Source of the DNA: Patescibacteria group bacterium
GTDB taxonomy: Bacteria; Patescibacteriota; Minisyncoccia; Phycocordibacterales; UBA1550
Assembly: GCA_038062675.1 (NCBI GenBank)
Contig: JBBTWP010000001.1
Coordinates: 122,059-186,058, forward strand
Reading direction: 5' to 3'
DNA: 64,000 bases
The translations under genes were made by a program, and so were the position numbers. The notes under the pieces were generated by a model. The model was not told the DNA's origin and made no database searches. It was given only the letters and a program-made list of their open reading frames with translations. This document shows positions 1-64,000 of the stretch, piece after piece (within the stretch, counting starts at the first letter, position 1; each line of letters starts with the position of its first letter).

Positions 1-139
1 ACTTCTGTGGAAACAAAAAGAGAAAAGTGCCACAGAAGGCCGTAACCTTCGGTGGGAACGTGTCACAGAAGTATTCCCCAACACCCCACAACTCGTCTTC
101 TACTGTTCCAGTATATCTTTCGTTCACGCTACACCTCCG

Positions 140-601
140 CTACCAATGTTGACTGACAGGTTTTTGCTTAAGCCATTCTTGTATTCGACGTGTGGTGCCC
201 GGCGATGTTTTGTCTGGCAACATGCGAGGATTAAAGAAATTCCACATTTCTATTTCGAAATGTTTTTTCGGGGAAAGGGTAAATGAAGTGACGACAAAAA
301 CGGTAACGGTATCTTTTTTATACTCGTATGTGTTTTGATATTCTCCCAGCATTACGACTTGAAATATGTCCACAACTCCGAGCTCTTCCTTGAGTTCCCT
401 TCGTATTGTTTCTTCTTCAGACTCATTCCTTTTTGACTTGCCTCCGGGAAGAAACCACCCTTCGCCATATTTGTGTCGGACGAGAATGATGTCCCCAGCA
501 GGGTTTACAAGAATGGCCCGCGCACCTTTCGTGGTTGGGCGGACGAGCCACCAATAACACCTCCTTATTTTTAGAACAATTTGTAAAAGTAATTTCATCA
601 T
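140..601 (-). CDS. NUDIX hydrolase
   Basis: Nudix box GGKSKRNESEEETIRRELKEELGV (GX5EX7REUXEEXGU pattern) in a 153-aa ORF. Confidence 0.8.
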   Translation of the reverse strand: MMKLLLQIVLKIRRCYWWLVRPTTKGARAILVNPAGDIILVRHKYGEGWFLPGGKSKRNESEEETIRRELKEELGVVDIFQVVMLGEYQNTYEYKKDTVTVFVVTSFTLSPKKHFEIEMWNFFNPRMLPDKTSPGTTRRIQEWLKQKPVSQHW

Positions 602-705
602 AGTGTTTCCTTTTTGTTAAAGAACAAAAAACCCTGTTTGCATAATAACACAAAAAATAAAAAAGTACAGCTGTGGAGTCACCTGCCCAAAAAAACCTCG
701 TTCAA

Positions 706-1146
706 TCACCCCAAGTCAAGCACTTTCGGCATGGCGAATATAGCGCTCGGGTCTTTTTTCCACACATCTGACACGTCGGCATAGAGCTCGAGCTCATTGC
801 CATCAAGGTCGAGAATATAGATGCTGTGGGTGACGGTGTGGTCGGTCGTGCCAAGGATTTTCACCCCTTCTTTTTTGAGGTGTTGATATACCTCGCGAAG
901 CTCTTCGGTGCTGTTGCCGACTTTGAAACCAATGTGGTAGAGCCCGGGTTCGACGCCATGCGTGCGTGGGGTGCCACCTACCTCGATGAGGAGCATTTCA
1001 TGGTGTGTGCGCCCGGCAGAAAATATTGCCATCCCTGGCTGTCCTGCTTCAATCTCATGGAAGCCCAATGTGTCGCGATAAAACCCCGCCATCTTTTTAA
1101 TATCGGTCACATACAACACCACATGCCCCAGCTCATGAATTTTCAT
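706..1146 (-). CDS. VOC/glyoxalase-extradiol dioxygenase family protein
   Basis: MKIHELGHVVLYVTD...HIGFKV paired beta-alpha-beta-beta-beta module typical of glyoxalase/bleomycin-resistance fold. Start moved to the internal ATG at 1146-1144, which sits 6 nt downstream of a TGGTATAAT box on the minus strand (leaderless). Confidence 0.7.
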   Translation of the reverse strand: MKIHELGHVVLYVTDIKKMAGFYRDTLGFHEIEAGQPGMAIFSAGRTHHEMLLIEVGGTPRTHGVEPGLYHIGFKVGNSTEELREVYQHLKKEGVKILGTTDHTVTHSIYILDLDGNELELYADVSDVWKKDPSAIFAMPKVLDLG

Positions 1147-1457
1147 TCGACCATTATACCACTGCGACAAAACTCCGCACTTGTGTCGCATTTGCTTGTG
1201 AAGCTCAAGTGCGCACAAACGCACACCCGTTGCCTTGCTGGGTACAATTTGCTATACTTTTTGTATGAAAGATATCTATATTTCCAGCGGGCTTTTCGCA
1301 AGACCTTCTTTTGTCGAGGGGGTATCACGAGTAATGGATTTGGGCGCAACCCTCCAAGAGTACAATATTTCAGAGACAGAACAAGAAGCTGACATAAAAG
1401 CACTTAAAAATGACTGGCAAGTGGTCGGGGGGGATTTAAACTTTTCTATAAAAACCT

Positions 1458-1868
1458 ATGAACAAGGGCTTGCAAAATAATCTTAACCAAAATCAGTTAG
1501 TGATTCAGCAAAGCTCGGTTCAGTCGTTTTCTGGACCACTTCCGCATCCAGATATCCTGCGCAAATTTAATGAGGTGCTTCCTGGGGCTGCTGAAAGAAT
1601 TATAAAAATGGCCGAGGACCAATCTGCGCACAGAAAATGGCTTGAGAAAAAGGTGATTGATTCTGACATCTCTCGCTCAAAATGGGGGCAAATTCTCGGT
1701 TTTATCATGGGGATGACGGGGATTGTTGCTTCGGTTGTTATCGCAATTTTTGGGAGTCCAATCGCAGGCAGTATTATGGGTGTTGGTACTCTCGCCTCAC
1801 TTGTGGGAGTCTTTATGTATGGCTCAAAGACTCGAAGCAAAGAAAGAGAGAAGGGGAAGGAAGAGTAG
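1458..1868 (+). CDS. DUF2335-like membrane protein
   Basis: GPLPHPDILRKFNEVLPGAAERIIKMAEDQSAHRKWLE motif followed by two C-terminal TM helices. Confidence 0.55.
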   Translation: MNKGLQNNLNQNQLVIQQSSVQSFSGPLPHPDILRKFNEVLPGAAERIIKMAEDQSAHRKWLEKKVIDSDISRSKWGQILGFIMGMTGIVASVVIAIFGSPIAGSIMGVGTLASLVGVFMYGSKTRSKEREKGKEE

Positions 1869-1980
1869 GCATTCTTGGGAAAATTTACTAGAAAGACGGA
1901 ATTATTTTTGTGCAGAGGTTTAACTTTTTTTGGAAGAAGAAACGTGTTGATTATTTCACAAAAGGGAGTACTATGGAGGT

Positions 1981-3486
1981 ATGAAAAAGATATTAATCTC
2001 ACTAGTGTTTGTTGCTCTTGTTGCACCACAAATCGCTCTCGCGTCCTGGTGGAATCCGTTTACATGGAAGATTTTTACCAAACCAACGGAGGTGCCGATT
2101 GAAGAGCCAAAAAAACAAATCATAGAAGTTGAGGATCAAAAGGCAATCATAACCGCCACGAGTACTGTAAAGGTTGAGCAACCAAAAAGGGAAGTGGCCG
2201 AGTCAAAAAAAGAGTCAATTGATTCTCGCGCAAGTGAAATTGCAAAACTGAAAAAGGAAGTGGAGGAGTTGAAGAGGGTGCAAAGCACAATACAGGTTGT
2301 GGTAAAACAGCCAGTCCCACCTCCTGAAATTGCTAAAGTTACAAAACCAGTAGTCCTCATTGTTCCACAAGTGGAAGAAAAAAAGATGAACACCGTGTCT
2401 TTCCCAAATGGATCTGTTGCCGAAATAGATACAAGTGGGAATATTGTGCGATGGATAAAAGAGGTGCCTCAGCAAGCATACATTTCTCCCACATCAACAC
2501 AGGATCAAGTTTCAGTGACAGTTCAAATCTCATCAATTAATGTTGTTGCAACGGTTAATTCAGCCAGAATTGAATGGCAAACAAACACCCCAACAAACTC
2601 AAAAGTCTTCCTTTCTGGGTGGATGGTGGAAGGGGCGAAGGCGGATGAGAGAATGGTGCGACTACAAGAGGTTTATAACTCCGAATCTGGGTTATCTACT
2701 CGACACATGGTCAATGTATCAGGACTAAGTAGTGGTACAAATTACTCGTACGAGATTGAATCTATTAACGGGAACCAACAAGTTGCAAAAAAGGTTGGGT
2801 TATTCACAACGAATGCACCAAAACCAGACGAATATACTATCTCCGTACAACCTGATAAAATTTCAGTACCTGCCAGCGGTTGGCATAGTGTTTCTATTAA
2901 AGTTAGCACTCTCAAAAACGGACAGAGTCAGTCCAATCAAAATGTTTTAATAACCACCCCAGATTCCTCTCAAAACCGCTCCAGCAGCAATGGAAACAAT
3001 ACCTTCACCTATTATCCAAAGACAGTTGGAGCGCATAAGTTAGATTTTTCATGGAACGGAGTTACTAAGAGTGTTGATATTCAGGCAACTTCTTATCAAA
3101 AGGTAGAACAGATTACCCTTAATGTTTTAGATAGTAATGTGATTATTCCATTAGGAACTACAAATTATATTATTGGCAAGTTTACATTATCGGGGTCTGA
3201 TGAATTAACTCGCATCACGAAGGCTACTCTGGACTCTACTAGTCAGAAAAATTTAATTGGATTTTGGGATGGAAGCACGTCAATTGGTCAGAGTGGTGGT
3301 ACTGTCATATCATTTACCGGGGAACGAGCATCCGACTCATTAACAATTACGCTTAGGTCCAGCGAGGTTGTAGATGTTGGGAAACATACCATAACAATTA
3401 ACTCAATCGAGATGATTGGACAAAATTCTGGCACAACTCGCCAAGTTTCTGGTCTACCTATTACTTTTCACTACGAAGTTCAATAA
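1981..3486 (+). CDS. secreted surface protein (signal peptide, coiled-coil, FN3/Ig-like repeats)
   Basis: N-terminal signal peptide MKKILISLVFVALVAPQIALA. Charged coiled-coil segment, then beta-rich repeats (ARIEWQTNTPTNSKVFLSG...GTNYSYEIESI, resembling FN3). Confidence 0.65.
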   Translation: MKKILISLVFVALVAPQIALASWWNPFTWKIFTKPTEVPIEEPKKQIIEVEDQKAIITATSTVKVEQPKREVAESKKESIDSRASEIAKLKKEVEELKRVQSTIQVVVKQPVPPPEIAKVTKPVVLIVPQVEEKKMNTVSFPNGSVAEIDTSGNIVRWIKEVPQQAYISPTSTQDQVSVTVQISSINVVATVNSARIEWQTNTPTNSKVFLSGWMVEGAKADERMVRLQEVYNSESGLSTRHMVNVSGLSSGTNYSYEIESINGNQQVAKKVGLFTTNAPKPDEYTISVQPDKISVPASGWHSVSIKVSTLKNGQSQSNQNVLITTPDSSQNRSSSNGNNTFTYYPKTVGAHKLDFSWNGVTKSVDIQATSYQKVEQITLNVLDSNVIIPLGTTNYIIGKFTLSGSDELTRITKATLDSTSQKNLIGFWDGSTSIGQSGGTVISFTGERASDSLTITLRSSEVVDVGKHTITINSIEMIGQNSGTTRQVSGLPITFHYEVQ

Positions 3487-3492
3487 AAGAAT

Positions 3493-3747
3493 ATGAATAA
3501 AAATATAAAAATTATTTTAACTATTGCGATATTTATTATTGGTGTCTGGACTTACGGTCACTCAAAAGCAAAAGACAATTGTCGACAAAAAATATCATAT
3601 TACCCAGCAAGAGAAACACCTGATTTTATGGGTGGGATAAGTAAGGAGTCTGCTTATTTTCAATACTTTGACTCAAACATTAACAAATTTGAATCAAGAG
3701 AAGAAGCAATGGAGTATTGCATCTCAGGAAAAGGAAATAAAGAATAA
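3493..3747 (+). CDS. small membrane-anchored hypothetical protein
   Basis: 84-aa ORF with N-terminal TM helix, 6 nt after the previous stop, same strand. Confidence 0.4.
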   Translation: MNKNIKIILTIAIFIIGVWTYGHSKAKDNCRQKISYYPARETPDFMGGISKESAYFQYFDSNINKFESREEAMEYCISGKGNKE

Positions 3748-3753
3748 ATTTTT

Positions 3754-4176
3754 ATGCACCAACTAAAAGTTATTCAGGGGAAATCAGAGGAAATAAATAA
3801 GGATATTATTCGCGTTCATGAGTCCGAAAGAAAAACAAGCAGTGGCAAAAAAATTAAAACCGGCATGGTTTGCAAGGTTTTTGCGGGGGGAACCAACAAA
3901 AGTACTTACGCAATTTTAAGAGGTCACTTAAGTGAAAAGGAGGATAAACAGAACATCTGTATTGATGAAACCTTACGAGAAAAACTCACTGTAGCCGTAA
4001 GTAAATCCTATGAGTTTGAGTTTAGGGAAGCAAGTCGTTGGTGGGGTTGGTGGCGTTGGGCATGGGGTGCTAGTGATCCTGGCTACCAAATTAGCATAAG
4101 AATTGCAGTTGTCCTCGGATTTTTTTCTATAATACTAGGACTAGCTCCTTTTTTGCTTGCATACTTTAAATGTTAA
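3754..4176 (+). CDS. hypothetical protein with C-terminal TM anchor
   Basis: 140-aa ORF, tightly spaced after 3493..3747. Trp-rich segment then a C-terminal hydrophobic helix. Confidence 0.4.
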   Translation: MHQLKVIQGKSEEINKDIIRVHESERKTSSGKKIKTGMVCKVFAGGTNKSTYAILRGHLSEKEDKQNICIDETLREKLTVAVSKSYEFEFREASRWWGWWRWAWGASDPGYQISIRIAVVLGFFSIILGLAPFLLAYFKC

Positions 4177-4196
4177 TAAATCAAGGAGGGCAAGAG

Positions 4197-4272
4197 CGGC
4201 GTGGTATAATAACGATATGCTAAAAACAGGACAACAAGCGCCGCTTGATATCGTGGTCACAGATGGTGAAGG
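4197..4272. repeat. direct repeat copy A (duplicated bcp promoter + first 19 codons)
   Basis: 76 bp, about 68/76 identical to 4765..4840. Contains TGGTATAAT (4202-4210) and the ATG at 4217. Confidence 0.85.
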
Positions 4273-4300
4273 CGCGCCTGCTCGCTCGAAAAAATATTGA
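4217..4300 (+). pseudogene. truncated 5-prime remnant of bcp (27 codons)
   Basis: Encodes MLKTGQQAPLDIVVTDGEG, identical or near-identical to the Bcp N-terminus at 4785, then diverges and stops at 4298. Confidence 0.6.
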
Positions 4301-4303
4301 GTT

Positions 4304-4738
4304 ATGAATAAAAAGATTTACATTGGAGTATATGGAATTATTATTAATGATGGGAGGATCCTCCTCATTAAAAAGGCAAGGGGGCCGTACAAGGGGATGT
4401 ACGATCTTCCTGGTGGCGGAATAGAATATGGTGAGTCGTTTGAAAAAACACTTGAACGTGAATTCCTTGAAGAAACGGGGCTAAAGGTTAGATCGCTTAA
4501 GTTTATTCAAAACAATCAATTCACGGCGGAGTATAAGAATAGCAAAGGGGAAGAACATGGCCTACATCACATCGGTGTATATTACTCGGTAGAATCAGAA
4601 GCAGGCAGTAATATTAAAACTGATGCTGATGGTGAGGATTCTCTTGGTGCTGAATACATTGATATCAACAAGCTTCCGGATATAGAGATTTCGCCAATCG
4701 CACGACCTGTAGTAGAAAGATTTCTTAAATACATCTAG
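4304..4738 (+). CDS. NUDIX hydrolase
   Basis: Nudix box GGGIEYGESFEKTLEREFLEETGL. Lies between the two bcp-derived repeats. Confidence 0.8.
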   Translation: MNKKIYIGVYGIIINDGRILLIKKARGPYKGMYDLPGGGIEYGESFEKTLEREFLEETGLKVRSLKFIQNNQFTAEYKNSKGEEHGLHHIGVYYSVESEAGSNIKTDADGEDSLGAEYIDINKLPDIEISPIARPVVERFLKYI

Positions 4739-4764
4739 TCAATGTATCAAGCTGAGATTCGTAA

Positions 4765-4840
4765 CGGCGTGGTATAATCATAGTATGTTAAAAATAGGAC
4801 AACAAGCGCCGCTTGATATTGTGGTCACGGATGGTGAAGG
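4765..4840. repeat. direct repeat copy B (native bcp promoter/5-prime end)
   Basis: Partner of 4197..4272. Confidence 0.85.
4770..4787 (+). promoter_or_regulatory. extended -10 promoter with leaderless start (TGGTATAAT-N6-ATG)
   Basis: TGGTATAAT at 4770-4778, with the bcp ATG 6 nt downstream. The same architecture occurs at 4202-4219 and, on the minus strand, at 1161-1144. Confidence 0.5.
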
Positions 4841-5255
4841 GAAGGAGGTGTCGCTCAAAGACATGCTGGGGTCGTATGTGGTGTTGTACGCATACCCAAA
4901 AGACCAAACGCCAGGGTGCGTGAAGGAGGCGTGCAGTATTCGTGATGTGTATGGGGAGTTCAAGGAGCTTGGCGTGACGGTCGTTGGTATTAGTGCGGAC
5001 AGTGCGAGCTCGCATAAAAAGTTTACCGATGCGCACAAGCTTAATTTTCCTCTGTGGTCGGATGTGAACCACGAGCTTTTGACCGCACTCGGTGTCTGGG
5101 GTGAAAAGAAATTCATGGGCAAGACATATATGGGTATTGCGCGCACAACATTTTTAATCGACAAAGAGGGGATTGTGGCGCACGTCTGGGAGAAGGTAAA
5201 ACCCGAAGGTCACGGCGAGGAAGTGCTTGATTTCGTGAAGAAGATTGTTATGTAA
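4785..5255 (+). CDS. bcp: thiol peroxidase Bcp (peroxiredoxin)
   Basis: YPKDQTPGCVKEAC peroxidatic Cys motif, AhpC/TSA fold, 156 aa. Confidence 0.85.
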   Translation: MLKIGQQAPLDIVVTDGEGKEVSLKDMLGSYVVLYAYPKDQTPGCVKEACSIRDVYGEFKELGVTVVGISADSASSHKKFTDAHKLNFPLWSDVNHELLTALGVWGEKKFMGKTYMGIARTTFLIDKEGIVAHVWEKVKPEGHGEEVLDFVKKIVM

Positions 5256-5304
5256 TAAAAGCGCTTATTTCCTAGGCCTTTTCTTGTGCTAAAATGGGCA
5301 GATA

Positions 5305-6135
5305 ATGCCAAAAGAGCGCAAACTACGACGGGAGGAGATTGAGGCCTTTAGGGCGCAGATTTGGGCGTTTTATAGTGCTTGTGGGAGGCATGACCTGCCG
5401 TGGCGGGTGACGAAAGACCCCTATAAAATACTGGTCTCGGAGGTGATGCTTCAGCAGACGCAGGTGGCGCGGGTGGAGGAAAAATTCCCGAAATTTTTAT
5501 GGAAGTTTCCGACAGTGGGGGAGCTGGCAAAGGCGCCACTCAAAGAGGTGCTCGCGGTGTGGGCGGGGATGGGGTACAATCGTCGAGCACTTGCGCTCAA
5601 ACGTTGTGCAGAAAAAATTGTAGCCGAGCATAGAGGGAAAGTTCCAAGGGGGCGCGACGAGCTCGAAGCGCTACCCGGGATTGGTCCCTACACTGCTGGT
5701 GCGATTCGCGCATTTGCATTTGATGAACCGGAAGTTTTTATCGAGACGAATATTCGACGGGTGTTTATTCATCAGTTTTTTGGTAACCAAGAGGGGATAG
5801 GTGACAAAGAAATTTTGCCACTGGTGGAGGCGACGCTCGACCGTGGGCAACCACGTGAATGGTACTGGGCGCTCATGGACTATGGTGCAGAGTTGCCCAA
5901 AGTCGTGCGAAAAAATCCGAACGTGCAGAGCAGACACTATGTAAAACAAAGTACGTTCAAGGGGTCGCTACGGGAGGTGCGGGGGAAGATAGTTCGTGTG
6001 TTGAGTGAGGGGTCGGGGACGCTGGTGGCGATTCGCCGTGCGTGCGAGGGTGACGCACGTACGAAAGAAGCGCTCGATGCGCTCACAAAAGATGGCTTAG
6101 TATATTATGAAAAAAGAAAATACCAACTTGCCTAA
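5305..6135 (+). CDS. HhH-GPD DNA glycosylase, MutY-like N-terminal domain
   Basis: VSEVMLQQTQV, then GMGYNRRALALKRCA and LPGIGPYTAGAI (HhH-GPD). No obvious 4Cys cluster. Overlaps nth by 29 nt. Confidence 0.65.
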   Translation: MPKERKLRREEIEAFRAQIWAFYSACGRHDLPWRVTKDPYKILVSEVMLQQTQVARVEEKFPKFLWKFPTVGELAKAPLKEVLAVWAGMGYNRRALALKRCAEKIVAEHRGKVPRGRDELEALPGIGPYTAGAIRAFAFDEPEVFIETNIRRVFIHQFFGNQEGIGDKEILPLVEATLDRGQPREWYWALMDYGAELPKVVRKNPNVQSRHYVKQSTFKGSLREVRGKIVRVLSEGSGTLVAIRRACEGDARTKEALDALTKDGLVYYEKRKYQLA

Positions 6136-6730
6136 AATCATGCGTGTCCTCACGCGGCTTCTTCCTGACCCCAAGTGCGCCCTCAACTACAGCACGCCAT
6201 TTGAGCTTCTTGTTGCGGTCGTGTTGTCTGCGCAGTGCACTGACAAGAAGGTGAATGAGGTGACGGAGAAGCTTTTTAAAAAATACCGCACACTCAATGA
6301 CTATGTGAATGCAGACCCGCGCACGTTTGAGCAAGACATTTTCTCGACGGGATTTTATAAAAACAAAACAAAAAATATTCTTGCGGCGGCGGACGCAGTC
6401 AAAAAAGATTTTGCAGGAAAAATTCCAAAAACGATGGGGGAGATGGTCACGATTCCCGGCGTGGGGAGGAAGACGGCGAACGTGGTCTTGGGCGAGCATT
6501 ATGGATATGCAGAGGGGATTGCGGTTGATACGCACGTCATCCGGCTTACAAGACTTTTGGGGCTCACCAAACACCGCGACGCGGTGAAGATAGAACGCGA
6601 CCTGATGGAGATTGTCCCCAAAAAAGACTGGGTGCGATTTTCGCATCTGCTTATCTTGTACGGGCGCGCGTATTGTCCGGCGCATTGCAAGCACAAGGAC
6701 TGTCCGCTCGCGAAATTTTATAGCATCTGA
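6107..6730 (+). CDS. nth: endonuclease III
   Basis: LSAQCTDKKVN and IPGVGRKTANVVL HhH-GPD motifs, plus the C-terminal CPAHCKHKDCPLAKF 4Fe-4S Cys cluster. Confidence 0.85.
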   Translation: MKKENTNLPKIMRVLTRLLPDPKCALNYSTPFELLVAVVLSAQCTDKKVNEVTEKLFKKYRTLNDYVNADPRTFEQDIFSTGFYKNKTKNILAAADAVKKDFAGKIPKTMGEMVTIPGVGRKTANVVLGEHYGYAEGIAVDTHVIRLTRLLGLTKHRDAVKIERDLMEIVPKKDWVRFSHLLILYGRAYCPAHCKHKDCPLAKFYSI

Positions 6731-6742
6731 TAAAATACTTTT

Positions 6743-7060
6743 ATGGATAAACCAACTCAAGTTCCAGCAAATGGATTCTATTACCACTACAAACATAATC
6801 AAGCGGGTGAAATAAATAACTACGCGTATGAAGTGATAGGTCTCGGGCTTCATACCGAAGAAAGAAATTATACGGTTTTGTATCGTCCACTCTATAAAAA
6901 TACTTTTCTTGCTCCAGCAAATTATTGTGCTCGTCCATACGATATGTTTATAGGGACTGTTGAGAAAGATGGTAAAATAATTCCACGGTTTCAAAAAATT
7001 TTAGACCCAGACATAATTGGGAAGCTAAGGATCATAAAAGAGGGGATGTATGACAATTAA
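6743..7060 (+). CDS. DUF1653 family protein
   Basis: YYHYK...YEVIGLGLHTEE...VLYRPLY...RPYDMF pattern. Confidence 0.5.
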   Translation: MDKPTQVPANGFYYHYKHNQAGEINNYAYEVIGLGLHTEERNYTVLYRPLYKNTFLAPANYCARPYDMFIGTVEKDGKIIPRFQKILDPDIIGKLRIIKEGMYDN

Positions 7061-7144
7061 TTGAGCGCTTTATTTGTTGATGAAAAGGTAAGGGGAAGGG
7101 AAAGCCACGAGAGGGGCTCCGCGGGGGTATTCTAGGGGCATTGG

Positions 7145-7199
7145 TATTTTACGATAGTATGTCGCACAATATATCTTTTGCGACATACTATCGTAAAAT
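7145..7199. terminator. bidirectional hairpin, 19-bp perfect stem
   Basis: TTTTACGATAGTATGTCGC / GCGACATACTATCGTAAAA arms with T and A runs on either side, lying between convergent genes. Confidence 0.5.
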
Positions 7200-7274
7200 T
7201 ATGGTAGAGAAAGAGACATTTAAGAAAAAGGTGCGTCCGGTTGGGACGCACCAAGGCGGTGGTATTTATTTCGA

Positions 7275-7526
7275 CTATTTCTTTTCTCCTTCGTGCGCGA
7301 GGTGTTTGGTTGCTGCCTGTGCATGCTTCGTAAATTCGGCAAAGGTAATCTTGTCGGTGGGTTCTTTGCATCGGTCGCAGAGTACTAATTTTTCTACGGA
7401 GCCCGCTTCGTCGTAGTATGTATACAATTTGAGCCATGCTTGATATCCGGCACAGATGGTACAAACACCACGGTTTAGGTCGGGATTTGACGGCGTACGC
7501 CCCAGAAACTGCCAGTAGCTGAACAT
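7275..7526 (-). CDS. small zinc-ribbon protein (CxxC...CxxC)
   Basis: CTIC...CDRC pairs in an 83-aa ORF. Confidence 0.45.
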   Translation of the reverse strand: MFSYWQFLGRTPSNPDLNRGVCTICAGYQAWLKLYTYYDEAGSVEKLVLCDRCKEPTDKITFAEFTKHAQAATKHLAHEGEKK

Positions 7527-7651
7527 GATATACCCTCACTTGGCTGTGCGTGTGTAGGTTAGCAGAAACAAGACTCTCTTTCCCAAGGGTACCACAAATG
7601 ATTAAGAGCGCACAATAGAAAGAACTAAATCTCTGAGCTAAGGCGCTGAGC

Positions 7652-7879
7652 CTAGCTAAAAAGGCCTTCGAGATTTCCTTTAATGAACGTCCATATTGGC
7701 GCTAAGTATTCAAACCAAATATTTTTGAGAAATTCCCAAATTGTTTGAAATAGTGGCGATGTAAATATTTTTTCTAAAATTGCACGAAGATCGATATTGT
7801 AATACGCGAGCGCGCCAATGATAACTATGGCGATAAGAATCACTTTAGTAAAGCCTTTATTTGAGAGAGTTTTTTTCAT
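7652..7879 (-). CDS. small membrane protein
   Basis: 75-aa ORF with one TM helix. Confidence 0.35.
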   Translation of the reverse strand: MKKTLSNKGFTKVILIAIVIIGALAYYNIDLRAILEKIFTSPLFQTIWEFLKNIWFEYLAPIWTFIKGNLEGLFS

Positions 7880-7993
7880 ACCATTTTTAATTGCTTACCT
7901 ATTATTATATCCTACCTCTCCCCTTTTTGTAAGCACGAAGGGTAGGGCATGTCGCACAATATTAATCGCTATTTAGAAAATTAAAATAAATTA

Positions 7994-9274
7994 TTAAAAA
8001 ATAAAATAATCTAGGAGGTCGAGGTATGCGTTTGGTGCCGCCATGGGCAACGTGTACATTCTGCCATCGCACGACCTGCTGGGGAGGGTTTTTACGGTTA
8101 CTGCGCTCGAGGCATAGAGCGAGACATGGAGGTGTGGGCCTGTTGAATAACCGGTGTTACCACTGTAGGCAACCACGTCCCCTGCCGATACGGTCTGACC
8201 CTCAACACCTTTGACCAAAGAAAGATGTCCGTAGACGCTCGAGAGTCCGTTGTTGTAGCGAATCAAAATCCAGTTTCCGTAGGATGCTCCGCGACACGTG
8301 AGGTCGGTATTTCCGCTGCCTATCACCGTTCCGCTCGCCATCGCTTTTACAGGAGTTCCGAGTGGTGCGCGAAAATCAACGCCGTTATGGGACCCCGATA
8401 CGTAGAGCCTCCCCGACGCACTGGTCTTGCCAAAACGCTGGGTAATGTAGGGATTATCCAACGGACTACTAAACACGTTGACTCCGCGCGGAGGAATAAG
8501 TGATGGATCCAGAATAAATTTCAGTGTGGATTCGTATTCGTCGAGTTCTTTTTCGAATGCATCCTTGAGTGCAACTTTTTTGACTAATATTTTTTTATAA
8601 CTCGACTCTTGATTGCTCGTTTCGGTTAGAAGTTGAGCCTTATCATTTTTATTTACTTCAACAATTTTCTTTCGGTCACTCAACTCATCTTTAAAGTTGA
8701 GTAATTTTTTCTTTTCCACTTCACGCGCACCTTGCTTGTTTTGAAGGTCGGTTTTATATCCCTTGAGTAGTGCAACATTTTCTTGAACCGCCTCATTGAA
8801 TTGATTGAGTGATTCAATATTGTTCAAAAAGTCGGACAGTGAGTCGTGGGAAAGGACAATAGTAGGAAGTGACGACACGTCCCGCTCATGCACGAGGCGT
8901 ATCATCTCCCCCAAAGATTCACGACGAGAGCTAATTTCGCGCTCCTTGATAAATATTTGGGATCCGAGTTGGTCGATTTGAAGTGATGTTGCGTCTACGT
9001 TTACTTTGGTGATGCGAAGCTCTGTTTCCAATTTTTTTCGTGTGAGATCGAGTTCGGTTATGAGTTTTTTGAGAGTCACCTTCTCTGTTCCTAGTGTGCC
9101 GATTTGTTCTTGGTATTTTTTAATCTCCACTTCAAGCTGCTTAATCTCTTCTGCCTTACTCGTTATTTTTTGTTTAAGTTCTTCTGCTGTTTCTGCATGA
9201 CTTGTGGAAGACAAAGAGACGGCGAGCGTGCCCACTATTGCAAGTATGAAAAATAATTTAACGTTGGTTCTCAT
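7994..9274 (-). CDS. M23 peptidase with N-terminal coiled-coil (EnvC-like)
   Basis: Signal peptide and long coiled-coil, then a LytM domain with GVDF...HLHV metal ligands. The start overlaps the gltX stop (TAATG). Confidence 0.85.
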   Translation of the reverse strand: MRTNVKLFFILAIVGTLAVSLSSTSHAETAEELKQKITSKAEEIKQLEVEIKKYQEQIGTLGTEKVTLKKLITELDLTRKKLETELRITKVNVDATSLQIDQLGSQIFIKEREISSRRESLGEMIRLVHERDVSSLPTIVLSHDSLSDFLNNIESLNQFNEAVQENVALLKGYKTDLQNKQGAREVEKKKLLNFKDELSDRKKIVEVNKNDKAQLLTETSNQESSYKKILVKKVALKDAFEKELDEYESTLKFILDPSLIPPRGVNVFSSPLDNPYITQRFGKTSASGRLYVSGSHNGVDFRAPLGTPVKAMASGTVIGSGNTDLTCRGASYGNWILIRYNNGLSSVYGHLSLVKGVEGQTVSAGDVVAYSGNTGYSTGPHLHVSLYASSAVTVKTLPSRSCDGRMYTLPMAAPNAYLDLLDYFIF

Positions 9275-10635
9275 TATGAATTTTTTTCAAGCAGATTTTG
9301 TGCATATGCAATGCGACGAAGAGTTGTTTCCTTGCCAAGAATCATCGCAAGAGTAAACGGATCGGGTGATTTGTCGCGCCCAGAGAGTGCATAGCGAAGC
9401 GGCCACAAGACACTCCCCCGCCCAACTTCGGTCGCATATTCCCAGAGAGCTCCCTTGATGGTCTCTGTGTTAAAATTACCGTCCGACAATTCTTTGAGCA
9501 GGTCAGTAACCTTACTAAGCCGAGTTACGGCAAGTTTAGAGTCTTTCTCATCCTTCCATAAAAGTCCCTCGGCATCGTACACAGGGTCATTGAAAAAATA
9601 GCCGACCTCTCCCCCATCCGCCAAGAGGAGCACTTCGCCTAGCGTACTGATGCGGTCGAGGATAATCGGTACTATTTTAGCAAAAGTATCGGGGTTGTTT
9701 TCTGCAGAATGGCGTAAGTCTTCGGGGAGGCGAGAAGAAATTTCAGCGTGAAGTTTTTCTAAAGGAAGAAGCTTTAAATATTCTTTGTTCACCCATCGCA
9801 ATTTTTCTTCATTGAAGATTGCCCCGCCTTTTTGAGCTTTTGAAATGTCGAACTGACTGAGGAGATCGTCTTTGGTTAAGATTTCTTGCTCGGTTCCGGG
9901 GTTCCATCCCAAGAGTGCGAGATAATTGAGCACCGCTTCCGGTAAATATCCCCGCTCGCGATATTCTGTGATGGCGAGAGCACCCTTTCGTTTTGAAAGT
10001 TTTGTGCGGTCCGGTGCCAATATGAGCGGAAGGTGTGCGTAGACAGGTTCAGGTGCTCCCAAGGCTCGCTGGATGAGGATTTGGCGTGGGGTGTTCGAGA
10101 TGTGGTCTTCTCCACGAACGACGTGCGTGACACCCATATCAAAATCGTCGGCAACGACAGCAAGATGAAAAAGTGGCGTATCAAGGTCTTTAGCAATAAC
10201 AAAATCTTTGAGGTCGGTAGTGTCGACTTCGATGTCTCCTCGAATAAGGTCTTTAAACGAAACTTTTATGTTTGGATTTTTGAAACGGATGACTTCGCGC
10301 CGACGATCTTTTGCGCCCGAATCTGCTAAAGCCTCTTCTTGTGAGACATACGCAAAACCTTTGTCGATGAGATATTTAAGGTATTTTTTGTGCTCTGGTG
10401 CGCGTTCTGATTGTCGGTGAAATTCATCGTAGTTGAGTCCGAGCCATTTCAAACTGTCGAGAATATTATCTTCATATTCTTTTTTTGAGCGTTCTTTGTC
10501 GGTGTCTTCGATGCGCAAGATAAATTTGCCGTTGTTTTGACGAGCAAAGAGATAGCTAAAAACCGCAGTGCGGTAGTTGCCGGCATGCAGGAGTCCTGTT
10601 GGAGATGGCGCAAATCGAGTGACAATGTTGGTCAT
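9274..10635 (-). CDS. gltX: glutamate--tRNA ligase
   Basis: PSPTGLLHAGN (HIGH-like) and KLSKRKG (KMSKS) class I motifs, 453 aa. Confidence 0.9.
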   Translation of the reverse strand: MTNIVTRFAPSPTGLLHAGNYRTAVFSYLFARQNNGKFILRIEDTDKERSKKEYEDNILDSLKWLGLNYDEFHRQSERAPEHKKYLKYLIDKGFAYVSQEEALADSGAKDRRREVIRFKNPNIKVSFKDLIRGDIEVDTTDLKDFVIAKDLDTPLFHLAVVADDFDMGVTHVVRGEDHISNTPRQILIQRALGAPEPVYAHLPLILAPDRTKLSKRKGALAITEYRERGYLPEAVLNYLALLGWNPGTEQEILTKDDLLSQFDISKAQKGGAIFNEEKLRWVNKEYLKLLPLEKLHAEISSRLPEDLRHSAENNPDTFAKIVPIILDRISTLGEVLLLADGGEVGYFFNDPVYDAEGLLWKDEKDSKLAVTRLSKVTDLLKELSDGNFNTETIKGALWEYATEVGRGSVLWPLRYALSGRDKSPDPFTLAMILGKETTLRRIAYAQNLLEKNS

Positions 10636-10656
10636 GAAAATTGATTGAATGTTTAA

Positions 10657-11784
10657 TTATCCACGGTGTTGCAACAGCACAGCGACAATCTGATCGGCAA
10701 TTTTTTCTGCGGCGTCTGTTTTTGTAAAAGCGTGCGCGGCGTTACGCATAGCATCACGGGCAGCTGCATCATTCATGATACGGTCAGTTTCCGACAAAAG
10801 AATACTTGCGGTAAGGTTTGCTTCTTCAACAACAACCGCACCACCTGCGCGAGCATACGCAAACGCATTTTTGCGCTGATGATCGCCGTTTGAGTTGGTG
10901 ATAGGGATTAAAATTGCTGGAGTGCCCCATGCAGCGATTTCAAAAATAGCGGATCCGGCACGAGACACAATGAGCGTTGCCGCACGTCCAAGCATGTTCA
11001 TGGTTTCTGTGTTGAGATATCCGTACACACGATAGCGATTTGCATTTGGATTTCCTGAAACAAGTCCGCGCACAACACTCTCCACATCGACCGCGTTTGC
11101 TTCTCCCGCTTGGTGAACAACCTGATATTTCTCGATGAGTTTTTGGCAAAGACTCACAGCTTGGTCGTTGATTCTTTGCGCCCCTTGAGAACCTCCCAAA
11201 ATTAGTAGAAGAGGTATGTTTGGATCAAGTCCGAGTTCTTTCCATACATCTTTTGTGGCAGGCGCGAGAAGTTCTTGGCGGATTGGGTTGCCGGTGAGCG
11301 CTGTTCGGTCCGTGGGGAAATACTCAGCAGCTTCAGGATAGGAAATTGCAACTTTTTGTGCAAATTTTCCCGCCCATGCATTGACGCGTCCGGGGGAACT
11401 ATCGGACTCGTGAATAATGACTGGAATGCGAAAAAAACGCGCGGCAACAAGCACAGGAAAACTCCCCGCTCCTCCTTTGCCGAAAATAATGTCAGGGTAG
11501 AGTGTAAAAATTTGAAAGAATGCTTTAAGTACACCCCATGCTGTTTTGAATAAATCAAAAAAGTTCTGAATCGAAAAATACGTACGACGTTTACCAGTTG
11601 TTACTTTCTTGAACGTGATTTTGTTGTCGTAAAGAAGACGTTCGTCGTACGGCTCGGTCGACATGTAGAAAAACCTCACGTCCGCGATTTTTTCACGTTC
11701 GAGAATCTGATTGAGTTTTTGCGCCACGGCGATAATGGGATAAAAGTGTCCCCCACTGTCGCCTCCGGTAAAAAGAATTTTCAT
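10657..11784 (-). CDS. murG: MurG glycosyltransferase
   Basis: GGDSGGHFYPIIAVA G-loop, GT28 C-terminal domain. Confidence 0.9.
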   Translation of the reverse strand: MKILFTGGDSGGHFYPIIAVAQKLNQILEREKIADVRFFYMSTEPYDERLLYDNKITFKKVTTGKRRTYFSIQNFFDLFKTAWGVLKAFFQIFTLYPDIIFGKGGAGSFPVLVAARFFRIPVIIHESDSSPGRVNAWAGKFAQKVAISYPEAAEYFPTDRTALTGNPIRQELLAPATKDVWKELGLDPNIPLLLILGGSQGAQRINDQAVSLCQKLIEKYQVVHQAGEANAVDVESVVRGLVSGNPNANRYRVYGYLNTETMNMLGRAATLIVSRAGSAIFEIAAWGTPAILIPITNSNGDHQRKNAFAYARAGGAVVVEEANLTASILLSETDRIMNDAAARDAMRNAAHAFTKTDAAEKIADQIVAVLLQHRG

Positions 11785-12878
11785 ATGCGTCGTAATTTAG
11801 AGATATTGAGTAGAATGCCGATTTCGATAAATGCAAAGAGGAGCGCCGTCCCGCCATGGCTCACAAAGACTAAAGGAAGACCGGTTAGCGGAATAACACC
11901 CAACATTGCTGCGATGTTCGCAAATGATTGCGATACTATCAGTATAACAATTCCGACCGCCAAAAGTCCACTAAACATATCTGGTGCTGTGTGGGCTATT
12001 TGGAAGCCGCGAATAGCAAAAAGAAGGAACAAAAGAATGATGACCGAACCGCCGATAAAACCGAATTCTTCTCCGGCAACGGCAAAAATTGAATCCCCCG
12101 TCGGCTCAGGAAGTGAGCTGAATTTTTGAATGCTCTGTCCAAATCCACGCCCCGTAAGACCTCCTGAACCAATGGCGATGAGCGATTTTTGAATTTGATA
12201 GCTTGCTCCGCTCGGGTCGCGGGAAGGATCCATAAATGTGAGAATGCGTTCTTTGACATACGGGCGTGTAAGCGCCAAAACGCCGATGGCGAGCACTGCG
12301 CAGAGGCAAATAATACCAAAGTGGCGCAACCTTGCCCCTGCCGCCACAAGCATTGCGCATGCCGCAGTAAACACTACCGCAAATGTCCCCGTGTCTGGCT
12401 CCAAAAGAAGCAAGATTGCCGGAAATGCGAGCACTCCTGCTGTTATGAGAAAAACATACTTAAGTTCCTTGATGCGTCCTTTAACACTGGGGAGTAGTGC
12501 CGCAAAATACAAAACGGTTGCAAGCTTGAGAGCCTCCGAGGGCTGGAATGAAATTGAACCGATTGAGATCCAACGTTTTGCCCCACCGTGTTCAAAACCT
12601 ACATGAGGTACAAATACGAGCGCAGTGAGGAATATGGATGCGATGAAAATATGGAGCGCGTGCTTGCGCCAAAAATTGATGGGAATTTTTAGCATGACGA
12701 TCATTGCAATGATGCCCAAAAAAAGTCCGAGCACAATTTGGTCAAAGAAAATATCGGTAAATGAAAACCCTTTGCGTGCAAAAAGCCCAAACGAAGCAGA
12801 GGTAAAGACAAAAAGTCCCATTGAAGACAGGAGGACGGCAAGCGTGAGAAGAGGTCGGTCTATTTTTGGTGTCTTCAT
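11781..12878 (-). CDS. ftsW: SEDS-family peptidoglycan glycosyltransferase FtsW/RodA
   Basis: 10-TM SEDS topology. Overlaps murG by 4 nt. Confidence 0.8.
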   Translation of the reverse strand: MKTPKIDRPLLTLAVLLSSMGLFVFTSASFGLFARKGFSFTDIFFDQIVLGLFLGIIAMIVMLKIPINFWRKHALHIFIASIFLTALVFVPHVGFEHGGAKRWISIGSISFQPSEALKLATVLYFAALLPSVKGRIKELKYVFLITAGVLAFPAILLLLEPDTGTFAVVFTAACAMLVAAGARLRHFGIICLCAVLAIGVLALTRPYVKERILTFMDPSRDPSGASYQIQKSLIAIGSGGLTGRGFGQSIQKFSSLPEPTGDSIFAVAGEEFGFIGGSVIILLFLLFAIRGFQIAHTAPDMFSGLLAVGIVILIVSQSFANIAAMLGVIPLTGLPLVFVSHGGTALLFAFIEIGILLNISKLRRI

Positions 12879-12884
12879 AATGAA

Positions 12885-13940
12885 TTATCCAATAAGGGCA
12901 ACAATCATTCCAACGAGTGCGAATACTACGGAGAGTACCCAATACCTCATGGTAACTTTTGGCGCCGACCAACCCACTGCTTCAAAGTGATGATGCAGTG
13001 GTGCCACTAAAAAAACTTTTTTACCCTTGCGCGTTCTCTTTGAGATTATTTGAATGATGTTCGAAAGTGTCGTTGCAACAAGAGGAAATGCAATAATGGG
13101 TAAAACTAAAACCGCGCCCGTCAAAAATGCAACAACCGTGAGCGACGTCGTGAGTCCAAGCATGCCCGTCTCAGACATGTAAAAGCGTGCAGGCGGAATA
13201 TTAAACCACAAAAATGCGAGGGTTCCTCCGGCGACAACCGCACAAAATACCGCCAAGTCGATTTGAGTTTGAAAAAAAGCGATAACGGCATACGCGGAAA
13301 AGATAGCCGTCATAACTCCCCCCGCCAGTCCATCAATGCCGTCGATAACCCCACCGGAAAAGAGCGCGAGCATGGTAAGCATGAAAAGAGGCACAATCAC
13401 CCAGCCAAGGACGAGGTCGCCTGCAAAGGGAATATGAATACTTGAAACGCCGAGCTTCGCAAAAAACCACCATCCGCCGACGAGCCCAAGAAGAATTACA
13501 ACTCCAATGCGTTTCGTGAGCGCCATCCCTCCTGCAATATATCCCCCACGCTCAAGCACCTGCAAGATATCGTCAGCAAGCCCCACGAGTGCACCTACCA
13601 TGAGGGTAAAAAGTGGAAGCCACGTCTGTTTTCGACTCAAAAAGTTGAGTTTGTCAGTCGTGGTATTTTCAAACAGTCCCGCAATCACGGCAAAAAGTAA
13701 TGTTGTGAGAAGCACGCTCACCCAAATTATAATACCGCCCATGCGCGGAGTGCCAATTTCTTTGTGCTCGTGAAGTTTTGCAAAAATGGGAGTTCCTCCC
13801 CCGCCAAGAGCTTCGGTGCGAACTTTCTTTTTCCAGAGTTTGTGTTTATAGAGAAAGGAGGTCAAGATCGGTGCAAGCATGATGCCGACAAAAAACGCCG
13901 TGGCGGCAGGCAAGAAAACTTTTACAACATCAATAGGCAT
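12885..13940 (-). CDS. mraY: phospho-N-acetylmuramoyl-pentapeptide transferase
   Basis: Polytopic membrane protein with the MraY HHH motif (APLHHHFE). Confidence 0.9.
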   Translation of the reverse strand: MPIDVVKVFLPAATAFFVGIMLAPILTSFLYKHKLWKKKVRTEALGGGGTPIFAKLHEHKEIGTPRMGGIIIWVSVLLTTLLFAVIAGLFENTTTDKLNFLSRKQTWLPLFTLMVGALVGLADDILQVLERGGYIAGGMALTKRIGVVILLGLVGGWWFFAKLGVSSIHIPFAGDLVLGWVIVPLFMLTMLALFSGGVIDGIDGLAGGVMTAIFSAYAVIAFFQTQIDLAVFCAVVAGGTLAFLWFNIPPARFYMSETGMLGLTTSLTVVAFLTGAVLVLPIIAFPLVATTLSNIIQIISKRTRKGKKVFLVAPLHHHFEAVGWSAPKVTMRYWVLSVVFALVGMIVALIG

Positions 13941-14003
13941 AGATACTCTCAGTATAGCGGAAAAGCGGCAGGAGGCAAAACTGTGTCATGGGAAGTTTTT
14001 TGG

Positions 14004-14036
14004 TACAAAAAAGAGCATGGATGCATTCCATGCTCT
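14004..14036 (-). terminator. intrinsic terminator
   Basis: AGAGCATGG / CCATGCTCT 9-bp stem, followed on the minus strand by TTTTTT. Confidence 0.55.
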
Positions 14037-14068
14037 TTCACACACAATTTGTAAACAAAGGTAATTTT

Positions 14069-14305
14069 TTAGTCCTCGTAAGTTGATGGGCAAGTACTTG
14101 TATCTTTGAATGTAAACCAAGAATACGCGTTTGCTTTAAAAAAAGACTTATCGACATATTCACACTGTAGTGCGGTCCCCAAAAGACCGAAAAGTACTGA
14201 TTCTACGCGCGATTTCCCTGTCCATGACCATGTTGTCGCAAACGCCGGTGCTGGTAGTAAAATAGCGGATACGATGAGTGCCGCCAAAACCTTCTTCATA
14301 CCCAT
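14069..14305 (-). CDS. small secreted protein
   Basis: Signal peptide MKKVLAALIVSAILLPAPAFA. Start placed at the internal Met. Confidence 0.4.
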   Translation of the reverse strand: MGMKKVLAALIVSAILLPAPAFATTWSWTGKSRVESVLFGLLGTALQCEYVDKSFFKANAYSWFTFKDTSTCPSTYED

Positions 14306-14387
14306 AAGATATATCTCCTTAAGTATCAACTTGAAGTAGAATGAACCCAATGACCACACTACCGCATCAGCAAAATCTTGTCAACAG

Positions 14388-15368
14388 CTACAGTGTCCCG
14401 CGAACTGCATCCATGAGTGCGCGCATGTCCTCAAAGCGTCCTTTGTAGGTGGAGCCGAGCACTACTGCAACGAAAAAGTGTCCCAATCCCCCATCAAACA
14501 TTATGGCGAGGTTGCCACCAGCAATGGTGGTGTACCCTGTTTTTGAAGCGATAAGTCCGGGTAAATATGAAATAGCCTCATTGGTGTTTGGAAAAGCGTG
14601 CACTGTGCCCCCCTGTGACACAATGCGCGTATGTTTACGCGTCGTTACTTCGAGGGTTGAAGGAAAACCTTTGTGGAGCTTGGTGAAAAGCGCCGCAACT
14701 TCACGCGCAGAACCATAGCCTCCATTTTGTGCGGGGTTTACGTCGAGACCTGTTTCATTAAAGAATTCCGTCTGTGTAAAACCAAGAGTGCGTGACTCTT
14801 CGTTCATGAGGCGCACAAACCGCATGTCTCCCCCCTCAGAACTTTCGGCATTTGCACTCGGGACATTCGAGCCCACAAAAGAAGCAAGAGCATGCGCGGC
14901 GTCGTTGGAAGACATGATGAGCATCATATCCAAGAGATCGCCAACACGAAACTGTTGCCCAATGCGCAGACCGCTATCCCCGTCGGTCTCAAGGTCGTAG
15001 GGGGTGAGCGTGACGATACTGTTTTCTTTTGAATACTTGCGGACAACAAGCGCTGTCATAAGTTTGGTGAGCGACGCAAGGGGAAGTTTTTCGTCTGCAT
15101 TTTTAGCAAAAACAATATGGTCGTTTGTAAGATCAACAACAATCGCCGCACGAGCCTCAATCACGAGCGATGCAAAAGGGTCTGGCATTTCAGGGGTAGG
15201 CATCGCACGAAGAACTTCCGCTGTTTGTGCAGGAATTGTCTTTGCGTTGGTGAGCCCCGCAAAAGAAAGAAACCCTTGGGCAAGCAAGGATAGTAATGCG
15301 CCACCGGCGAGCACAAGGGCGATTGCTCTAAGCCTCGTCGCCGAAAGATTCGTCTTCTTCGTATTCAT
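14388..15368 (-). CDS. D-alanyl-D-alanine carboxypeptidase (S11, PBP5/6-like)
   Basis: ASLTK (SxxK), SSND (SxN) and KTGYT (KTG) motifs. Start trimmed to MNTKK because the long ORF overlaps the scpB 3-prime end. Confidence 0.8.
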   Translation of the reverse strand: MNTKKTNLSATRLRAIALVLAGGALLSLLAQGFLSFAGLTNAKTIPAQTAEVLRAMPTPEMPDPFASLVIEARAAIVVDLTNDHIVFAKNADEKLPLASLTKLMTALVVRKYSKENSIVTLTPYDLETDGDSGLRIGQQFRVGDLLDMMLIMSSNDAAHALASFVGSNVPSANAESSEGGDMRFVRLMNEESRTLGFTQTEFFNETGLDVNPAQNGGYGSAREVAALFTKLHKGFPSTLEVTTRKHTRIVSQGGTVHAFPNTNEAISYLPGLIASKTGYTTIAGGNLAIMFDGGLGHFFVAVVLGSTYKGRFEDMRALMDAVRGTL

Positions 15369-15939
15369 CTTTTTTATTGGTTTCATTAAACTCCTCGACC
15401 GACTTTTGGACACCCTCGTACTCAGGGAGATCTGCCACTTTGGTGACTCCCATGTACGACAGTAGTTCAAATGTTGGCTGATACGCAGTCCCCCGTGTTT
15501 TGTCCTCGACCTTTTCAATGAGCCCGCGCACGAGCAGACTGCGTAAGATATAATTTGAATTTACTCCACGAATGTAGTTTATGGAACTGCGCGAAATAGG
15601 CCCACGATACAGGACAAGCGAAAGTGTTTCAAGTCCGGCCTTGCCAAGCTCTTTTATTGCATCGCCCTTGGTGATTTTTTCAATAGTTGTACTCATGGAC
15701 GAAGTCGTCGCGAGCACTGCTTCATCGCCATTTTGCACCACAAGAACCCCCCGCTGTTGGTCTCTGCACGTTTGCGCGAGCGCCGACACGCCCTCACGAG
15801 CTTCGTCCTCGGAAACCTCAAGGGTTTCAGCGAGAAATTTCACAGAGACAGGCTCTCCTTTGAAAAAAAGAAGTGCCTCAATGCGTGCCGATAAGTTTAA
15901 AGGGTGTTCCATGTTCATTATCTTATCATATTGAACCAA
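15328..15939 (-). CDS. scpB: segregation and condensation protein B
   Basis: Two winged-helix repeats (LEALLFF...; LETLSLVLYRGPISRSSINYIRG). Confidence 0.8.
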   Translation of the reverse strand: MVQYDKIMNMEHPLNLSARIEALLFFKGEPVSVKFLAETLEVSEDEAREGVSALAQTCRDQQRGVLVVQNGDEAVLATTSSMSTTIEKITKGDAIKELGKAGLETLSLVLYRGPISRSSINYIRGVNSNYILRSLLVRGLIEKVEDKTRGTAYQPTFELLSYMGVTKVADLPEYEGVQKSVEEFNETNKKDEYEEDESFGDEA

Positions 15940-15965
15940 GTTTACGAGTAAGGAGTAAAAGAGCC

Positions 15966-16730
15966 CTATAATTCAAGGAATAAAGCTGCATGATCTGACA
16001 CTTCCTCAGGAAGCACCTTGAAATCCCTAACTTCTATCTCTTTTGTAACAAGTATATAATCAGCATATTTTTCATCCTTTGCATAATAAGATGTTCTTGT
16101 TGAAGTAATCCCATACTTCTTAATTAAATTTTTTAAGCCACTACTTTCGAGCATTTTCATACTCTCAGTCTCAGGAAGAAGGTTAAAATCGCCACAAAGC
16201 ACAAAATCACCGGTGATATTCTTGGTAAATTCTAGAATATTTTTTGACTGAGTTATTCTATCATCAGAATCAGTTTTTCCTTTCCCGTTCCATAAACCGT
16301 GAAAATTAATAATGGTTAATGATTTGCCATCTACTTCGAGACTAACATACTGAATATTACGAGCATGGTTTCCAAGATCACCATCAGGGACATATCCTTT
16401 ATGTTTGTGTACAAACTCTTCTCCTTCTTCCGTAATTACTAAATCTTTTTTTACAAACATTGCAAGGCCATAGTCGTCTAAAAAATGTGGCCGAAAATAT
16501 GAGATATGCTCAGACAACAGCTCTGAAATCTCCTGCATTCCGTACACCATAATTTGTCCGTGATCAATAACCTGACCACCCGCAACACGGCCAGCCAGAT
16601 TCTCGTAAGGTGCTGACCATAGCTCTTGAAGACAAAAAATATCAGTAGTATCTTTATATTTTTGAAAAAATGCAAGGAGTTTTTCCTTCCCTGCTCTTCC
16701 ACCCCAAGTATTAAGCGTAATTATTTTCAT
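15966..16730 (-). CDS. endonuclease/exonuclease/phosphatase (EEP) family protein
   Basis: ITLNTWGG...LQE N-terminus and DHAALF C-terminus, typical of the EEP fold. Confidence 0.7.
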   Translation of the reverse strand: MKIITLNTWGGRAGKEKLLAFFQKYKDTTDIFCLQELWSAPYENLAGRVAGGQVIDHGQIMVYGMQEISELLSEHISYFRPHFLDDYGLAMFVKKDLVITEEGEEFVHKHKGYVPDGDLGNHARNIQYVSLEVDGKSLTIINFHGLWNGKGKTDSDDRITQSKNILEFTKNITGDFVLCGDFNLLPETESMKMLESSGLKNLIKKYGITSTRTSYYAKDEKYADYILVTKEIEVRDFKVLPEEVSDHAALFLEL

Positions 16731-16746
16731 ATTTTATTTTAAAATA

Positions 16747-17487
16747 CTACCCCGACATCCCGTAGTGCGGGGTGTCGATTACATGCGTTTCCATGAGAAT
16801 ATCCCCACCATGATGCTCTTGGGTTACTGCGATCACGCCCTGCTTCACGAGCTCAAGCATGGCAAGAAAACTCACAATAATCGTCACCTTTTCTTCTCTC
16901 CCTTTGCCAGAAAAATCATGAAAATTAAGTTTCAAGTTGGAGGTAATGCGTTTGGTTAGGCGGTCCATCATCTCTTCCAGAGAAATAACTTTTCTTACTA
17001 CCACTTTTGGCAAAGATACTTTTTTGGGAAGGCTCATAAGCACGCTTTGTATGGCAGAAAAGATGCCCGACGGAGTGATTTCCCCGCTTGGCGTAAAACG
17101 AACTTCTCGCTTCCGTGATTGCCCTTGCGGGAAAAGTCGCATTGCACCAAACCGTTCACGAACATGCACTGAAAGCTCGCGCACACGCTGGTATTCGCGC
17201 AAACGGTCTTCCAGCTCTTTGATATCCCCTTTTTCCTCCGGAGTGAGCGAAAGTGAAGGAAGCAAAGATTTTGATTTGATAAGTATCAACGTCGAAGCGA
17301 CAATGAGGAAATTTGAAACAAAATCAACGGGAAGTTTTTCAAGCTCGCGCAATCGCGCAATGTAGTCATCGGCAATCTGCGCAAGAGAGATTTCATTGAT
17401 AAAAAGCTTGCGCTTTTCAATAAGGTCAAGTAGGAGCTCGAGCGGACCTTCAAACACCTGTGTTTTTACCTGATAATCAAGAGGCAT
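16747..17487 (-). CDS. scpA: segregation and condensation protein A
   Basis: FEGPLELLLDLIEKRKL kleisin N-terminus. Confidence 0.8.
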   Translation of the reverse strand: MPLDYQVKTQVFEGPLELLLDLIEKRKLFINEISLAQIADDYIARLRELEKLPVDFVSNFLIVASTLILIKSKSLLPSLSLTPEEKGDIKELEDRLREYQRVRELSVHVRERFGAMRLFPQGQSRKREVRFTPSGEITPSGIFSAIQSVLMSLPKKVSLPKVVVRKVISLEEMMDRLTKRITSNLKLNFHDFSGKGREEKVTIIVSFLAMLELVKQGVIAVTQEHHGGDILMETHVIDTPHYGMSG

Positions 17488-17602
17488 GATAGGTGCATGA
17501 TACCGCGTTTTTGGACTGCGTTCAAGGAAAGTTTTGCCTTGGCTATTTTTATTGGGTGTGGTAATCTGAAGATAGATAGTTAAACTGATTAAGGAGGGTG
17601 TC

Positions 17603-17860
17603 GTGAGACTTCAAAATATGTGCAGTGTCACTGGTGACGAAGACAAGTGTTTTCGTACTCCTTTGAGTGACGCATGCAAAAGTTCGCTAGACAAAGGAGA
17701 GTGTCCAGCGGGGTATAAGGAAGATTCCCCTGCATGCGTTTCATTTTTAGTAAATGAAAAAATCAATGGTGTTGGTCACGAGGAGAGAGCGCTGATAATT
17801 AAAAAAAGGAAGGCAATCATAATCGGTGTTTTTATAAAAAAGGTATTGGCTAAAACATAA
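17603..17860 (+). CDS. small Cys-rich protein (GTG start)
   Basis: Strong SD AAGGAGG 6 nt upstream of a GTG. 5 Cys in the first 45 residues, amphipathic basic tail. Confidence 0.4.
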   Translation: MRLQNMCSVTGDEDKCFRTPLSDACKSSLDKGECPAGYKEDSPACVSFLVNEKINGVGHEERALIIKKRKAIIIGVFIKKVLAKT

Positions 17861-17931
17861 GGGCAAAAATGAACATCAAAAAGGTCGCACACGGGCGACC
17901 TTTTCTTTTGCATGAAATTTGTAATACCGAG

Positions 17932-19257
17932 TTATTTTGAAAGCAAATTGTCTATGCGGTTCATGTCGCGGGGGAAGAGCGTTGCTTGTTTTACGTTTTC
18001 AAGACCAAGTAGTTTTGCGGTGAGGCGCTCAAGCCCAAGACCAAATCCGCCGTGCGGTGGCATCCCGTACTTAAAAGCCTGTAGGTAAAAGGCAAATTTT
18101 TCAGGATTTAACTTTTTGTTTTCCATTGCAGTTACCAGTTTGTCGTATTGATGAATGCGTTGTGCGAGTGTGGTGATCTCGATACCGCGAAAAAGCAGGT
18201 CCGCACCTTTTGTATAGCCGAGGTCAGCCTCATCCTCGTAGGTGTAAAATGGACGTTTTGATACGGGGAAATGAGTGACAAAGATAAAATCTGAATCCCA
18301 TTTCTTTTTTGCATATTCACACAGAAAGCGCTCATGTGCGGGTTCGAGGTCGGGTTCGCTTGAACAATCAATCCCCTGCTCTGCTTTAATGATTTGTTGC
18401 GCCTCGCGAAGTTTGAGTGCGGGAATTTTTTCAGGCACGCTGGGGATTTCTGCACCCATGAGCGCAAACTCTGCAGAGCATGTTGCTCTGAGTTCTTTCA
18501 TGATATGCGCAAGAATGTCGTTTTCCATCTGCATGATGTCTGTATGGTCCTTGATGAACCCCATTTCAATGTCGAGGCTCGTGTATTCGTTGACGTGTCG
18601 TGTGGTGCTGTGTTTTTCTGCACGGTACACATTGCCGGTAGAAAATACGCGCTCAAAAACACCGACCATGATTTGTTTGTAGAGTTGTGGGCTTTGTGCA
18701 AGGTGTGCGGTGTGTCCAAAATATTCAACATCGAAAGAATTGGCACCACCTTCTGCGTCTTCGCCAATGAGCTTCGGTGCTTGGAATTCAGTGAAACCCT
18801 TCCCTGTCAAAAATGTACGAAAGGCGTTGATGATGGTTGCTTGTACTTTGAAAACAGCACGAGCTTTTTCGTTTCTAAGTGTGAGGGGGAGATTGTCGAG
18901 GTAGGTGTCGAGATTGATATCAGCTGTTTTGTCGAACGGAAGTTCTACGGCTTCACTTAAAATACTTCCACCAAGCATTTCAATTTCAAGATCACCGTTC
19001 AACCCTTCCTTTACCATGCGGTCAGGGCGCTTGTTCACAACTCCTCGCACCTCAATCACCCATTCTGAGCGCACTTTGCTTGCAGTCTCCCCTGCTTCGG
19101 GGTGATTAGGGAGCGCAACCATTTGCACTTTGCCGGTGCGATCACGAAGGTCAAGGAAAATGAGTTTGCCGTGGTCGCGACGAATATCCACCCATCCAGC
19201 GATGGTTACTTCTTTTCCGATGTGGTCTTTCAAGTCTTTGATGTAAATACGTTCCAT
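17932..19257 (-). CDS. aspS: aspartate--tRNA ligase, archaeal/eukaryal-type (Asp/Asn ambiguous)
   Basis: N-terminal OB-fold (VTIAGWV...FLDLRDRTGKVQ), LAQSPQLYKQ, class II motifs 2 and 3 (GGFGLGLERL), 441 aa. Confidence 0.8.
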   Translation of the reverse strand: MERIYIKDLKDHIGKEVTIAGWVDIRRDHGKLIFLDLRDRTGKVQMVALPNHPEAGETASKVRSEWVIEVRGVVNKRPDRMVKEGLNGDLEIEMLGGSILSEAVELPFDKTADINLDTYLDNLPLTLRNEKARAVFKVQATIINAFRTFLTGKGFTEFQAPKLIGEDAEGGANSFDVEYFGHTAHLAQSPQLYKQIMVGVFERVFSTGNVYRAEKHSTTRHVNEYTSLDIEMGFIKDHTDIMQMENDILAHIMKELRATCSAEFALMGAEIPSVPEKIPALKLREAQQIIKAEQGIDCSSEPDLEPAHERFLCEYAKKKWDSDFIFVTHFPVSKRPFYTYEDEADLGYTKGADLLFRGIEITTLAQRIHQYDKLVTAMENKKLNPEKFAFYLQAFKYGMPPHGGFGLGLERLTAKLLGLENVKQATLFPRDMNRIDNLLSK

Positions 19258-19263
19258 AAGTTT

Positions 19264-19539
19264 TTAATGATATAGTTTTTGTTTAAGTTCTTCAAGTGCT
19301 GCTTCGTGGGTATCGCTATTTTCGAGACGGTCAAGGAGATGCGAATCAGGGTCCCGCACAAGTTTGTCGACGCGGTTCCCATTCGCATTTGCCCATTCGG
19401 CAATTTGCTGTTCATTCGAAAGTCCGAGGTTGGACATGATCTCTATTTGCGCAAGTTGCTTTGCGTTGAAGATTCTTTCTTCAAAAATCTTTTCTGCAGC
19501 GGTTATAAACGGCTCTTCTTTTTGTTGTTCCATTCCCAT
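19264..19539 (-). CDS. hypothetical protein
   Basis: ORF immediately downstream of trpS. Start trimmed to the internal Met to avoid overlap. Confidence 0.35.
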   Translation of the reverse strand: MGMEQQKEEPFITAAEKIFEERIFNAKQLAQIEIMSNLGLSNEQQIAEWANANGNRVDKLVRDPDSHLLDRLENSDTHEAALEELKQKLYH

Positions 19540-19552
19540 AAAAATAGTTTGA

Positions 19553-20521
19553 TTACATTGATAAGCCGACACGTTCACGGACCACGTTCATGGCTTTCTG
19601 TGCCTCGGCACGTGCTACTTCCCCACCCTCGCGCAATATCTTGATTACTTTTTCGGGGTCGCGCGCAATTTCCTCGCGTCGAGCACGAAACGGCGCAACA
19701 AATGCTCTCATGTTTTCAAAAAGAATATCTTTGGATTCTTTGTAGCCAAGCCCACCAGCAAGATAGCGCGCGCGAATATCCGCCAAATCTTTTGTGCTGA
19801 CGAGCTCATGTAGGGCAAATACTTTACATGTTGCGGGGTCTTTTGATTCAGCAACCCCTTTCGAGTCCGTAGGAATACCCATAACGGCTTTTTTGATTTC
19901 TTCATCTGATGCAAAGAGTCCAATAGTATTACCATAACTTTTGCTCATCTTGCGTCCATCGGTTCCCATGACAGTTTTTACTTCCTCGACAATGAGTGGT
20001 TCAGGCGTCTTGAATGTGTCACCGAAGGTACGGTTGAATTTCTGTGCGGTGTCGCGCGCAATTTCAATGTGTTGCTTTTGGTCGAGTCCCACGGGTACCA
20101 CATCTGCGCCATACATTAAAATATCTGCCGCCATAAGGATGGGGTAGTCAAAAAGTCCTACGTTCACCTCTTTGTTTTTTGCCTCGGCATCTTTGAATGC
20201 GTGTGCGCGAGAAAGGTAGGGAACGGTGGTAATGGTATTGAAAATCCAAGCAAGTTCGGTTACCTCGGGGACATCCGATTGCAGAAACATTGTCGTCTTT
20301 TTTGGATCAATGCCGATGGCGAGGTAATCCATTGCGAGATCGAGTGTGAGTTTCTTGAGGAGTGCGCCGTCTGAAACGCTCGTAAGTGCGTGGTAGTTGG
20401 CAATAAAAATAAACTGACGGTAGTCGTCTTGAAACTCAACAAACTGGCGCATAGCACCAAAATAGTTGCCCACGTGGACAGTTCCTGTTGGCTTCACTCC
20501 TGAAAGCAGTACTTTCTTCAT
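19553..20521 (-). CDS. trpS: tryptophan--tRNA ligase
   Basis: TGTVHVGNY (HIGH) and KMSKS motifs, 322 aa. Confidence 0.9.
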   Translation of the reverse strand: MKKVLLSGVKPTGTVHVGNYFGAMRQFVEFQDDYRQFIFIANYHALTSVSDGALLKKLTLDLAMDYLAIGIDPKKTTMFLQSDVPEVTELAWIFNTITTVPYLSRAHAFKDAEAKNKEVNVGLFDYPILMAADILMYGADVVPVGLDQKQHIEIARDTAQKFNRTFGDTFKTPEPLIVEEVKTVMGTDGRKMSKSYGNTIGLFASDEEIKKAVMGIPTDSKGVAESKDPATCKVFALHELVSTKDLADIRARYLAGGLGYKESKDILFENMRAFVAPFRARREEIARDPEKVIKILREGGEVARAEAQKAMNVVRERVGLSM

Positions 20522-20572
20522 TTCCTCATCTTAGCAGAAATTTAGACTCGTTCAAAGCACACACAAGAATAT

Positions 20573-21640
20573 TTACCCATGCTTCACTTCAAGCTCAAGA
20601 GAAAAGGTAGAACCCAGACCAACCCCTTTTGAAGTTGCCCAAATACGCCCTTCGTGTTTTTTGATCATTCGTTTTGCAATATAGAGCCCTAGTCCGGAGC
20701 CGTCAGTGTACACACGGCTCACTCCCTCGGCGCGACTGAATTTTTTGAAAATCTTTTGGAGCGTCTCTTTGCTCATACCAATACCGGTGTCGGAAATACT
20801 GAATAGGATATGTTTTTTGTCATGACTCTTGCGAAGAAGTATCGACACACCACCTTTGGGTGTGTATTTAATGGCATTGTCCACAAGATTGGTCACAACC
20901 TGTCGGAGCTTTCCCAAGTCACCAACCGTAATATAGTCTTCAGTTTTTTCTTTTTCAACAAGCACGTCAAACCAAAGATGTGCGCGTGTAGCAGCGGGCT
21001 CCATGTCATGCGCAATATTTAAAATCATCGCCTTAAAATCTACCTCGGCAAAATTGTACACCATGTCACCGCGCTCGATATGGGTCACGTCCATGAAATC
21101 CGAGACCATCACAATAAGTCGTTTGCTTGACTCTAAAATTTTTGAAACGGCACTCTGCATGCTTGAAGAAAGCTGCCCGTATGATCCGTCCATGAGAAGT
21201 GAAGTATATCCGGAAATAGCGGTGAGTGGACTCCGCAAATGATGAGATGCAATGGCAACAAACTCGGATTTTTTATGGTCAAGCATTTGCAAACGTGCAT
21301 GCGTATCATCGAGGTCGTGCAGAAGTTTGTCAATTTCTGCTTCCGTTTGAAGTTCTCGCTTAACGCTTCCCAGTAAGAAGAAACTGGCAAAAACGACAAG
21401 CCCTGCAATCCCCGCTTTGGCAACAAGGTCCCAGACGGAACGAGCGAAAAACACTTCTACAAAAAGAGTGAGGATGATGAGCGCAACAAAAAAGTCGATA
21501 AACACAATCTTCATCGTAAAACGAGGAACATTGTGCATAAATAAAAGTGTGACACCAAAGACGGCAACCGTGCCAAAAAAAATGACACCCCACACCAACA
21601 TGGGGACTACTTCTACAATGTGAGGAACTTCGGCAAACAT
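20573..21640 (-). CDS. sensor histidine kinase
   Basis: Two N-terminal TM helices, H-box HHLRSPLTAISGY, and HATPase motifs (NLVDNAIKYT, DTGIGM, GSGLGL). Confidence 0.8.
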   Translation of the reverse strand: MFAEVPHIVEVVPMLVWGVIFFGTVAVFGVTLLFMHNVPRFTMKIVFIDFFVALIILTLFVEVFFARSVWDLVAKAGIAGLVVFASFFLLGSVKRELQTEAEIDKLLHDLDDTHARLQMLDHKKSEFVAIASHHLRSPLTAISGYTSLLMDGSYGQLSSSMQSAVSKILESSKRLIVMVSDFMDVTHIERGDMVYNFAEVDFKAMILNIAHDMEPAATRAHLWFDVLVEKEKTEDYITVGDLGKLRQVVTNLVDNAIKYTPKGGVSILLRKSHDKKHILFSISDTGIGMSKETLQKIFKKFSRAEGVSRVYTDGSGLGLYIAKRMIKKHEGRIWATSKGVGLGSTFSLELEVKHG

Positions 21641-21724
21641 ACGTTACAGTATATCATGATATTTTTTCTGAAGTAAGAATACCGAGGTGCTTGCTCAACA
21701 CTTTGTGGGGAAAGCGGTGTTTGC

Positions 21725-21753
21725 TTGACTGTTGTACTTTACTTTGGTAAAGT
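21725..21753 (+). promoter_or_regulatory. promoter (TTGACT-17-TAAAGT) overlapped by the palindromic operator ACTTTA-N6-TAAAGT
   Basis: TTGACT 21725-21730, TAAAGT 21748-21753. Palindrome 21736-21753, 6 nt before the ATG of the TrpR-like gene. Confidence 0.5.
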
Positions 21754-21759
21754 GGTCAT

Positions 21760-22074
21760 ATGGATTGGAGCCACAAAGAAAATAAACGGCTAATTCAGGC
21801 GATTTTGATACTCAAGACGTCAAAAGAAACGAGTGATTTTTTGCGTGACATTTTAACTGAAAAGGAAATCAAAGAAATAGCGAGGCGACTACAAGCCGCG
21901 GAAATGCTTTCAAAAAACATTCTTTACTCGGAAATAGCGAGGGAAACCGGATTTAGTTCCACTACTATAGCTCGCGTTTCAAAATGGCTAAACAATGGCA
22001 AGGGGGGCTACAAAAACATCCTCGACAAACTCAGCCATCATGATTCCGTCCAAAAAAAGAGAGAGCTGTCTTGA
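21760..22074 (+). CDS. TrpR-like YerC/YecD family DNA-binding protein
   Basis: IARETGFSSTTIARVSKWLNNGKGGY helix-turn-helix typical of the Trp repressor/YerC family, 104 aa. Confidence 0.6.
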   Translation: MDWSHKENKRLIQAILILKTSKETSDFLRDILTEKEIKEIARRLQAAEMLSKNILYSEIARETGFSSTTIARVSKWLNNGKGGYKNILDKLSHHDSVQKKRELS

Positions 22075-22184
22075 TGTATTTTATTTCGCATAAAAACAAC
22101 TCTCTCCTTTGTTGGAGAAGGCTACTCATTGCCCGCCTAACAACAAAGTGGCAAATTACAGTTCTTTATTAAAAGGAGTAAGAA

Positions 22185-22859
22185 ATGGAAAATATCTCAT
22201 TGATTCGATATTCACCCGACAGTAATGATTACTTACTCACTGCGCAGCTTGTCGAATGCTACCGCGATGTATTCGCGGACACCCCATGGAATGAATGGCT
22301 TAAGTGCTCGAAATGTGGGAAGTATTGGGGAGTAAAAGATCAAGGCCTTCTCGCCTCACTCAATTTTCGTCACTGCGACATACCACTCGTGGACTTCTGG
22401 TCGAGAGAACAGGTTCTTTTTGACCTTCGTCACGAGATTATTTCAGGATCTTCTTGCTGGCTTGCAATGAGCAACAAAACAGTTGTTGGTTTTTGTTGGG
22501 GTTATCCTATAAATATCTCCGATCTTGAAACAAAGCTCGGTGTTTCGTTTAACACTGAGCTTGAATATAACTTTGGAACTTCTGGACTAGCTGCTTACCA
22601 AGACGAAGTTGGTGTCCTTTCTGCATACCGAGGTCGCAAGATCGCAAAAGCAATGATCATTCATCGCCTGAATGATTTTCTTACACAAGGTCTGCAGATT
22701 GGCATAGTGAGAACGAGGCAAAAACCTGAACCATCCGAAACGTTCATGTGGTATACACAGAAATTAGGTTACAAAATTCTCGCCAACTATCCAAACGATG
22801 ACGGTAGAGTGATTTTAGTCCGACAACTTTCTGGACTAAAAGAACTTCTCACCTCTTAG
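22185..22859 (+). CDS. GNAT-like acetyltransferase (putative)
   Basis: AYRGRKIAKAMI resembles GNAT motif A. One CxxC near the N-terminus. Confidence 0.4.
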   Translation: MENISLIRYSPDSNDYLLTAQLVECYRDVFADTPWNEWLKCSKCGKYWGVKDQGLLASLNFRHCDIPLVDFWSREQVLFDLRHEIISGSSCWLAMSNKTVVGFCWGYPINISDLETKLGVSFNTELEYNFGTSGLAAYQDEVGVLSAYRGRKIAKAMIIHRLNDFLTQGLQIGIVRTRQKPEPSETFMWYTQKLGYKILANYPNDDGRVILVRQLSGLKELLTS

Positions 22860-22879
22860 CACAACAGCCTTGCGTAATT

Positions 22880-23704
22880 TTACGCAAGGCTGTTTTTTTT
22901 CTCCCCCAACAAAAAAGCCTCACAGGCAATTTCTTTTCGGTTTCGAGCAAAAAGAATCACCCCATCTTTTTCAGTGTAGATTTCTTTTTTCCCATCAATT
23001 CCGATGATTTGCCCTGCCAATACTTCCTCAAAATCGTTAAAAGACTTAGCTAGTGTGAAACTGCTTGTTTTTGTAATATATATCTCATACATACGCAGAT
23101 AGGATTGCCTTTGAGGGGTCGTATCGTTCGCTATATGCCCACGAGATTTAAGGAACGCAAAAATGCTTTTCTCTGCCACTCGCGATGACTCAGGGTCGCC
23201 AAAATAACCACACTCAACACAAACCCCAATTTTCCCCAGGCTGTTCATGTAGTAGTCAGTTCCGCCTGGCTCTACTGTATCAAAACCGGACACAACAAGA
23301 CTGATTGGCAAATACTCTACAATTCCCTTTGCATTTGATTCACAAATAACGAATGGTGTACTATTTGGCGTACGGCTTGCATGTATATCCAAAAGTGCAT
23401 CAGATTGGTCAAGGTATTTTTTAATAAGTTGCGCACGCGCATATTCATAGCTCGTTTTTTCTTCTTCTGACAACATAAAATCGGGCTTAAACATTCTGTT
23501 TAAGTTAGTCTCAACAAATCGGGCATTGGATGCAATGGCCCGCGGATTACCATATCCAAAAAAAACTTGTCCTTTCTCTATTTGCAAAGTAGGCAAAATT
23601 TTTTTAAATGCCTCAATCCCTGCGCGCTCATCACCATGAACACCCGCAAGCACTACGCTTGTGGGACCCACGTCTTTTCCTTTCAATTGAATAAATTCTT
23701 CCAC
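22880..23704 (-). CDS. succinylglutamate desuccinylase/aspartoacylase (AstE/AspA) family zinc hydrolase
   Basis: VLAGVHGDERAGIEA N-terminal motif, second His cluster near DIHAS. Confidence 0.65.
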   Translation of the reverse strand: MEEFIQLKGKDVGPTSVVLAGVHGDERAGIEAFKKILPTLQIEKGQVFFGYGNPRAIASNARFVETNLNRMFKPDFMLSEEEKTSYEYARAQLIKKYLDQSDALLDIHASRTPNSTPFVICESNAKGIVEYLPISLVVSGFDTVEPGGTDYYMNSLGKIGVCVECGYFGDPESSRVAEKSIFAFLKSRGHIANDTTPQRQSYLRMYEIYITKTSSFTLAKSFNDFEEVLAGQIIGIDGKKEIYTEKDGVILFARNRKEIACEAFLLGEKKNSLA

Positions 23705-23710
23705 TGATCT

Positions 23711-23728
23711 ACTTTATCAAAGTAAAGT
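23711..23728. promoter_or_regulatory. second copy of the ACTTTA-N6-TAAAGT palindrome
   Basis: ACTTTATCAAAGTAAAGT, immediately upstream of the minus-strand AstE/AspA start. Confidence 0.45.
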
Positions 23729-23765
23729 ATGTTTAGCAAGCGGTAATACCCTGATTGCTCCAAAT

Positions 23766-23797
23766 AAAAAAGGCTCGCGCGGAGCGAGCCTTTAAAA
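23766..23797 (-). terminator. intrinsic terminator (bidirectional)
   Basis: GGCTCGC-GCGGA-GCGAGCC flanked by A6 and T3A6. Confidence 0.6.
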
Positions 23798-23808
23798 AAC
23801 TCATGAAA

Positions 23809-25185
23809 TTATCCTTTTAGGATAGATTTCACTTTTTGAACAAACATCGATACAGGGATCTTTTCTTGATCGCCCGTGCGTAAGTTTTTCACAACTACAG
23901 AGTCATCCAAAAACTCGACCTCTCCAGCAATAATAGCAATAGCAAATTTTTTACGATTTGCATATTTTAATTGATCGCCAATTCGTCTGTTTTCAAGATA
24001 AACCTCAGTATTTACACCTTCCTCACGCAACATACTTGCAAATCTCAAGTACTCCAACCGTCGAGATGGATCCATTGCAGTGACAAGCACAGGAGCAACG
24101 GTTGCCGAACCAGCAGAAAGAATTCCTGCCTTAAGGAGGCGCGAAAGGAGCCTTGTGACTCCAATTGAAATTCCCACACCTGGCAATTTTTTGGCAATGA
24201 AATGGCTTGCCAAATCATCATATCTCCCCCCAGAACATATACTTCCAATTCCCGGGTGTTGCACGAGTATCGTTTCATAAACCGTACCAGTGTAATAGTC
24301 GAGTCCTCGTGCAACCTTGAGATCAATACTGAAATTCTCATCTGGAACACCGAGAGCACGAACTCCACGCACCACCTCAATCAGCTCATCCACCCCAGTC
24401 TGGAACAACTCATTCACTTGCATATCCTTTAAATTATGCAACTCCTTGTCGGAATTGCTCTTAAATTCAACACTTATGAAAGAAAGTAGTTGCTGTGCTG
24501 ACTGAAAAGTAAGATTAAATTCCCCTGAGGCAAGCCTCGAGAGTACCTGCTCTGTGCCAACTTTTTCGAGGTCATCGACTGTGTTGATAACATCAACCCA
24601 ATTCTCTTTGGGAACACCAAGATACTCAAAATACCCTTGAAGAATCTTGCGATTATTAACCTTAATAACAAACGGGCCAATATTCATAGTCTTGAATATT
24701 TGATAAATAATACTTGGAATTTCCGCATCAGCAAGAAGAGTAAGCTCTCCGTCCCCAATAATATCAATATCAGCTTGGTAAAATTCACGAAAACGTCCCG
24801 ACTGAGGACGCTCCCCTCTCCAAACCTTTTGGATCTGATATCGACGAAAAGGGAAAGCAAGCTCGCCATAATGCTGAGCAACATATCTCGCAAGAGGAAC
24901 CGTCAAATCAAAATGGAGTGCAAGTTCCTTCACGTCCCCATCCTCAGCCCTTAAACGAGAGAGTGAATAAATTTCTTTCTCGTTCCCTCCTTTTGCAGTG
25001 AGAACTTCTTGACGCTCTACTGCCGGAGTCTCAATCGGAGAAAACCCGTACCGTTCATAGTACTGCCGTATAATATCGAGTAATCTATTTTCGAGTATTT
25101 TCTCCTCGGGGAGCCACTCGGGGAAACCGCTTACTGCTTTTGGGGTTATCACAACTTTCTTTTGGGAAATATTTTCCATAGCCAA
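23809..25185 (-). CDS. hisS: histidine--tRNA ligase
   Basis: GFPEWLPEE, motif 2 FRRYQIQKVWRGERPQSGRFREFYQADIDIIG, C-terminal anticodon-binding domain. Confidence 0.9.
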   Translation of the reverse strand: MAMENISQKKVVITPKAVSGFPEWLPEEKILENRLLDIIRQYYERYGFSPIETPAVERQEVLTAKGGNEKEIYSLSRLRAEDGDVKELALHFDLTVPLARYVAQHYGELAFPFRRYQIQKVWRGERPQSGRFREFYQADIDIIGDGELTLLADAEIPSIIYQIFKTMNIGPFVIKVNNRKILQGYFEYLGVPKENWVDVINTVDDLEKVGTEQVLSRLASGEFNLTFQSAQQLLSFISVEFKSNSDKELHNLKDMQVNELFQTGVDELIEVVRGVRALGVPDENFSIDLKVARGLDYYTGTVYETILVQHPGIGSICSGGRYDDLASHFIAKKLPGVGISIGVTRLLSRLLKAGILSAGSATVAPVLVTAMDPSRRLEYLRFASMLREEGVNTEVYLENRRIGDQLKYANRKKFAIAIIAGEVEFLDDSVVVKNLRTGDQEKIPVSMFVQKVKSILKG

Positions 25186-25197
25186 CTCCTTTGTTGA

Positions 25198-25902
25198 TTA
25201 AATTAAGTAGTCTTCAAGTTCTAGTTCCTCGCGCAGAATTTCAGCCGCGTGCAAACCACTGACAACTCTCTTGTTAGGCATGCACCGCGAACGTAAATCT
25301 GGATTTGAAGAAATAATTTGCAAGAAATCCGCCACACCACCCGTCCCCGCAATAGGAACAAGATATTTAAGTGGATTACCAGACTTCAACAGATGCTCAT
25401 TGATTTTAAGTATGTGCGCACACTCAGTCAACGTCCCTGCCCCTCCCGCACATACTATCACACCATCAAGCAAATTAGCAAAAATTGGGCTTTCATCACC
25501 CCAATTACTTTGCCCAACCAAAGGTCCGACACAAAATGAGAGATCGAGATGTTCTTCGCCGAGGGCATGCTTTTTACCGACAAGAGGATATACTCCTATT
25601 GTTTTCAAACCATACTCTTTAGCTTTCCTACTGGCAATAAAGGGCACGCCCCATTTTGTTCCACCAGTTAATACAGCAATACGATAATCTCGAAGCAAGC
25701 CAATGGCTTCGCCGATTATTTTTGTTTCAACATTTTGAACAATTTTCTCGTATTCGTTTTGAAGAGGGTCGTCTTTACTAATACCGCTTAAGCTGGTGCT
25801 TGCGCCTCCAGAAAAAGCAACAATTTTGTGAATTCCGTGTTTATGCTTAAACTCTTCAACAATCAACGAATAGTCTTCTTTTCCACAAATACTAATAACC
25901 AT
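25198..25902 (-). CDS. LOG/TIGR00725-like Rossmann-fold protein
   Basis: AGGAGTLTE (PGGxGTxxE-like) and an earlier GG-rich loop. Confidence 0.5.
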   Translation of the reverse strand: MVISICGKEDYSLIVEEFKHKHGIHKIVAFSGGASTSLSGISKDDPLQNEYEKIVQNVETKIIGEAIGLLRDYRIAVLTGGTKWGVPFIASRKAKEYGLKTIGVYPLVGKKHALGEEHLDLSFCVGPLVGQSNWGDESPIFANLLDGVIVCAGGAGTLTECAHILKINEHLLKSGNPLKYLVPIAGTGGVADFLQIISSNPDLRSRCMPNKRVVSGLHAAEILREELELEDYLI

Positions 25903-26260
25903 AGCTATACTCCTTTTGGTTTATGGTTCCTGAGATTCTCAAAGAACCTAAAATACTTTCTCCTGACCTTCGGTCATAGAGGATGGGTACTATTTGTATC
26001 CGTGATGAGAATAACTTATTTGAGAAAATATGTCAAGGTTTTCGAGGGGTATTGACAAACATATAGACATTTGTTAGGGTGGAACGTAGATAAGTCGTAG
26101 TTTGTTCTTGTGCCCAGCCTCGTGCGTTTTCGGCATTTTTTCTGGCAGCTCTGTTCTCAGCGCCGCAATGCCGTCTGCATGGGGCACTTTGGATCCCTCG
26201 TGGATCCCCTGGGAGTTTTGGTCCCCCGACCCTTCCCCTCTCAGGTTTTTTTATTTAGTA

Positions 26261-26299
26261 AAAAACAAAAACGCCCCTACAAAAGGGGCGTTGTTTTTT
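26261..26299 (-). terminator. intrinsic terminator (bidirectional)
   Basis: ACGCCCCT-ACAAAA-GGGGCGT with T7 and A runs on both sides, downstream of rmuC. Confidence 0.6.
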
Positions 26300-26307
26300 C
26301 GATTCTG

Positions 26308-26384
26308 CGGAATCGTGTCGCGTAAGTCCTTTAGACGCGACCAACCTGCGGGATCGTGTCGCGTAAGTCCTTTAGACGCGACCA
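26308..26384. repeat. two tandem 36-bp repeats, each an internal hairpin
   Basis: GGAATCGTGTCGCGTAAGTCCTTTAGACGCGACCAA x2 with 1 mismatch and a 5-bp gap. Each has a GTCGCGT/ACGCGAC 7-bp stem. Confidence 0.7.
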
Positions 26385-26418
26385 AAAGTCATACACTAAG
26401 AAAAGCTAGCATGCAAGG

Positions 26419-27540
26419 CTATTCATCCATAAGCGGTTTTTCGATAGCTATCGGGTCAATGCCCGCTGACTCGCCAGTGATCTTAACCACATCTTTGTCT
26501 ACTTTTTTGAGCTCTTTATATGCGGTAGAATAATGGTTCACCGTGGTACTGAGCGAGTTGCCGAGCTTCTTCATATAGTCCTCGTACGCAATGAGGTGCT
26601 TGCGTAAATCCTCCACGCGCCCAATAATAGCCTCGGCAGATTTCTCGATTTTAAATGCACGAAAACCATAAAGCACGGACTGAAGATATGCCGCAAAGGT
26701 GGTTGGCGACACGATCATCACCTTTTTTTCATTGAATGCGTAGTCGATAAGATTGCGCGTGTTCACTTTTACTGCCCCCACTTCATTTACCAATAGGTCG
26801 TAGTAGATTCCCTCTGCCGGAATGAACATAAACGCAAATGGCAATGTTCCCTCTTCTGGACGAACGTATTTCGCCGTCTCATCAATACGCTTTTTCAAAT
26901 CATTTCTGAAATCTTTTTCAAACTCGGCACGACGTGCGTCGTCGGTCTCGCTCACGATGCGGTTGTAGTTGTCGAGTGAAAACTTTGCATCAATAGGAAT
27001 GAGCCCCTCTGGTGTCATGATGACTGCATCCGCAGTGTCGCCGTTTTTGAATTGGTATTGAAGTTTGTACGCTGTGGGCGGCAGAATATTTGAAAGGATG
27101 AGATCGAGTACGGCTTCTCCCAAATTCCCGCGTTGTTTTTGGTGCTTCAAAACTTTTTCAAGACTGTGGAGCTGTTCTGCAATATTAAAAACTTGCTTGT
27201 TCGACTCGCGCACCGACGCTATTTGCTCTGTAACTTCGCGAATAAGCTTTTGTGACTCACCAAACTGCACATGCGTCGCCTGTTGCATTTCTTTGCTCGA
27301 CTCGCCAATACGCGTGTCTACCATTTTCATAAATTCCCCTATCTGTGACTGAAAATTGTTGATTTGATTTTGAATGAGCAAAAGTGAGTCGTTTTGAGGT
27401 GCAGGCACTTCGTCATCTACCCTTCTTTTATTAAAAACGTGCATCAAACCCAACGCAATGAGAGCGCCTAGGACAAGTCCGGCGAGAATGAGAAGAGCAA
27501 TAGACATAGGACTAAAGGATGCCAGCATAGGCGCCACCAA
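26419..27540 (-). CDS. rmuC: DNA recombination protein RmuC
   Basis: N-terminal TM, long coiled-coil, conserved C-terminal RmuC nuclease-like domain (KVMIVSPTTFAAYLQSV). Confidence 0.8.
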   Translation of the reverse strand: MVAPMLASFSPMSIALLILAGLVLGALIALGLMHVFNKRRVDDEVPAPQNDSLLLIQNQINNFQSQIGEFMKMVDTRIGESSKEMQQATHVQFGESQKLIREVTEQIASVRESNKQVFNIAEQLHSLEKVLKHQKQRGNLGEAVLDLILSNILPPTAYKLQYQFKNGDTADAVIMTPEGLIPIDAKFSLDNYNRIVSETDDARRAEFEKDFRNDLKKRIDETAKYVRPEEGTLPFAFMFIPAEGIYYDLLVNEVGAVKVNTRNLIDYAFNEKKVMIVSPTTFAAYLQSVLYGFRAFKIEKSAEAIIGRVEDLRKHLIAYEDYMKKLGNSLSTTVNHYSTAYKELKKVDKDVVKITGESAGIDPIAIEKPLMDE

Positions 27541-27715
27541 TTGCGCTCAAGAGCGCCGGTATGACAAACATTAAACCGACAAGAGGCAAAACGACAAAGG
27601 CGATGGTGATATAAAATGTCCACTTGAAATACGTGCGGGTTTTTTCAACCGACACGAAAATTTTTGCAGTGAGCTCTTCTTGCGCTTTGAGTCGGTTGAG
27701 AATTTCCTGTTCCAT
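27512..27715 (-). CDS. small membrane protein
   Basis: 67-aa ORF with two C-terminal TM helices. Overlaps the rmuC start. Confidence 0.3.
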   Translation of the reverse strand: MEQEILNRLKAQEELTAKIFVSVEKTRTYFKWTFYITIAFVVLPLVGLMFVIPALLSAIGGAYAGIL

Positions 27716-27788
27716 CTCATCATTGTACTCTGTATAAAGAAAAAAGAAAAGCGGGCGATGACTTCGTCATCGCCCGCCAGATATTTTG

Positions 27789-28415
27789 TTACGCAGTTTT
27801 TTTCACGAGAAGCAACTCCCGTGTTGCTTTTTTGTGAGTGTACATATTTTGGTCTGCTTGCTCGAAAAGAGTTTCGTAGGAAAGCAATCCTTCGCTTGTG
27901 GATGCGACTCCAATGGAAGCTCCCGAAAAATACACCATGGAATCTCTGAACTCATCAAACTTTTGAAGGAGGCGTTGCTTAACCAACTCAGCACCTTCTT
28001 TGCTTTCTCCGGGGAGAATGGCAGTGAACTCGTCACCACCAATGCGTGCAACCATGTCGTACTCACGCATAAGCTTCTTGAAAAGTTCTCCAAACTCTAT
28101 AATCATCCGATCTCCTTCGGAATGCCCATGCGTGTCATTGACCTTTTTCAAATCATTGAGATCAATAACAAAGATGGAAAAATGATGTTCGGGATGGTGA
28201 TGATGCTGCGAAAGCTCTTCTTTCACCCGATGCTCAAATTGGCGTCTCATCGGTAATCCTGTCAGAAAGTCCACAGAGGCTTCCCGAAGAAGCTCTCTGA
28301 GCTCCTCGTTTTGCCGTAATGCGATGGCCAACTGTGTTTCCAATGACTTGGACATACCTACCTCCAAAAGTTCAAGTTGTAAGGGGTCAAAATTCGATTG
28401 AATGTTGACTGACAA
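27789..28415 (-). CDS. GGDEF-domain diguanylate cyclase (stand-alone)
   Basis: GGDEF signature at RIGGDEFT. 208 aa, no sensor domain. Confidence 0.75.
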   Translation of the reverse strand: MSVNIQSNFDPLQLELLEVGMSKSLETQLAIALRQNEELRELLREASVDFLTGLPMRRQFEHRVKEELSQHHHHPEHHFSIFVIDLNDLKKVNDTHGHSEGDRMIIEFGELFKKLMREYDMVARIGGDEFTAILPGESKEGAELVKQRLLQKFDEFRDSMVYFSGASIGVASTSEGLLSYETLFEQADQNMYTHKKATRELLLVKKTA

Positions 28416-28515
28416 ACCTACTACTAGTATAGCACCTATCTATCTTTTTGTCAATATACCCAGACAGGCACAAAAACCGTATACTATATGGATTATTGGC
28501 GAATATAATAAAACT

Positions 28516-28971
28516 ATGACCTTACACGAACAAATCAAAAACGAAGTAAAAGACGCGATGCGTGCCAAAGACGCCATTCGCCTATCAGTAGTACGCGGAA
28601 TTCTTGCCGCTGCCACCAATGAGCTCGTTGCCATTGGCAAAATGCCTCAGGATATGCTCGATGACGTAGGCGTGCTCAAGGTCATAAAACGCCTCTCCAA
28701 CCAACGCAAAGATTCAATAAAGCAATTCACCGACGGTGGACGTCCTGAACTTGCCGAAAGCGAACAGGCTGAGCTCGCAATCCTTGATAAGTATCTCCCC
28801 GCCCTTATGCCGTGGGGTGAGATAAAGAAAATTGCAATCGCAAAAAAAGAAGCTCTCGGTATAACCGACAAGGCAAAAGCAGGTCAGCTCACCGGCGCCA
28901 TCATGAAAGACCTCGCGGGCAAGGCAGACGGCGGCGATGTGAAAGCAGTGGTAGACGAGCTTTTTGTGTAA
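28516..28971 (+). CDS. GatB/YqeY domain protein
   Basis: HEQIKNEVKDAMRAKD...VVRGILAA...AELAILDKYLP YqeY pattern. Start set at an internal Met. Confidence 0.7.
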   Translation: MTLHEQIKNEVKDAMRAKDAIRLSVVRGILAAATNELVAIGKMPQDMLDDVGVLKVIKRLSNQRKDSIKQFTDGGRPELAESEQAELAILDKYLPALMPWGEIKKIAIAKKEALGITDKAKAGQLTGAIMKDLAGKADGGDVKAVVDELFV

Positions 28972-28973
28972 GC
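28894..28973. repeat. direct repeat A (native yqeY 3-prime end)
   Basis: 80 bp, about 76/80 identical to 31488..31567. Confidence 0.85.
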
Positions 28974-28974
28974 T

Positions 28975-31458
28975 CTAGTCCCTCCGCAACTTTTCTTTGT
29001 AGAGATCCAGCCCTAGCAAAACCCAAGCCACTTCATAAAAACCTGCGTACTTGAAAGCATCGACCGACGCGATTTTTCTGTCAAAAATCTCACTCCCCAT
29101 AGTTTTGTTTACCAGACTCACGCCCGTCAACATGGCACCATAGCTTGCGAGCGATCCATACGGCACCTCAGATACTCCAGCCTGAGTGTAAACCGCAAAT
29201 ATTTCACCTTTTGCTACCCAGTCCCGTGCAAACACAGTGTTTTTATTCAAATGTGCAAGCCCGCGAGATTCGCCATACCAAAGGTAGTCCATAGCAACTC
29301 GATAGGGCACCCGCAGTGCATCATAAGAGTACCTCGAGCTCTCTGTTCCATTGAGCTTAAAATCCGCGATCAAGTTCCCTTGGGCGTCAAGGCTACACCA
29401 ATCCATCGCCAGCCCAAGAGCACCAGTACACATAGCAAGCACTTTGTACGAAGAGTCGACAAGCGACATCCACGCATGCTCAGTGTCAAAAGTAGCAAAC
29501 GCTCGGTACTGATAGGGAGCAAGGTAGGATGGGTTGACGACAATACCCGGATAGTAGAGCACTGCCCAGTTCCCTGCCCCCACATAACGCGTACCTGCAA
29601 CTTCTTTTGTTTCTACATTCCAAATATCCCGAACAATTTCTTTTGCCTGATTAAGGTATGCCACATCCCCCCATTTTTTGTATGCCAAATAAAGTGCATA
29701 AGCGATATCCTGATCCGCGTCAGTCGCTGGATTTTTGTCGGGAATAGCACCATTTTCCCACACCCAAGAAAAGAGTTTGTCTGTGGGACGAGTTTGCAGT
29801 GTGCTTCGCGTCCAGTTCCAGACGTTGTCAAACGTGCTCCGGTCGTTCGCAAGAATGGCAATGAGCATGCCGTATGACTGGCTTTCGGATGTCGTTCTAT
29901 TGGTACCACTTTCAACTCTTCCATTTGCAAGGAAATATTTTTCTTTGGTGGTTGTTAAAGTTTTCTGAACGACGGCTTCAATGCCTGAGAGATCGAGGCT
30001 CGTAGGAGTGGGTGCGGGTGCCGTCACAGGGGTTGGTGTTGGTGCGGGCGGAGGAGGGAGCGTGGAAAGCGCAAGAGTTGAACGAATCACATCCAGAAAT
30101 TTCTGTGCGATCTTTGCATGTGCTACTTCTGTCGGATGAATGCCGTCGTACAAGTCAGCGGTTGTTAATACTGAATTTACGTCCACAAAACGAACATTTT
30201 GACCGAGCGCAACACGCGCATCCACATTTTGGCGTATGACGGTGTTAAACTGCTGGACCAAGAGCGAGCGGTCAATATTGTTGGGCTTAACAAGAGCAGA
30301 AGACTGGGGCGGAATAGATGCAACAAAAATCCACGCCGTAGGACGCGCTACGCGTAGTTGGTCAATGAGTGCATTGTGACGAGCCCCAATTTGATTTGCG
30401 TTTTCAGCAGTCCACCACGCAATGTCGTTGGTGCCCGCCATAAGAAGAATGATGTTTGGTTGCGTAGATGTAAGCCAAGGGTTTACATCGCGGGCAATGC
30501 CACCAATCGTAAATCCTGAGTGTCCCTCGTGGTCCTTGTCGGCAACGCGCGTCCATTGGTCGGATTGCGTTCCCACGTAACTCACTCCGCAATTATTCTT
30601 TTGAAGCTCTGTGTATAGATTATTGCGATACCCGCCATTCACACCAAGAGTAATTGAGTCCCCTAAAGGTAGTATGTTGGCACAACTTTGCAATTGGGTG
30701 CTTGTGGATGGCGATGTAACTGGTGGCGGGATTGGAGCCACGGGTGGAGGTGTGGCAACAACAGGTGGTGGGGCAACAACTGGTGGTGGAGTTGGAACCA
30801 CGGGTGGTGGTGTGACTTGGGCTGGTATTGAAACAACAACGGGCGGTGGTGTGACTTGGGCTGGTATTGAAACAACAACGGGCGGTGGTGTGACAACAAC
30901 AGGTGGCGGGATTGGAACCACGGGCGGTGGTGTGACAATAACAGGTGATGGAGTTGGTGGCGGAATAACGACCGGAGGGGTCACAGCAGAAGCTACTGGC
31001 GGCAAAGGAGCCCTCGATGGTGTGCTTGGTGCCGGAACATCTTTTCCTCCCCCATTTGTTGTGGTAATACTTACGGTGACCACCTTATTTGAAGCAGGAG
31101 AAATTGCCGGCGAGGATTTTGTTGAAGGAGCAAGCGGAGCCAGCTCTTTCTTTGCTAGCGTAGAGTTGCGAGTGGCAGAGACTGTTCCCTGTGGAGCCAC
31201 AGAGCGAACATCCTTCGCCACCAAAGAAACAGGTGCCGTAACTCCTGTTTCTTTTTTCACAACGGGAAGAGGAGTATTCGCCACTTTGGTGACTACAGAA
31301 GAAGTAGTGTCAGTGAAATCTGAAAATGGAGGTGTACGAGGAGTCGGAGTCGCCTCCAAAGTCAGGACACCAAGAACAATAACAATTCCTGAGGAAATCA
31401 CCAAAAAAAACCGTATCCAATTTTTATAAAGAAACCACACGTGCTTGAATTGTAGCAC
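28975..31458 (-). CDS. secreted bifunctional SGNH esterase + GH8 glycoside hydrolase with Pro-rich linker
   Basis: N-terminal TM/signal. PPPVV repeat linker. SGNH blocks GDSITLG, GTND, DGIHPT. GH8 signature ATDADQDIAYALYLAYKKW and SQSYGMLIAIL. Confidence 0.8.
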   Translation of the reverse strand: MLQFKHVWFLYKNWIRFFLVISSGIVIVLGVLTLEATPTPRTPPFSDFTDTTSSVVTKVANTPLPVVKKETGVTAPVSLVAKDVRSVAPQGTVSATRNSTLAKKELAPLAPSTKSSPAISPASNKVVTVSITTTNGGGKDVPAPSTPSRAPLPPVASAVTPPVVIPPPTPSPVIVTPPPVVPIPPPVVVTPPPVVVSIPAQVTPPPVVVSIPAQVTPPPVVPTPPPVVAPPPVVATPPPVAPIPPPVTSPSTSTQLQSCANILPLGDSITLGVNGGYRNNLYTELQKNNCGVSYVGTQSDQWTRVADKDHEGHSGFTIGGIARDVNPWLTSTQPNIILLMAGTNDIAWWTAENANQIGARHNALIDQLRVARPTAWIFVASIPPQSSALVKPNNIDRSLLVQQFNTVIRQNVDARVALGQNVRFVDVNSVLTTADLYDGIHPTEVAHAKIAQKFLDVIRSTLALSTLPPPPAPTPTPVTAPAPTPTSLDLSGIEAVVQKTLTTTKEKYFLANGRVESGTNRTTSESQSYGMLIAILANDRSTFDNVWNWTRSTLQTRPTDKLFSWVWENGAIPDKNPATDADQDIAYALYLAYKKWGDVAYLNQAKEIVRDIWNVETKEVAGTRYVGAGNWAVLYYPGIVVNPSYLAPYQYRAFATFDTEHAWMSLVDSSYKVLAMCTGALGLAMDWCSLDAQGNLIADFKLNGTESSRYSYDALRVPYRVAMDYLWYGESRGLAHLNKNTVFARDWVAKGEIFAVYTQAGVSEVPYGSLASYGAMLTGVSLVNKTMGSEIFDRKIASVDAFKYAGFYEVAWVLLGLDLYKEKLRRD
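30802..30879. repeat. in-frame 39-bp tandem duplication inside the Pro-rich linker
   Basis: GGGYGGTGGTGTGACTTGGGCTGGTATTGAAACAACAAC x2, encoding VTPPPVVVSIPAQ x2. Confidence 0.8.
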
Positions 31459-31487
31459 AAAGTGCCATCAGTAAACCAACCCACACG

Positions 31488-31567
31488 GGCGCCATCATGG
31501 AAGACCTCGCGGGCAAGGCAGACGGCGGCGATGTGAAAGCAGTGGTAGACGAGCTCTTTGCATAAGC
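31488..31567. repeat. direct repeat B (orphan copy of the yqeY 3-prime end)
   Basis: Would encode ...GAIMEDLAGKADGGDVKAVVDELFA*. It is detached from any 5-prime part of yqeY. Confidence 0.85.
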
Positions 31568-31595
31568 AAGATCAATAAAAGACCGCCATCGCTTT

Positions 31596-31889
31596 TCAGC
31601 TAAATTGCCTTGTGAATTTTTCAGAAAAAGGCTTGCCGAAAGAAAGGAGTACTTGTCGAGAAAAAGGATCAAGCTTGTCGAATCCCAATACGAGATTTTG
31701 AACAACGAACCATTCCTCGCGCCCTGCGGGACTTATTTCACGAAGCGAAAGTATTTTCGACACCATATCAAGTGTGCGAGTTTTGAATTTAAGCGCAGAG
31801 TCAGTATTTCCTTGATCGTAAGCTTTGAACATTCGAGCAATTTCAGGCTCGACATTTGCGGCATAAAAAAGTGTATTTTTTTCAAACAT
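31596..31889 (-). CDS. hypothetical protein
   Basis: 97-aa ORF. Confidence 0.3.
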   Translation of the reverse strand: MFEKNTLFYAANVEPEIARMFKAYDQGNTDSALKFKTRTLDMVSKILSLREISPAGREEWFVVQNLVLGFDKLDPFSRQVLLSFGKPFSEKFTRQFS

Positions 31890-31892
31890 ATA

Positions 31893-32246
31893 TTATTGTT
31901 TAAACTGAATCCAAGCGTGAATGATCTCTGTAGCTTTCTTTGCAACCTCCTGGTCCTCAACCGAGCGACTTTTATTGCCAAGCGATGGCTTAATATTCAC
32001 CAAAGAATCAAATTCCAAAAGAGCATCCTGACCTTCATCAAATCGAATATTGAACCCCCATACGTTCACATGGTTTGACCCATCTTCAACAAGAAGTTCA
32101 CAGGTCTCCATATGATAATCCCCGCCAATCGCAACTTTGTTCTCAAGAATATCCACCGTCCCTTTAATCATGGTTCCATACCACTCTGTGGCAATTGTGC
32201 GCACCTCTTGCATGGAAGTTGGTTTTTTGAGAATATGTATTGCCAT
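31893..32246 (-). CDS. hypothetical protein
   Basis: 117-aa ORF, 3 nt upstream of the previous ORF. Confidence 0.35.
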   Translation of the reverse strand: MAIHILKKPTSMQEVRTIATEWYGTMIKGTVDILENKVAIGGDYHMETCELLVEDGSNHVNVWGFNIRFDEGQDALLEFDSLVNIKPSLGNKSRSVEDQEVAKKATEIIHAWIQFKQ

Positions 32247-32395
32247 AGAACCATGTTAGCACATAGGCAACCATTTAGGCAAAATACCGTATCCGTCCAC
32301 AACATATGAAAGTTCCCAACCCCCCTTGCCAACTCCCTCATTCCCTGCTAGAGTATGGGCTGGCACATTTTACCCAGCAAATAGGAGTTACTTTA

Positions 32396-32676
32396 TGAGT
32401 AGACCGTCAGTGTATTCAAGCAATCGGCACGTTGTTCAAAAAACAAATGACCCATTGCCTGTCCCCGCCCCTATAGTAGGTGTGGAGCTTGCTATGCTTT
32501 TGCTATCGAAAAATACCCCTATCGAAGCGGCTCAAAGAGCAGTTTCTGAGACAGGTTATACTGCCGCAATCAATAGAGCACAAAGGTTGCCTCAATTGTG
32601 CGTAGCGCGTAATCCCAGAGATAAAATCATTGGACGCGGGTGCAACCAAGACACCATCTGTATTCCTTGGAAATAA
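32396..32676 (+). CDS. small Cys-containing protein, paralog A
   Basis: Preceded by CTGCTAGAGT (extended -10-like) at about 32358. Shares ...VSETGY... with B and C. Start set to the ATG after TTACTTT. Confidence 0.4.
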
Positions 32677-32756
32677 AAAGAGTCAATCAATAACCATAAA
32701 TAGAGTACGGACCGGTACATTTCATCCACGAATACATAACCTCGAAGGAGTGGTCT

Positions 32757-33056
32757 ATGGAAAAACAGCCATTGTATTACCCAGTCGCCCCTCTTCAAAG
32801 ACACGACAAGCCTGAGCTACTCAAAGAAAAAGCTCCTTCATTCAAACAAATGACAGGAGAAGAACATGCGAGAGTCCTCCTTCGCGAAGGTTTCAAGGTC
32901 ATGAAGGCGAAGGAGACACTTGAAACCATGGGCTACTTTGTGAGAATTAATAGTATCAATCCGCCCGAGCTCCATGTGTCACTTGCAACACAGAGAACGG
33001 TTACAAATACAAATCTAGAGCCACCCACCAAGTGCGTCCGTTGGGAAATCACATAA
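32757..33056 (+). CDS. small protein, paralog B (PPELxVS...KCVRW family)
   Basis: SD AAGGAG. PPELHVSLA...KCVRWEIT, similar to paralog C. Confidence 0.5.
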   Translation: MEKQPLYYPVAPLQRHDKPELLKEKAPSFKQMTGEEHARVLLREGFKVMKAKETLETMGYFVRINSINPPELHVSLATQRTVTNTNLEPPTKCVRWEIT

Positions 33057-33078
33057 AAAGGAACGGGAGAAACCCCAA

Positions 33079-33107
33079 CCCCCGAGCAGGACTGCTCGGG
33101 GGTTTTC
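33079..33107 (+). terminator. intrinsic terminator
   Basis: CCCCCGAGCAG / CTGCTCGGGGG stem followed by TTTTCT. Confidence 0.6.
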
Positions 33108-33206
33108 TACGCCACAGTTTTAAAAAATACAGGCGATTGACCCATATTACATTCCCTGCTAAAGTACGGGCTGGATATAGTTCACAAGCAAAGGAGGCGT
33201 TTCGCA

Positions 33207-33482
33207 ATGCAAGCACCTAGAGTTGCCCAACCCACACTAGCACCAACCGAGAAAAACGAGTCAGAAGGAGTCGCACTCGCGTATGCACTACTGAAGGGTG
33301 GCGTTGATATCAAAACCGCAAAAAAAGTAGTAGAGGCGTCTGGATATGGAACAGACATAAAGGGAACCCACCCGCCAGAACTGTGGGTGTCGGAGGCGCA
33401 CAGCACAACAATCCACACACAGGGAAGCAACACCCACCTCACTACGCCGATTAAAAAGTGTGTTCGCTGGGACACCGCATAA
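33207..33482 (+). CDS. small protein, paralog C
   Basis: SD AAGGAGG. PPELWVSEA...KKCVRWDTA. Preceded by CTGCTAAAGT at about 33166. Confidence 0.5.
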   Translation: MQAPRVAQPTLAPTEKNESEGVALAYALLKGGVDIKTAKKVVEASGYGTDIKGTHPPELWVSEAHSTTIHTQGSNTHLTTPIKKCVRWDTA

Positions 33483-33505
33483 AAAGCAACAAGCAAACAA
33501 TCACA

Positions 33506-33536
33506 AAGCCCCGGCATCCGCCTGGGCTTTTCTTTT
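33506..33536 (+). terminator. intrinsic terminator
   Basis: AAGCCC...GGGCTT stem followed by TTCTTTTG. Confidence 0.45.
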
Positions 33537-33544
33537 GCATGACA

Positions 33545-33763
33545 CTACCTTTTCTCTCGTATCATCATATACACAAAGAGCGAAACAATAGACACCCCAA
33601 AACAAACAATTCCAAACGTATCTTCACGAGGCCATGGCAAAAGATGCGTCAGTGGAAGCGCGAGCGTTTGCGGATGAAATACCGCATTTTCCGCAATATA
33701 AAACCACCCAGCAAAACTATGCACAAATAACGTAAACGTGGCAGCTCGTAAAAATCTTTTCAT
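33545..33763 (-). CDS. small membrane protein
   Basis: 72 aa with 2 TM helices. ATGA overlap with the upstream kinase-like gene. Confidence 0.35.
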   Translation of the reverse strand: MKRFLRAATFTLFVHSFAGWFYIAENAVFHPQTLALPLTHLLPWPREDTFGIVCFGVSIVSLFVYMMIREKR

Positions 33764-34380
33764 AATATAGTTTCAATTGTATCAGATTTTTTATAAAAAG
33801 CTTTGTCCATTTCATTCACAAAATAATCGCGCAGATTTGCAGGCAGAGAATTTACCACATCAAATGTTGCCCATGGTCGTTTTGCTAAATGATGACGAAT
33901 AGTTTTTGCATCAGTGCACAATTCGCCCAAATCCATTAAGATAATGTTCCCATCCGCATTCATTCCAAAATTGTCGGTAATAAGAAAGTTGCGGTCAATA
34001 AGGGAATGTTCGATGAGAACTTTGTTAAATTCAACAAAACTATCCACAATCCGCTCCCCCTCCTCTCGTCCCCCTTGCTCCAATTTTTTGCGCAATGAAA
34101 CAACAAAATCTTGTTCGTAATCAAGGGTACCTACTACTCGCGGATTGCCCAACATCCAACTTTGAATGGTTGTATGCAAAATTTCCTGCATTGAATAAAC
34201 CGCTTCCATTCTACACCTTTCGTAATATGCAGGAAATTTCCAAAGGGGGTGTTCAAAATAAGGAAAGCAATCACGCAATAGTATAAGATACGCAAGAAAC
34301 CGAGAGTTGTATTTTTTAAACACTCTCCCCTTTCCTATGTCATAAACACTGTACTGCCATCCCCGACCGATTGCTTTCAT
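33760..34380 (-). CDS. protein-kinase-like fold protein (Kdo/LPS-kinase-like)
   Basis: EHSLIDRNFLITDNFG resembles the HxDxxxxN catalytic loop, and ILMDLGEL resembles DFG. Confidence 0.4.
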   Translation of the reverse strand: MKAIGRGWQYSVYDIGKGRVFKKYNSRFLAYLILLRDCFPYFEHPLWKFPAYYERCRMEAVYSMQEILHTTIQSWMLGNPRVVGTLDYEQDFVVSLRKKLEQGGREEGERIVDSFVEFNKVLIEHSLIDRNFLITDNFGMNADGNIILMDLGELCTDAKTIRHHLAKRPWATFDVVNSLPANLRDYFVNEMDKAFYKKSDTIETIL

Positions 34381-34389
34381 ATAAACATC

Positions 34390-35691
34390 CTACTCTTTTG
34401 CCGTACTTGAGGCAATCATGTTTTTAAATACCTCATACGCTGGCTTCTTGCTTCCGTCATACCGTACAAGACCAAAAAAGTTTTCGTTGGTATTTTTTGA
34501 AACACCAAGATCTTTATACGTGTACCAAAAAAGTGGGCCCACCCAATCATATTTCTCATATTGCAGGACTGCATCTTTAAAAATACCAACTTGCAATTCT
34601 TCGCTCACATGGTCGGGGTGTTGACTGTAATTAAAATCATCGAGCGTTGCCATTGCACCCGGTCCCCCCGTTGGCGCCCCTACTTCAGTAATCCATATTT
34701 TTTTTCCAGCATCACCATTTTCTTGCATAATGCTTCGTAAACTTGGATTCGTATCGATCATTTGGGACCATCCGCTCCATGACTCTACTGTCAAAGCAGT
34801 AACAGGAAAAGAATATGGATGATACCCCACCACATCAAAATACGGTCGAGCTCCCTGCTCATAGAGTTGCTTCAAGAAATCTCTGGGGGCGATACTTCCC
34901 CCCTTTGTGTCCGAGGGTCCCATTCCTCCAGTCATTACTATTGCGGAAGAATCTAAGCTTTTTATCGAAACATAACTCTCCTTGAGAAGTTCGGCGTATA
35001 GGGAAACATTTGCCTCGGGCCTCCAAAAAGCTTTTAAGTTTGGTTCGTTCCATATTTCCCACACATGTACGCCTTGCGACGAATATCTTTTTGCAGCTTC
35101 TCGCGCAAAGATACCAAACTGAGTAATATTCGCGGGTGCACATTTGTCGCTATTTACACATTCAGGAAGTCGCGCCCATTTTGGTGTATATCCCAAAATA
35201 GGGAGTGGTCTCAAATTGTGTGCGTCCAATGCTTTAATAACACGATCAACGCGACTCCATTCAAAATGCAAACTATCTTTGGGCTGGACTTCCTCCCATT
35301 GCATATCAAAGCGCACCCATCCGACTCCCAATGTAGTCAATTCGGAGAGTTTCTTATCTAACTCTTTGGCGTTCATCGAGTACAAACCGCCAATGGAAAT
35401 GCCAAAGTTATAATTTAAGATTTTTGCAGTTACCGGAGGCGGAACTATGGGACTGGGAGATGGTTTCGGAATCACCGGAGCAACAACCACAGGCGACACC
35501 TCTTGCTTCGCTGGTAGGACTATAACCACAGAGGGGGTTGGCGCTGGCACCACTGCCGTAACCTCAATTTCTCGATTGTAGTAAACTCTTACCACAACCA
35601 TCACAACCAACGACAAGCTAAGGAGAGAGATCCAAAATCGTTTGCGTTTTCTCGTAAAATAAGGCATAATAAGACATCTTCTCGCTACCAC
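34390..35691 (-). CDS. secreted GH5-like glycoside hydrolase with Pro-rich linker
   Basis: N-terminal TM, then a Pro-rich spacer. VHVWEIWNEPN (acid/base Glu) and IWITEVG (nucleophile Glu). Start uncertain (GTG at 35691 or ATG at 35667). Confidence 0.65.
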   Translation of the reverse strand: MVARRCLIMPYFTRKRKRFWISLLSLSLVVMVVVRVYYNREIEVTAVVPAPTPSVVIVLPAKQEVSPVVVAPVIPKPSPSPIVPPPVTAKILNYNFGISIGGLYSMNAKELDKKLSELTTLGVGWVRFDMQWEEVQPKDSLHFEWSRVDRVIKALDAHNLRPLPILGYTPKWARLPECVNSDKCAPANITQFGIFAREAAKRYSSQGVHVWEIWNEPNLKAFWRPEANVSLYAELLKESYVSIKSLDSSAIVMTGGMGPSDTKGGSIAPRDFLKQLYEQGARPYFDVVGYHPYSFPVTALTVESWSGWSQMIDTNPSLRSIMQENGDAGKKIWITEVGAPTGGPGAMATLDDFNYSQHPDHVSEELQVGIFKDAVLQYEKYDWVGPLFWYTYKDLGVSKNTNENFFGLVRYDGSKKPAYEVFKNMIASSTAKE

Positions 35692-35745
35692 AGTGTAGCT
35701 ATTTTAGTGCCTTTTTACAAGCTCAGATTTCCCGACAACCACCCC

Positions 35746-36984
35746 ATGAAAGAAAAGTTATATTCCCTCTTCCAAGACAGCCTCTTCCGCAACTCTTTTT
35801 ACCTTATGCTCGCTACTGGCGTCATGGCAGGTTTTGGTTTTTTCTTTTGGCTCATCAGTGCCCGTCTGTTTTCCACCGAGGATATTGGTCTTGCCACTAC
35901 CCTTATTTCTGTGATGAATATAATTGCCTTGCTAAGCCTCATTGGTTTTGACTCTGCATTCGTGCGATTTCTTCCCAACTCTGACAAAAGGAACGACCAT
36001 CTTAACACCGGACTCATCCTCGTAGGGGCAACGGCACTTGTTTTAGCATTCCTCTTTATAGTATTTGTTCCTGAAATTTCCCCTCGTATTAGTTTTATAG
36101 GAGAGAATCTACCTATTGCATTAGCATTCATTTTTTTCTGTGTCATGTCGGCCTTAAATATTCTTACTGATTCAGTATTTCTTGCCGACCGACAAACAAA
36201 ATTTACCCTCATCATCAATACTGCCTTTAGTGTCCTTAAAATGGTGCTCCCTTTTGCATTCATTGGTTGGGGAGCTTTGGGTGTTTTTACGGCCGCAGCA
36301 ATAGCACAAACTGTAGGTTTCGTACTAAGTATTGTAGTAATGATGCGCAAGTTTGACTACCGCCCTCAATTTATCATTAGTAACAATATTCTTAAACTCG
36401 TACGACAATATTGTTTGGGCAATTATATTGCTGTAATTTTAAACCTATTGCCCATTGCTCTGTTGCCCATCATCATAACCAATAATCTTGGTCCAGAGCA
36501 GGCAGCCTATTATTATATTGTGATGATGATTGCAAACCTGTTGTACGTTATCCCCCAAGCTACCACCAAGTCGCTCTTTGCGGAGGGTTCCAACAATGAA
36601 GGAACGCTCCGCACGAATGTGGGGAAATCAGTACGAAATATTAGCATCCTTTTGATTCCAGCTATCGCCGTACTTATCTTAGGTGGTAAATACATTTTGG
36701 GAATTTTTGGAGAAGATTATTCAACAGGAGGTCTTACGCTCCTCTATTTTATTGCCATTGCGGCTATTCCAGTAAGTGGTTACTCTATTTTTTATGCTTT
36801 GCTCAGAATTAAGAAGGGGCTCAATGGACTTATCATAACTAATATTTTTTATGCGGGGTCGATTATTGGGCTAAGTTACGCACTGCTTCCCATGGGACTA
36901 GTCGGGATTGGCATCGCATGGCTTTTTGGGAACGTAGTCGCAAGTGTGGTAAGCTGCTTAATGACCACACAAGGAAAGCGTTAA
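35746..36984 (+). CDS. oligosaccharide flippase (Wzx/MOP family)
   Basis: About 12 TM helices in the polysaccharide-biosynthesis-protein pattern. Start set at MKEKLY. Confidence 0.7.
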   Translation: MKEKLYSLFQDSLFRNSFYLMLATGVMAGFGFFFWLISARLFSTEDIGLATTLISVMNIIALLSLIGFDSAFVRFLPNSDKRNDHLNTGLILVGATALVLAFLFIVFVPEISPRISFIGENLPIALAFIFFCVMSALNILTDSVFLADRQTKFTLIINTAFSVLKMVLPFAFIGWGALGVFTAAAIAQTVGFVLSIVVMMRKFDYRPQFIISNNILKLVRQYCLGNYIAVILNLLPIALLPIIITNNLGPEQAAYYYIVMMIANLLYVIPQATTKSLFAEGSNNEGTLRTNVGKSVRNISILLIPAIAVLILGGKYILGIFGEDYSTGGLTLLYFIAIAAIPVSGYSIFYALLRIKKGLNGLIITNIFYAGSIIGLSYALLPMGLVGIGIAWLFGNVVASVVSCLMTTQGKR

Positions 36985-36994
36985 TTTAACATTC

Positions 36995-37873
36995 ATGATT
37001 AAAATTCTCAAAAAAATTACTCCTCAATTTGTTTTTACTTTTGTTGGAAGATATCATGTTATTAAAAACACAGAATCGTTTCTCCAACAACCCCTGTATA
37101 GCATCTTGAAATTAGTGCGGTGGACAATTTTTGAATTATTGGGTCTGGATATATCATTTACCACTCCTGACGGAACTCGTTTTACTTCAATGACGCGCAA
37201 CTACAGTTCCTTTATTGTCTATTTTACAGACTATCGAGACCCATCAATTCAATTATTTTTAAACAAACACCTCACCAAAGACTCAATATTTGTAGATGCA
37301 GGGGCAAATATTGGTACGTACACAATACGCGCAGGACAACAGGTTGGCTCACAAGGGAAAGTAATCGCTGTGGAAGCCCATCCATCTATTTATAAGTACT
37401 TACTAAAAAATATTGAGTTGAATAATTTAAACAACATAACTCCCGTTAACGTTGCTCTTGGATCCGAACGCGGTACTACAGAAATATCTTACAATGACTC
37501 AAATCCTGGCGAAACTCACGTAGCAATTAATGGGGAGAAAAGCATTGTTGTACCAATACAGACACTCGACGAAGTCCTGGAAAAACTTGGAGTCGATCAT
37601 GTGGATTACCTCAAAATTGATGTTGAAGGTTTTGAACTTCCATTGCTCTTAGGTTCACAGGAAACGATTAAAAATAATCCTGAGATTGTTATTCAAACGG
37701 AGCTTGTCGAAAAACACTCAAAAAGATACGGACGTTCTGTAACACAAATTACCGATTTACTTTCTAGTTTTGGACTAATCCCTCATGAGCTCGACTTTGA
37801 GGGAAATCCAGCAAAAATAGAAAAATTTGATTTGGCAAGAAAAGAATACGATGTTCTTTGGTGGAGAGAGTAA
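36995..37873 (+). CDS. FkbM-family methyltransferase
   Basis: VDAGANIGTYT SAM-binding motif. Confidence 0.65.
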   Translation: MIKILKKITPQFVFTFVGRYHVIKNTESFLQQPLYSILKLVRWTIFELLGLDISFTTPDGTRFTSMTRNYSSFIVYFTDYRDPSIQLFLNKHLTKDSIFVDAGANIGTYTIRAGQQVGSQGKVIAVEAHPSIYKYLLKNIELNNLNNITPVNVALGSERGTTEISYNDSNPGETHVAINGEKSIVVPIQTLDEVLEKLGVDHVDYLKIDVEGFELPLLLGSQETIKNNPEIVIQTELVEKHSKRYGRSVTQITDLLSSFGLIPHELDFEGNPAKIEKFDLARKEYDVLWWRE

Positions 37874-37882
37874 CTAAAAATT

Positions 37883-39067
37883 TTATTGCTTATTCTTTTC
37901 AGCTACATCATTATATAATTTGACTATTATCTGTGCATGTTGTTCAATGTCAAAATCAAGCGCCCTGCTACGAGCATTCAGAGACATTTCTTGGAGCATT
38001 CCTGGAGTGGATAAAATCCTTATGACCTTATCCGCAATCGCAGAAGAATTTTCTGGAGGAACTAAATAGCCGGTTTCACCATCAACTAACCACTCACTCA
38101 TCCCACCAGCATCGCTTGCTATTACGGGACGACCAAGGCTCATCGCCTCAATCCCGACCTTGCCAAAAGGCTCAGGCCAAACTGAAGGGACAATTAAGAT
38201 TTTTAAACGTCGATAAAGATCATGGAGCTGTCCTCGATTTAAGTGTCCAAGAAAATTGACATGACTTTCAATACCTAGCTCCTTTGTGAGTAATTTCAAT
38301 TGATTTTCATAAGGGCCAGTGCCAGCAATATCTAATCTTATATCAGAATATCTTTTAATTATGTTCGGCATGGACTCAATCAAATACTGTACTCCTTTGA
38401 ATTTTTCTATTCGACCAACGTATGCAATAAGATTACTTTGTAAGTCAATTGGTTCGTACTCGAATAATTTTGTTGCGTTGGGCACACAAACACTTTCAAT
38501 GTGGTCGACCTTCATCAAATTTTTCATGTACTGGCTAAAAACAATAAAAAGATCTACATTTCTAAAACCAAAGCGATAAATAGCACCATTAATATAGCGA
38601 TGATATACATAATGTAGCCACCCTGAGAAGTTCAGTCCACTAAGTTTATATTGATCATCCTTGAAACAAGTTTTAGGAAAACTCCACAACAATAAACTTG
38701 GAGTGAAATCCTCTGCTCCATGAATCGTCATAACTGTGGGGTATTTTTTTAACAAAAAAAGAACTGATGGCGAAACTTGACTCATTGTATGTAGTTGCAC
38801 AATGTCAGGTTGGTATTCTTTGAGAACTTTTCGAAGTGCGAAATATGAATTCGGATAGAATGATCGATAGAATAATTTAAGAACATGGGGCTGGTAATCA
38901 AGTGCCTTAAATTCAAAATCGCTGAAGTGGGGTAAATCGGAGCGAAGATTGCTCGTTAAGATTTTCACGGTGTGTCCCATGCGTCTCAATACTTTATCAA
39001 CAAGGATAATCCCATTGTCTGAGCCACCCCCTTCAAAACCAATACTTGTAATTCTTAAAATTTTCAT
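37883..39067 (-). CDS. GT4 glycosyltransferase
   Basis: EPFGKVGIEAMSLGRPVIASDAGG retaining GT-B motif. Confidence 0.8.
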   Translation of the reverse strand: MKILRITSIGFEGGGSDNGIILVDKVLRRMGHTVKILTSNLRSDLPHFSDFEFKALDYQPHVLKLFYRSFYPNSYFALRKVLKEYQPDIVQLHTMSQVSPSVLFLLKKYPTVMTIHGAEDFTPSLLLWSFPKTCFKDDQYKLSGLNFSGWLHYVYHRYINGAIYRFGFRNVDLFIVFSQYMKNLMKVDHIESVCVPNATKLFEYEPIDLQSNLIAYVGRIEKFKGVQYLIESMPNIIKRYSDIRLDIAGTGPYENQLKLLTKELGIESHVNFLGHLNRGQLHDLYRRLKILIVPSVWPEPFGKVGIEAMSLGRPVIASDAGGMSEWLVDGETGYLVPPENSSAIADKVIRILSTPGMLQEMSLNARSRALDFDIEQHAQIIVKLYNDVAEKNKQ

Positions 39068-39070
39068 AAT

Positions 39071-41491
39071 TTATTTGTATATTTTTGCTCCCCCGTTATT
39101 GTAAATAAGATTTTTATTATCGTCCAGAAATTGCATAGGATACATATAAGTTATTTGGTCTCCACCGTAGACTACTGTAGCCCTTTGTTTTCTGGTTGTT
39201 GCCTCACCCAAAAATACATATGCATCTTTTCGTACTACCGCGGGAAAAATTTCATTTGTTACATCTAAAGGGGTTAAAGATGTAATCTTTCTCTGAGAAT
39301 ACCTATCCGTTTGAATTTTAATCTTAACCCCATGAGTATCACTGTGAGGGATAGCGTCAAGCCATGTAACCCCCAACACCTCAGGAGCTTTAATGAGATA
39401 GTTGTCATAATATCTTCCCGTATTGTTCAAATGAAGCATTCCTGAAGTTTTACCGAAGATTTGGGGCAAAAATGACGTAGAATACATAAAAAACAATAAT
39501 GTTAAAATTACGGGGAATACGATATTTTCGTCGTTTTTTTGTGTTAGTATTGAGGTTACCTGTTTTTTAGATTTAAAACGAGATAATAATTTTTTAATCC
39601 AACTACCGATCCACAAGCTCGCAATCAGTATGGGAAGCGCTAATACAAACATAGATTGCTGCATGGCTCTATATATTCCGTATTCGGTAGAAAGAACAGG
39701 GATTACTAGGATCAAGAATATAAAGGTGAGAGCAGACACCGCTATTATATAAAATTCGCTATCAAGATATCTTACGGCAGACCTTCGCAACAAGAAATAC
39801 AAGAGCCCTAACGGTACCAAGACTTCCATGAGCTTTACAAGTATTCGTCCAAAAGCAGAGATTTTTGAAGTAATATTAAATCCTGATTTTTCTACAAAGT
39901 TGCCAAAATTGGTTAAAGGTATTCGCTCATCAGGTAAGGCAAGAAAGTTATATTTCGCATATGTCGATGCATCAAAATACACCCCCGGTGTCGCGGTATT
40001 TCTAATTGGGTTAAGAACTTTTTCAATGTAATCTTGCAGTTGTTCTTGCTGGCTTGGTTTTTTTAAACTGAATAAGTTTAAGGCATCAGTAGATCGATTG
40101 TTTTCATTAAACCCGTTTCCAATCGCAGATAGTGTCTTTTTTAAAACGGTGGTTATGCTTCCCCCTGTGTTGGTAACAACTGACGTCCACAGGAAACTCA
40201 CTAGCATCAGAATGACAATCATGGAAACCGTGATATTCGCTTTTTTCTCAGTCCCGCTGGTTGTAAGTGGAATATGCAGTGATGAATCCTTGAGTATGTT
40301 TGTTTTCTGATTAAAAAATTTAAACAACCAAATAAATATCGGTCTCAATACTATTGTCAATGCAAAAATTAAAAGTATAGTATACGTTGTTGAATAGTGG
40401 GAAAGTATCACTCCAATTCCCATTACAACAAACAATATTCTACGAACTTTAATATCCAGCTTTAATTCAAAGATGAGGTAAATCATCAACCCATAAAAAA
40501 GAAAGGCGATCTCCTGTCGAACAAGAAATGCCATATCCGCAAAAAAAGTTGGAAAGGACAAAAAATAAAATCCGGCAAGAAATGATATACGACGATCTGC
40601 CCAATGTCGGCTAATTAAATACGTAATTCCTGCGCAAAGTGCAAAGAATAACTGAAACAAAAATTTATAGATATACGGATCCGATACCTTTAGCAAATTG
40701 AAAAAAATGGTGGGAAGTATGGTAATGCTTAAGCATGCATTGTATGCATCACGATAAAAGTCCATATTCCAGAGACCAGCATTTTTTGTAAGTTCAAAAA
40801 CTTTATATTCTTGTTGTATGTCGTGCCCGGTAATATACCATCCGCGCAAACTTGTCATCAAGAGGAGTGATAAACTAATGAAAAAAAGTGCCGTTGGTAC
40901 CGTGTTTTCACCAATTTTTTTAGCATAAATATACAAGACTAGCGCAAAGACAGCTATTTCGCCCAACATCGCCAGTGTCCACAACCCAGTACCTCCATTA
41001 TTGAGACTTAGCGCCCCAATGATGCTTTGCACAACAAACAACATAGAGATTAGAGACAACCATGTATCCAACTTGGATGGAAAAAGCAAATAAAATATTT
41101 TACCGATGCTTACTTCCCAGTCAGGCAATTTTTTCCAAGCGACAAAAGATAGCGCAAATACTAAAATACTCATCTCCACAATAAGTACATTTTGAGCAAG
41201 TGGTTGAATAATGCCAAGCTTGGGAAGGAAGAAGTTTCCAATTAACACCATAACCATCAACTCTAAAAGACTAAAAGCCACACTTATCGATACATTCGCC
41301 CAAAAAGGAAGTTGTTTCAGCCTCAAAATGAGCAATGTGAGTACCCCAGGAACAAATGTTAAAAAAAGAAAGCCGACAATATTAAGTACCTGAAAATTGT
41401 TGAAATGCGCAAGAGAGAGCGCAATAAAAACCAGCCACCATAGAGCGACCCCTCCGATTAGAAAATTACGCTTTATTGTTAGTTCTTTCAT
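39071..41491 (-). CDS. large polytopic membrane protein (putative polymerase/GT-C-like)
   Basis: 806 aa with more than 14 predicted TM helices and a C-terminal soluble domain, inside the glycosyltransferase operon. Confidence 0.55.
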   Translation of the reverse strand: MKELTIKRNFLIGGVALWWLVFIALSLAHFNNFQVLNIVGFLFLTFVPGVLTLLILRLKQLPFWANVSISVAFSLLELMVMVLIGNFFLPKLGIIQPLAQNVLIVEMSILVFALSFVAWKKLPDWEVSIGKIFYLLFPSKLDTWLSLISMLFVVQSIIGALSLNNGGTGLWTLAMLGEIAVFALVLYIYAKKIGENTVPTALFFISLSLLLMTSLRGWYITGHDIQQEYKVFELTKNAGLWNMDFYRDAYNACLSITILPTIFFNLLKVSDPYIYKFLFQLFFALCAGITYLISRHWADRRISFLAGFYFLSFPTFFADMAFLVRQEIAFLFYGLMIYLIFELKLDIKVRRILFVVMGIGVILSHYSTTYTILLIFALTIVLRPIFIWLFKFFNQKTNILKDSSLHIPLTTSGTEKKANITVSMIVILMLVSFLWTSVVTNTGGSITTVLKKTLSAIGNGFNENNRSTDALNLFSLKKPSQQEQLQDYIEKVLNPIRNTATPGVYFDASTYAKYNFLALPDERIPLTNFGNFVEKSGFNITSKISAFGRILVKLMEVLVPLGLLYFLLRRSAVRYLDSEFYIIAVSALTFIFLILVIPVLSTEYGIYRAMQQSMFVLALPILIASLWIGSWIKKLLSRFKSKKQVTSILTQKNDENIVFPVILTLLFFMYSTSFLPQIFGKTSGMLHLNNTGRYYDNYLIKAPEVLGVTWLDAIPHSDTHGVKIKIQTDRYSQRKITSLTPLDVTNEIFPAVVRKDAYVFLGEATTRKQRATVVYGGDQITYMYPMQFLDDNKNLIYNNGGAKIYK

Positions 41492-42606
41492 AAAGATATG
41501 CTCCCATAAACTTCTTCAAGCTGGTCGATGAATCGCGACCACTTATATTGCTTGGCTTTTTCAGAACTTTTCTTCGATAGCGCAATCAATTTTTCTGGCG
41601 CACGCCAGAGTTGCTCAATCGTTCGAGCAAAATTTTCTGCGTATGGTTCGTTTACGAGCACCCCCGTGTCATTCAAAAGCTCCCTGACACCAGAAACATT
41701 TGTTCCCAAAATTGGCAATCCTCCCGCCATGGCTTCCAGTACGACAAGTGGAGTGCCGCCCTCTTTGTCGGAAGCTATGAGAAACGCATCGTGACTGCGA
41801 TGGTACTCCTGCATTTCTTTGTCATTTTTTCTTCCCTCAAATGAAACATTGGAAAGTTTTAGTTTTTTTACCAATGCTTCCAATTTTGAACGATCTTCAC
41901 CGTCGCCAACAATCGTCAAATGAGCTGGAATAGAAAGTTTTGATACTGCTTCTATGAGTCGCTCAACTCGCTTTTGTAGTGCAAGTCGCCCAACATACAG
42001 GAGACGGATTTGTTTTGTTGATGGAGCATAAACTTTGTTGGTGAAAAAATCTTCACTAACAGCATTTGCAATAACAACAATATTTTCTTTTTTAACTCCA
42101 AATTTGCGTTCCACTACCATTGCTTGATCCTGCGAACAAGCAATGACCCGACGTGCATTTCGAAGTACTGGTCCCCATACTATTTTTTTATATAATACAA
42201 ATATGGGTCCAAAAAAACCTGATGGTTCTACGTCAAGATGAAAATGTGCGATATAGGGAATGCGTCGCAACTTTGAGGCAAGTAAAACAAGTTCTGGCCA
42301 ATATGCATGCGCGAGGTGCAAATGAATAATGGAATTACGTGGCAACATAAGCAAATGCCATAATAGTGTTGGCGCGAAAGGAGTATGAGCAAACTCAAAA
42401 CTCCATAGAGCACTGACACAAAGATTATCTTTTGTCTCAGTCCCCCTCTGTATGCCACTGATGGCAGAAGTAAGCACGTGCACAAAATTCCCTTTTTTTG
42501 CCAACTCTTCTGCAGATATTTTTGCAACACGCTCCAATCCGCCAGTATGTGGGGGGTAATAGGCGGCAATGTGGGTTATCTGTGTTATTTTTTGTGTAGT
42601 TTTCAT
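41488..42606 (-). CDS. GT4 glycosyltransferase
   Basis: GGTPLVVLEAMAGGLPILGTNVSG. Confidence 0.8.
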   Translation of the reverse strand: MKTTQKITQITHIAAYYPPHTGGLERVAKISAEELAKKGNFVHVLTSAISGIQRGTETKDNLCVSALWSFEFAHTPFAPTLLWHLLMLPRNSIIHLHLAHAYWPELVLLASKLRRIPYIAHFHLDVEPSGFFGPIFVLYKKIVWGPVLRNARRVIACSQDQAMVVERKFGVKKENIVVIANAVSEDFFTNKVYAPSTKQIRLLYVGRLALQKRVERLIEAVSKLSIPAHLTIVGDGEDRSKLEALVKKLKLSNVSFEGRKNDKEMQEYHRSHDAFLIASDKEGGTPLVVLEAMAGGLPILGTNVSGVRELLNDTGVLVNEPYAENFARTIEQLWRAPEKLIALSKKSSEKAKQYKWSRFIDQLEEVYGSISL

Positions 42607-44894
42607 GGTAATAGTTCATTAAAAATTTTCGATATTTTTTTTGCTATCATACCCCAACCATATCTTTCCTCAATCAATTTGCGCCCACGAGCTCCCATTC
42701 TTCTCTGATCGTCTACATTTTCTAAAATTGCAATAATTACATCGGCTAGCTCCTTCGAGTTTGCCTTCGCTACCACCATACCTGTTTTATGTTGACTAAT
42801 CTCTGGAGCAACTCCAGCAACGTCCGTAGTGACGACAGGTATCCCACTTGCCATTGCTTCAAGTAAAACAATGCCAAATCCTTCAATTTCGATAGATGGA
42901 AGAACAAAGACGTTGGACCGTTGGTAGTATTGTATCAATTCTTCTTGCGTTTTTTTTCCGTGAAATTCAATCACATCTTCTACTCCCATTTTTTTAGATT
43001 CTTCTCGGTATTCATCAACAAGAGCGCCTTCTCCAACAACAATCAATTTTACATTTGGAATTTTTTCTTTTATTTTTGGTATTGCGTGAATTAGGTAATT
43101 AAAACCTTTAAAACGATGGTGTTCATCCAAGATAGAGACAAAAAGAATTGTAGGGTGCTTACTCTTGTTGGTTGATGGTTGAAACATTTCTGTATCAACG
43201 CCATTTGGTAGTGTGGTAATTTTTGACGAAAAACGTTCAAATATATTCCTTGTCTTTTTGAAAGCTGTTTTCCAGTGAGGATTAACTATAATAATTTTAT
43301 CTACAAAATACAAAGTGACCTGAAAGAAGGTATGAAGATAAATCCAAGTGATTATTTTACCAAATAAATCAGGTTTATCCATGTCATTGTGCACCGTCAA
43401 GATTGACCGTTTTCCTTTCAATTTTGCAACAAGAACAGTAATGTCAGATGTCCAAGGAGTTGGCATGTGCGTGTGAGCAATATCAAAATTAGTACGCCAC
43501 AGCACCCAAGGAAGACCTAGGGCGATATTCGTGTTTGCCACTTTAAAACTATAATTGAGCCGTTTTATTTTTGCTCCATTTACGATGCTTTCTTTCTCAA
43601 CAATAGGTTCATTTGCGCAAATGACTGTTACTTCGTGCCCAAGTTTTATAAGTTCTTTAGACAAATAGTACACGTGATTTTCTACTCCGCCGATGTATGG
43701 ATAAAAACGTATAGGAGTTTCCAATATCTTAATTTTATGTGATGTATGCCTATCTATCATTGACAAGAAAAACTCATGACAAACTTTCGCACGAATTCCC
43801 CAACTAAAATCTTTAGTAACTTTAATCACTCCTGCATTGCCAAAACTATGTGCGAGAGCGGGATTTGCTAATAATTCAGAAAGTTTTTGAGCGAGAGCTC
43901 TCCCATCGCAGGGTTCTACCAAAAACCCTGTTTCATTATCAGAAACAAGGTCGGGAACACTACCTACTTTAGTTGAAACAACTGGCAAACCTGACGCCAT
44001 AGCTTCCAAGATTGCCATACTAAAACTATCGTTTGATGTGGGGAGCGCAAAAATATGCGCTTGTTGATATTGTTCCGCAAGTTTTCCACCAAGCAGACGA
44101 CCGGTAAACATCACTACCTTCCCCAACCCAAGCTTTTGCACTCGCTCCTCATATTCACTTTTCATATTTCCGTCACCAACAACAGTAAGGCGTAAATCGG
44201 GAATATTTTTCTGTAGCTTAGCTACCACTTCAATAAGAGTTTGCAGACCTTTGTGCTGTTCCGCCTTGGCAAGTCCCGCAACAAACAAAATACTCGGGTA
44301 CTTTGTTTTTTTCTCGGAGACTGGCTTGAAAAGGTTGGTATCAACTGCAGGAGTAATAGTTACGCTTTTGTGTGCATATTTTTGTAAAAAAATAAGACGT
44401 ACAAAATCGGATGAACAAATAATCTGATCTGCGCGTTTCAAAAGCCATCGCATCGGTCCATGTTCATAAATCCATACCAAAATATCAAATAGAGTTTCCC
44501 CTTTGTGCATACTTCCTGTGTGATACGTGACAACAATAGGGGTCTTTTTTGCGAACATTGCCACAAGGTCGCCAATACCAGGCACTGGTGTGTGTATGTT
44601 TATAATATCAGGATTTTCCGTTTTCAAAATATGACGAATCTTTTTTGTCCACTTGAAACTAAATGGTGTGTTTGAGACTTTTAGTCCGTAAGAAAGTCGG
44701 TACATGGTCAGTCCTTCCACCTCCTCTTTAGCATCTGCGCCATGTCGTTCTCCAGAAGTAACCACTACCACATTCCATTGGTATTCGCGAGAAAGCCGAT
44801 GAGAGATCTCATACGCATAGCGTTCCAGCCCGCCACCATAAGGCGGGAAATATGGAGCAACAACAAGCACTGTTTTCTTTAGTGAGTTACTCAT
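42603..44894 (-). CDS. fused double GT4 glycosyltransferase
   Basis: Two complete GT4 units (FSMAILEAMASGLPVVSTKVG and EGFGIVLLEAMASGIPVVTTDVAG), 763 aa. Confidence 0.8.
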   Translation of the reverse strand: MSNSLKKTVLVVAPYFPPYGGGLERYAYEISHRLSREYQWNVVVVTSGERHGADAKEEVEGLTMYRLSYGLKVSNTPFSFKWTKKIRHILKTENPDIINIHTPVPGIGDLVAMFAKKTPIVVTYHTGSMHKGETLFDILVWIYEHGPMRWLLKRADQIICSSDFVRLIFLQKYAHKSVTITPAVDTNLFKPVSEKKTKYPSILFVAGLAKAEQHKGLQTLIEVVAKLQKNIPDLRLTVVGDGNMKSEYEERVQKLGLGKVVMFTGRLLGGKLAEQYQQAHIFALPTSNDSFSMAILEAMASGLPVVSTKVGSVPDLVSDNETGFLVEPCDGRALAQKLSELLANPALAHSFGNAGVIKVTKDFSWGIRAKVCHEFFLSMIDRHTSHKIKILETPIRFYPYIGGVENHVYYLSKELIKLGHEVTVICANEPIVEKESIVNGAKIKRLNYSFKVANTNIALGLPWVLWRTNFDIAHTHMPTPWTSDITVLVAKLKGKRSILTVHNDMDKPDLFGKIITWIYLHTFFQVTLYFVDKIIIVNPHWKTAFKKTRNIFERFSSKITTLPNGVDTEMFQPSTNKSKHPTILFVSILDEHHRFKGFNYLIHAIPKIKEKIPNVKLIVVGEGALVDEYREESKKMGVEDVIEFHGKKTQEELIQYYQRSNVFVLPSIEIEGFGIVLLEAMASGIPVVTTDVAGVAPEISQHKTGMVVAKANSKELADVIIAILENVDDQRRMGARGRKLIEERYGWGMIAKKISKIFNELLP

Positions 44895-45595
44895 ACAAGT
44901 TTTCCATTAGTGAGATATTCTACACCGGCTTTATTGGCAATATGTTGAAACACACGTTCTAAGCGATTCCAATCTTTTAGTTTTTCAATTTCCCAACTAT
45001 GTCCCCAAATATGAAAAACTCCTCCGTTTTCAGAGACACGCTCAAACATAGCAATGGCAAGATTATCCCAATGGCGATAGTATTGGAAAAATTTAAATGG
45101 ATTGAATCGCACAAAGAGTGCAATCTGCCATGCATCCAGCCAGTGGTCGTAAGTGTGTATGCTGGTCGGCATTTCGTAGAGGTCTTTTATAAAACCAAAA
45201 GAGAATCTGCGCACAGTGCGCGCGAGGACAAACCCTGCTTCCCGTACCACTTGCTTCTGCTTCAAAAGGTATTTTCCGCTCGGGTAACAGAAACTTTTCA
45301 CAGAACCACCCGTCCACTTTTCAAGAAGCTTTTTTGAATCAGAAATTTCGCGCTCAATTTGTTCATCAGTTAACAAGCGCATATCGGGATGCGTCATGGT
45401 GTGTGCGCCTATCTCAAAATCTTTTGACAAGGCCAGGACTTGCACTTGAGAAAGTCTATCTTGAGGGAGAATTTCGTGGCATTCAGGAGCAATATAAAAA
45501 GTGCCCTTGAGATTGTACTTTTTAAGAAGTTGCGCAAGTTTTAGGTCGAGCACGTGTCCATCATCCCAACTGGTTGTTACGATTACTTTTTTCAT
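44891..45595 (-). CDS. polysaccharide deacetylase (NodB-like)
   Basis: TSWDDG...GTFYI and HTMTHP motifs. Confidence 0.6.
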   Translation of the reverse strand: MKKVIVTTSWDDGHVLDLKLAQLLKKYNLKGTFYIAPECHEILPQDRLSQVQVLALSKDFEIGAHTMTHPDMRLLTDEQIEREISDSKKLLEKWTGGSVKSFCYPSGKYLLKQKQVVREAGFVLARTVRRFSFGFIKDLYEMPTSIHTYDHWLDAWQIALFVRFNPFKFFQYYRHWDNLAIAMFERVSENGGVFHIWGHSWEIEKLKDWNRLERVFQHIANKAGVEYLTNGKLV

Positions 45596-45599
45596 AATA

Positions 45600-46730
45600 T
45601 TATTCTAACGCACGTTTATAATTCTGCGCCACGCTTGCCCAATCATACTCCCCAATCCCCTGTTTTGGGTTTAAGGTGTCTATGGTTTTGAATATTTGCA
45701 GGATTTTTTCAGCGACACTTTCTGAGTTTAGTTCTGCAAGCAAACCATTTACTCCCTCGTGTATTAGGTCTTTTGCAGCGTTTCGTTCATGATTGATAGT
45801 CAAGACGGGAAGCCCGCACGCGTTTGCCTCAATCACGATAATACCAAATCCTTCCCGAGTTGAAGGCAATACTAAAATTTTTGAGGATTTCATAAGTCCA
45901 TAGAGTTCGCTTGGATCTTGCAAAAAGCCAAAAAATGAAACATTATTTTCAAGCTCTAGTTCATGGGTAAGTTTCTGAAGTTTTTCTTTTTCTGGTCCCT
46001 CCCCTACCACAAAAAGCGACAAGTTTATATTTTTTTGCACCAGAATCCCTACTGCACGAATCAAAACATCTACATTTTTATTTTGTAACAATCTTCCTGC
46101 AAATATTATATCAGATGCACGAGATGAGGGCGCGCTGTTTTGTATTGCATCAATATCCACCCCATTTGGTACAGTAACAACATTTTTACTTCTTCCAAGA
46201 GTCTCGCGAAGTCCAATCGTGGTGTGGTTTGAAACTGAAATGATAACATCAGGGAGCGTTACTGTTATTTTTTCAACCCAATAACCAACTAGTCCTAATT
46301 TTCCCAAATATTCTCTCCAATACTCTTTTCCCCATACTTCATGCCATGTAGTATACAGGGGTTTTCGTTTTACCCAAGTTACCAAACGGCATGAAAAAAG
46401 TGAGAAATAAGGAAAACCACAACAATCAATGATGTCGAACTTTTCAGACCATAATTTAAGGCAGTTAACACCAAACCATACCGCTTGAAGCATAGAACGG
46501 CGCCCTGAGTCTGTATAAAGTGGCATCGCCTTGCATATGCCATGCAACGTCATCCCCTCAAATTTCATGATTGTGGGACCGTCCCAACACTTCATCCCAT
46601 ACAGGTGTACATCATGTCCTTCTTTTGCAAGCCGTCGACCAATTTCATAAAATCGCTTTTCTGCGCCCCCCTTAATAAAGGGAAAGACCGCATCATAAAC
46701 TAAAGCAATTTTTTTAGATTGGACTGACAT
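45600..46730 (-). CDS. GT4 glycosyltransferase
   Basis: EGFGIIVIEANACGLPVLTINHERNAA. Confidence 0.8.
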   Translation of the reverse strand: MSVQSKKIALVYDAVFPFIKGGAEKRFYEIGRRLAKEGHDVHLYGMKCWDGPTIMKFEGMTLHGICKAMPLYTDSGRRSMLQAVWFGVNCLKLWSEKFDIIDCCGFPYFSLFSCRLVTWVKRKPLYTTWHEVWGKEYWREYLGKLGLVGYWVEKITVTLPDVIISVSNHTTIGLRETLGRSKNVVTVPNGVDIDAIQNSAPSSRASDIIFAGRLLQNKNVDVLIRAVGILVQKNINLSLFVVGEGPEKEKLQKLTHELELENNVSFFGFLQDPSELYGLMKSSKILVLPSTREGFGIIVIEANACGLPVLTINHERNAAKDLIHEGVNGLLAELNSESVAEKILQIFKTIDTLNPKQGIGEYDWASVAQNYKRALE

Positions 46731-46755
46731 GATTCATGAGGGCAAACCGACAGAG

Positions 46756-47457
46756 CTACTGAGTGAGTGTTCCCCTTCGCAAGACAACTCGCTTCATAAA
46801 AAGCTGTGACATATTGCGCACACCATCCCTTACTGTGTTGAGCTTCACTTCGCCAACACGTGGGCGGTATTCGATTGGTGTTTCAGCACATTTGAATCCC
46901 TTTGCATAAGCCTCCACCTTCAATTCCTGAGAAAATGGCATTCCTCCCGATACTACGTCAAGATGCTCCCAGATTGAACGCTTGAAAATCCACATGCCTG
47001 ATTGTGAATCTTTAAACGGCCACCGAAAAAGTGTACGGGTTGTCATACTCAACAACCAATTACCAAAAACATGACTGAAGGTCATTGCTTCAGGATTAAG
47101 ATTGCTCAAGCGGTCAGTGTTAAGAAAATCTAAATTTTTCTCACGGAGCGTCGTGAGAAGTTCTGGTAATGAATCAAATGGGTACGTCATGTCAGCATCC
47201 CCCGTTGCAATAATGTCACCAGTAGCAGCGGCAAAGCCAGCTTTGTAAGCATTTCCATATCCACGCAAAGGTGCGGGAACCACTCTCGCTCCGTGGGCAG
47301 TAGCGATTTCCGCTGTTTTGTCGGTCGAACCATTATCGGCAACAATGATCTCGACCTCGTAGCCCATACTGTTCAATTTTGCAACAGGGACTTGTTTGAT
47401 AACGTCTGCTACCCCCCCTTCCTCGTTTAATGCTGGTATAACAACTGATAATTTCAT
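46756..47457 (-). CDS. GT2 glycosyltransferase (DPM1/GtrB-like)
   Basis: LSVVIPALNEE...VADNGSTD...GDADMTYP. Confidence 0.8.
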   Translation of the reverse strand: MKLSVVIPALNEEGGVADVIKQVPVAKLNSMGYEVEIIVADNGSTDKTAEIATAHGARVVPAPLRGYGNAYKAGFAAATGDIIATGDADMTYPFDSLPELLTTLREKNLDFLNTDRLSNLNPEAMTFSHVFGNWLLSMTTRTLFRWPFKDSQSGMWIFKRSIWEHLDVVSGGMPFSQELKVEAYAKGFKCAETPIEYRPRVGEVKLNTVRDGVRNMSQLFMKRVVLRRGTLTQ

Positions 47458-47466
47458 ATATTTTAT

Positions 47467-47946
47467 TTATTTTTTAATAATCGGCTTCTCGCCTCGTAGT
47501 GCAAAGTGCAATTCTTGCTTTTTGTCGGTGAGCTCTACGTAAAGTGTTTCTTTTTCGGAGGCTGATTTGAATGTATACGACTCGGTGATGGTTTTGTATT
47601 CGTTGTTTTTCACAAATGCGGTACTCTGCGAGACAGTTGTGGTGCCGTAGTCATTTTTAAAATACACAACATACGGATATTCCCTGTCTTTACCTTCCAG
47701 ATTGTGAATGGTGAAAGAAAATGAAATCGTCTCCCCTTTTACAATTTGTTTAGGAAGATCGGTGTGATTTTCGAAGTATAATTCTGTAAATAGCTCGGGT
47801 CTGGGTATGAGCTTGAGTGCGTCCATTTGTCGATAGAGGGCGTCTCGATACACATACGTGGCGTATAGTGTAGCCACAATCAAACAAACGACGAAAATTG
47901 AGATATATTTCTTCATTTCACGCAAAAAACCCGCAACGGGTCTCAT
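47467..47946 (-). CDS. membrane-anchored hypothetical protein
   Basis: N-terminal TM helix plus beta-rich domain. First gene of the minus-strand glycan operon. Confidence 0.4.
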   Translation of the reverse strand: MRPVAGFLREMKKYISIFVVCLIVATLYATYVYRDALYRQMDALKLIPRPELFTELYFENHTDLPKQIVKGETISFSFTIHNLEGKDREYPYVVYFKNDYGTTTVSQSTAFVKNNEYKTITESYTFKSASEKETLYVELTDKKQELHFALRGEKPIIKK

Positions 47947-48230
47947 CTATCTATATATCATATTTTTGCCCAAAAAGCAAGGGCTGGCATGGGGAAAACT
48001 TTGAGAATAGGCACGAAATGCTGGATTTTGTTGGAAAGTCGGTGGTGCAGGGGTGTCATGGTGCCGGAATACAACTTATTGACTTCGCAAAGGGTTTGCA
48101 CTGTATGCCCGATTATGATAAAATGCAAATAGGAGTATGCAATAATAACTTACGTGGTGCTCTGGTGTTCCCACAGAGGATCTGTGACTTAAGCTAGAGA
48201 CTGACACTGCGTGAGACCGCTACTTCTAAC

Positions 48231-48260
48231 AAAAACCCGCATTTTAGGATGCGGTTTTTT
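48231..48260 (-). terminator. intrinsic terminator (bidirectional)
   Basis: A5-CCGCAT-TTTAGG-ATGCGG-T6. Confidence 0.55.
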
Positions 48261-48265
48261 GTTGC

Positions 48266-48910
48266 CTACTTGAAGAATTCTTTGGTACTAAGAATGTTAT
48301 TTTGAATAATTTTATAGCATTCTTCCCCGAGTGGTTTTTTCTCAAGATACCAAGCAAGTGCACCAGAAACCCAATCTGCAATTTGAATATTAGCATTTGC
48401 AGTAGAATCGATCATCTGAATATCAACAAACGTTCCAGGTGAGCAAACAGGGAGAAGCTGGGCTTTCACTGATTCCCTAAAACTATTCCTTGTAAGTCCT
48501 TTAAGGTGTCTATTGTCACAAAAAATATAGAATTCTTTTTCATCTGTTGGTAAATATGTTTTTATAATTTCTGCAATGATTGCCGCGTAGAGCAATCCGC
48601 TTTCCAGCTTGCCTGCATTGTTTCTAAAGTCACTCGGAATGTTTTCCCGTTGTAGATACCCATAACGAATCCTTACATCAAGCTCTGCGATATGCTTAAG
48701 TGTCCGCAATCGTAATGAGTCATCCACGCTCGTAGATGACCACTTTATCTCATTCTGTGTTCGCATTTTTCTTGGAAATCTAGACTGACGCCAAGATTTG
48801 AATGCTTTCTCTGTGCGCCTTTGGTCACCCACAGTGAATGAACCTATTACAAAATATTCTTCATTGTTATGTTTGGTGAATTGACCGCTTTCGTCTAAAA
48901 ATATATACAT
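48266..48910 (-). CDS. DUF3800 family protein
   Basis: MYIFLDESGQF N-terminus and IQIADWVSGAL C-terminal motif. Confidence 0.55.
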   Translation of the reverse strand: MYIFLDESGQFTKHNNEEYFVIGSFTVGDQRRTEKAFKSWRQSRFPRKMRTQNEIKWSSTSVDDSLRLRTLKHIAELDVRIRYGYLQRENIPSDFRNNAGKLESGLLYAAIIAEIIKTYLPTDEKEFYIFCDNRHLKGLTRNSFRESVKAQLLPVCSPGTFVDIQMIDSTANANIQIADWVSGALAWYLEKKPLGEECYKIIQNNILSTKEFFK

Positions 48911-49062
48911 GCCTGACTATTATAACATGCGAACAAGCAATGTCTTTCGCAGCTGAGCCACTGGATGTTCATAGTAAAAAGAAAACCCGTGTATGGATAT
49001 GCTGATATTCTGCCGTATATGACAACAGAAAGTGAGTAGCCTGTATCCCAAGCATGTGCTGA

Positions 49063-49536
49063 ATGTCGCTCAGCCTGAGCCCAAAACAATCAAGGGGCGT
49101 ACTTACTCACATAAAACAACACCGTGGTATTGAACCATTACGAACCATTGACTTATTGCCTCCGGGGTGGTATTTTTCATACAGGTACATTCTGAAGAGG
49201 GGTGACGTCATGGCACACGGTGGCAGACCTGCGGGGTTGAGTAGTGTTGCGGACAAGATACGACGACTTTTAAAAAGTGGCGAAAGCATTTACTACATTA
49301 CCAGCTCTCTCTCACGAAAAGAGGGTTATGGTGCAAATTGCATTGAGCAACACATGCGGGAGTTTGGATTTGAGACGTTGCTCATTAAACCTGCGCCCGT
49401 GAAGCCGTTTTTTGAACTTTACATAACCGATAACCCGGTTTGTTTTGTATCAAAGGACGGAAAGAAGAAGGAGTGCAATGAGTTGTCTGATTTTCTTGAG
49501 CAGGAATCGGATAGGATCAGAATCTTTAAGAAATAA
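49063..49536 (+). CDS. hypothetical protein
   Basis: 157-aa ORF (or 108 aa from the internal Met at about 49210). Confidence 0.3.
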   Translation: MSLSLSPKQSRGVLTHIKQHRGIEPLRTIDLLPPGWYFSYRYILKRGDVMAHGGRPAGLSSVADKIRRLLKSGESIYYITSSLSRKEGYGANCIEQHMREFGFETLLIKPAPVKPFFELYITDNPVCFVSKDGKKKECNELSDFLEQESDRIRIFKK

Positions 49537-49630
49537 AAGGGATTTTTGTGTCACACAACTGGATAGCTACCATAGATACCTGAGCGCTTTGCTATGCGCC
49601 CGGGTATTTTTGTTGGACCCCTGATTCTAG

Positions 49631-49688
49631 TTGACAAGTTTACTTAATTGGTGTATTATATTAGGCAGAGTGTTACATTCTGTAACAC
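49631..49688 (+). promoter_or_regulatory. sigma70-like promoter (TTGACA-17-TATTAT) followed by an 8-bp perfect inverted repeat
   Basis: TTGACA 49631-49636, TATTAT 49654-49659. GTGTTACAttcTGTAACAC at 49670-49688. Confidence 0.5.
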
Positions 49689-49707
49689 AGTAAACAAGAG
49701 GTGTTCT

Positions 49708-50157
49708 ATGAAAAAAACGGCTTTCTTTTTTATGCTCCTGACGTGCTTGGCCATTTTGGCGAGCCACTCCCAAGGTGCGCAGGCAGCTGATGAGCAGAAA
49801 AATGGCGGTGCGGGTGTTGAGTACCCAGTCTGCAATTTGCTAGATACCCCATCCGTTGCAAAACAGCTTGCTCGTGGGGAGCGACCCAATCCCTATTCGC
49901 CATTTTTGATCGAAGGTGGCATCGGAAGCGAGAGGATTGTGTTTTGTATCCACACAAAAGGGGGTGTCGAGATGCACACATCGGTTGCATTTAATGATGC
50001 GGAGTTCATTACGGACGAAACAAAGGCCGTGCCCATGATTGTTTTTTTGTACAAAGGGGAAACAAAAGGCGGAGACCTTCTTGAAAATATCAGAGACCCC
50101 AATGCGATCATTGTGCGGCTTTCCCAAAAGGACCGGAAGTTGGTTCTAAACCCCTAA
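49708..50157 (+). CDS. secreted protein, paralog 1
   Basis: SD AAGAGG. Signal peptide MKKTAFFFMLLTCLAILASHSQGAQA. Family motifs FC, IVF..KG. Confidence 0.5.
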   Translation: MKKTAFFFMLLTCLAILASHSQGAQAADEQKNGGAGVEYPVCNLLDTPSVAKQLARGERPNPYSPFLIEGGIGSERIVFCIHTKGGVEMHTSVAFNDAEFITDETKAVPMIVFLYKGETKGGDLLENIRDPNAIIVRLSQKDRKLVLNP

Positions 50158-50176
50158 TATTGGGGCGTCACAACTC

Positions 50177-50210
50177 AGCCGCTGGATCAGTATGATCTAG
50201 CGGCTTTTTT
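50177..50210 (+). terminator. intrinsic terminator
   Basis: AGCCGCT-GGATCAGTATGATCT-AGCGGCT-T6. Confidence 0.6.
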
Positions 50211-50289
50211 ATGGAAACATGGCAGCGCATCCTACATTTGGTATACTGTATATGGGTTAGTCCACAAGTGTCAGAGAGGAGTAACGTCC

Positions 50290-50733
50290 ATGAAAAATCT
50301 CTTGATCAGCGTGGTTGTCAGTTTTTTGATATTAGTTGCACGAAGCGCACACGGAGGAGCGTCTCCCCCCAAAAGCATGGACGAAATGTTTGTCTTCACG
50401 GAAAGCTACTTGATCTGCGAACGACAGGAACACCACGAAGACGGGACCATTGGGCCATCGGAAGCGTTCATTTGGCTAAGCGAGGGGGTTATTGCCTTTT
50501 GCTGGGGGAAAAATGATAGCGAGGAAGTATCTGTTGTTACCACACCTCTTGTGCACGTAAAGATATTACTCGACAACTGGATTATCGACCCAACAGTCAC
50601 CCTTATCTTTGGTGGTAAAAAAGAAATTCCGTTGCAATGGCTTCAGGGATCGTACCCTTTTCATGCTCCGTTGTCGGGTATCGAGCTCCGCGTACCTATC
50701 GAGTATTTTAATGCACTGCATCGTGCAAAATAG
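50290..50733 (+). CDS. secreted protein, paralog 2
   Basis: Signal peptide, VIAFCWGKND...TLIFGGKKEIPLQWL. Confidence 0.5.
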   Translation: MKNLLISVVVSFLILVARSAHGGASPPKSMDEMFVFTESYLICERQEHHEDGTIGPSEAFIWLSEGVIAFCWGKNDSEEVSVVTTPLVHVKILLDNWIIDPTVTLIFGGKKEIPLQWLQGSYPFHAPLSGIELRVPIEYFNALHRAK

Positions 50734-50749
50734 TTATGTATTGTAAGCC

Positions 50750-50780
50750 CCGCCGGACCAGTATGATCCGGCGGATTTTT
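50750..50780 (+). terminator. intrinsic terminator
   Basis: CCGCCGG-ACCAGTATGATC-CGGCGG-ATTTTTG. Confidence 0.55.
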
Positions 50781-50888
50781 GATTATACGCGGAAAAAAAG
50801 TAGACAAGAAAACATAGTTGCGGTATTATTTCACATAGAATATTGCAGATGCAATAAACAAGAACCTTACGATACGAGGACTTTGATC

Positions 50889-51296
50889 ATGAAAAAGGTG
50901 TTGATGGCAACAGGCATATTGCTAACTGTTTTGGTAGGAGGCGTCAGTGGTGCAGGCATGGAAACAAATGCACTCATTTCTGGGATTCAAGAATACTCAA
51001 TCTGCTCATGGAAGGATTCATCTCCTTTCATTACAGTACAGGGCGAAGAAGTCTCATTTTGCTGGGAGCGACCAGATCTTACCCCTCCGCGATCAATTGT
51101 CACGGCTTCCGCCAAAGACGTAAACTTTGTAATTGATAAAACAAAGGTCATACCAATCGTTAAATTCATATTTGGAGGGAGTCCAGATATTCAACTACTT
51201 TGGGTTACTCGGAAAAATAAGTTTGAAACCTCACCATCAGGAATACAAATCAATATCTCTCCAGAAGATATGGCAGGGATTCAGAGAAAAAAATAG
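50889..51296 (+). CDS. secreted protein, paralog 3
   Basis: Signal peptide MKKVLMATGILLTVLVGGVSGAG, EVSFCWERPD...KFIFGGSPDIQLLWV. Confidence 0.5.
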   Translation: MKKVLMATGILLTVLVGGVSGAGMETNALISGIQEYSICSWKDSSPFITVQGEEVSFCWERPDLTPPRSIVTASAKDVNFVIDKTKVIPIVKFIFGGSPDIQLLWVTRKNKFETSPSGIQINISPEDMAGIQRKK

Positions 51297-51308
51297 TGTT
51301 TACACGAA

Positions 51309-51338
51309 CGCCGAGTCGCAAGACTCGGCGGTTTTTTT
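51309..51338. terminator. bidirectional intrinsic terminator
   Basis: CGCCGAGTC-GCAA-GACTCGGCG-GT7. Serves paralog 3 (+) and uvrC (-). Confidence 0.6.
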
Positions 51339-51341
51339 GTA

Positions 51342-52550
51342 CTAGAGCTTCAGCGGTTTTCGGCGAAGTGTGCGGTGGTAGGCAATGGCAAAACGGTGGG
51401 CTTCGCTGTTGGCGAGGAGGATGGCGCGTTCGTGGGCGACGCGTATTTTGGCGTCGCCCAAAATCTCGCGTGCGCGGTGGTGTTCGTCTTTGACCACACC
51501 CACCACAGGAATGACATTTCCCCACTCTTTGAGGGCGCGTTCTGCGGTGGCGACTTGCGCTTTTCCTCCGTCGACAACAATCAGCGACGGAAGTAACCAT
51601 TCGGGGTGCCCGAAACGGCGTTCGAGTATTTCATGAAGGGAAGCGTTGTCGTCGTTGGTACTGGTGCGTATTTTAAATTTGCGATATGCGTTTTTGTTGG
51701 GCTCGCCGTCTTCAAGAACAACCATCACTCCTACGGTGTTGGTTCCCGAAATGTGTGCGACATCGTACGCCTCGATGCGCATTGTTTTTTCGCTGGTGAT
51801 CTTCTGCTCAAGATTGTGTTTGAGGAGTGCAATGTCTTGGATGTGGGTCAGCGCAAAGATTGTTCGCTTGAGGCGCGCAGCTTCTTCGAATTTGAGCGCT
51901 TTTGCAGAACGTGTCATGTCGCGCTCGAGACTGCGCACGAGTGTTTTCTTTTTACCTTCAAAAAAGAGTTTGATGCGCGTTATTGTTTGTGCGTATTCGG
52001 CAGGAGTGAGTTTGCCTGCACACACAGCAGGGCAAAGGCCAATTTGTGCATTGAAGCAGGGCTTTCCTTGATTCGGCGTGCATTTGTCACGAAAGGGAAA
52101 AATCTTGCGTACGAGGGTGAGTGCTTCGCGGAGCACCGAGCCTTGAGGAAATGGTCCAAACGCATATTTTATTTCCCCATGCTTTGTTTCGAGCTCCCTC
52201 CCTCGCATGGTGATCACGCGCGGAAATGTTTCTTTGGTGATCACGACAAAGTTGAAACTTTTATTATCTTTTTCTTTGGTGTTGTAGGGTGGCTGATGTT
52301 TCTTGATGAGGTGCGCTTCGAGGATGAGCGCTTCAAGGACAGAGTCGGTAATAATAGTTTCAATACTCGTCGCTCCCTCCACCATGCCAACAATGATGGG
52401 CCCGCGCGTGCTCATGAGGTCACGACGAAAATAGCTCGAGACGCGCGAGTGGAGTGAGGTTGCTTTACCAATATACAAAATAGCGCGTTTGGATCCGCGG
52501 AAAATATAAATACCGGGTGCTGCAGGAAGTTTTTTTTCGAGTTTCTTCAT
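51342..52550 (-). CDS. uvrC: excinuclease ABC subunit C, short form lacking the C-terminal (HhH)2 domain
   Basis: GIY-YIG (GIYIFRGSKRAILYIGKA), UVR domain, RNase H-like nuclease domain (EAYDVAHISG). Only 402 aa. Confidence 0.75.
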   Translation of the reverse strand: MKKLEKKLPAAPGIYIFRGSKRAILYIGKATSLHSRVSSYFRRDLMSTRGPIIVGMVEGATSIETIITDSVLEALILEAHLIKKHQPPYNTKEKDNKSFNFVVITKETFPRVITMRGRELETKHGEIKYAFGPFPQGSVLREALTLVRKIFPFRDKCTPNQGKPCFNAQIGLCPAVCAGKLTPAEYAQTITRIKLFFEGKKKTLVRSLERDMTRSAKALKFEEAARLKRTIFALTHIQDIALLKHNLEQKITSEKTMRIEAYDVAHISGTNTVGVMVVLEDGEPNKNAYRKFKIRTSTNDDNASLHEILERRFGHPEWLLPSLIVVDGGKAQVATAERALKEWGNVIPVVGVVKDEHHRAREILGDAKIRVAHERAILLANSEAHRFAIAYHRTLRRKPLKL

Positions 52551-52614
52551 AGGAAATTATCAAGCACAGTTTCCAAGGGTAACCCTTGGAAAAAATGAGG
52601 CTTGTGGCGTAAGG

Positions 52615-55260
52615 CTATTTTCGTTTGAGGACTTTTTTGAGGTATTTGCCAGTGTAGGAAGCGGGGTTGGCAGCGATTTGTTCAGGGGTACCACGGGCAA
52701 CAATATCTCCCCCACCCTTGCCACCTTCGGGTCCAATATCAAGCACGTAGTCGGCGCTCTTGATAACATCCATGTTGTGTTCAATGAGAAGCACGCTATT
52801 GCCTTTGTCGACGAGTTTGGACAAAATCTCGATGAGCTTGCGCACGTCTTCATAGTGAAGTCCTACGGTAGGTTCATCGAGGAGGTACATGGTGCGTTCG
52901 ACATGGGGACGGTACAACTCAGAAGAAATTTTTACACGTTGTGCTTCCCCGCCAGAGAGTGTGGTTGCAGATTGCCCCAGCTTGAGGTAATGCAGACCCA
53001 CTTCATTCAAAGTTTTCAATCGGTCGTAGATTGCAGGAATGTCCTCAAAAAATGCGAGCGCCTCTTCGACGGTCATCTCGAGTACGTCGTAAATATTTTT
53101 CTTTTTGTAGACAATTTCAAGCGTGTCTTTTTCAAAACGTTTACCCCGACATACGTCGCAGGTTACATACACCGTTGGAAGAAAGTGCATCTCGACGGCA
53201 ATAGTACCGTTGCCTTGGCAAGTCTCACAACGCCCACCTTTTACGTTGAACGAAAAACGGCCCGGTCCCCACCCGCGCAAACGTGCTTCGGCAGTCTCGG
53301 CAAAAATGTCACGAATGAACGTAAACGAGCCGGTGTAGGTCGCTGGGTTTGAACGTGGTGTGCGGCCGATGGGCGACTGGTCGATGAGAACCGTGCGTGA
53401 GAGATACTCGGTGCCGGTGAAGCTCTCACAGTTGAAAATGTCGTTGGTGCGATAGCGATGCTCGAGGCGTGCTTGGAGGTTCTTGTAAATGATTTCGTAC
53501 ATGAGTGTACTTTTTCCCGAGCCTGATACGCCAGTGATGGCAACAAGTTTCCCTAGAGGGATTTCTGCGTTTAGATGTTTGATATTGAATGCAACGCCCT
53601 CTTTGATGCGTAAGTGTCCACGGTCTTCGTCACGGCGTTTCTTGGGAATTTCCACTGCTTTGTCGCCACGTAAATAGTCGAGGGTGAGGGATTTGTATTT
53701 TTTTGGATTGGTGATGAGCTCGTCCAAGTATCCAACGGCAACAACATTGCCCCCGTGCACGCCGGCGCCGGGTCCAATGTCTACAAGGTAGTCTGAGGCA
53801 AAAATAGTGTCTTCGTCGTGCTCGACAATAATAATGGTGTTGCCAAGGTCGCGGAGGTCTTTGAGGGTTTTGATAAGGCGGTCATTGTCGCGTTGATGGA
53901 GGCCGATGGTAGGCTCGTCGAGAACATAAAGTGCTCCCACAAGGCGTGAACCGAGCTGAGACGCAAGGCGAATACGCTGTGCCTCGCCACCCGAGAGTGT
54001 GTTGGCACGGCGGTCGAGAGTGAGGTAGTCGATACCCACGTCGAGCATGAATGACAAACGATTTTGGATTTCTTTCACAACCGGAAGTGAGATGTCCTTG
54101 TCGCGCGGAGAGATTTTGAGTTCGGCAAAAAACTCCGATGCCTGCGCAATCGACATGCGGGAAATATCTACAATGTTCTTGCCGTGTACATACACACTCA
54201 TTGCCTCTTTGCGGAGGCGTGCACCCTCACAGTCGGGACATGGTTCGCTCCCAAAAAAATGTTTACTGCCGAGCCCATTGCAGGCAGGGCATGCACCGTA
54301 GGGCGAGTTGAACGAGAAAAGGCGTGGCTCGATTTCAGGGTAAGAAAAGCCGTCGTTGGGGCAGGCAAAGCGGTTGGACATAATGAAGTCCTTGGTCTCG
54401 ACACCGTCTTTCATGAACACAATGCGCACCAAACTTTCAGATTCGAGGAGTGCGCGCTCAAGGCCCTCCGAGAGGCGTTCACGTCCTTTTGTTTGTGGCG
54501 CCTCGTCTTCGGCAACATCTTTACTCGCAGGAATATTTTTGTCGCGCCCAACGGACTTGCGCGACACGATTCCGCTGAATCGAAAATCCGCAATATTGAT
54601 TTCATCTACCAAAACATCAATCTCATGTTTCTTCGTTTTAGAGAGAACGATTTGTTCACGCAAGTTTTTAATTTCACCGTCGACGCGCACCATGAGATAC
54701 CCTTTGCCGAGGAGGTCGTAGAGGAGCTGGTAGTACTCCCCCTTTCGTCCGCGCACGAGTGGTGCAAAAATACGCACGGTTGTTGCACTCTTTCCTTCGC
54801 CGTTTTTGATCTCTGACAAAATGAAATTCAGAATTTCTTCGTTGCCGAGACGTTTTATTTCTTCACCACACAAGAGACAGTGGGGTTTGCCGATACGCGC
54901 AAACATGACGCGGAGATAGTCGTAGATTTCGGTAATAGTCGCAACCGTTGAGCGCGGATTGGACGAGTGTGATTTTTGGTCGATTGAAATGGCAGGCGAA
55001 AGCCCCGTGATTTCATCCACGTCCGGCTTTTGCATCTGGTTTAGGAATTGACGTGCGTACGCTGAAAGTGACTCAACGTAGCGACGTTGACCCTCGGCAA
55101 AAATGGTGTCGAAGGCAAGCGAAGACTTCCCTGAGCCCGAGAGCCCCGTAAAGACCACCATCTTGTCGCGCGGCATTTCCACACTGATGTTCTTTAGGTT
55201 GTGGGTGCGCGCTCCGCGTACAGTGATGGTGTCGATTCCCTTTTTCTTTGGATTGGTCAT
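52615..55260 (-). CDS. uvrA: excinuclease ABC subunit A
   Basis: Two ABC ATPase modules ([22 protein letters not shown]) and zinc-finger Cys clusters, 881 aa. Confidence 0.9.
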
Positions 55261-55367
55261 GATGTAATATGGCCCTCAATTTGACAAAAAGTCATAGAAG
55301 TTCCTTTATACTAGCAGGTTTTTGGATTTCGGCAACCGTGCTCGAAGTTCTCGTTGTGCCTTGAAAA

Positions 55368-55400
55368 GCCCCTACATGACAAACTGAGTCATGTAGGGGC
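55368..55400 (-). terminator. strong hairpin (13-bp stem)
   Basis: GCCCCTACATGAC-aaactga-GTCATGTAGGGGC, followed on the minus strand by TTTTC. Confidence 0.5.
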
Positions 55401-55403
55401 ATG

Positions 55404-55577
55404 TTACCGCTTTTGTCGCATCCGCCTGCGAAGAAAACGATTGTTTACGTGTTGATAGTACGGCGATATTTTATATTGTCGTAAAGGAAGAGCAAGAGGT
55501 AAAGGAACAGCGACTATGATCGATGCTGAAATAACAACAGAAAGTAAGGCAGGCATACGATCTTTTGTTGATTTCAT
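55404..55577 (-). CDS. small membrane protein (57 aa)
   Basis: SD GGGAGG 5 nt upstream of the ATG, one TM helix, followed by the 13-bp hairpin. Confidence 0.3.
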   Translation of the reverse strand: MKSTKDRMPALLSVVISASIIVAVPLPLALPLRQYKISPYYQHVNNRFLRRRMRQKR

Positions 55578-55763
55578 GAAAACCTCCCAATGTAGTAATG
55601 CTACGGAGATGTTTTGTTGACACAACGATTTGCTTCTGGTGATTAGGATACGAGAATCGCTGATATTTGTCAATCTTCCGCATGGTATCTTATGAAAGAA
55701 GAGCGTGCTATCATTATCTCTAGCGCTGAATAATAGCATCAGAGTTCCTTACGAGGAGGTATT

Positions 55764-56483
55764 ATGCGAAGCAAAAAAAGCTTGTGGTGGTTTACCATTA
55801 GTCTTATTGTTCTTTGGGTCACAAATGTCCAAGCCAAAGAATCCACCTGTTCACTCGGTCTTGGTGCTGGATATGTAAAAATATCAACGTCAGTCCTCAA
55901 ACTCACCAACCTTGAAAAGAAATTGGCAAAGAGTGATGATGTGAACTATTCACGGAGTGTCGACAACGAAAGCACGGCGCATGAGTTGTCGATCGACTGT
56001 CTGCTTGGCAACAACTTTGGTATACGGGGATCGTATATCGATGGACTGGAATTTTCAGCGACCAACACCATCACTTCCCCAAAGTTTTTTCTTGAATCAC
56101 CAATCGATGAGATTGACGGAATTACAATCCAATCACTCAAAGCGAAAGTCACAAGAAAAATTAGCGGATCCGCGACCGGAGTGTTTGTTTACTATCGTTT
56201 CGATGTCGTTCCTTCGTTTGCTACAGTTTCTGTGGAAGGAGGTTCGTACTATGTTCGAGCCGAAAGTTACTGGAAAGCGAGTCTGGAAAATGTTGATGGT
56301 GAAAAATATTTCACACTCTTGGGTGAAACTGAATATCAACGAGAATATTTCCCCAGCATTGCATTTAGTGGAAACTTAAATTTCACACCGAGTATGGGGC
56401 TATCCGCACACTATATGCCAGTGCCGGGAAAAACAACGAGGATGCTCTTTTTGACTTTCACGTGGAGATTGTGGAGATTGTGA
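55764..56483 (+). CDS. secreted beta-barrel-like protein (OMP_b-brl-like)
   Basis: Signal peptide, LGLGAGYVK start of beta-strand alternation, aromatic-rich C-terminus. Confidence 0.45.
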   Translation: MRSKKSLWWFTISLIVLWVTNVQAKESTCSLGLGAGYVKISTSVLKLTNLEKKLAKSDDVNYSRSVDNESTAHELSIDCLLGNNFGIRGSYIDGLEFSATNTITSPKFFLESPIDEIDGITIQSLKAKVTRKISGSATGVFVYYRFDVVPSFATVSVEGGSYYVRAESYWKASLENVDGEKYFTLLGETEYQREYFPSIAFSGNLNFTPSMGLSAHYMPVPGKTTRMLFLTFTWRLWRL

Positions 56484-56530
56484 GTACAACAAAAAACCAC
56501 CTCGCATGCTTGTGCGCGGTGGTTTTTCTA

Positions 56531-57058
56531 TTATAACGTCTCCCCTTGTTTTTTATCGCGTAGATCAATCGCCTTTTTCATGAAGTATGGCATCATCAAG
56601 GATAATCCCATCACTACAACAACCATGGTAGAAAAAATGCCGAATGACATTGGTGGAGGGGTATCTCCTAAAGGCATAGGTAGGACACCTAGAATAAGTA
56701 AGATGATATTTATAAATACAAAAATAATTATTGCCAAAAAAGCAACCACGGTAAGCGGTATGTCGAGGCAAATAAAATATTTTATATATTCTCGGAATGA
56801 CATTTTCTTCCACGCGAGCATCGCTGGCGCTAAGAAATATACAGCAATTGAAACAAGGGACAATGTCGCATATGCCGTATCGCCTCCTGAAAACGCAAAC
56901 ATCTCAGAAGAATCCGTAACTAAATCTGTATAGGTCATGTACACACCTAGCAGAGCAGAGAGCACAAAGATAACAGCGTACACAATAAATGAAGTATTCC
57001 CCACTTCCCCGCGCACAACCGCCCGCACCATTTCCATTGGATTGATCAATCTTTTCAT
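56531..57058 (-). CDS. polytopic membrane protein (Yip1-like?)
   Basis: 175 aa with 4-5 TM helices. Confidence 0.35.
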   Translation of the reverse strand: MKRLINPMEMVRAVVRGEVGNTSFIVYAVIFVLSALLGVYMTYTDLVTDSSEMFAFSGGDTAYATLSLVSIAVYFLAPAMLAWKKMSFREYIKYFICLDIPLTVVAFLAIIIFVFINIILLILGVLPMPLGDTPPPMSFGIFSTMVVVVMGLSLMMPYFMKKAIDLRDKKQGETL

Positions 57059-57095
57059 CTGGATAATTTTAATAAAATTTAATTTTAATAATTTT

Positions 57096-57623
57096 CTAAC
57101 TCTCCCGAGGTGAGACCTCGGGAGCTCTGAAATGTTTTAAGACATAAAGATATTTGAAAGTGTAAAATGTGGAAATAGAGCAAAAAACAAGTAAAAGTGA
57201 TGCAAAAAATATTTTGTATATGGTTGACAATATTAAAAATAATTCTTCTTGCCCTAAAACAGTCAAGATTGGAAGGAAAGGAAATGGAATCCAATAAACA
57301 ATTTGATATATAAAAATTAATCCAAAAAACAATTCAATAAAGGTAACTATATTCTTGTTCATAGTAAAATAAAAATTAAACGCATATAAAACTGGTGCTG
57401 TAATCAGAAATAAAAAAATTACAATAAATGCCGTAAAATCAAAAGACCATTGTAGGGGAATTGCCACAAGGAAAAGAACCGTGGACAAAAATAGCAAGTT
57501 TGCAATAGAAAATATTTTTAGAAAAGACGTATTTTTAAATAGATTCATATTTTTAAATCCTAGTACTAATTTTAATATAAAAATTGGCAGGAGACAAGCT
57601 CCTGCCAAAAAGTTAACCACCAA
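57096..57623 (-). CDS. polytopic membrane protein
   Basis: 175 aa with 5-6 TM helices. Overlaps the upstream gene by 11 nt. Confidence 0.35.
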   Translation of the reverse strand: MVVNFLAGACLLPIFILKLVLGFKNMNLFKNTSFLKIFSIANLLFLSTVLFLVAIPLQWSFDFTAFIVIFLFLITAPVLYAFNFYFTMNKNIVTFIELFFGLIFIYQIVYWIPFPFLPILTVLGQEELFLILSTIYKIFFASLLLVFCSISTFYTFKYLYVLKHFRAPEVSPRES

Positions 57624-57954
57624 AAACTGCTACCCATAATCCTGCGGCAGTAACCAGGCTGTTTGGCCAACCTGGACTACTCAGTATTCTAACTACAAGA
57701 GAGGAAACCGGAATGCCGTAAAGAACTGCCGCTGCATACAATACTGGCAAAAACTCCCCCCGCATTTCCCCCGCCATTTCATCCGACATCGGAAGACCGA
57801 TTTTCTCGATTTCGGCGATGGGATTGCTGGCAAGCTCGGTGTTGATGGTGCTTGCGGAAGCAATGGTGGGGACAATTGTCGCGGACAACAGGAACGCGAC
57901 AGCTAAAAACAGTGGTGCAGTAATCTTTCGAACACTCTTCATGCTGACCTCCAA
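57613..57954 (-). CDS. small secreted hydrophobic two-helix protein
   Basis: Signal peptide ...TIVPTIASA, then two hydrophobic helices and a C-terminal GG. Confidence 0.35.
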   Translation of the reverse strand: MEVSMKSVRKITAPLFLAVAFLLSATIVPTIASASTINTELASNPIAEIEKIGLPMSDEMAGEMRGEFLPVLYAAAVLYGIPVSSLVVRILSSPGWPNSLVTAAGLWVAVFGG

Positions 57955-58043
57955 GGTCGTTTGTTGTAATACAAAGAACTACTAGCAACTACGAATCTAT
58001 AGTTACTTGAAGAGTATACACGGAGCAGGTCTCAAAATCAATA

Positions 58044-58120
58044 TTGACAGGGGGGGGTAAAGTAAGGTATGATGGCGGAAGTCTTATGAACCACATCTGT
58101 GGTTCATTTTTGCTCTTTGT
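58044..58120 (+). promoter_or_regulatory. promoter (TTGACA-18-TATGAT) plus a leader hairpin with U-tract (candidate attenuator)
   Basis: TTGACA 58044-58049, TATGAT 58068-58073. ATGAACCACA-tct-GTGGTTCAT at 58086-58107, then TTTTGCTCTTTG, about 20 nt before the ATG at 58139. Confidence 0.45.
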
Positions 58121-58138
58121 TAATCAAAAGGAAAAAAC

Positions 58139-58969
58139 ATGAAAGCAATGTTTGTGGCAATGGGTATGTTGTTTGCGGTGAATTTTGCGTATGCGGAGGA
58201 AGTGGCGAAAGAGGGCGAGGCCGAAGGCCTCGCCCTCGAACAAAAACTTGCTCGTGTGTATGACCTCTATCGTAGAGAAGCCACCGTGTCACTCAAGCCG
58301 AGCGAGATGCAAGCGGGGGTGGGAGTCGTGTACACAACCGGAACTCAAGAAACATTTGGGCTACGGCAAAGTGTGCGTGCGCTTACCACGCAAGTATTTG
58401 CAAGTCGTGGGGTTGGGCATGGGATGGAAATTTCAGTCGCACTCCCCTACTCTGCAACTTCGCGAAGAGTGGAAACGTCAGAGGCAACACTCGCAAAGAG
58501 TTCAGCGTTTGGTGGTGGAGACACAACCATACGCCTGTTGGGTACGCTTCCCACAAAAGAAGTCAGCACAACAGCAATACTTTCTGCAACCCTTCCCACG
58601 GGAAAACATGAGCTCTCACACAACGAGGCACACACTTCTCTGGGAGCAAGCTGGAGTAAAGTTCTACGTCCAGCATTTGTTTCTGGGGGCGCTTCATGGG
58701 AACGAGACTGGCAGAGTGATGTAAATGGTCTGGGCTACAATCTCGGTATGGGATTCTTTCTCAACCACGCACTGTCACTTGGTGGAGAAATAGCGGGTGT
58801 CCTCGTGCTTAATCCTGAAATGGGGGCAGTGCAAGACACGCAAAGCATGGGGCTCAAAGTTGCGTACCAAACCACACCAGATTTTGGTGTGGTGGTATCT
58901 ACTAACATTGGCATAGGAACCAGTGCACCACAATCATCTCTTGGTATGACAACCTATTGGAGGTTTTGA
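58139..58969 (+). CDS. secreted beta-barrel-like protein with OMP-type C-terminus
   Basis: Signal peptide MKAMFVAMGMLFAVNFAYA. Amphipathic beta-strand pattern, C-terminal ...TTYWRF ending in Phe. Confidence 0.5.
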   Translation: MKAMFVAMGMLFAVNFAYAEEVAKEGEAEGLALEQKLARVYDLYRREATVSLKPSEMQAGVGVVYTTGTQETFGLRQSVRALTTQVFASRGVGHGMEISVALPYSATSRRVETSEATLAKSSAFGGGDTTIRLLGTLPTKEVSTTAILSATLPTGKHELSHNEAHTSLGASWSKVLRPAFVSGGASWERDWQSDVNGLGYNLGMGFFLNHALSLGGEIAGVLVLNPEMGAVQDTQSMGLKVAYQTTPDFGVVVSTNIGIGTSAPQSSLGMTTYWRF

Positions 58970-59628
58970 TGAAGAATACTTTGCCACACGTTTTGCTTTT
59001 TGTGTTTTCTTTTCTTTTTTCCATACCCACATACGCGTCTTCGGACGAACCGTGGACATGGGACGAGGTACGCTTCGGCGGCATTGTAGAGCAAGGGCTC
59101 GACAATTCATGTGGAATCGCATCGCTCCTCACCATTATGCGCATGCATTTTGGTGATGAACGATATGATGAAGCATCGCTTCTTAAAAAGTACATGGAAA
59201 CTGCAAGTGAGGAATCAATTGCAGAGTCTATGAAAAATGGCTTTTCACTACTTGAGATGGAGAAGTTCAGCACATCGCTAGGGTACACCACCTCAAAGAA
59301 AATACTGTCCTTTGAGGAACTGGAGCGATTGGTGGCATTTGTGCCTGTCCTTGTTTACCTTGAGGTTGGGAAATTTCGACATTTTGCGGTTGTGAGAGGG
59401 ATACAAAAAGACGTTGTCCTTTTGGGTGACCCATCACGAGGAAATGTGGAATACACACGCGAAGAGTTTTTATCCGAATGGGGAAAACTCAAAGGGGTAT
59501 CTCAAGAAAAAGGTGCGGGGCTTATGTTGGTACGAAGTGGCGTGATACCAACACAAACACTTTTAACCGGGCCGAGCACAGAAGAACCTTCCTCTTTTGT
59601 CGAAATGCAAAGGCAGTTGGTAAGATGA
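58969..59628 (+). CDS. secreted stand-alone C39-like cysteine peptidase
   Basis: EQGLDNSCGIASLLTIMRMHFG (Gln-x5-Cys-Gly) and RHFAVVRGIQKDVVLLGDP (His...Asp-Pro) catalytic motifs. Own signal peptide. SD GGAGG. TGATG stop/start overlap with the upstream gene. Confidence 0.6.
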   Translation: MKNTLPHVLLFVFSFLFSIPTYASSDEPWTWDEVRFGGIVEQGLDNSCGIASLLTIMRMHFGDERYDEASLLKKYMETASEESIAESMKNGFSLLEMEKFSTSLGYTTSKKILSFEELERLVAFVPVLVYLEVGKFRHFAVVRGIQKDVVLLGDPSRGNVEYTREEFLSEWGKLKGVSQEKGAGLMLVRSGVIPTQTLLTGPSTEEPSSFVEMQRQLVR

Positions 59629-59693
59629 GCAAACATTAAATCCTTACGGAAAACCAAAAGCGGATCAGGAAAACTTGATCCGCTTTTTATTTT

Positions 59694-61730
59694 TTATTCC
59701 CCTGCTTCGTTGCGTGCTTTGAGTGCAGCGATTTCGTCGCGGATGATGGCGGCGGTTTCAAAGTCGAGTTCTTTGACGGCGCGGTTCATTTCTTTTTCTT
59801 TAAGCTTGAGGAGTTTTGCAAAATCTTTTCCAAAGACTTGTCCGTCGACGTCGAGGTTGAACTTCACCGCTTTCATGTGTGCGGTTTCGAGATGTTCGGT
59901 GATGTCTTTGATACTCTTGATGATGGTCTTAGGTGTAATGCCGTGTTCTTTGTTGTATGCGACTTGAATGGCGCGACGACGATTGGTTTCGCCAACAGCG
60001 CGCTCGATGGAGCCCGTGATAACATCGGCATAGAGAATTACGCGCCCTAGCACATTGCGAGCTGCGCGCCCAATGGTCTGGATGAGTGCTGTTTCAGAGC
60101 GCAAAAATCCCTCTTTGTCGGCGTCGAGGATGCCAATGAGCGCAACTTCAGGAAGATCGAGTCCTTCGCGGAGCAGGTTCACGCCAACAATACAATCAAA
60201 CGTACCCTTGCGAAACTCGGTGAGTATCTGAATCCGTTCGATGGTCTTGATGTCACTGTGAAGGTACTCAGCTTTTACACCTTCCCCTTTTAAATATTCT
60301 GACAAATCTTCTGCCATTTTTTTGGTGAGGGTGGTGGCAATGACGCGGTGACCACCTGCGACCACTTTCTTTGTCTCGGCGATGAAATCTTGGATTTGCC
60401 CGCCATAGCTACCTTTCTCGCCAATTGGTCGTAAAATAATTTCGGGGTCGATGAGGCCCGTGGGGCGAATGATTTGCTCCACTACTTGCTTGCTCGTCTC
60501 GCGCTCGTGAGTTGCAGGAGTTGCGGAGGTGTAAATGACTTGCCCGACGCGTTCATTGAACTCTTCGAAGCGAAGAGGACGGTTGTCTTGGGCGCTTGGC
60601 AGACGAAAACCGAATTCGACGAGGGTTTTTTTGCGTGACTGGTCACCGGCATACATGCCACCAATTTGCGGAATGGTCACGTGCGATTCGTCGATGATGG
60701 TGAGAAAGTCGGGCTTGCCGTCTTTGGTGCGAGGGAAATATGAAAGGAGTGTGTCTGGGGGTGAACCAGCCGCGCGCCCTGACATGTGGCGTGAATAGTT
60801 TTCGATACCATTGCAATACCCCATCTCGCGAATCATAGCGAGGTCGTAGGTAGTGCGGCGTTTGATGCGCTCGGCTTCGAGGAGTTTACCCTCCTTTTCA
60901 AATTTTTTAAGTTGTGTGGCAAGTTCGGCTTTGATGACTTTGAGTGCCTTGGTCTTTGCCGCTTCGTTGGTGATGAAGTGTTTTGCAGGGAAGATGAAAA
61001 TGGCGGGTTCGGTTCCCACAATTTTTTGTGAGACGGGGTCAACTTTTTGGATGGATGCAATCCCCTGCATGTCGAGCGTAAGACTCCAAATCATTTTTTC
61101 TGAGACGGGCATGATTTCAAGCAGTGAGCCAATAGAGCGAAAGGTTCCCGGAGTGAGGTCGGCGTTGGTGCGCTCAAAGTGAATGGCGATGAGTTTTTTC
61201 ATGAGCTCTTTGCGATCCATTTTTTGTCCAACGGCAAGTTTCAAATTTTCTTTTTCATATTCCGCTGGCGAACCGAGACCGTAGATACAGGACACCGATG
61301 CAACAATAATCACGTCGCGACGCGTCAGGAGTGCCTGTGTCGAGGCATGGCGGAGGCGGTCAATTTCTTCGTTGATCTGAGCGTCTTTCTCAATGTACGT
61401 GTCGGTGACCGGCATGTACGCCTCTGGCTGATAATAGTCATAGTACGACACAAAGTAGTGCACTGCGTTGTTGGGGAAAAATTCTTTGTACTCTTGCGCA
61501 AGCTGTGCGGCGAGAGTTTTGTTGTGTGCGATAACGAGTGTCGGCTTCCCTATTTCCGCAATAACGTTTGCGGCGGTGAATGTTTTCCCGGAGCCAGTCA
61601 CACCCAAAAGCGTCTGGCGGTCAAAGCCTTTTTTGAGTCCAGAAACGAGCTTTTTGATCGCTTCGGGCTGGTCGCCAGCGGGAGGCCAGTCGGATGTGAG
61701 GTTAAATGTGGACATTGGTTGTGTTGACAA
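59694..61730 (-). CDS. uvrB: excinuclease ABC subunit B
   Basis: GVTGSGKTFT Walker A, helicase motifs, C-terminal UVR domain (AAIIRDEIAALK). Confidence 0.9.
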   Translation of the reverse strand: MSTQPMSTFNLTSDWPPAGDQPEAIKKLVSGLKKGFDRQTLLGVTGSGKTFTAANVIAEIGKPTLVIAHNKTLAAQLAQEYKEFFPNNAVHYFVSYYDYYQPEAYMPVTDTYIEKDAQINEEIDRLRHASTQALLTRRDVIIVASVSCIYGLGSPAEYEKENLKLAVGQKMDRKELMKKLIAIHFERTNADLTPGTFRSIGSLLEIMPVSEKMIWSLTLDMQGIASIQKVDPVSQKIVGTEPAIFIFPAKHFITNEAAKTKALKVIKAELATQLKKFEKEGKLLEAERIKRRTTYDLAMIREMGYCNGIENYSRHMSGRAAGSPPDTLLSYFPRTKDGKPDFLTIIDESHVTIPQIGGMYAGDQSRKKTLVEFGFRLPSAQDNRPLRFEEFNERVGQVIYTSATPATHERETSKQVVEQIIRPTGLIDPEIILRPIGEKGSYGGQIQDFIAETKKVVAGGHRVIATTLTKKMAEDLSEYLKGEGVKAEYLHSDIKTIERIQILTEFRKGTFDCIVGVNLLREGLDLPEVALIGILDADKEGFLRSETALIQTIGRAARNVLGRVILYADVITGSIERAVGETNRRRAIQVAYNKEHGITPKTIIKSIKDITEHLETAHMKAVKFNLDVDGQVFGKDFAKLLKLKEKEMNRAVKELDFETAAIIRDEIAALKARNEAGE

Positions 61731-61818
61731 TATAGCACAAAGAAGCGTACTATGGTAAGAGTTACTGTAAATTGTTTCCCAACTGTTTCCTGCTCTTTTT
61801 TATGAAAGGTGAGATTCC

Positions 61819-61968
61819 ATGAACATGATCAAACGCGATCCTTGGTACTGTTTTCTTGTGAATTTTATTGCCATCATGGGCGTCATCTTCCTGTTCAACT
61901 TTATACTCAAGAATGGCGCACTGCAATTTATTTTTCTCTCTGCGTCGTTCCCCTCAGTTTTTCTGTAA
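61819..61968 (+). CDS. small membrane protein (49 aa)
   Basis: SD AAAGGTGAG, one TM helix, followed by the hairpin terminator at 61997. Confidence 0.3.
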   Translation: MNMIKRDPWYCFLVNFIAIMGVIFLFNFILKNGALQFIFLSASFPSVFL

Positions 61969-61993
61969 TACTCCCCTAAGAGAGATTCCTTTC

Positions 61994-63325
<1,332 letters not shown>

Positions 63326-63357
63326 TCACCCCGCCCACAGCCAAAGGAGTAAAGCCC

Positions 63358-63870
63358 ATGAGCATTAAAATGATTGCGGCAGTCGCACTGAATGGCGTAA
63401 TTGGAAACAAAAACACCATGCCGTGGCATTTGCCCCGAGATTTACAGTACTTTAAAAGTGTAACGCGAGGTCATATCATTGCAATGGGGATGAAGACATT
63501 CACCTCTATTGGATGTCGAGCACTTCCTGAACGAGAAACGTATGTTTTGACCAGAGACACCAGCAAGATGGCGAACCGCTATCCAAAGGTCACGTTTGTT
63601 GCAAGTATAGATGACATTCTACGTCTTGCAAAAACTCCACAGCAAATCTTTATTTGCGGAGGAGGAGAGCTTTACGAACAATTCCTTCCCTACGCCGACA
63701 CACTCTACATCACCAATATCGAGGTGGAGGTTGACGGAGATACTATCTTTCCAAAAATCGGAGAAGGTGAATGGGACTTATTCTCAACAACTCCGTTTCC
63801 TCCCGACAAAGAAAATGCGCACACAATGACGTTCAACGTGTATTCGCGCAAACAGCCGATAAAAAATTGA
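63358..63870 (+). CDS. folA: dihydrofolate reductase
   Basis: MIAAVALNGVIGNKNTMPWHLPRDLQYFK, 171 aa, SD AAAGGAG. Confidence 0.85.
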   Translation: MSIKMIAAVALNGVIGNKNTMPWHLPRDLQYFKSVTRGHIIAMGMKTFTSIGCRALPERETYVLTRDTSKMANRYPKVTFVASIDDILRLAKTPQQIFICGGGELYEQFLPYADTLYITNIEVEVDGDTIFPKIGEGEWDLFSTTPFPPDKENAHTMTFNVYSRKQPIKN

Positions 63871-63901
63871 ACATTTAATAGTTCAAATAATAAAAAGAGT
63901 A

Positions 63902-63933
63902 AAGCCGGCATGCAACATGCCGGCTTTTTATTG
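63902..63933 (+). terminator. intrinsic terminator
   Basis: AAGCCGGCATG-caa-CATGCCGGCTT-TTTATT. Confidence 0.6.
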
Positions 63934-64000
63934 ATGTCTAGAATTCAGGCGCGACAAATTGACAAAACGGGAGAAAGCAGGTATTCTTTCCACAGAAACG

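Follow-up and report, generated by a model that had tools for sequence, protein, structure and literature searches.

A variable tandem array of genes for small, putatively exported proteins beside uvrC in a Patescibacteria genome

Introduction

The promoter-gene-terminator unit is the classical layout of the phage 'moron', and hairpins in the leaders of ompA and papA of E. coli and aprE of B. subtilis protect the mRNA from 5'-end-dependent decay. Stem-loops at the 5' end are established as mRNA stabilisers (Emory et al. 1992; Bricker & Belasco 1999, as listed in PMC3997798). The locus described here, from the MAG of an uncultured groundwater member of the Patescibacteria (CPR) related to Ca. 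Yonathbacteria, recalls both systems. Like the ompA, papA and aprE leaders, which stand on genes for abundant exported proteins, the leaders of most genes in its family carry a short hairpin that lies a few nucleotides from where the transcript is predicted to begin and is followed by an unpaired Shine-Dalgarno sequence, with compensatory changes that conserve the structure. Unlike them, the family leader keeps its basal 4 bp (GURU/AYAC) and a GA in sequence, which a pure stabiliser would not need, and many family leaders add a conserved AGAACCUU box. As in morons, each gene has its own predicted promoter and factor-independent terminator, and the unit was apparently propagated whole; unlike morons, these units occur without phage context, as tandem paralogues at a conserved chromosomal position.

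Two groups of proteins also invite comparison. The paralogous lipoprotein families of Borrelia and the mycoplasmas share with this locus tandem diverged paralogues, signal peptide and lipobox variants, strain-variable content and a lack of enzymatic motifs, but there is no relation in sequence or fold, and the present family shows purifying selection, no evidence of phase or antigenic variation machinery, and a single chromosomal site beside uvrC. MliC/PliC, Inh/APRin, lipocalins and OB-fold proteins are similar in size, in a beta-rich build with a terminal helix, in export signal or lipid anchor and in a Cys pair, whereas profile searches give no match to them and Foldseek TM scores against the PDB reach at most 0.29 (OB-fold) and 0.19 (ApoD). 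We argue, at about even odds (a probability near 0.5), that self-contained expression cassettes stand here in a tandem array of variable content, that they encode small exported proteins of a family restricted to this lineage, that a 5' stem-loop protects the mRNA and that the products are non-enzymatic extracellular binding or structural modules.

Three related genes with predicted export signals

Three genes lie in tandem in the window, by which we mean the whole 64-kb stretch of DNA that was analysed:

49708..50157, plus strand: gene A (NCBI AAB552_01035), 149 aa, mature protein about 13.4 kDa with 2 Cys; predicted signal peptide ends in AQA, before A
50290..50733, plus strand: gene B (NCBI AAB552_01040), 147 aa, mature protein about 14.1 kDa with 2 Cys; predicted signal peptide ends in AHG, before G
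50889..51296, plus strand: gene C (NCBI AAB552_01045), 135 aa, mature protein about 12.5 kDa with 2 Cys; predicted signal peptide ends in VSG, before A

A preliminary description of this DNA had proposed three plus-strand reading frames with cleavable signal peptides, and they are found as described. Signal peptides were read straight from the sequence, looking for the Sec/SPase I pattern of a positive n-region and a hydrophobic core 10-17 residues long, with small residues at -3 and -1. All three proteins have an MKK or MKN n-region, a core of 12-17 residues and a small-residue cleavage site, predicted to follow MKKTAFFFMLLTCLAILASHSQGAQA in A (before A), MKNLLISVVVSFLILVARSAHG in B (before G) and MKKVLMATGILLTVLVGGVSG in C (before A). 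We infer that the products are exported through a Sec/SPase I-type signal. A motif check for a lipobox, sought as [LVI][ASTVIG][GAS]C where the hydrophobic core ends, found none in A, B or C; the LLTC of A was rejected as one, its Cys lying inside the core with Thr at -1. Elsewhere in the family, type D proteins carry lipoboxes (LLGAC or FLGAC), as does P0014 (TGGC, within VTGGC), and some members have an uncleaved membrane anchor. A double-glycine leader, considered with a C39 peptidase at 58957-59628, was rejected on anatomy.

BLASTP aligns B with C (E=3e-14, 25% identity) and A with C (E=3e-6) and gives no alignment of A with B; A is placed with the other two by the family profile and by its own orthologues. 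The paralogy suggested earlier is thus borne out. Judged by sequence, A, B and C are ancient paralogues of one very small family, and each resembles its orthologues in other strains far more than it does the other two. Of the shared motifs first reported, Y-x-[IV]-C and F-C-[WI] are common to all three proteins, but F-G-G...W is confined to B and C. Gene A is the most divergent, and its copy in the window has a 7-codon in-frame deletion that removes a conserved Trp kept in orthologues (GKHNWF). This deletion and divergence, the hairpin that C shares with A, its lack in B and the variation of the array between strains (all below) go beyond the preliminary description.

The family comprises about 20 sequences in 5.8 billion proteins searched. 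One search of the 5.8 billion returned 7 family proteins, a profile search found 11 representatives among 1.84 billion proteins, and a second, word-indexed search with 15 query sequences yielded fewer proteins than the first. Two Cys are invariant across 15 members and are probably joined in a disulfide that stabilises the protein; Gly and Pro residues are likewise conserved in the same 15, and no conserved catalytic-type residues are visible in the family. None of the 15 reaches threshold in Pfam, NCBIfam, PHROGs or PADLOC (best E 0.05-0.3, to lipoprotein signal models only), and a sequence search of the PDB found no match. AF2 models are confident for the products of C (pLDDT 82.8, pTM 0.76) and A (pLDDT 80.9), and these two independent models agree on seven strands in the same order plus a C-terminal helix. 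With a fold match defined as Foldseek E<=0.001 and TM>=0.5, these models gave no significant match and none at E<=0.001; the best TM against the PDB was below 0.3, and the best, non-significant matches were uncharacterised phage proteins in BFVD (E 0.025-0.3, TM 0.42-0.48). The preliminary view that the proteins belong to no recognisable family has thus held through the structure prediction (pLDDT 81-83) and fold search that it had suggested as a check.

These properties bear on whether the proteins, once exported, inhibit foreign hydrolases, as lysozyme and protease inhibitors such as MliC/PliC, Ivy and Inh/APRin do, and so guard the wall of an attached bacterium. A mature length of 110-125 aa, a beta-rich build, a signal peptide or lipobox, a Cys pair and several diverged paralogues would all suit such inhibitors. 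We nevertheless consider this unlikely: none of the 15 members matches MliC, PliC, Ivy or Inh in Pfam or NCBIfam even at E<=1, and neither the PDB sequence search nor Foldseek against the PDB returned any of these folds.

Position and composition of the array

The array is flanked as follows:

48266-48910: DUF3800 gene (Pfam E 7e-14), on the flank opposite uvrC
49210..49536, plus strand: ORF X, an orphan of 108 aa, probably cytoplasmic, between the DUF3800 gene and gene A; context, possibly an associated gene
49576-49607: ORF X's own terminator
51342..52550, minus strand: uvrC (Pfam UvrC_RNaseH_dom, 1e-37), the convergent anchor of the array

The placement between DUF3800 and uvrC agrees with the first account, with ORF X as an additional gene between DUF3800 and A. 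NCBI annotates ORF X as 157 aa with its start at 49063. It neighbours family genes in three loci, namely this window, L003 (upstream of A) and L009, where a homologue (BLASTP E 2e-16) lies beside them. It has no Pfam or NCBIfam family, a search of 5.8 billion proteins returned only ORF X itself, a resemblance to DsbC_N (E 0.03-0.05) was judged noise, and the 90-aa ORF that precedes the family genes in L006 shows no match to it.

Wherever a family locus has context, its genes run convergently towards the 3' end of uvrC; the two adjoin each other in L001, L002, L004, L005, L006, L008 and L009. Their content differs: A, B and C occur here, and A, B, a remnant of C and D, or B, C and D, elsewhere. 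In L001 a deletion of about 400 bp has left only a remnant of gene C, gene D is found in L001 and L002 and missing from this window, and B' in L002 appears frameshifted on a contig with a coverage of only 2x. The array gains and loses members between strains. With uvrC as a syntenic probe, we gathered 160 further loci of relatives (uvrC identity <=73%), and none of these held a family member; the distribution among relatives is patchy. The family keeps its position beside uvrC over a uvrC divergence range of 68-94%, and this stability suggests vertical inheritance.

That stability also weighs against an origin from phages or other mobile elements, in which the cassettes would be moron-like units, for example superinfection-exclusion surface lipoproteins, set beside a defence islet and a surface-glycan island. 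The promoter-gene-terminator layout, the patchy distribution and the best, though weak, fold matches to BFVD phage proteins would fit such an origin, as would the neighbourhood, which holds the DUF3800 gene (a PADLOC candidate, PDC-M04A, E 2e-9), a DUF3800-V RNA and a low-GC glycosyltransferase island. However, no phage, integrase or transposase genes occur at any of the loci, the PHROGs search was empty, the BFVD matches are non-significant, and the GC of the cassette locus (0.45) is that of the core genome and not of the low-GC island. We regard this origin as improbable.

Self-contained transcription units

Each gene has a predicted promoter and terminator of its own:

49631..49659, plus strand: promoter of A, TTGACA-17-TATTAT, 11/12 consensus matches; identical in L003
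50177..50211, plus strand: terminator T1, 13-bp stem, GTA loop, T6 tail; kept in both L001 and L003
50219..50247, plus strand: promoter of B, weak -35 ATGGCA, extended -10 TGgTATACT; TGnTATACT kept in L001, L003 and the diverged L002
50750..50781, plus strand: terminator T2, stem of 11 bp with a single mismatch (C-A), GTA loop, AT5 tail
50801..50829, plus strand: promoter of C, TAGACA-17-TATTAT; TTGACA in L001 and L002
51309..51338, plus strand: terminator T3, 9-bp stem, GCAA loop, T7 tail; lies directly against the stop codon of uvrC

The TTGACA-17-TATTAT promoter reported before the first gene is present at 49631, and the proposal that every gene has its own promoter and intrinsic terminator agrees with the sites found, T1-T3 all having stems and T-tracts. 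Promoter-like sites number 10 in the region against 4.0+/-2.2 in shuffles. Downstream of the stop codon, T1, T2 and T3 each show the GC-rich stem-loop and following U-tract predicted for an intrinsic terminator. The tail of T2 is weaker here, and its stem is perfect, with compensating changes, in L001 and L002; T3 has a compensatory G-C to A-T change in L002. On a narrower delimitation, T1 spans 50177-50205, T2 50750-50774 and T3 51309-51330. Each gene is thus a predicted unit of sigma-70-type promoter, coding sequence and intrinsic terminator, and promoter and 5' leader are inherited together with the gene.

The palindrome CAGTATGATC does occur in the first two terminators, T1 and T2, but it is not the loop itself, as first described; it consists of the top 3-4 bp of each stem arm and the GTA triloop. 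A search for it, suggested at the outset, found exactly 2 copies in 64 kb (0.05 expected), each the apical part of a terminator type that recurs in related DNA. T1 and T2 share 28/34 nt. In 1.5 Mb of related DNA, 8 of 11 occurrences of this type (CCGCCGG..CA-loop-TG..CCGGCGG-Tn) follow family genes, distant loci included, which supports and extends the earlier idea that gene and terminator were duplicated as a unit. Concerted evolution of T1 and T2 within the genome was rejected, as T1 groups with its orthologues from other genomes and T2 with its own. An Rfam scan of the locus at E<=1 returned nothing but isrK on T1, rejected as sub-threshold (18 bits against a gathering score of 50), and the leader motif had no Rfam match. 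Integron cassettes, which would be promoterless ORFs with attC sites bearing R''/L''-L'/R' cores (GTTRRRY) and an integrase nearby, were also rejected: each gene has a promoter, the hairpins are trailed by T-tracts and lack GTTRRRY cores, and the scanned part of the window (about 33.8-63.9 kb) holds no integrase-like ORF.

A covarying stem-loop in the leaders

Three elements were located in the leaders:

49670..49688, plus strand: stem-loop of A, GTGTTACA-ttc-TGTAACAC, -8.6 kcal/mol; 32.8 bits with model R1
50841..50856, plus strand: stem-loop of C, TATTGC-agat-GCAATA, in the same register as A; 30.6 bits with R1
50861..50868, plus strand: AGAACCTT box in the C leader, also in the D, D-like and P0010 leaders and, as AACCTT, in P0009

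The perfect 8-bp inverted repeat reported upstream of A is present (GTGTTACAttcTGTAACAC, a single copy in the window), but it begins 10 nt past the -10 box, about 3 nt past the predicted start site, and does not span that site. A perfect 8-bp hairpin arises in just 0.5% of random 38-nt windows; thermodynamically the stem is modest, with a z of -0.46 against shuffles. The L002 counterpart of the C stem-loop is GTATTGC-gggt-GCAATAC, and most family genes elsewhere also have such a stem-loop at the predicted start of the transcript. The leader of B has no significant structure (z +0.45), and the hairpin is missing there and in some D genes.

Nine family leaders were picked by eye for an alignment, and with statistics inflated by that choice, 95.5% of cells are paired, 5/8 pairs are altered on both sides (12 cells), 0/500 shuffles attain these figures and slid controls pair at 17-57%. 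In 8/9 of these leaders the stem begins 10 nt after the -10 hexamer, with a pyrimidine then a purine at positions 7 and 8, and from the predicted start site the promoter geometry predicts a 3-nt 5' overhang before the stem; a stabiliser helix would have to start no more than about 4 nt from the end of the transcript. Loops vary from 3 to 8 nt, and G-U pairs are present. In the outer 4 bp, GTRT...AYAC, the sequence itself is kept and not the pairing alone, the preceding GA is likewise conserved, and the inner positions covary. Model R1 matches family leaders only, in the window plus 842 kb of related DNA. The AGAACCTT box sits 6-12 nt upstream of the Shine-Dalgarno sequence; it is not enriched in the window, where 2 copies are about what chance would give, so the argument for it is its position in homologous leaders, not its copy number. 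A predicted pairing of the leader with the start of the coding sequence was dropped, as it is not conserved in orthologues.

The repeat had been described as either operator-like or a 5' UTR structure, and covarying stems, G-U pairs and variable loops favour the second over the first. Were the palindrome upstream of A and C a DNA operator for a dimeric repressor, perhaps ORF X, the genes would be switched and not constitutively stabilised. Its overlap with the start-site region is typical of a repressor site, the outer GTRT...AYAC is conserved beyond mere pairing, and ORF X, which lies next to family genes here, in L003 and in L009, has an N-terminus that resembles a helix-turn-helix by eye. 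However, an operator should have conserved half-sites at a fixed centre-to-centre spacing and no need for mutual complementarity, and in the family hairpins only the outer GTRT/AYAC is conserved. The spacing of the outer arms varies with loop (3-8 nt) and stem length, the inner positions covary, and T-G pairs occur, which are compatible with a helix in RNA but interrupt a palindrome in DNA; ORF X has no recognisable DNA-binding domain and is missing from L004, L005 and L006. Because of the variable loop length and the G-U pairs, we read the stem-loop as an RNA 5' element, and we consider an operator improbable.

Selection on the genes

Compared with orthologues, dN/dS is 0.13-0.46 for A, B, C and D (0.21-0.46 for A, 0.13-0.29 for B) versus 0.07-0.13 for the adjacent uvrC, and the dN of family genes is 2-4x that of uvrC. 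Against L002 dS exceeds 1, yet promoter elements and the Shine-Dalgarno sequence are kept. These values mark A, B and C as genuine genes on which purifying selection acts. That selection is purifying and not positive counts against a strong arms race. Chance or decaying frames, to which the orphan status of the family, the conserved loop lost from A in this window, the remnant of C in L001 and the apparent frameshift of B' in L002 (2x contig) might point, are very improbable given dN/dS well below 1 for all types, Cys, Gly and Pro conserved over 15 members, promoters, Shine-Dalgarno sequences and terminators kept where synonymous sites are saturated, and confident AF2 models.

Discussion

If the locus is an array of expression cassettes for exported binding or structural modules, each gene would be transcribed as a monocistronic mRNA whose 5'-terminal stem-loop, behind a single-stranded overhang of about 3 nt, would shield it from 5'-end-dependent decay. 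Together with a strong promoter and a tight terminator, this would make for expression that is both high and insulated. The mature beta-rich domain of about 110 residues would have a non-enzymatic role in binding or structure outside the cell, where it may be free, lipid-anchored or tethered. The most plausible site is the surface of an episymbiotic cell or its interface with the host, and divergence and turnover of the paralogues would then reflect changing partners. The grounds for a binding module at the host interface are four: the products are predicted to be exported, they show no catalytic motifs, their anchoring varies across the family, and genes are gained and lost.

A bolder proposal, to which we give a low probability, is that the fold is unprecedented, that the proteins form a diversifying surface repertoire for host attachment or manipulation, and that the family-specific leader, with its GA-GURU...AYAC stem-loop set at a constant distance from the promoter and its AGAACCUU box, is a dedicated cis-regulatory RNA read by a factor that co-ordinates expression of this repertoire, and not a mere passive stabiliser.

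The Patescibacteria make up a large share of bacterial diversity and mostly live attached to other microbes, and to our knowledge almost nothing is known of the exported proteins that mediate this lifestyle. Orphan secreted families are common in CPR genomes, and expectation is not yet overturned by these findings. The locus is a compact test case, offering an orphan exported domain with confident models, presence/absence variants between near-identical strains and a covarying leader, which is, as far as we know, among the few motifs in the phylum that are candidate cis-regulatory RNAs and go with one particular gene family. If the leader is an mRNA stabiliser, the classical 5' stem-loop strategy would operate in CPR bacteria and the leader would serve as a portable element for expression; should the proteins bind to the surfaces of hosts, they would be candidate determinants of host specificity.

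Three predicted exported members of an orphan protein family

Three plus-strand ORFs, each with a signal peptide, had been described in the 49.6–51.35-kb interval, and all three were found there. They belong to a 'Patescibacteria group bacterium' MAG (265-kb contig) and are annotated by NCBI as hypothetical proteins with the same starts.

49708–50157, plus strand: A, 149 aa (AAB552_01035, hypothetical protein)
50290–50733, plus strand: B, 147 aa (AAB552_01040, hypothetical protein)
50889–51296, plus strand: C, 135 aa (AAB552_01045, hypothetical protein)

Read directly from the sequence, each protein begins with a typical Sec signal, in which an n-region rich in Lys and a hydrophobic core are followed by small residues at the cleavage site (predicted at AQA↓A in A, AHG↓G in B and VSG↓A in C). 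The mature proteins are 12.5–14.1 kDa, mildly acidic and contain exactly two cysteines apiece. A lipoprotein assignment of A, B and C was considered and rejected.

The proposed paralogy was borne out to different degrees. B and C are clear paralogues (25% identity, BLASTP E = 3e-14), the relation of A to C is weak (E = 3e-6) and BLASTP gave no alignment between A and B, so that A was placed by its orthologues and by the family HMM, which scores all three proteins at E = 1e-40 to 1e-45. In two orthologues of A, P0006 and P0007, a G-K-H-N-W-F loop aligns with B and C at their L-Q/L-W motif; an in-frame deletion of seven codons has removed this Trp loop from A in the window. Scanning the 64-kb window with the family HMM revealed no further member. 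A profile search of 5.8 billion proteins returned seven family proteins, HMMER, run exhaustively on 1.84 billion cluster representatives, gave 11 matches at E ≤ 1e-3, and six-frame HMM scans of all retrieved loci yielded 21 ORFs in ten loci, counting the window. The absence of a recognisable family noted earlier held for Pfam, NCBIfam, PHROGs, PADLOC and a profile search of all PDB sequences, none of which gave a match.

In a 15-member alignment, the two cysteines alone were invariant and one glycine was nearly so; recurrent motifs were Y-x-[VI]-C-[ND], R-P-x-x-Y-[ST]-P-F, [VI]-x-F-C, P-x-V, F-x-G, W and G-[IV]-x-[IV]-R-[ILV]-S-x-x-D. No His/Asp/Ser-type catalytic constellation was conserved in this alignment, which argues for a structural or binding domain. 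A rival reading makes the family proteins hydrolase inhibitors; the family could be assigned neither to any curated protein family nor to a known PDB fold. AlphaFold2 models of mature C (7-sequence alignment; pLDDT 82.8, pTM 0.76) and mature A (15-sequence alignment; pLDDT 80.9, pTM 0.76) agree in predicting about seven beta strands in the same succession and a C-terminal helix. Foldseek searches of the PDB gave at best E = 0.37 with TM below 0.3 for the C model, and E = 0.08 with TM 0.28 for the A model (POT1/Teb1 OB folds).

Each gene has its own promoter-like site and terminator

As the preliminary description had claimed, a promoter-like site precedes each of the three genes and an intrinsic terminator follows every stop codon.

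Before A: TTGACA-17-TATTAT, 11/12 consensus
Before B: ATGGCA-17-TATACT, with TG extension
Before C: TAGACA-17-TATTAT, 10/12 consensus
50177–50211: T1, terminator behind A
50750–50781: T2, terminator behind B
51309–51338: T3, terminator behind C

Synonymous sites are saturated between the window and the related locus L002 (dS above 1); against this background, both promoter hexamers (−35 and −10), the TG extension and the Shine-Dalgarno sequences are conserved. T1 and T2 share 28 of 34 nt, including the 10-mer CAGTATGATC (two copies in the window, 0.05 expected). This 10-mer had been noted before and placed in the terminator loop; its sharing is real, but it makes up the apical stem, GATCA/TGATC, together with a GTA triloop. 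Terminators of the type CCGCCGG-AYCA-loop-TGRT-CCGGCGG-Tn also lie behind A-like, B, D, D-like, P0010 and P0011 genes of the family in distant loci, and a loose pattern for the type has 11 matches in 1.5 Mb of related DNA, eight of them behind family genes. T1 orthologues cluster together across genomes, and T2 orthologues likewise, which leads us to reject recent gene conversion and points to old shared ancestry with constraint. The common terminator type and this grouping support the earlier suggestion that duplication took in each gene together with its terminator.

A family-specific leader stem-loop

The inverted repeat reported in front of A is present and unique in the window.

49670–49688, plus strand: A leader palindrome, GTGTTACA-ttc-TGTAACAC

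Taken alone it is weak evidence, because the window contains about 25 distinct perfect hairpins of at least 8 bp, mostly terminators (33 stem/loop listings, which count several loci twice), and because its folding energy, −8.6 kcal/mol (z −0.46), does not stand out. Perfect hairpins of 8 bp and 6 bp were found in 0.5% and 3.3%, respectively, of random 38-nt windows. The promoters of A and C are both followed by a perfect hairpin at equal offset, and in eight of nine family leaders the stem starts exactly 10 nt past the −10 hexamer. Y-R-G-A precedes the stem and places the predicted start site at the purine R, which would leave an overhang of 3 nt. Among the pairs, the outer ones keep their sequence (GURU/AYAC) and the inner ones vary freely.

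Leader stems of family genes in the window and related loci
Window, A: GTGTTACA/TGTAACAC
L001, A: GTGTTAC/GTAACAC
L009, A-like: GTATCAC/GTGATAC
Window, C: TATTGC/GCAATA
L002, C: GTATTGC/GCAATAC
L004, P0009: GTGTCGCA/TGCGACAC
L008 and L009: shorter stem versions

In an unsupervised MAFFT alignment of nine leaders, chosen after hairpins had been seen in them, 95.5% of cells pair, and both sides have changed in five of the eight pairs (12 cells). Neither value was reached in any of 500 shuffles, and sliding the partner columns lowered pairing to 17–57%.

The preliminary description had called the repeat an operator-like or 5′ UTR structure. In a rival reading as an operator, the palindrome would be bound by a regulator encoded by X, the orphan ORF between the DUF3800 gene and A, whose N-terminus (GGRPAGLSSVADKIRRLLKSGESIYYI) looks helix-turn-helix-like by eye. 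The leader loops vary in length (3–8 nt) and the stems include two G-U pairs, which fits an RNA helix and is hard to reconcile with a fixed-spacing dimer operator. With the covariation, these features led us to reject the operator class and to retain the 5′ UTR alternative: the palindrome is best read as a family-specific 5′ leader stem-loop.

With a covariance model built from the stem-loop, A scored 32.8 bits and C 30.6 bits, the next match in the window reaching 14.9 bits; scores above 25 bits in 842 kb of related loci came from family leaders only, the model's own training sequences among them. The best match outside family genes (L006 8410–8439, minus strand, just 5′ of uvrC; 18.9 bits, E about 1.7) is probably due to chance. 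No convincing hairpin was found in the leaders of B or of the L001 and L002 D genes. A (G)AGAACCTT box lies 6–12 nt 5′ of the Shine-Dalgarno sequence in the leaders of C, D, D-like, P0010 and, partly, P0009.

A separate unit at 58044–58969 (plus strand) has a strong promoter-like site, TTGACA-18-TATGAT, followed 12 nt on by a 9-bp hairpin (ATGAACCAC-atct-GTGGTTCAT, 58086–58107), a T-run and an unannotated exported-protein gene (276 aa, signal peptide MKAMFVAMGMLFAVNFAYA...). This hairpin, unlike the family leaders in sequence, could be a stabiliser or an attenuator.

A variable array anchored at uvrC

In every locus with enough context (L001, L002, L004/L005, L006, L008 and L009; UvrC 68–94% identical to that of the window), family genes are convergent with uvrC and abut its 3′ end. 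The other flank differs, being RNase R in L004, YqeY-GGDEF-RmuC in L006 and X/DUF3800 in the window. No family member was found in 160 further uvrC loci of relatives (47–73% identity), and the distribution is patchy, since L006, at 68% UvrC identity, holds two. YqeY directly follows uvrC in L012, and in L010, from the nearest Yonathbacteria species representative, a 122-aa signal-peptide protein (7301–7669, minus strand), unrelated and without a match to the family HMM, lies between the two. Genes for small exported proteins may thus land repeatedly in the uvrC 3′ flank.

Family arrays, each ending at uvrC
Window: X, A, B, C
L001: A, B, remnant of C, D
L002: B (apparently frameshifted; 2x-coverage contig), C, D
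L009: A-like, D-like, X homologue
L008: P0010, D-like
L006: P0014 (lipobox), P0011
L004/L005: single gene, P0009

Proteins of the D type, which is not in the window, combine a canonical lipobox (LLGAC) with a linker some 45 residues long. In L001, about 400 bp have been deleted, which fuses the −10 region of the C promoter to the last ~25 codons of C and leaves T3 intact; the junction shows ATCA-type microhomology. The T-tract of T3 runs directly into the uvrC stop codon in the window, as does that of the D terminator in L001, which would fit loss (or gain) of D through similar terminator tails. The B-type gene of L002 (88–535) has its signal-peptide ATG at 88, out of frame with the mature-domain ORF (131–535); the gene is either a true frameshift pseudogene or the product of an assembly error, the contig being at 2x coverage.

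The units resemble moron-like autonomous cassettes in function, not by homology. An actual moron or phage origin is a further rival, and Foldseek of the C model against BFVD led to uncharacterised phage proteins, at best with E = 0.025 and TM 0.48. An integron-cassette assignment of the array was rejected. That the ORFs are non-functional is countered by their dN/dS against orthologues (Nei-Gojobori): 0.21–0.46 for A, 0.13–0.29 for B and 0.16 for the D type, with 0.07–0.13 for the adjoining uvrC in the same genome pairs, a non-synonymous rate 2–4 times that of uvrC. A, B and C are therefore real genes under purifying selection.

Genomic setting

By a uvrC-based probe, the organism is near Ca. 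Yonathbacteria (Parcubacteria/Paceibacteria; best species representatives at 66–73% UvrC identity).

34000–47500: low-GC surface-polysaccharide island, ~13 kb (GC 0.36–0.42, about 0.46 otherwise)
48131–48227, plus strand: DUF3800-V RNA (Rfam RF02964, 72.3 bits, E = 2e-14)
48266–48910, minus strand: DUF3800 gene, its product also matching PADLOC candidate defence model PDC-M04A (E = 2e-9)
49210–49536, plus strand: X, with its own terminator at 49576–49607

The island, which ends near the triplet, is probably a horizontally acquired or variable region. It encodes a GH39/GH5-like hydrolase, a flippase, an FkbM methyltransferase, a polysaccharide deacetylase, a GT2, four GT4 glycosyltransferases (one a 763-aa double GT4), an 806-aa DUF2206 membrane protein and a DUF1616-like small membrane protein. 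The DUF3800-V RNA directly adjoins the DUF3800 gene, a clean RNA-gene association in a Patescibacteria genome. NCBI gives X as 157 aa (49063–49536); a 108-aa version is backed by other callers and by the L009 homologue. X is conserved beside family genes in three loci (window, L009 1306–1674 and L003 91–249), standing on different sides of the array, and no homologue beyond the clade was found in 5.8 billion proteins.

To the right of the triplet lie uvrC and uvrA, with uvrB 7 kb beyond. At 55764–59628, four ORFs without any Pfam family and a stand-alone C39 peptidase-domain protein (58957–59628, E = 2e-17) are inserted between uvrA and uvrB. A near-perfect palindrome of 17 nt, CCAAGGGTAACCCTTGG, has two copies in the window (52573–52589 and 62599–62615; 0.09 expected): one copy, in the 64-nt uvrA-uvrC spacer just 5′ of uvrC, extends to 10-bp arms (TTTCCAAGGGtaaCCCTTGGAAA), and the other is within the tgt ORF.

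Proposed mechanism

The locus is a uvrC-anchored variable array of autonomous cassettes that encode an exported family with a conserved Cys pair and carry a covarying leader helix. We give the anatomical part of the mechanism a probability of about 85%; the functional part is tentative and, on balance, doubtful. Each family gene would give a monocistronic mRNA, and the near-terminal stem-loop may shield these mRNAs from 5′-end-dependent decay. In other bacteria, 5′ stem-loops such as ompA-type stabilisers protect mRNAs (Emory et al. 1992; Bricker & Belasco 1999, as cited in PMC3997798); stabiliser hairpins of this kind are analogues of the leader in function, not by homology. The outcome would be abundant exported proteins in which the Cys pair probably forms a disulfide.

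Depending on the family member, the domain is free, lipid-anchored, set on a long linker or placed behind an apparently uncleaved membrane anchor, and this variable anchoring, with the lack of catalytic signatures, suggests a non-enzymatic binding or structural module at the cell surface. Paralogous surface-protein arrays of host-dependent bacteria are functional, non-homologous analogues. The family and the leader motif appear not to have been described before; CPR genomes commonly encode orphan secreted families, however, and the components of this locus act in familiar ways. For an episymbiotic CPR bacterium, the site of such a module would plausibly be the host interface.

What the first reader, a model, noticed from the sequence alone, without database searches (positions are those of the whole stretch)
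56531..59628. Stand-alone secreted C39-like peptidase coupled to a beta-barrel-like protein, divergent from a secreted two-helix peptide and two polytopic membrane proteins
Seen in sequence: the ORF at 58969-59628 has the canonical C39 catalytic arrangement (Gln-x5-Cys-Gly-x-Ala ... His-Phe-x-Val-Val ... Gly-Asp-Pro). It has its own N-terminal signal peptide and is not fused to an ABC transporter. It is translationally coupled (TGATG) to a 276-aa secreted protein whose C-terminus (TTYWRF) looks like an outer-membrane beta-barrel signature. Divergently, a secreted hydrophobic two-helix peptide and two 175-aa multi-TM proteins form a tight minus-strand operon.

Established knowledge: C39 domains normally process double-glycine leader peptides as N-terminal domains of ABC exporters. 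A free periplasmic or secreted C39 paired with a barrel protein is not a described arrangement as far as I know.

Inference: this could be an uncharacterised peptide-maturation/export module, or a toxin-immunity module, with the small hydrophobic protein as substrate and the membrane proteins as immunity or export partners.
Basis: partly seen in the sequence, partly recalled or inferred. Interest (0 to 1): 0.75.

Follow-up and report, generated by a model that had tools for sequence, protein, structure and literature searches.

The report
Fap/Nap-like peptide export module in Patescibacteria
A tiny groundwater bacterium of the Patescibacteria (CPR) carries a secreted C39 protease, a FapF-like beta-barrel channel and a small precursor peptide with a conserved cleavage leader; this kind of peptide-export kit is already known from Pseudomonas and Neisseria, but here it sits in a lineage thought to have no outer membrane.

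Summary

The claim that this is "not a described arrangement" is wrong. FapD+FapF (Pseudomonas Fap), NapP+NapF with Gly-Gly peptides (Neisseria nap island) and FilB+FilC (Acinetobacter) are the same kind of system.

It has a Sec signal peptide, then a conserved acidic leader ending ...MSDEMAGEMRGE, then a 46-aa hydrophobic core. The leader keeps the canonical double-glycine register: Gly at -2 and hydrophobic residues at -4/-7/-12/-15. It recurs in all 15 related loci with enough flank, while the cores are hypervariable. One polytopic protein (56531-57058) is co-conserved; the other is not.

Most likely this is a Sec-dependent, leader-guided bacteriocin-like peptide maturation/export module with immunity-like membrane proteins.

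The unexplained part is the host. The close family is confined to Patescibacteria MAGs, which are proposed to be monoderm. It is a new variant of a known kind, of moderate interest.

The parts
58969..59628 (+). Stand-alone extracytoplasmic C39 (double-glycine-type) cysteine peptidase, 219 aa, with an N-terminal signal peptide. It is FapD/NapP/FilB-like.
   Evidence: Pfam Peptidase_C39 63.8 bits. NCBIfam best hits are C39_FapD at 75.6 bits and FilB at 61.5 bits, both far below their cut-offs. The AF2 model has pLDDT 87.5. Foldseek top hits are the PCAT1, ComA and LahT150 peptidase domains. Q42/C48/H138/D154 are invariant. The His and Asp align to the PCAT1/ComA catalytic region.
58139..58969 (+). 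FapF-like beta-barrel protein, 276 aa. It has a signal peptide, a conserved N-terminal helix (residues ~28-45, putative plug), a barrel, and a C-terminal ...TTYWRF.
57613..57942 (-). Precursor peptide, 109 aa. Sec signal peptide (57853-57942, ...TIASA); acidic leader of 33 aa (57754-57852, STINTELASNPIAEIEKIGLPMSDEMAGEMRGE); hydrophobic 46-aa core (57616-57753, FLPVLY...VAVFGG; GRAVY 1.31, pI 8.6).
   Evidence: Translation and properties. A leader HMM and regex find a homologous signal-peptide-plus-leader peptide in all 15 CPR-type loci with upstream flank. Position table: G(-2) 30/30, R(-3) 19/19, E(-1) 18/19 in CPR-type leaders, with hydrophobic residues at -4/-7/-12/-15.
56531..57058 (-). 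Conserved polytopic membrane protein (175 aa, about 4 hydrophobic segments, N-terminal motif RLINPxEMVRA). Candidate immunity or accessory protein.
   Evidence: jackhmmer finds homologues next to the module in 7 distinct loci (window, L006, L008, L014, L015, L020, L023) and in L062. There is no Pfam, NCBIfam or PADLOC family.
57096..57548 (-). Lineage-specific polytopic membrane protein (150 aa from the ATG at 57548). Not a conserved part of the module.
   Evidence: Gene callers give 150 aa. jackhmmer found no homologue in the other loci. Other loci carry different small membrane-protein genes at this position.
58013..58073 (.). Divergent promoter-like sites in the 184-bp intergenic region.
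   Evidence: TTGACA-18-TATGAT on the + strand at 58044-58073 (11/12 matches), and TTGATT-17-TATACT on the - strand at 58041-58013. These are consensus matches only.
57584..57608 (-). G+C-rich hairpin plus T-run directly after the precursor gene's stop codon. Possible partial terminator that uncouples precursor and membrane-protein expression.
   Evidence: 10-pair stem, 6 G-C pairs, then TTTTTATATT. The function is inferred.
58086..58107 (+). Hairpin plus T-run between the promoter-like site and the barrel start codon (5' leader).
   Evidence: The function is unknown.
59656..59687 (.). Bidirectional terminator-like hairpin between the C39 gene and the convergent uvrB.
   Evidence: 14-pair stem on +, 12-pair stem on -.

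Best explanation
This is a compact Fap/Nap-type peptide maturation and export module.

Proposed steps:
1. The 109-aa precursor is exported by Sec and loses its signal peptide. This is inferred from the sequence.
2. Its acidic 33-aa leader is an extracytoplasmic version of the double-glycine leader. It has Gly at -2 and hydrophobic residues at -4/-7/-12/-15, but Glu instead of Gly at -1. The secreted C39 peptidase recognises this leader and cuts after ...RGE. That is inferred from the conserved register and from what C39 domains do; the exact bond is not shown.
3. Cleavage frees a 46-aa hydrophobic, mildly cationic, membrane-active peptide.
4. The translationally coupled FapF-like barrel is the exit or hand-over channel, as FapF and NapF are proposed to be in diderm bacteria.
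5. The co-conserved polytopic protein (56531-57058), and the variable small membrane proteins that follow precursor genes in related loci, protect the producer (immunity).

The hypervariable cores behind a conserved leader point to a bacteriocin-like or host-directed toxin role rather than a structural one.

Shown: the folds, the catalytic residues, the gene coupling, and the conservation of the leader and of the gene set.
Inferred: the cleavage, the export route, toxicity and immunity.
Unresolved: where a beta-barrel sits in a Patescibacteria cell.
For: C39 identity and fold.

The barrel resembles FapF:
- There is a sequence bridge: the barrel profile hits larger barrels in non-CPR loci, and those hit the NCBIfam FapF model at E 1e-20 to 1e-25. 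The CPR members L017 and L008 hit FapF/FilC at about 1e-7.

Gene order is conserved. The barrel lies directly upstream of the C39 gene (with a one-base overlap where I checked the junction) and a divergent precursor gene is present in all 15 CPR-type loci with flank: window, L006, L008, L012, L014-L017, L020, L021, L023, L027, L028, L030 and L063.

The leader register matches the canonical Gly-Gly leader.

The leader is conserved while the cores are unrelated, even between close relatives (window versus L062).

L063 has three precursors sharing one leader, each followed by a 67-75-aa membrane protein. This is the classic bacteriocin-immunity layout.

Leader pI is 4.2 and core pI is 8.6.

Precedents: FapD is periplasmic and its Cys is needed for secretion through FapF (PMC5557850). 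The nap island combines Gly-Gly peptides, a C39 NapP, a FapF-like NapF and an immunity-like NapI (PMC11798529).
Against: - No biochemical evidence exists. The cleavage site and the substrate are inferred.
- Glu at P1 is unusual for C39 enzymes, which take Gly/Ala/Ser, so the scissile bond could be elsewhere.
- The core's first 24 residues are hydrophobic enough to act as a stop-transfer anchor. The peptide might therefore stay in the producer's membrane rather than be released.
- Patescibacteria are proposed to lack an outer membrane (PMC12102498). No outer-membrane biogenesis family appears among the called genes of about 85 kb around the locus. An 'outer-membrane exit channel' therefore has no obvious place.
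- My crude test for alternating hydrophobicity of the barrel strands was not significant (242 of 2000 shuffles reached the observed value).
- The plug helix has low model confidence (pLDDT about 53).
- Nap peptides turned out to drive autolysis, not competitor killing, so 'bacteriocin' may be the wrong biological role.
Confidence: 0.65

Rival explanations
1. Fibre biogenesis, as in Fap amyloid or the Fil pilus. The processed peptides would be subunits of a surface filament or matrix polymer, secreted through the barrel after C39 activation.
For: The closest curated families are FapD/FapF (amyloid) and FilB/FilC (putative pilus system). FilA is a detected pilus subunit in Acinetobacter Tol 5 (PMC11784438). 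The peptides in the Arenicellales locus L019 are N/Q/G/I-rich and repeat-like, which looks amyloid-like.
Against: The CPR cores are hypervariable even between close relatives and range from transmembrane-like to amphipathic. Structural subunits are usually conserved. No FapA/B/C/E-like genes or repeat proteins are in the locus. The pairing of each precursor with a small membrane protein in L063 fits toxin-immunity better.
Confidence: 0.13
2. Self-directed or signalling peptides. The processed peptides would act on the producer population (programmed autolysis as for Neisseria Naps, or a pheromone), not as weapons.
For: The nap island has the same parts list, and its peptides promote autolysis and did not kill competitors (PMC11798529).
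Against: Extreme core diversification with a fixed leader, and multiple precursor-plus-membrane-protein pairs (L063), are more typical of antagonistic toxins. No regulator or sensor gene is conserved in the module.
Confidence: 0.1
3. The barrel is a COG4313/Phenol_MetA_deg-type uptake channel for hydrophobic compounds that merely neighbours a peptidase. The two would not work together.
Confidence: 0.05
4. Assembly or binning artefact. The module would belong to a Gram-negative organism, not to a Patescibacteria genome.
For: The taxonomic labels come from MAG submitters. I could not inspect the whole genome.
Against: The locus lies between uvrA and uvrB inside a contig of about 265 kb that was recovered in several independent assemblies. 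Related loci lie on long contigs of other CPR MAGs labelled Paceibacterota, Saccharibacteria and Parcubacteria, plus a 525-kb contig. GC content matches the neighbouring genes. The surrounding genes look CPR-like and none is an outer-membrane gene.
Confidence: 0.03

Closest known systems
Pseudomonas Fap system: FapD (periplasmic C39) + FapF (plugged 12-strand outer-membrane barrel)
   Same: It has a Sec-exported stand-alone C39 peptidase whose best NCBIfam match is FapD. Its barrel's best structural match is FapF, with an N-terminal helix. The two genes are adjacent. Proteolysis is coupled to secretion of Sec-delivered substrates.
   Different: There are no FapA/B/C/E genes and no amyloid repeat proteins. 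The barrel lacks FapF's long N-terminal coiled-coil/linker region (276 aa against about 400+ aa). Scores are far below the equivalog cut-offs (75.6 against 330; the window barrel gives no hit). The substrates here are short peptides with an explicit conserved leader, whereas FapD's target is still unknown. The host is a Patescibacteria MAG.
Neisseria nap island: NapA/B/C Gly-Gly peptides, NapP (C39), NapF (FapF homologue), NapI (immunity-like), NapH, NapR (PMC11798529)
   Same: It has the same parts list: small helical peptides with a Gly-Gly-type cleavage motif, a free C39 peptidase, a FapF-like channel and a membrane immunity-like protein.
   Different: Here the precursors have a clear Sec signal peptide ahead of the leader, so crossing of the inner membrane is explained. 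P1 is Glu, not Gly. The barrel and peptidase genes are translationally coupled. No NapR/NapH counterparts were recognised.
Acinetobacter Fil system (NCBIfam FilB C39 peptidase, FilC barrel; FilA pilus subunit)
   Same: The C39 protein hits FilB (61.5 bits). The CPR-family barrel in L008 hits FilC (E 1.3e-7).
   Different: Scores are far below the curated cut-offs (475 and 630). There is no FilA/D/E/F-like gene. The products here are hypervariable short peptides rather than a pilin.
Class II bacteriocins/microcins with double-glycine leaders, exported by peptidase-containing ABC transporters (PCAT1, ComA, LahT)
   Same: The peptidase fold and catalytic residues match. The leader has the same register (Gly at -2; hydrophobic at -4/-7/-12/-15; acidic leader and cationic hydrophobic core). 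Immunity-like membrane-protein genes lie adjacent.
   Different: The peptidase is not fused to an ABC transporter and acts outside the cytoplasm. The precursor carries a Sec signal peptide in front of the leader. P1 is Glu (or Lys/Asn/Ala in proteobacterial relatives), not Gly.
COG4313 / Pfam Phenol_MetA_deg outer-membrane channels (PDB 4rl8)
   Different: FapF is the better match, and the genomic partner is a peptidase, not catabolic genes.

Membership tests
Peptidase C39 (Pfam PF03412) | Profile score above the gathering threshold | tested here: met
   63.8 bits against a cut-off of 22, E 1.8e-17, covering residues 40-172.
Peptidase C39 (Pfam PF03412) | Papain-like fold with catalytic Cys and His (plus Asp) and an oxyanion Gln 6 residues before the Cys | tested here: met
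   The AF2 model (pLDDT 87.5) matches the PCAT1, ComA and LahT150 peptidase domains. Q42, C48, H138 and D154 are invariant in 46 sequences. The His/Asp region aligns to PCAT1/ComA. Catalytic activity was not tested.
Peptidase-containing ABC transporter (PCAT / bacteriocin_ABC TIGR01193) | C39 domain fused to the N-terminus of an ABC permease/ATPase | tested here: not met
   The protein is 219 aa with a signal peptide and no transporter part. TIGR01193 scores 24.6 bits against a cut-off of 523.85.
FapD (NCBIfam NF058616 equivalog) | Score above the curated equivalog cut-off | tested here: not met
   75.6 bits against 330. It is the best-scoring family but not an orthologue.
FapF (NCBIfam NF058560 / PDB 5o65) | 12-strand barrel with an N-terminal plug helix | tested here: met
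FapF (NCBIfam NF058560 / PDB 5o65) | Sequence score above the equivalog cut-off (700 bits), and the long periplasmic coiled-coil/linker N-terminal region | tested here: not met
   The window barrel gives no FapF hit at E<=1. Relatives score 20-87 bits. The mature protein has only about 10 residues before the helix. No sequence-level PDB hit was found.
Fap functional-amyloid operon | FapB/FapC repeat-containing amyloid subunits and FapA/FapE in the operon | tested here: not met
   None of the six neighbouring proteins hits any Fap family. The only candidate substrate is a 109-aa precursor without repeats.
Nap-type island (Neisseria) | Gly-Gly-motif peptides + free C39 + FapF-like channel + immunity-like membrane protein in one locus | tested here: met
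   All four component types are present and co-conserved. Homology to the NapP/NapF/NapI sequences themselves was not tested.
Double-glycine leader peptides | Gly-Gly (or Gly-Ala/Ser) at -2/-1, with hydrophobic residues at -4, -7, -12 and -15 | tested here: inconclusive
   Gly(-2) is present in 30/30 leaders and the hydrophobic register is kept. However, -1 is Glu in 18/19 CPR-type leaders. The actual cleavage site is unknown. The 11 non-CPR leaders were picked with a motif-based filter, so that part is partly circular.
Double-glycine leader peptides | Leader is the N-terminus of the precursor (no Sec signal), with export by a dedicated ABC transporter | tested here: not met
   A 30-aa Sec-type signal peptide precedes the leader. 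There is no ABC transporter in the locus.
Pfam Phenol_MetA_deg (PF13557, COG4313) | Score at or above the gathering threshold | tested here: met
   22.6 bits against a cut-off of 22 (marginal). Many family members carry the precomputed PF13557 hit.
Outer-membrane protein of a diderm cell | The host has an outer membrane and BAM machinery | not testable with these tools
   Only about 85 kb of the genome was visible, and it holds no BamA/Lpt/Lpx/Tol families. Patescibacteria are proposed to lack an outer membrane (PMC12102498). A whole-genome scan is needed.

The most novel reading that the evidence does not exclude
Some Patescibacteria (Paceibacteria, Parcubacteria and Saccharibacteria lineages), generally taken to be monoderm, keep a genuine outer-membrane-type, FapF-like barrel with a conserved C-terminal aromatic signal. 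Two readings follow. Either these cells have an unrecognised outer compartment or assembly route for beta-barrels, or the barrel is exported and inserted into the membrane of the host or target cell as a delivery pore for the C39-processed hydrophobic peptides. The second reading would make it an episymbiont attack device. A by-product is the [ML]-[PS]-D-E-x-A-x-E-[LMV]-R-G-E leader, which gives the first explicit recognition motif for the periplasmic FapD/NapP class of C39 peptidases.
Probability: 0.2. Interest if true: 0.85.

Novelty: new variant of a known kind. Interest (0 to 1): 0.55.

Why it matters
1. A free C39 peptidase plus a barrel is the Fap/Nap/Fil type of secretion module, not a new arrangement.

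2. The CPR loci show unusually cleanly what such modules act on: Sec-exported precursors with a conserved Gly-X leader in the canonical double-glycine register. FapD's substrate and recognition sequence are still unknown, so this gives a directly testable motif for the whole periplasmic C39 class.

3. An outer-membrane-type barrel family is conserved across several Patescibacteria classes. That is hard to reconcile with the proposed monoderm envelope. Resolving where it sits bears on CPR cell-envelope architecture and on how these episymbionts attack or talk to hosts.

4. The hypervariable cores are a pool of candidate membrane-active peptides from an uncultured lineage.

Tried and rejected
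- PADLOC defence models: no hit for any of the six proteins.
- Locus search with the broad 46-sequence C39 alignment failed because there was no conserved stretch. I repeated it with the 30-sequence close-family alignment.
- Barrel profile against PDB sequences: no hit. The link to FapF rests on structure and on transitive NCBIfam hits.
- The alternating-hydrophobicity test of the barrel strands was not significant and is left as inconclusive.
- ORF239 (55764-56483) as a second barrel or module member: hhalign against the barrel family gave nothing, it has only four relatives, and it is absent from the other module loci. I rejected it as a core part.
- The second membrane protein (57096-57548) as a conserved partner: no homologues in other loci.
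- Phage origin: no relatives of either protein in IMG/VR contigs.
- Literature searches for beta-barrel or outer-membrane proteins in Saccharibacteria/Patescibacteria found nothing relevant in the held library.


Full report
**1. What is in the sequence**

The region between uvrA (52615-55260, minus strand) and uvrB (59694-61730, minus strand) holds six genes:
- 55764-56483 (+): a 239-aa secreted orphan protein.
- 56531-57058 (-): a 175-aa polytopic membrane protein.
- 57096-57548 (-): a 150-aa polytopic membrane protein. The 175-aa reading from the TTG at 57623 is probably an over-extension.
- 57613-57942 (-): a 109-aa peptide gene.
- 58139-58969 (+): a 276-aa protein, divergent from the peptide gene.
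- 58969-59628 (+): a 219-aa protein.

The last two genes share one base (TGATG), and a GGAGG sequence for the second gene lies inside the end of the first.

The 184-bp divergent intergenic region holds back-to-back promoter-like sites. A hairpin with a T-run follows the peptide gene's stop codon directly. A bidirectional terminator closes the plus-strand pair.

**2. The peptidase**

- Pfam Peptidase_C39 scores 63.8 bits against a cut-off of 22.
- The best NCBIfam models are FapD (75.6 bits, cut-off 330) and FilB (61.5 bits, cut-off 475). The ABC-fused bacteriocin exporters come only after these.
- An AlphaFold model built on 46 homologues has pLDDT 87.5. Its best PDB matches are the double-glycine peptidase domains of PCAT1, ComA and LahT150.
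- Gln42, Cys48, His138 and Asp154 are invariant across the 46 sequences.
- The His/Asp segment aligns to the corresponding segment of PCAT1 and ComA.
- The protein has an N-terminal signal peptide. Several homologues have a lipobox instead.

It is therefore an extracytoplasmic, stand-alone C39 peptidase.

**3. The barrel**

- Pfam gives only a marginal Phenol_MetA_deg hit (22.6 bits against a cut-off of 22).
- The AlphaFold model (28 sequences, pLDDT 75.7) has an N-terminal helix at residues 28-45 followed by a closed beta-sheet.
- Foldseek agrees: FapF 5o67_B, E 2.3e-12, TM 0.72.
- There is no direct sequence hit to PDB chains, but there is a transitive link. The family profile finds larger barrels next to C39 genes in non-CPR loci. 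Those barrels hit the curated FapF model at E 1e-20 to 1e-25 and also hit FilC. Two CPR-family members hit FapF/FilC at about 1e-7.
- The helix (Q35, K36, L37, L43 and Y44 invariant) and the C-terminal Y-W-R-F are among the most conserved parts of the protein.

**4.

The 109-aa product has three parts:
- a 30-aa Sec-type signal peptide (...TIASA);
- a 33-aa acidic leader (STINTELASNPIAEIEKIGLPMSDEMAGEMRGE, pI 4.2);
- a 46-aa hydrophobic core (GRAVY 1.31, pI 8.6).

I fetched related loci by exact look-up, by a scan of GTDB genomes and by a scan of metagenomes. The arrangement barrel-C39 with a divergent signal-peptide-plus-leader peptide recurs in all 15 distinct CPR-type loci that have upstream flank. 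L013 adds a truncated copy at a contig end.

In 19 CPR-type leaders, Gly(-2) and Arg(-3) are invariant and Glu(-1) occurs in 18. Position -4 is V/L/M/I, -7 is A/L, -12 is M/L/I, and -15 is mostly L. From established knowledge of ComA/LahT-type substrates, this is the register of classical double-glycine leaders, except that P1 is Glu.

Proteobacterial loci (Pseudomonadales L018, Arenicellales L019 and several metagenome contigs) have signal-peptide-bearing peptides ending ...V-[RKEQ]-G-[GKNAEL]. That set was picked with a motif filter and is partly circular.

The cores are hypervariable. The window and L062 have nearly identical leaders but unrelated cores. L063 has three precursors with one leader and three different cores, and each is followed by a 67-75-aa membrane protein.

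**5. Accessory genes**

The 175-aa protein at 56531-57058 has homologues beside the module in seven loci, and also in L062, where it is sometimes tandemly fused. The 150-aa protein and the 239-aa secreted protein are lineage-specific. None of the three matches a known family.

**6. Host and distribution**

- NCBI labels the source MAG 'Patescibacteria group bacterium'.
- The contig comes from Hainich groundwater. It is assembled at about 265 kb from a 0.1-um filter fraction (coverage 23), against coverage 6 in a 0.2-um fraction. This comparison is suggestive only.
- The neighbouring genes include peptidoglycan synthesis genes, many glycosyltransferases and DUF2206. No outer-membrane biogenesis family appears in about 85 kb.
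- The close family occurs in MAGs labelled Paceibacterota, Saccharibacteria and Parcubacteria.
- The barrel family is rare. Out of 1.84 billion cluster representatives, 13 score at E<=1e-30, 34 at E<=1e-10 and 151 at E<=1e-3.
- There are no relatives in viral contigs.

**7. Comparison with what is known**

- In Pseudomonas, FapD is a Sec-exported periplasmic C39 peptidase. Its active-site Cys is required for FapC secretion through the plugged barrel FapF, and its substrate is still unknown (PMC5557850).
- The Neisseria nap island combines Gly-Gly peptides NapABC, a free C39 peptidase NapP, a FapF homologue NapF and an immunity-like NapI. Its peptides promote autolysis (PMC11798529).
- NCBIfam curates FilB/FilC for an Acinetobacter pilus system, and FilA is a detected pilus subunit.

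The arrangement is therefore a described kind. The present module differs in four ways:
- It is minimal: the barrel lacks the FapF N-terminal domain.
- Its precursors have an explicit Sec signal peptide followed by a Gly-Glu leader.
- Its cores are hypervariable.
- Its host lineage is proposed to lack an outer membrane (PMC12102498).

**8. Mechanism and confidence**

The most likely sequence of events is: Sec export of the precursor, leader-guided cleavage by the secreted C39 peptidase, hand-over or release of a membrane-active peptide involving the FapF-like barrel, and producer protection by the co-conserved membrane protein(s).

The following steps are shown:
- the folds;
- the catalytic residues;
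- the gene coupling;
- the conservation of the leader and of the module.

The following steps are inferred:
- the cleavage;
- the export route;
- the toxicity;
- the immunity.

The location and insertion route of a beta-barrel in a Patescibacteria cell remain unexplained. My strand-amphipathicity test was inconclusive. I put the confidence in this explanation at 0.65. The rival explanations are fibre biogenesis, autolysis or signalling, an unrelated uptake channel, and a binning artefact. I rate each of these at 0.13 or lower.

**9. Verdict**

The novelty claim is refuted as stated, but a real oddity remains: a Fap/Nap-type module, including an outer-membrane-type barrel, is conserved in Patescibacteria. 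This is a new variant of a known kind, with interest 0.55.

Noticed in passing
window 48131-48227 (+): Rfam DUF3800-V RNA motif (72.3 bits, gathering score 37.4). It lies next to the DUF3800 gene at 48266-48910 (minus strand). The motif is on the opposite strand, at the gene's 3' side, which is not the usual upstream position.
   Followed up: no
window 55764-56483 (+): A 239-aa secreted orphan protein (signal peptide, ends ...FTWRLWRL). It has only 4 relatives among 5.8 billion clusters. In L062 its homologue again sits next to homologues of the 56531-57058 membrane protein and a precursor gene. It has no family and no similarity to the barrel.
   Followed up: partly
window 58086-58107 (+): Terminator-like hairpin (9 pairs) plus T-run inside the 5' leader of the barrel/C39 transcript, between the promoter-like site and the start codon. 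It may be an attenuator.
   Followed up: no
L063 9778-14502: On a 525-kb CPR-like contig the module is flanked by transposase/integrase genes (Y1_Tnp, rve) and by a diversity-generating retroelement (bAvd, RVT_1, two Lcl_C target-type genes). In L064 the C39 gene is truncated to 104 aa next to transposases.
   Followed up: no
L014 1540-2595; L062 2639-3559: Homologues of the 56531-57058 membrane protein occur as tandem-duplicated fusions (351 aa and 306 aa).
   Followed up: no
P0144 and P0145: One Candidatus Parcubacteria MAG (locus tags RLZZ230_221 and RLZZ230_857) encodes two paralogous FapF-like barrels, so a genome can carry more than one module.
   Followed up: no
alignment A3, e.g. P0031, P0034, P0039, P0044: A subset of the CPR-type C39 peptidases has a lipobox-like signal (…L-x-x-C) instead of a signal-peptidase-I site, which suggests membrane-anchored versions. 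All share a conserved C-terminal tail (LL..P....P.SF.E..RQ) that is absent from the FapD profile match.
   Followed up: no
L019 3621-4444 and 7154-7881: The Arenicellales locus has four signal-peptide-plus-Gly-Gly-leader peptides whose cores are N/Q/G/I-rich and repeat-like (amyloid-like). They lie around a 452-aa FapF-like barrel and a C39 peptidase, so this may be an uncharacterised Fap-like fibre system.
   Followed up: partly
window 36995-47457: A large glycosyltransferase/polysaccharide cluster (several GT4 and GT2 genes, a polysaccharide deacetylase, an 806-aa DUF2206 membrane protein and a flippase-like gene), typical of CPR surface-glycan loci.
   Followed up: no
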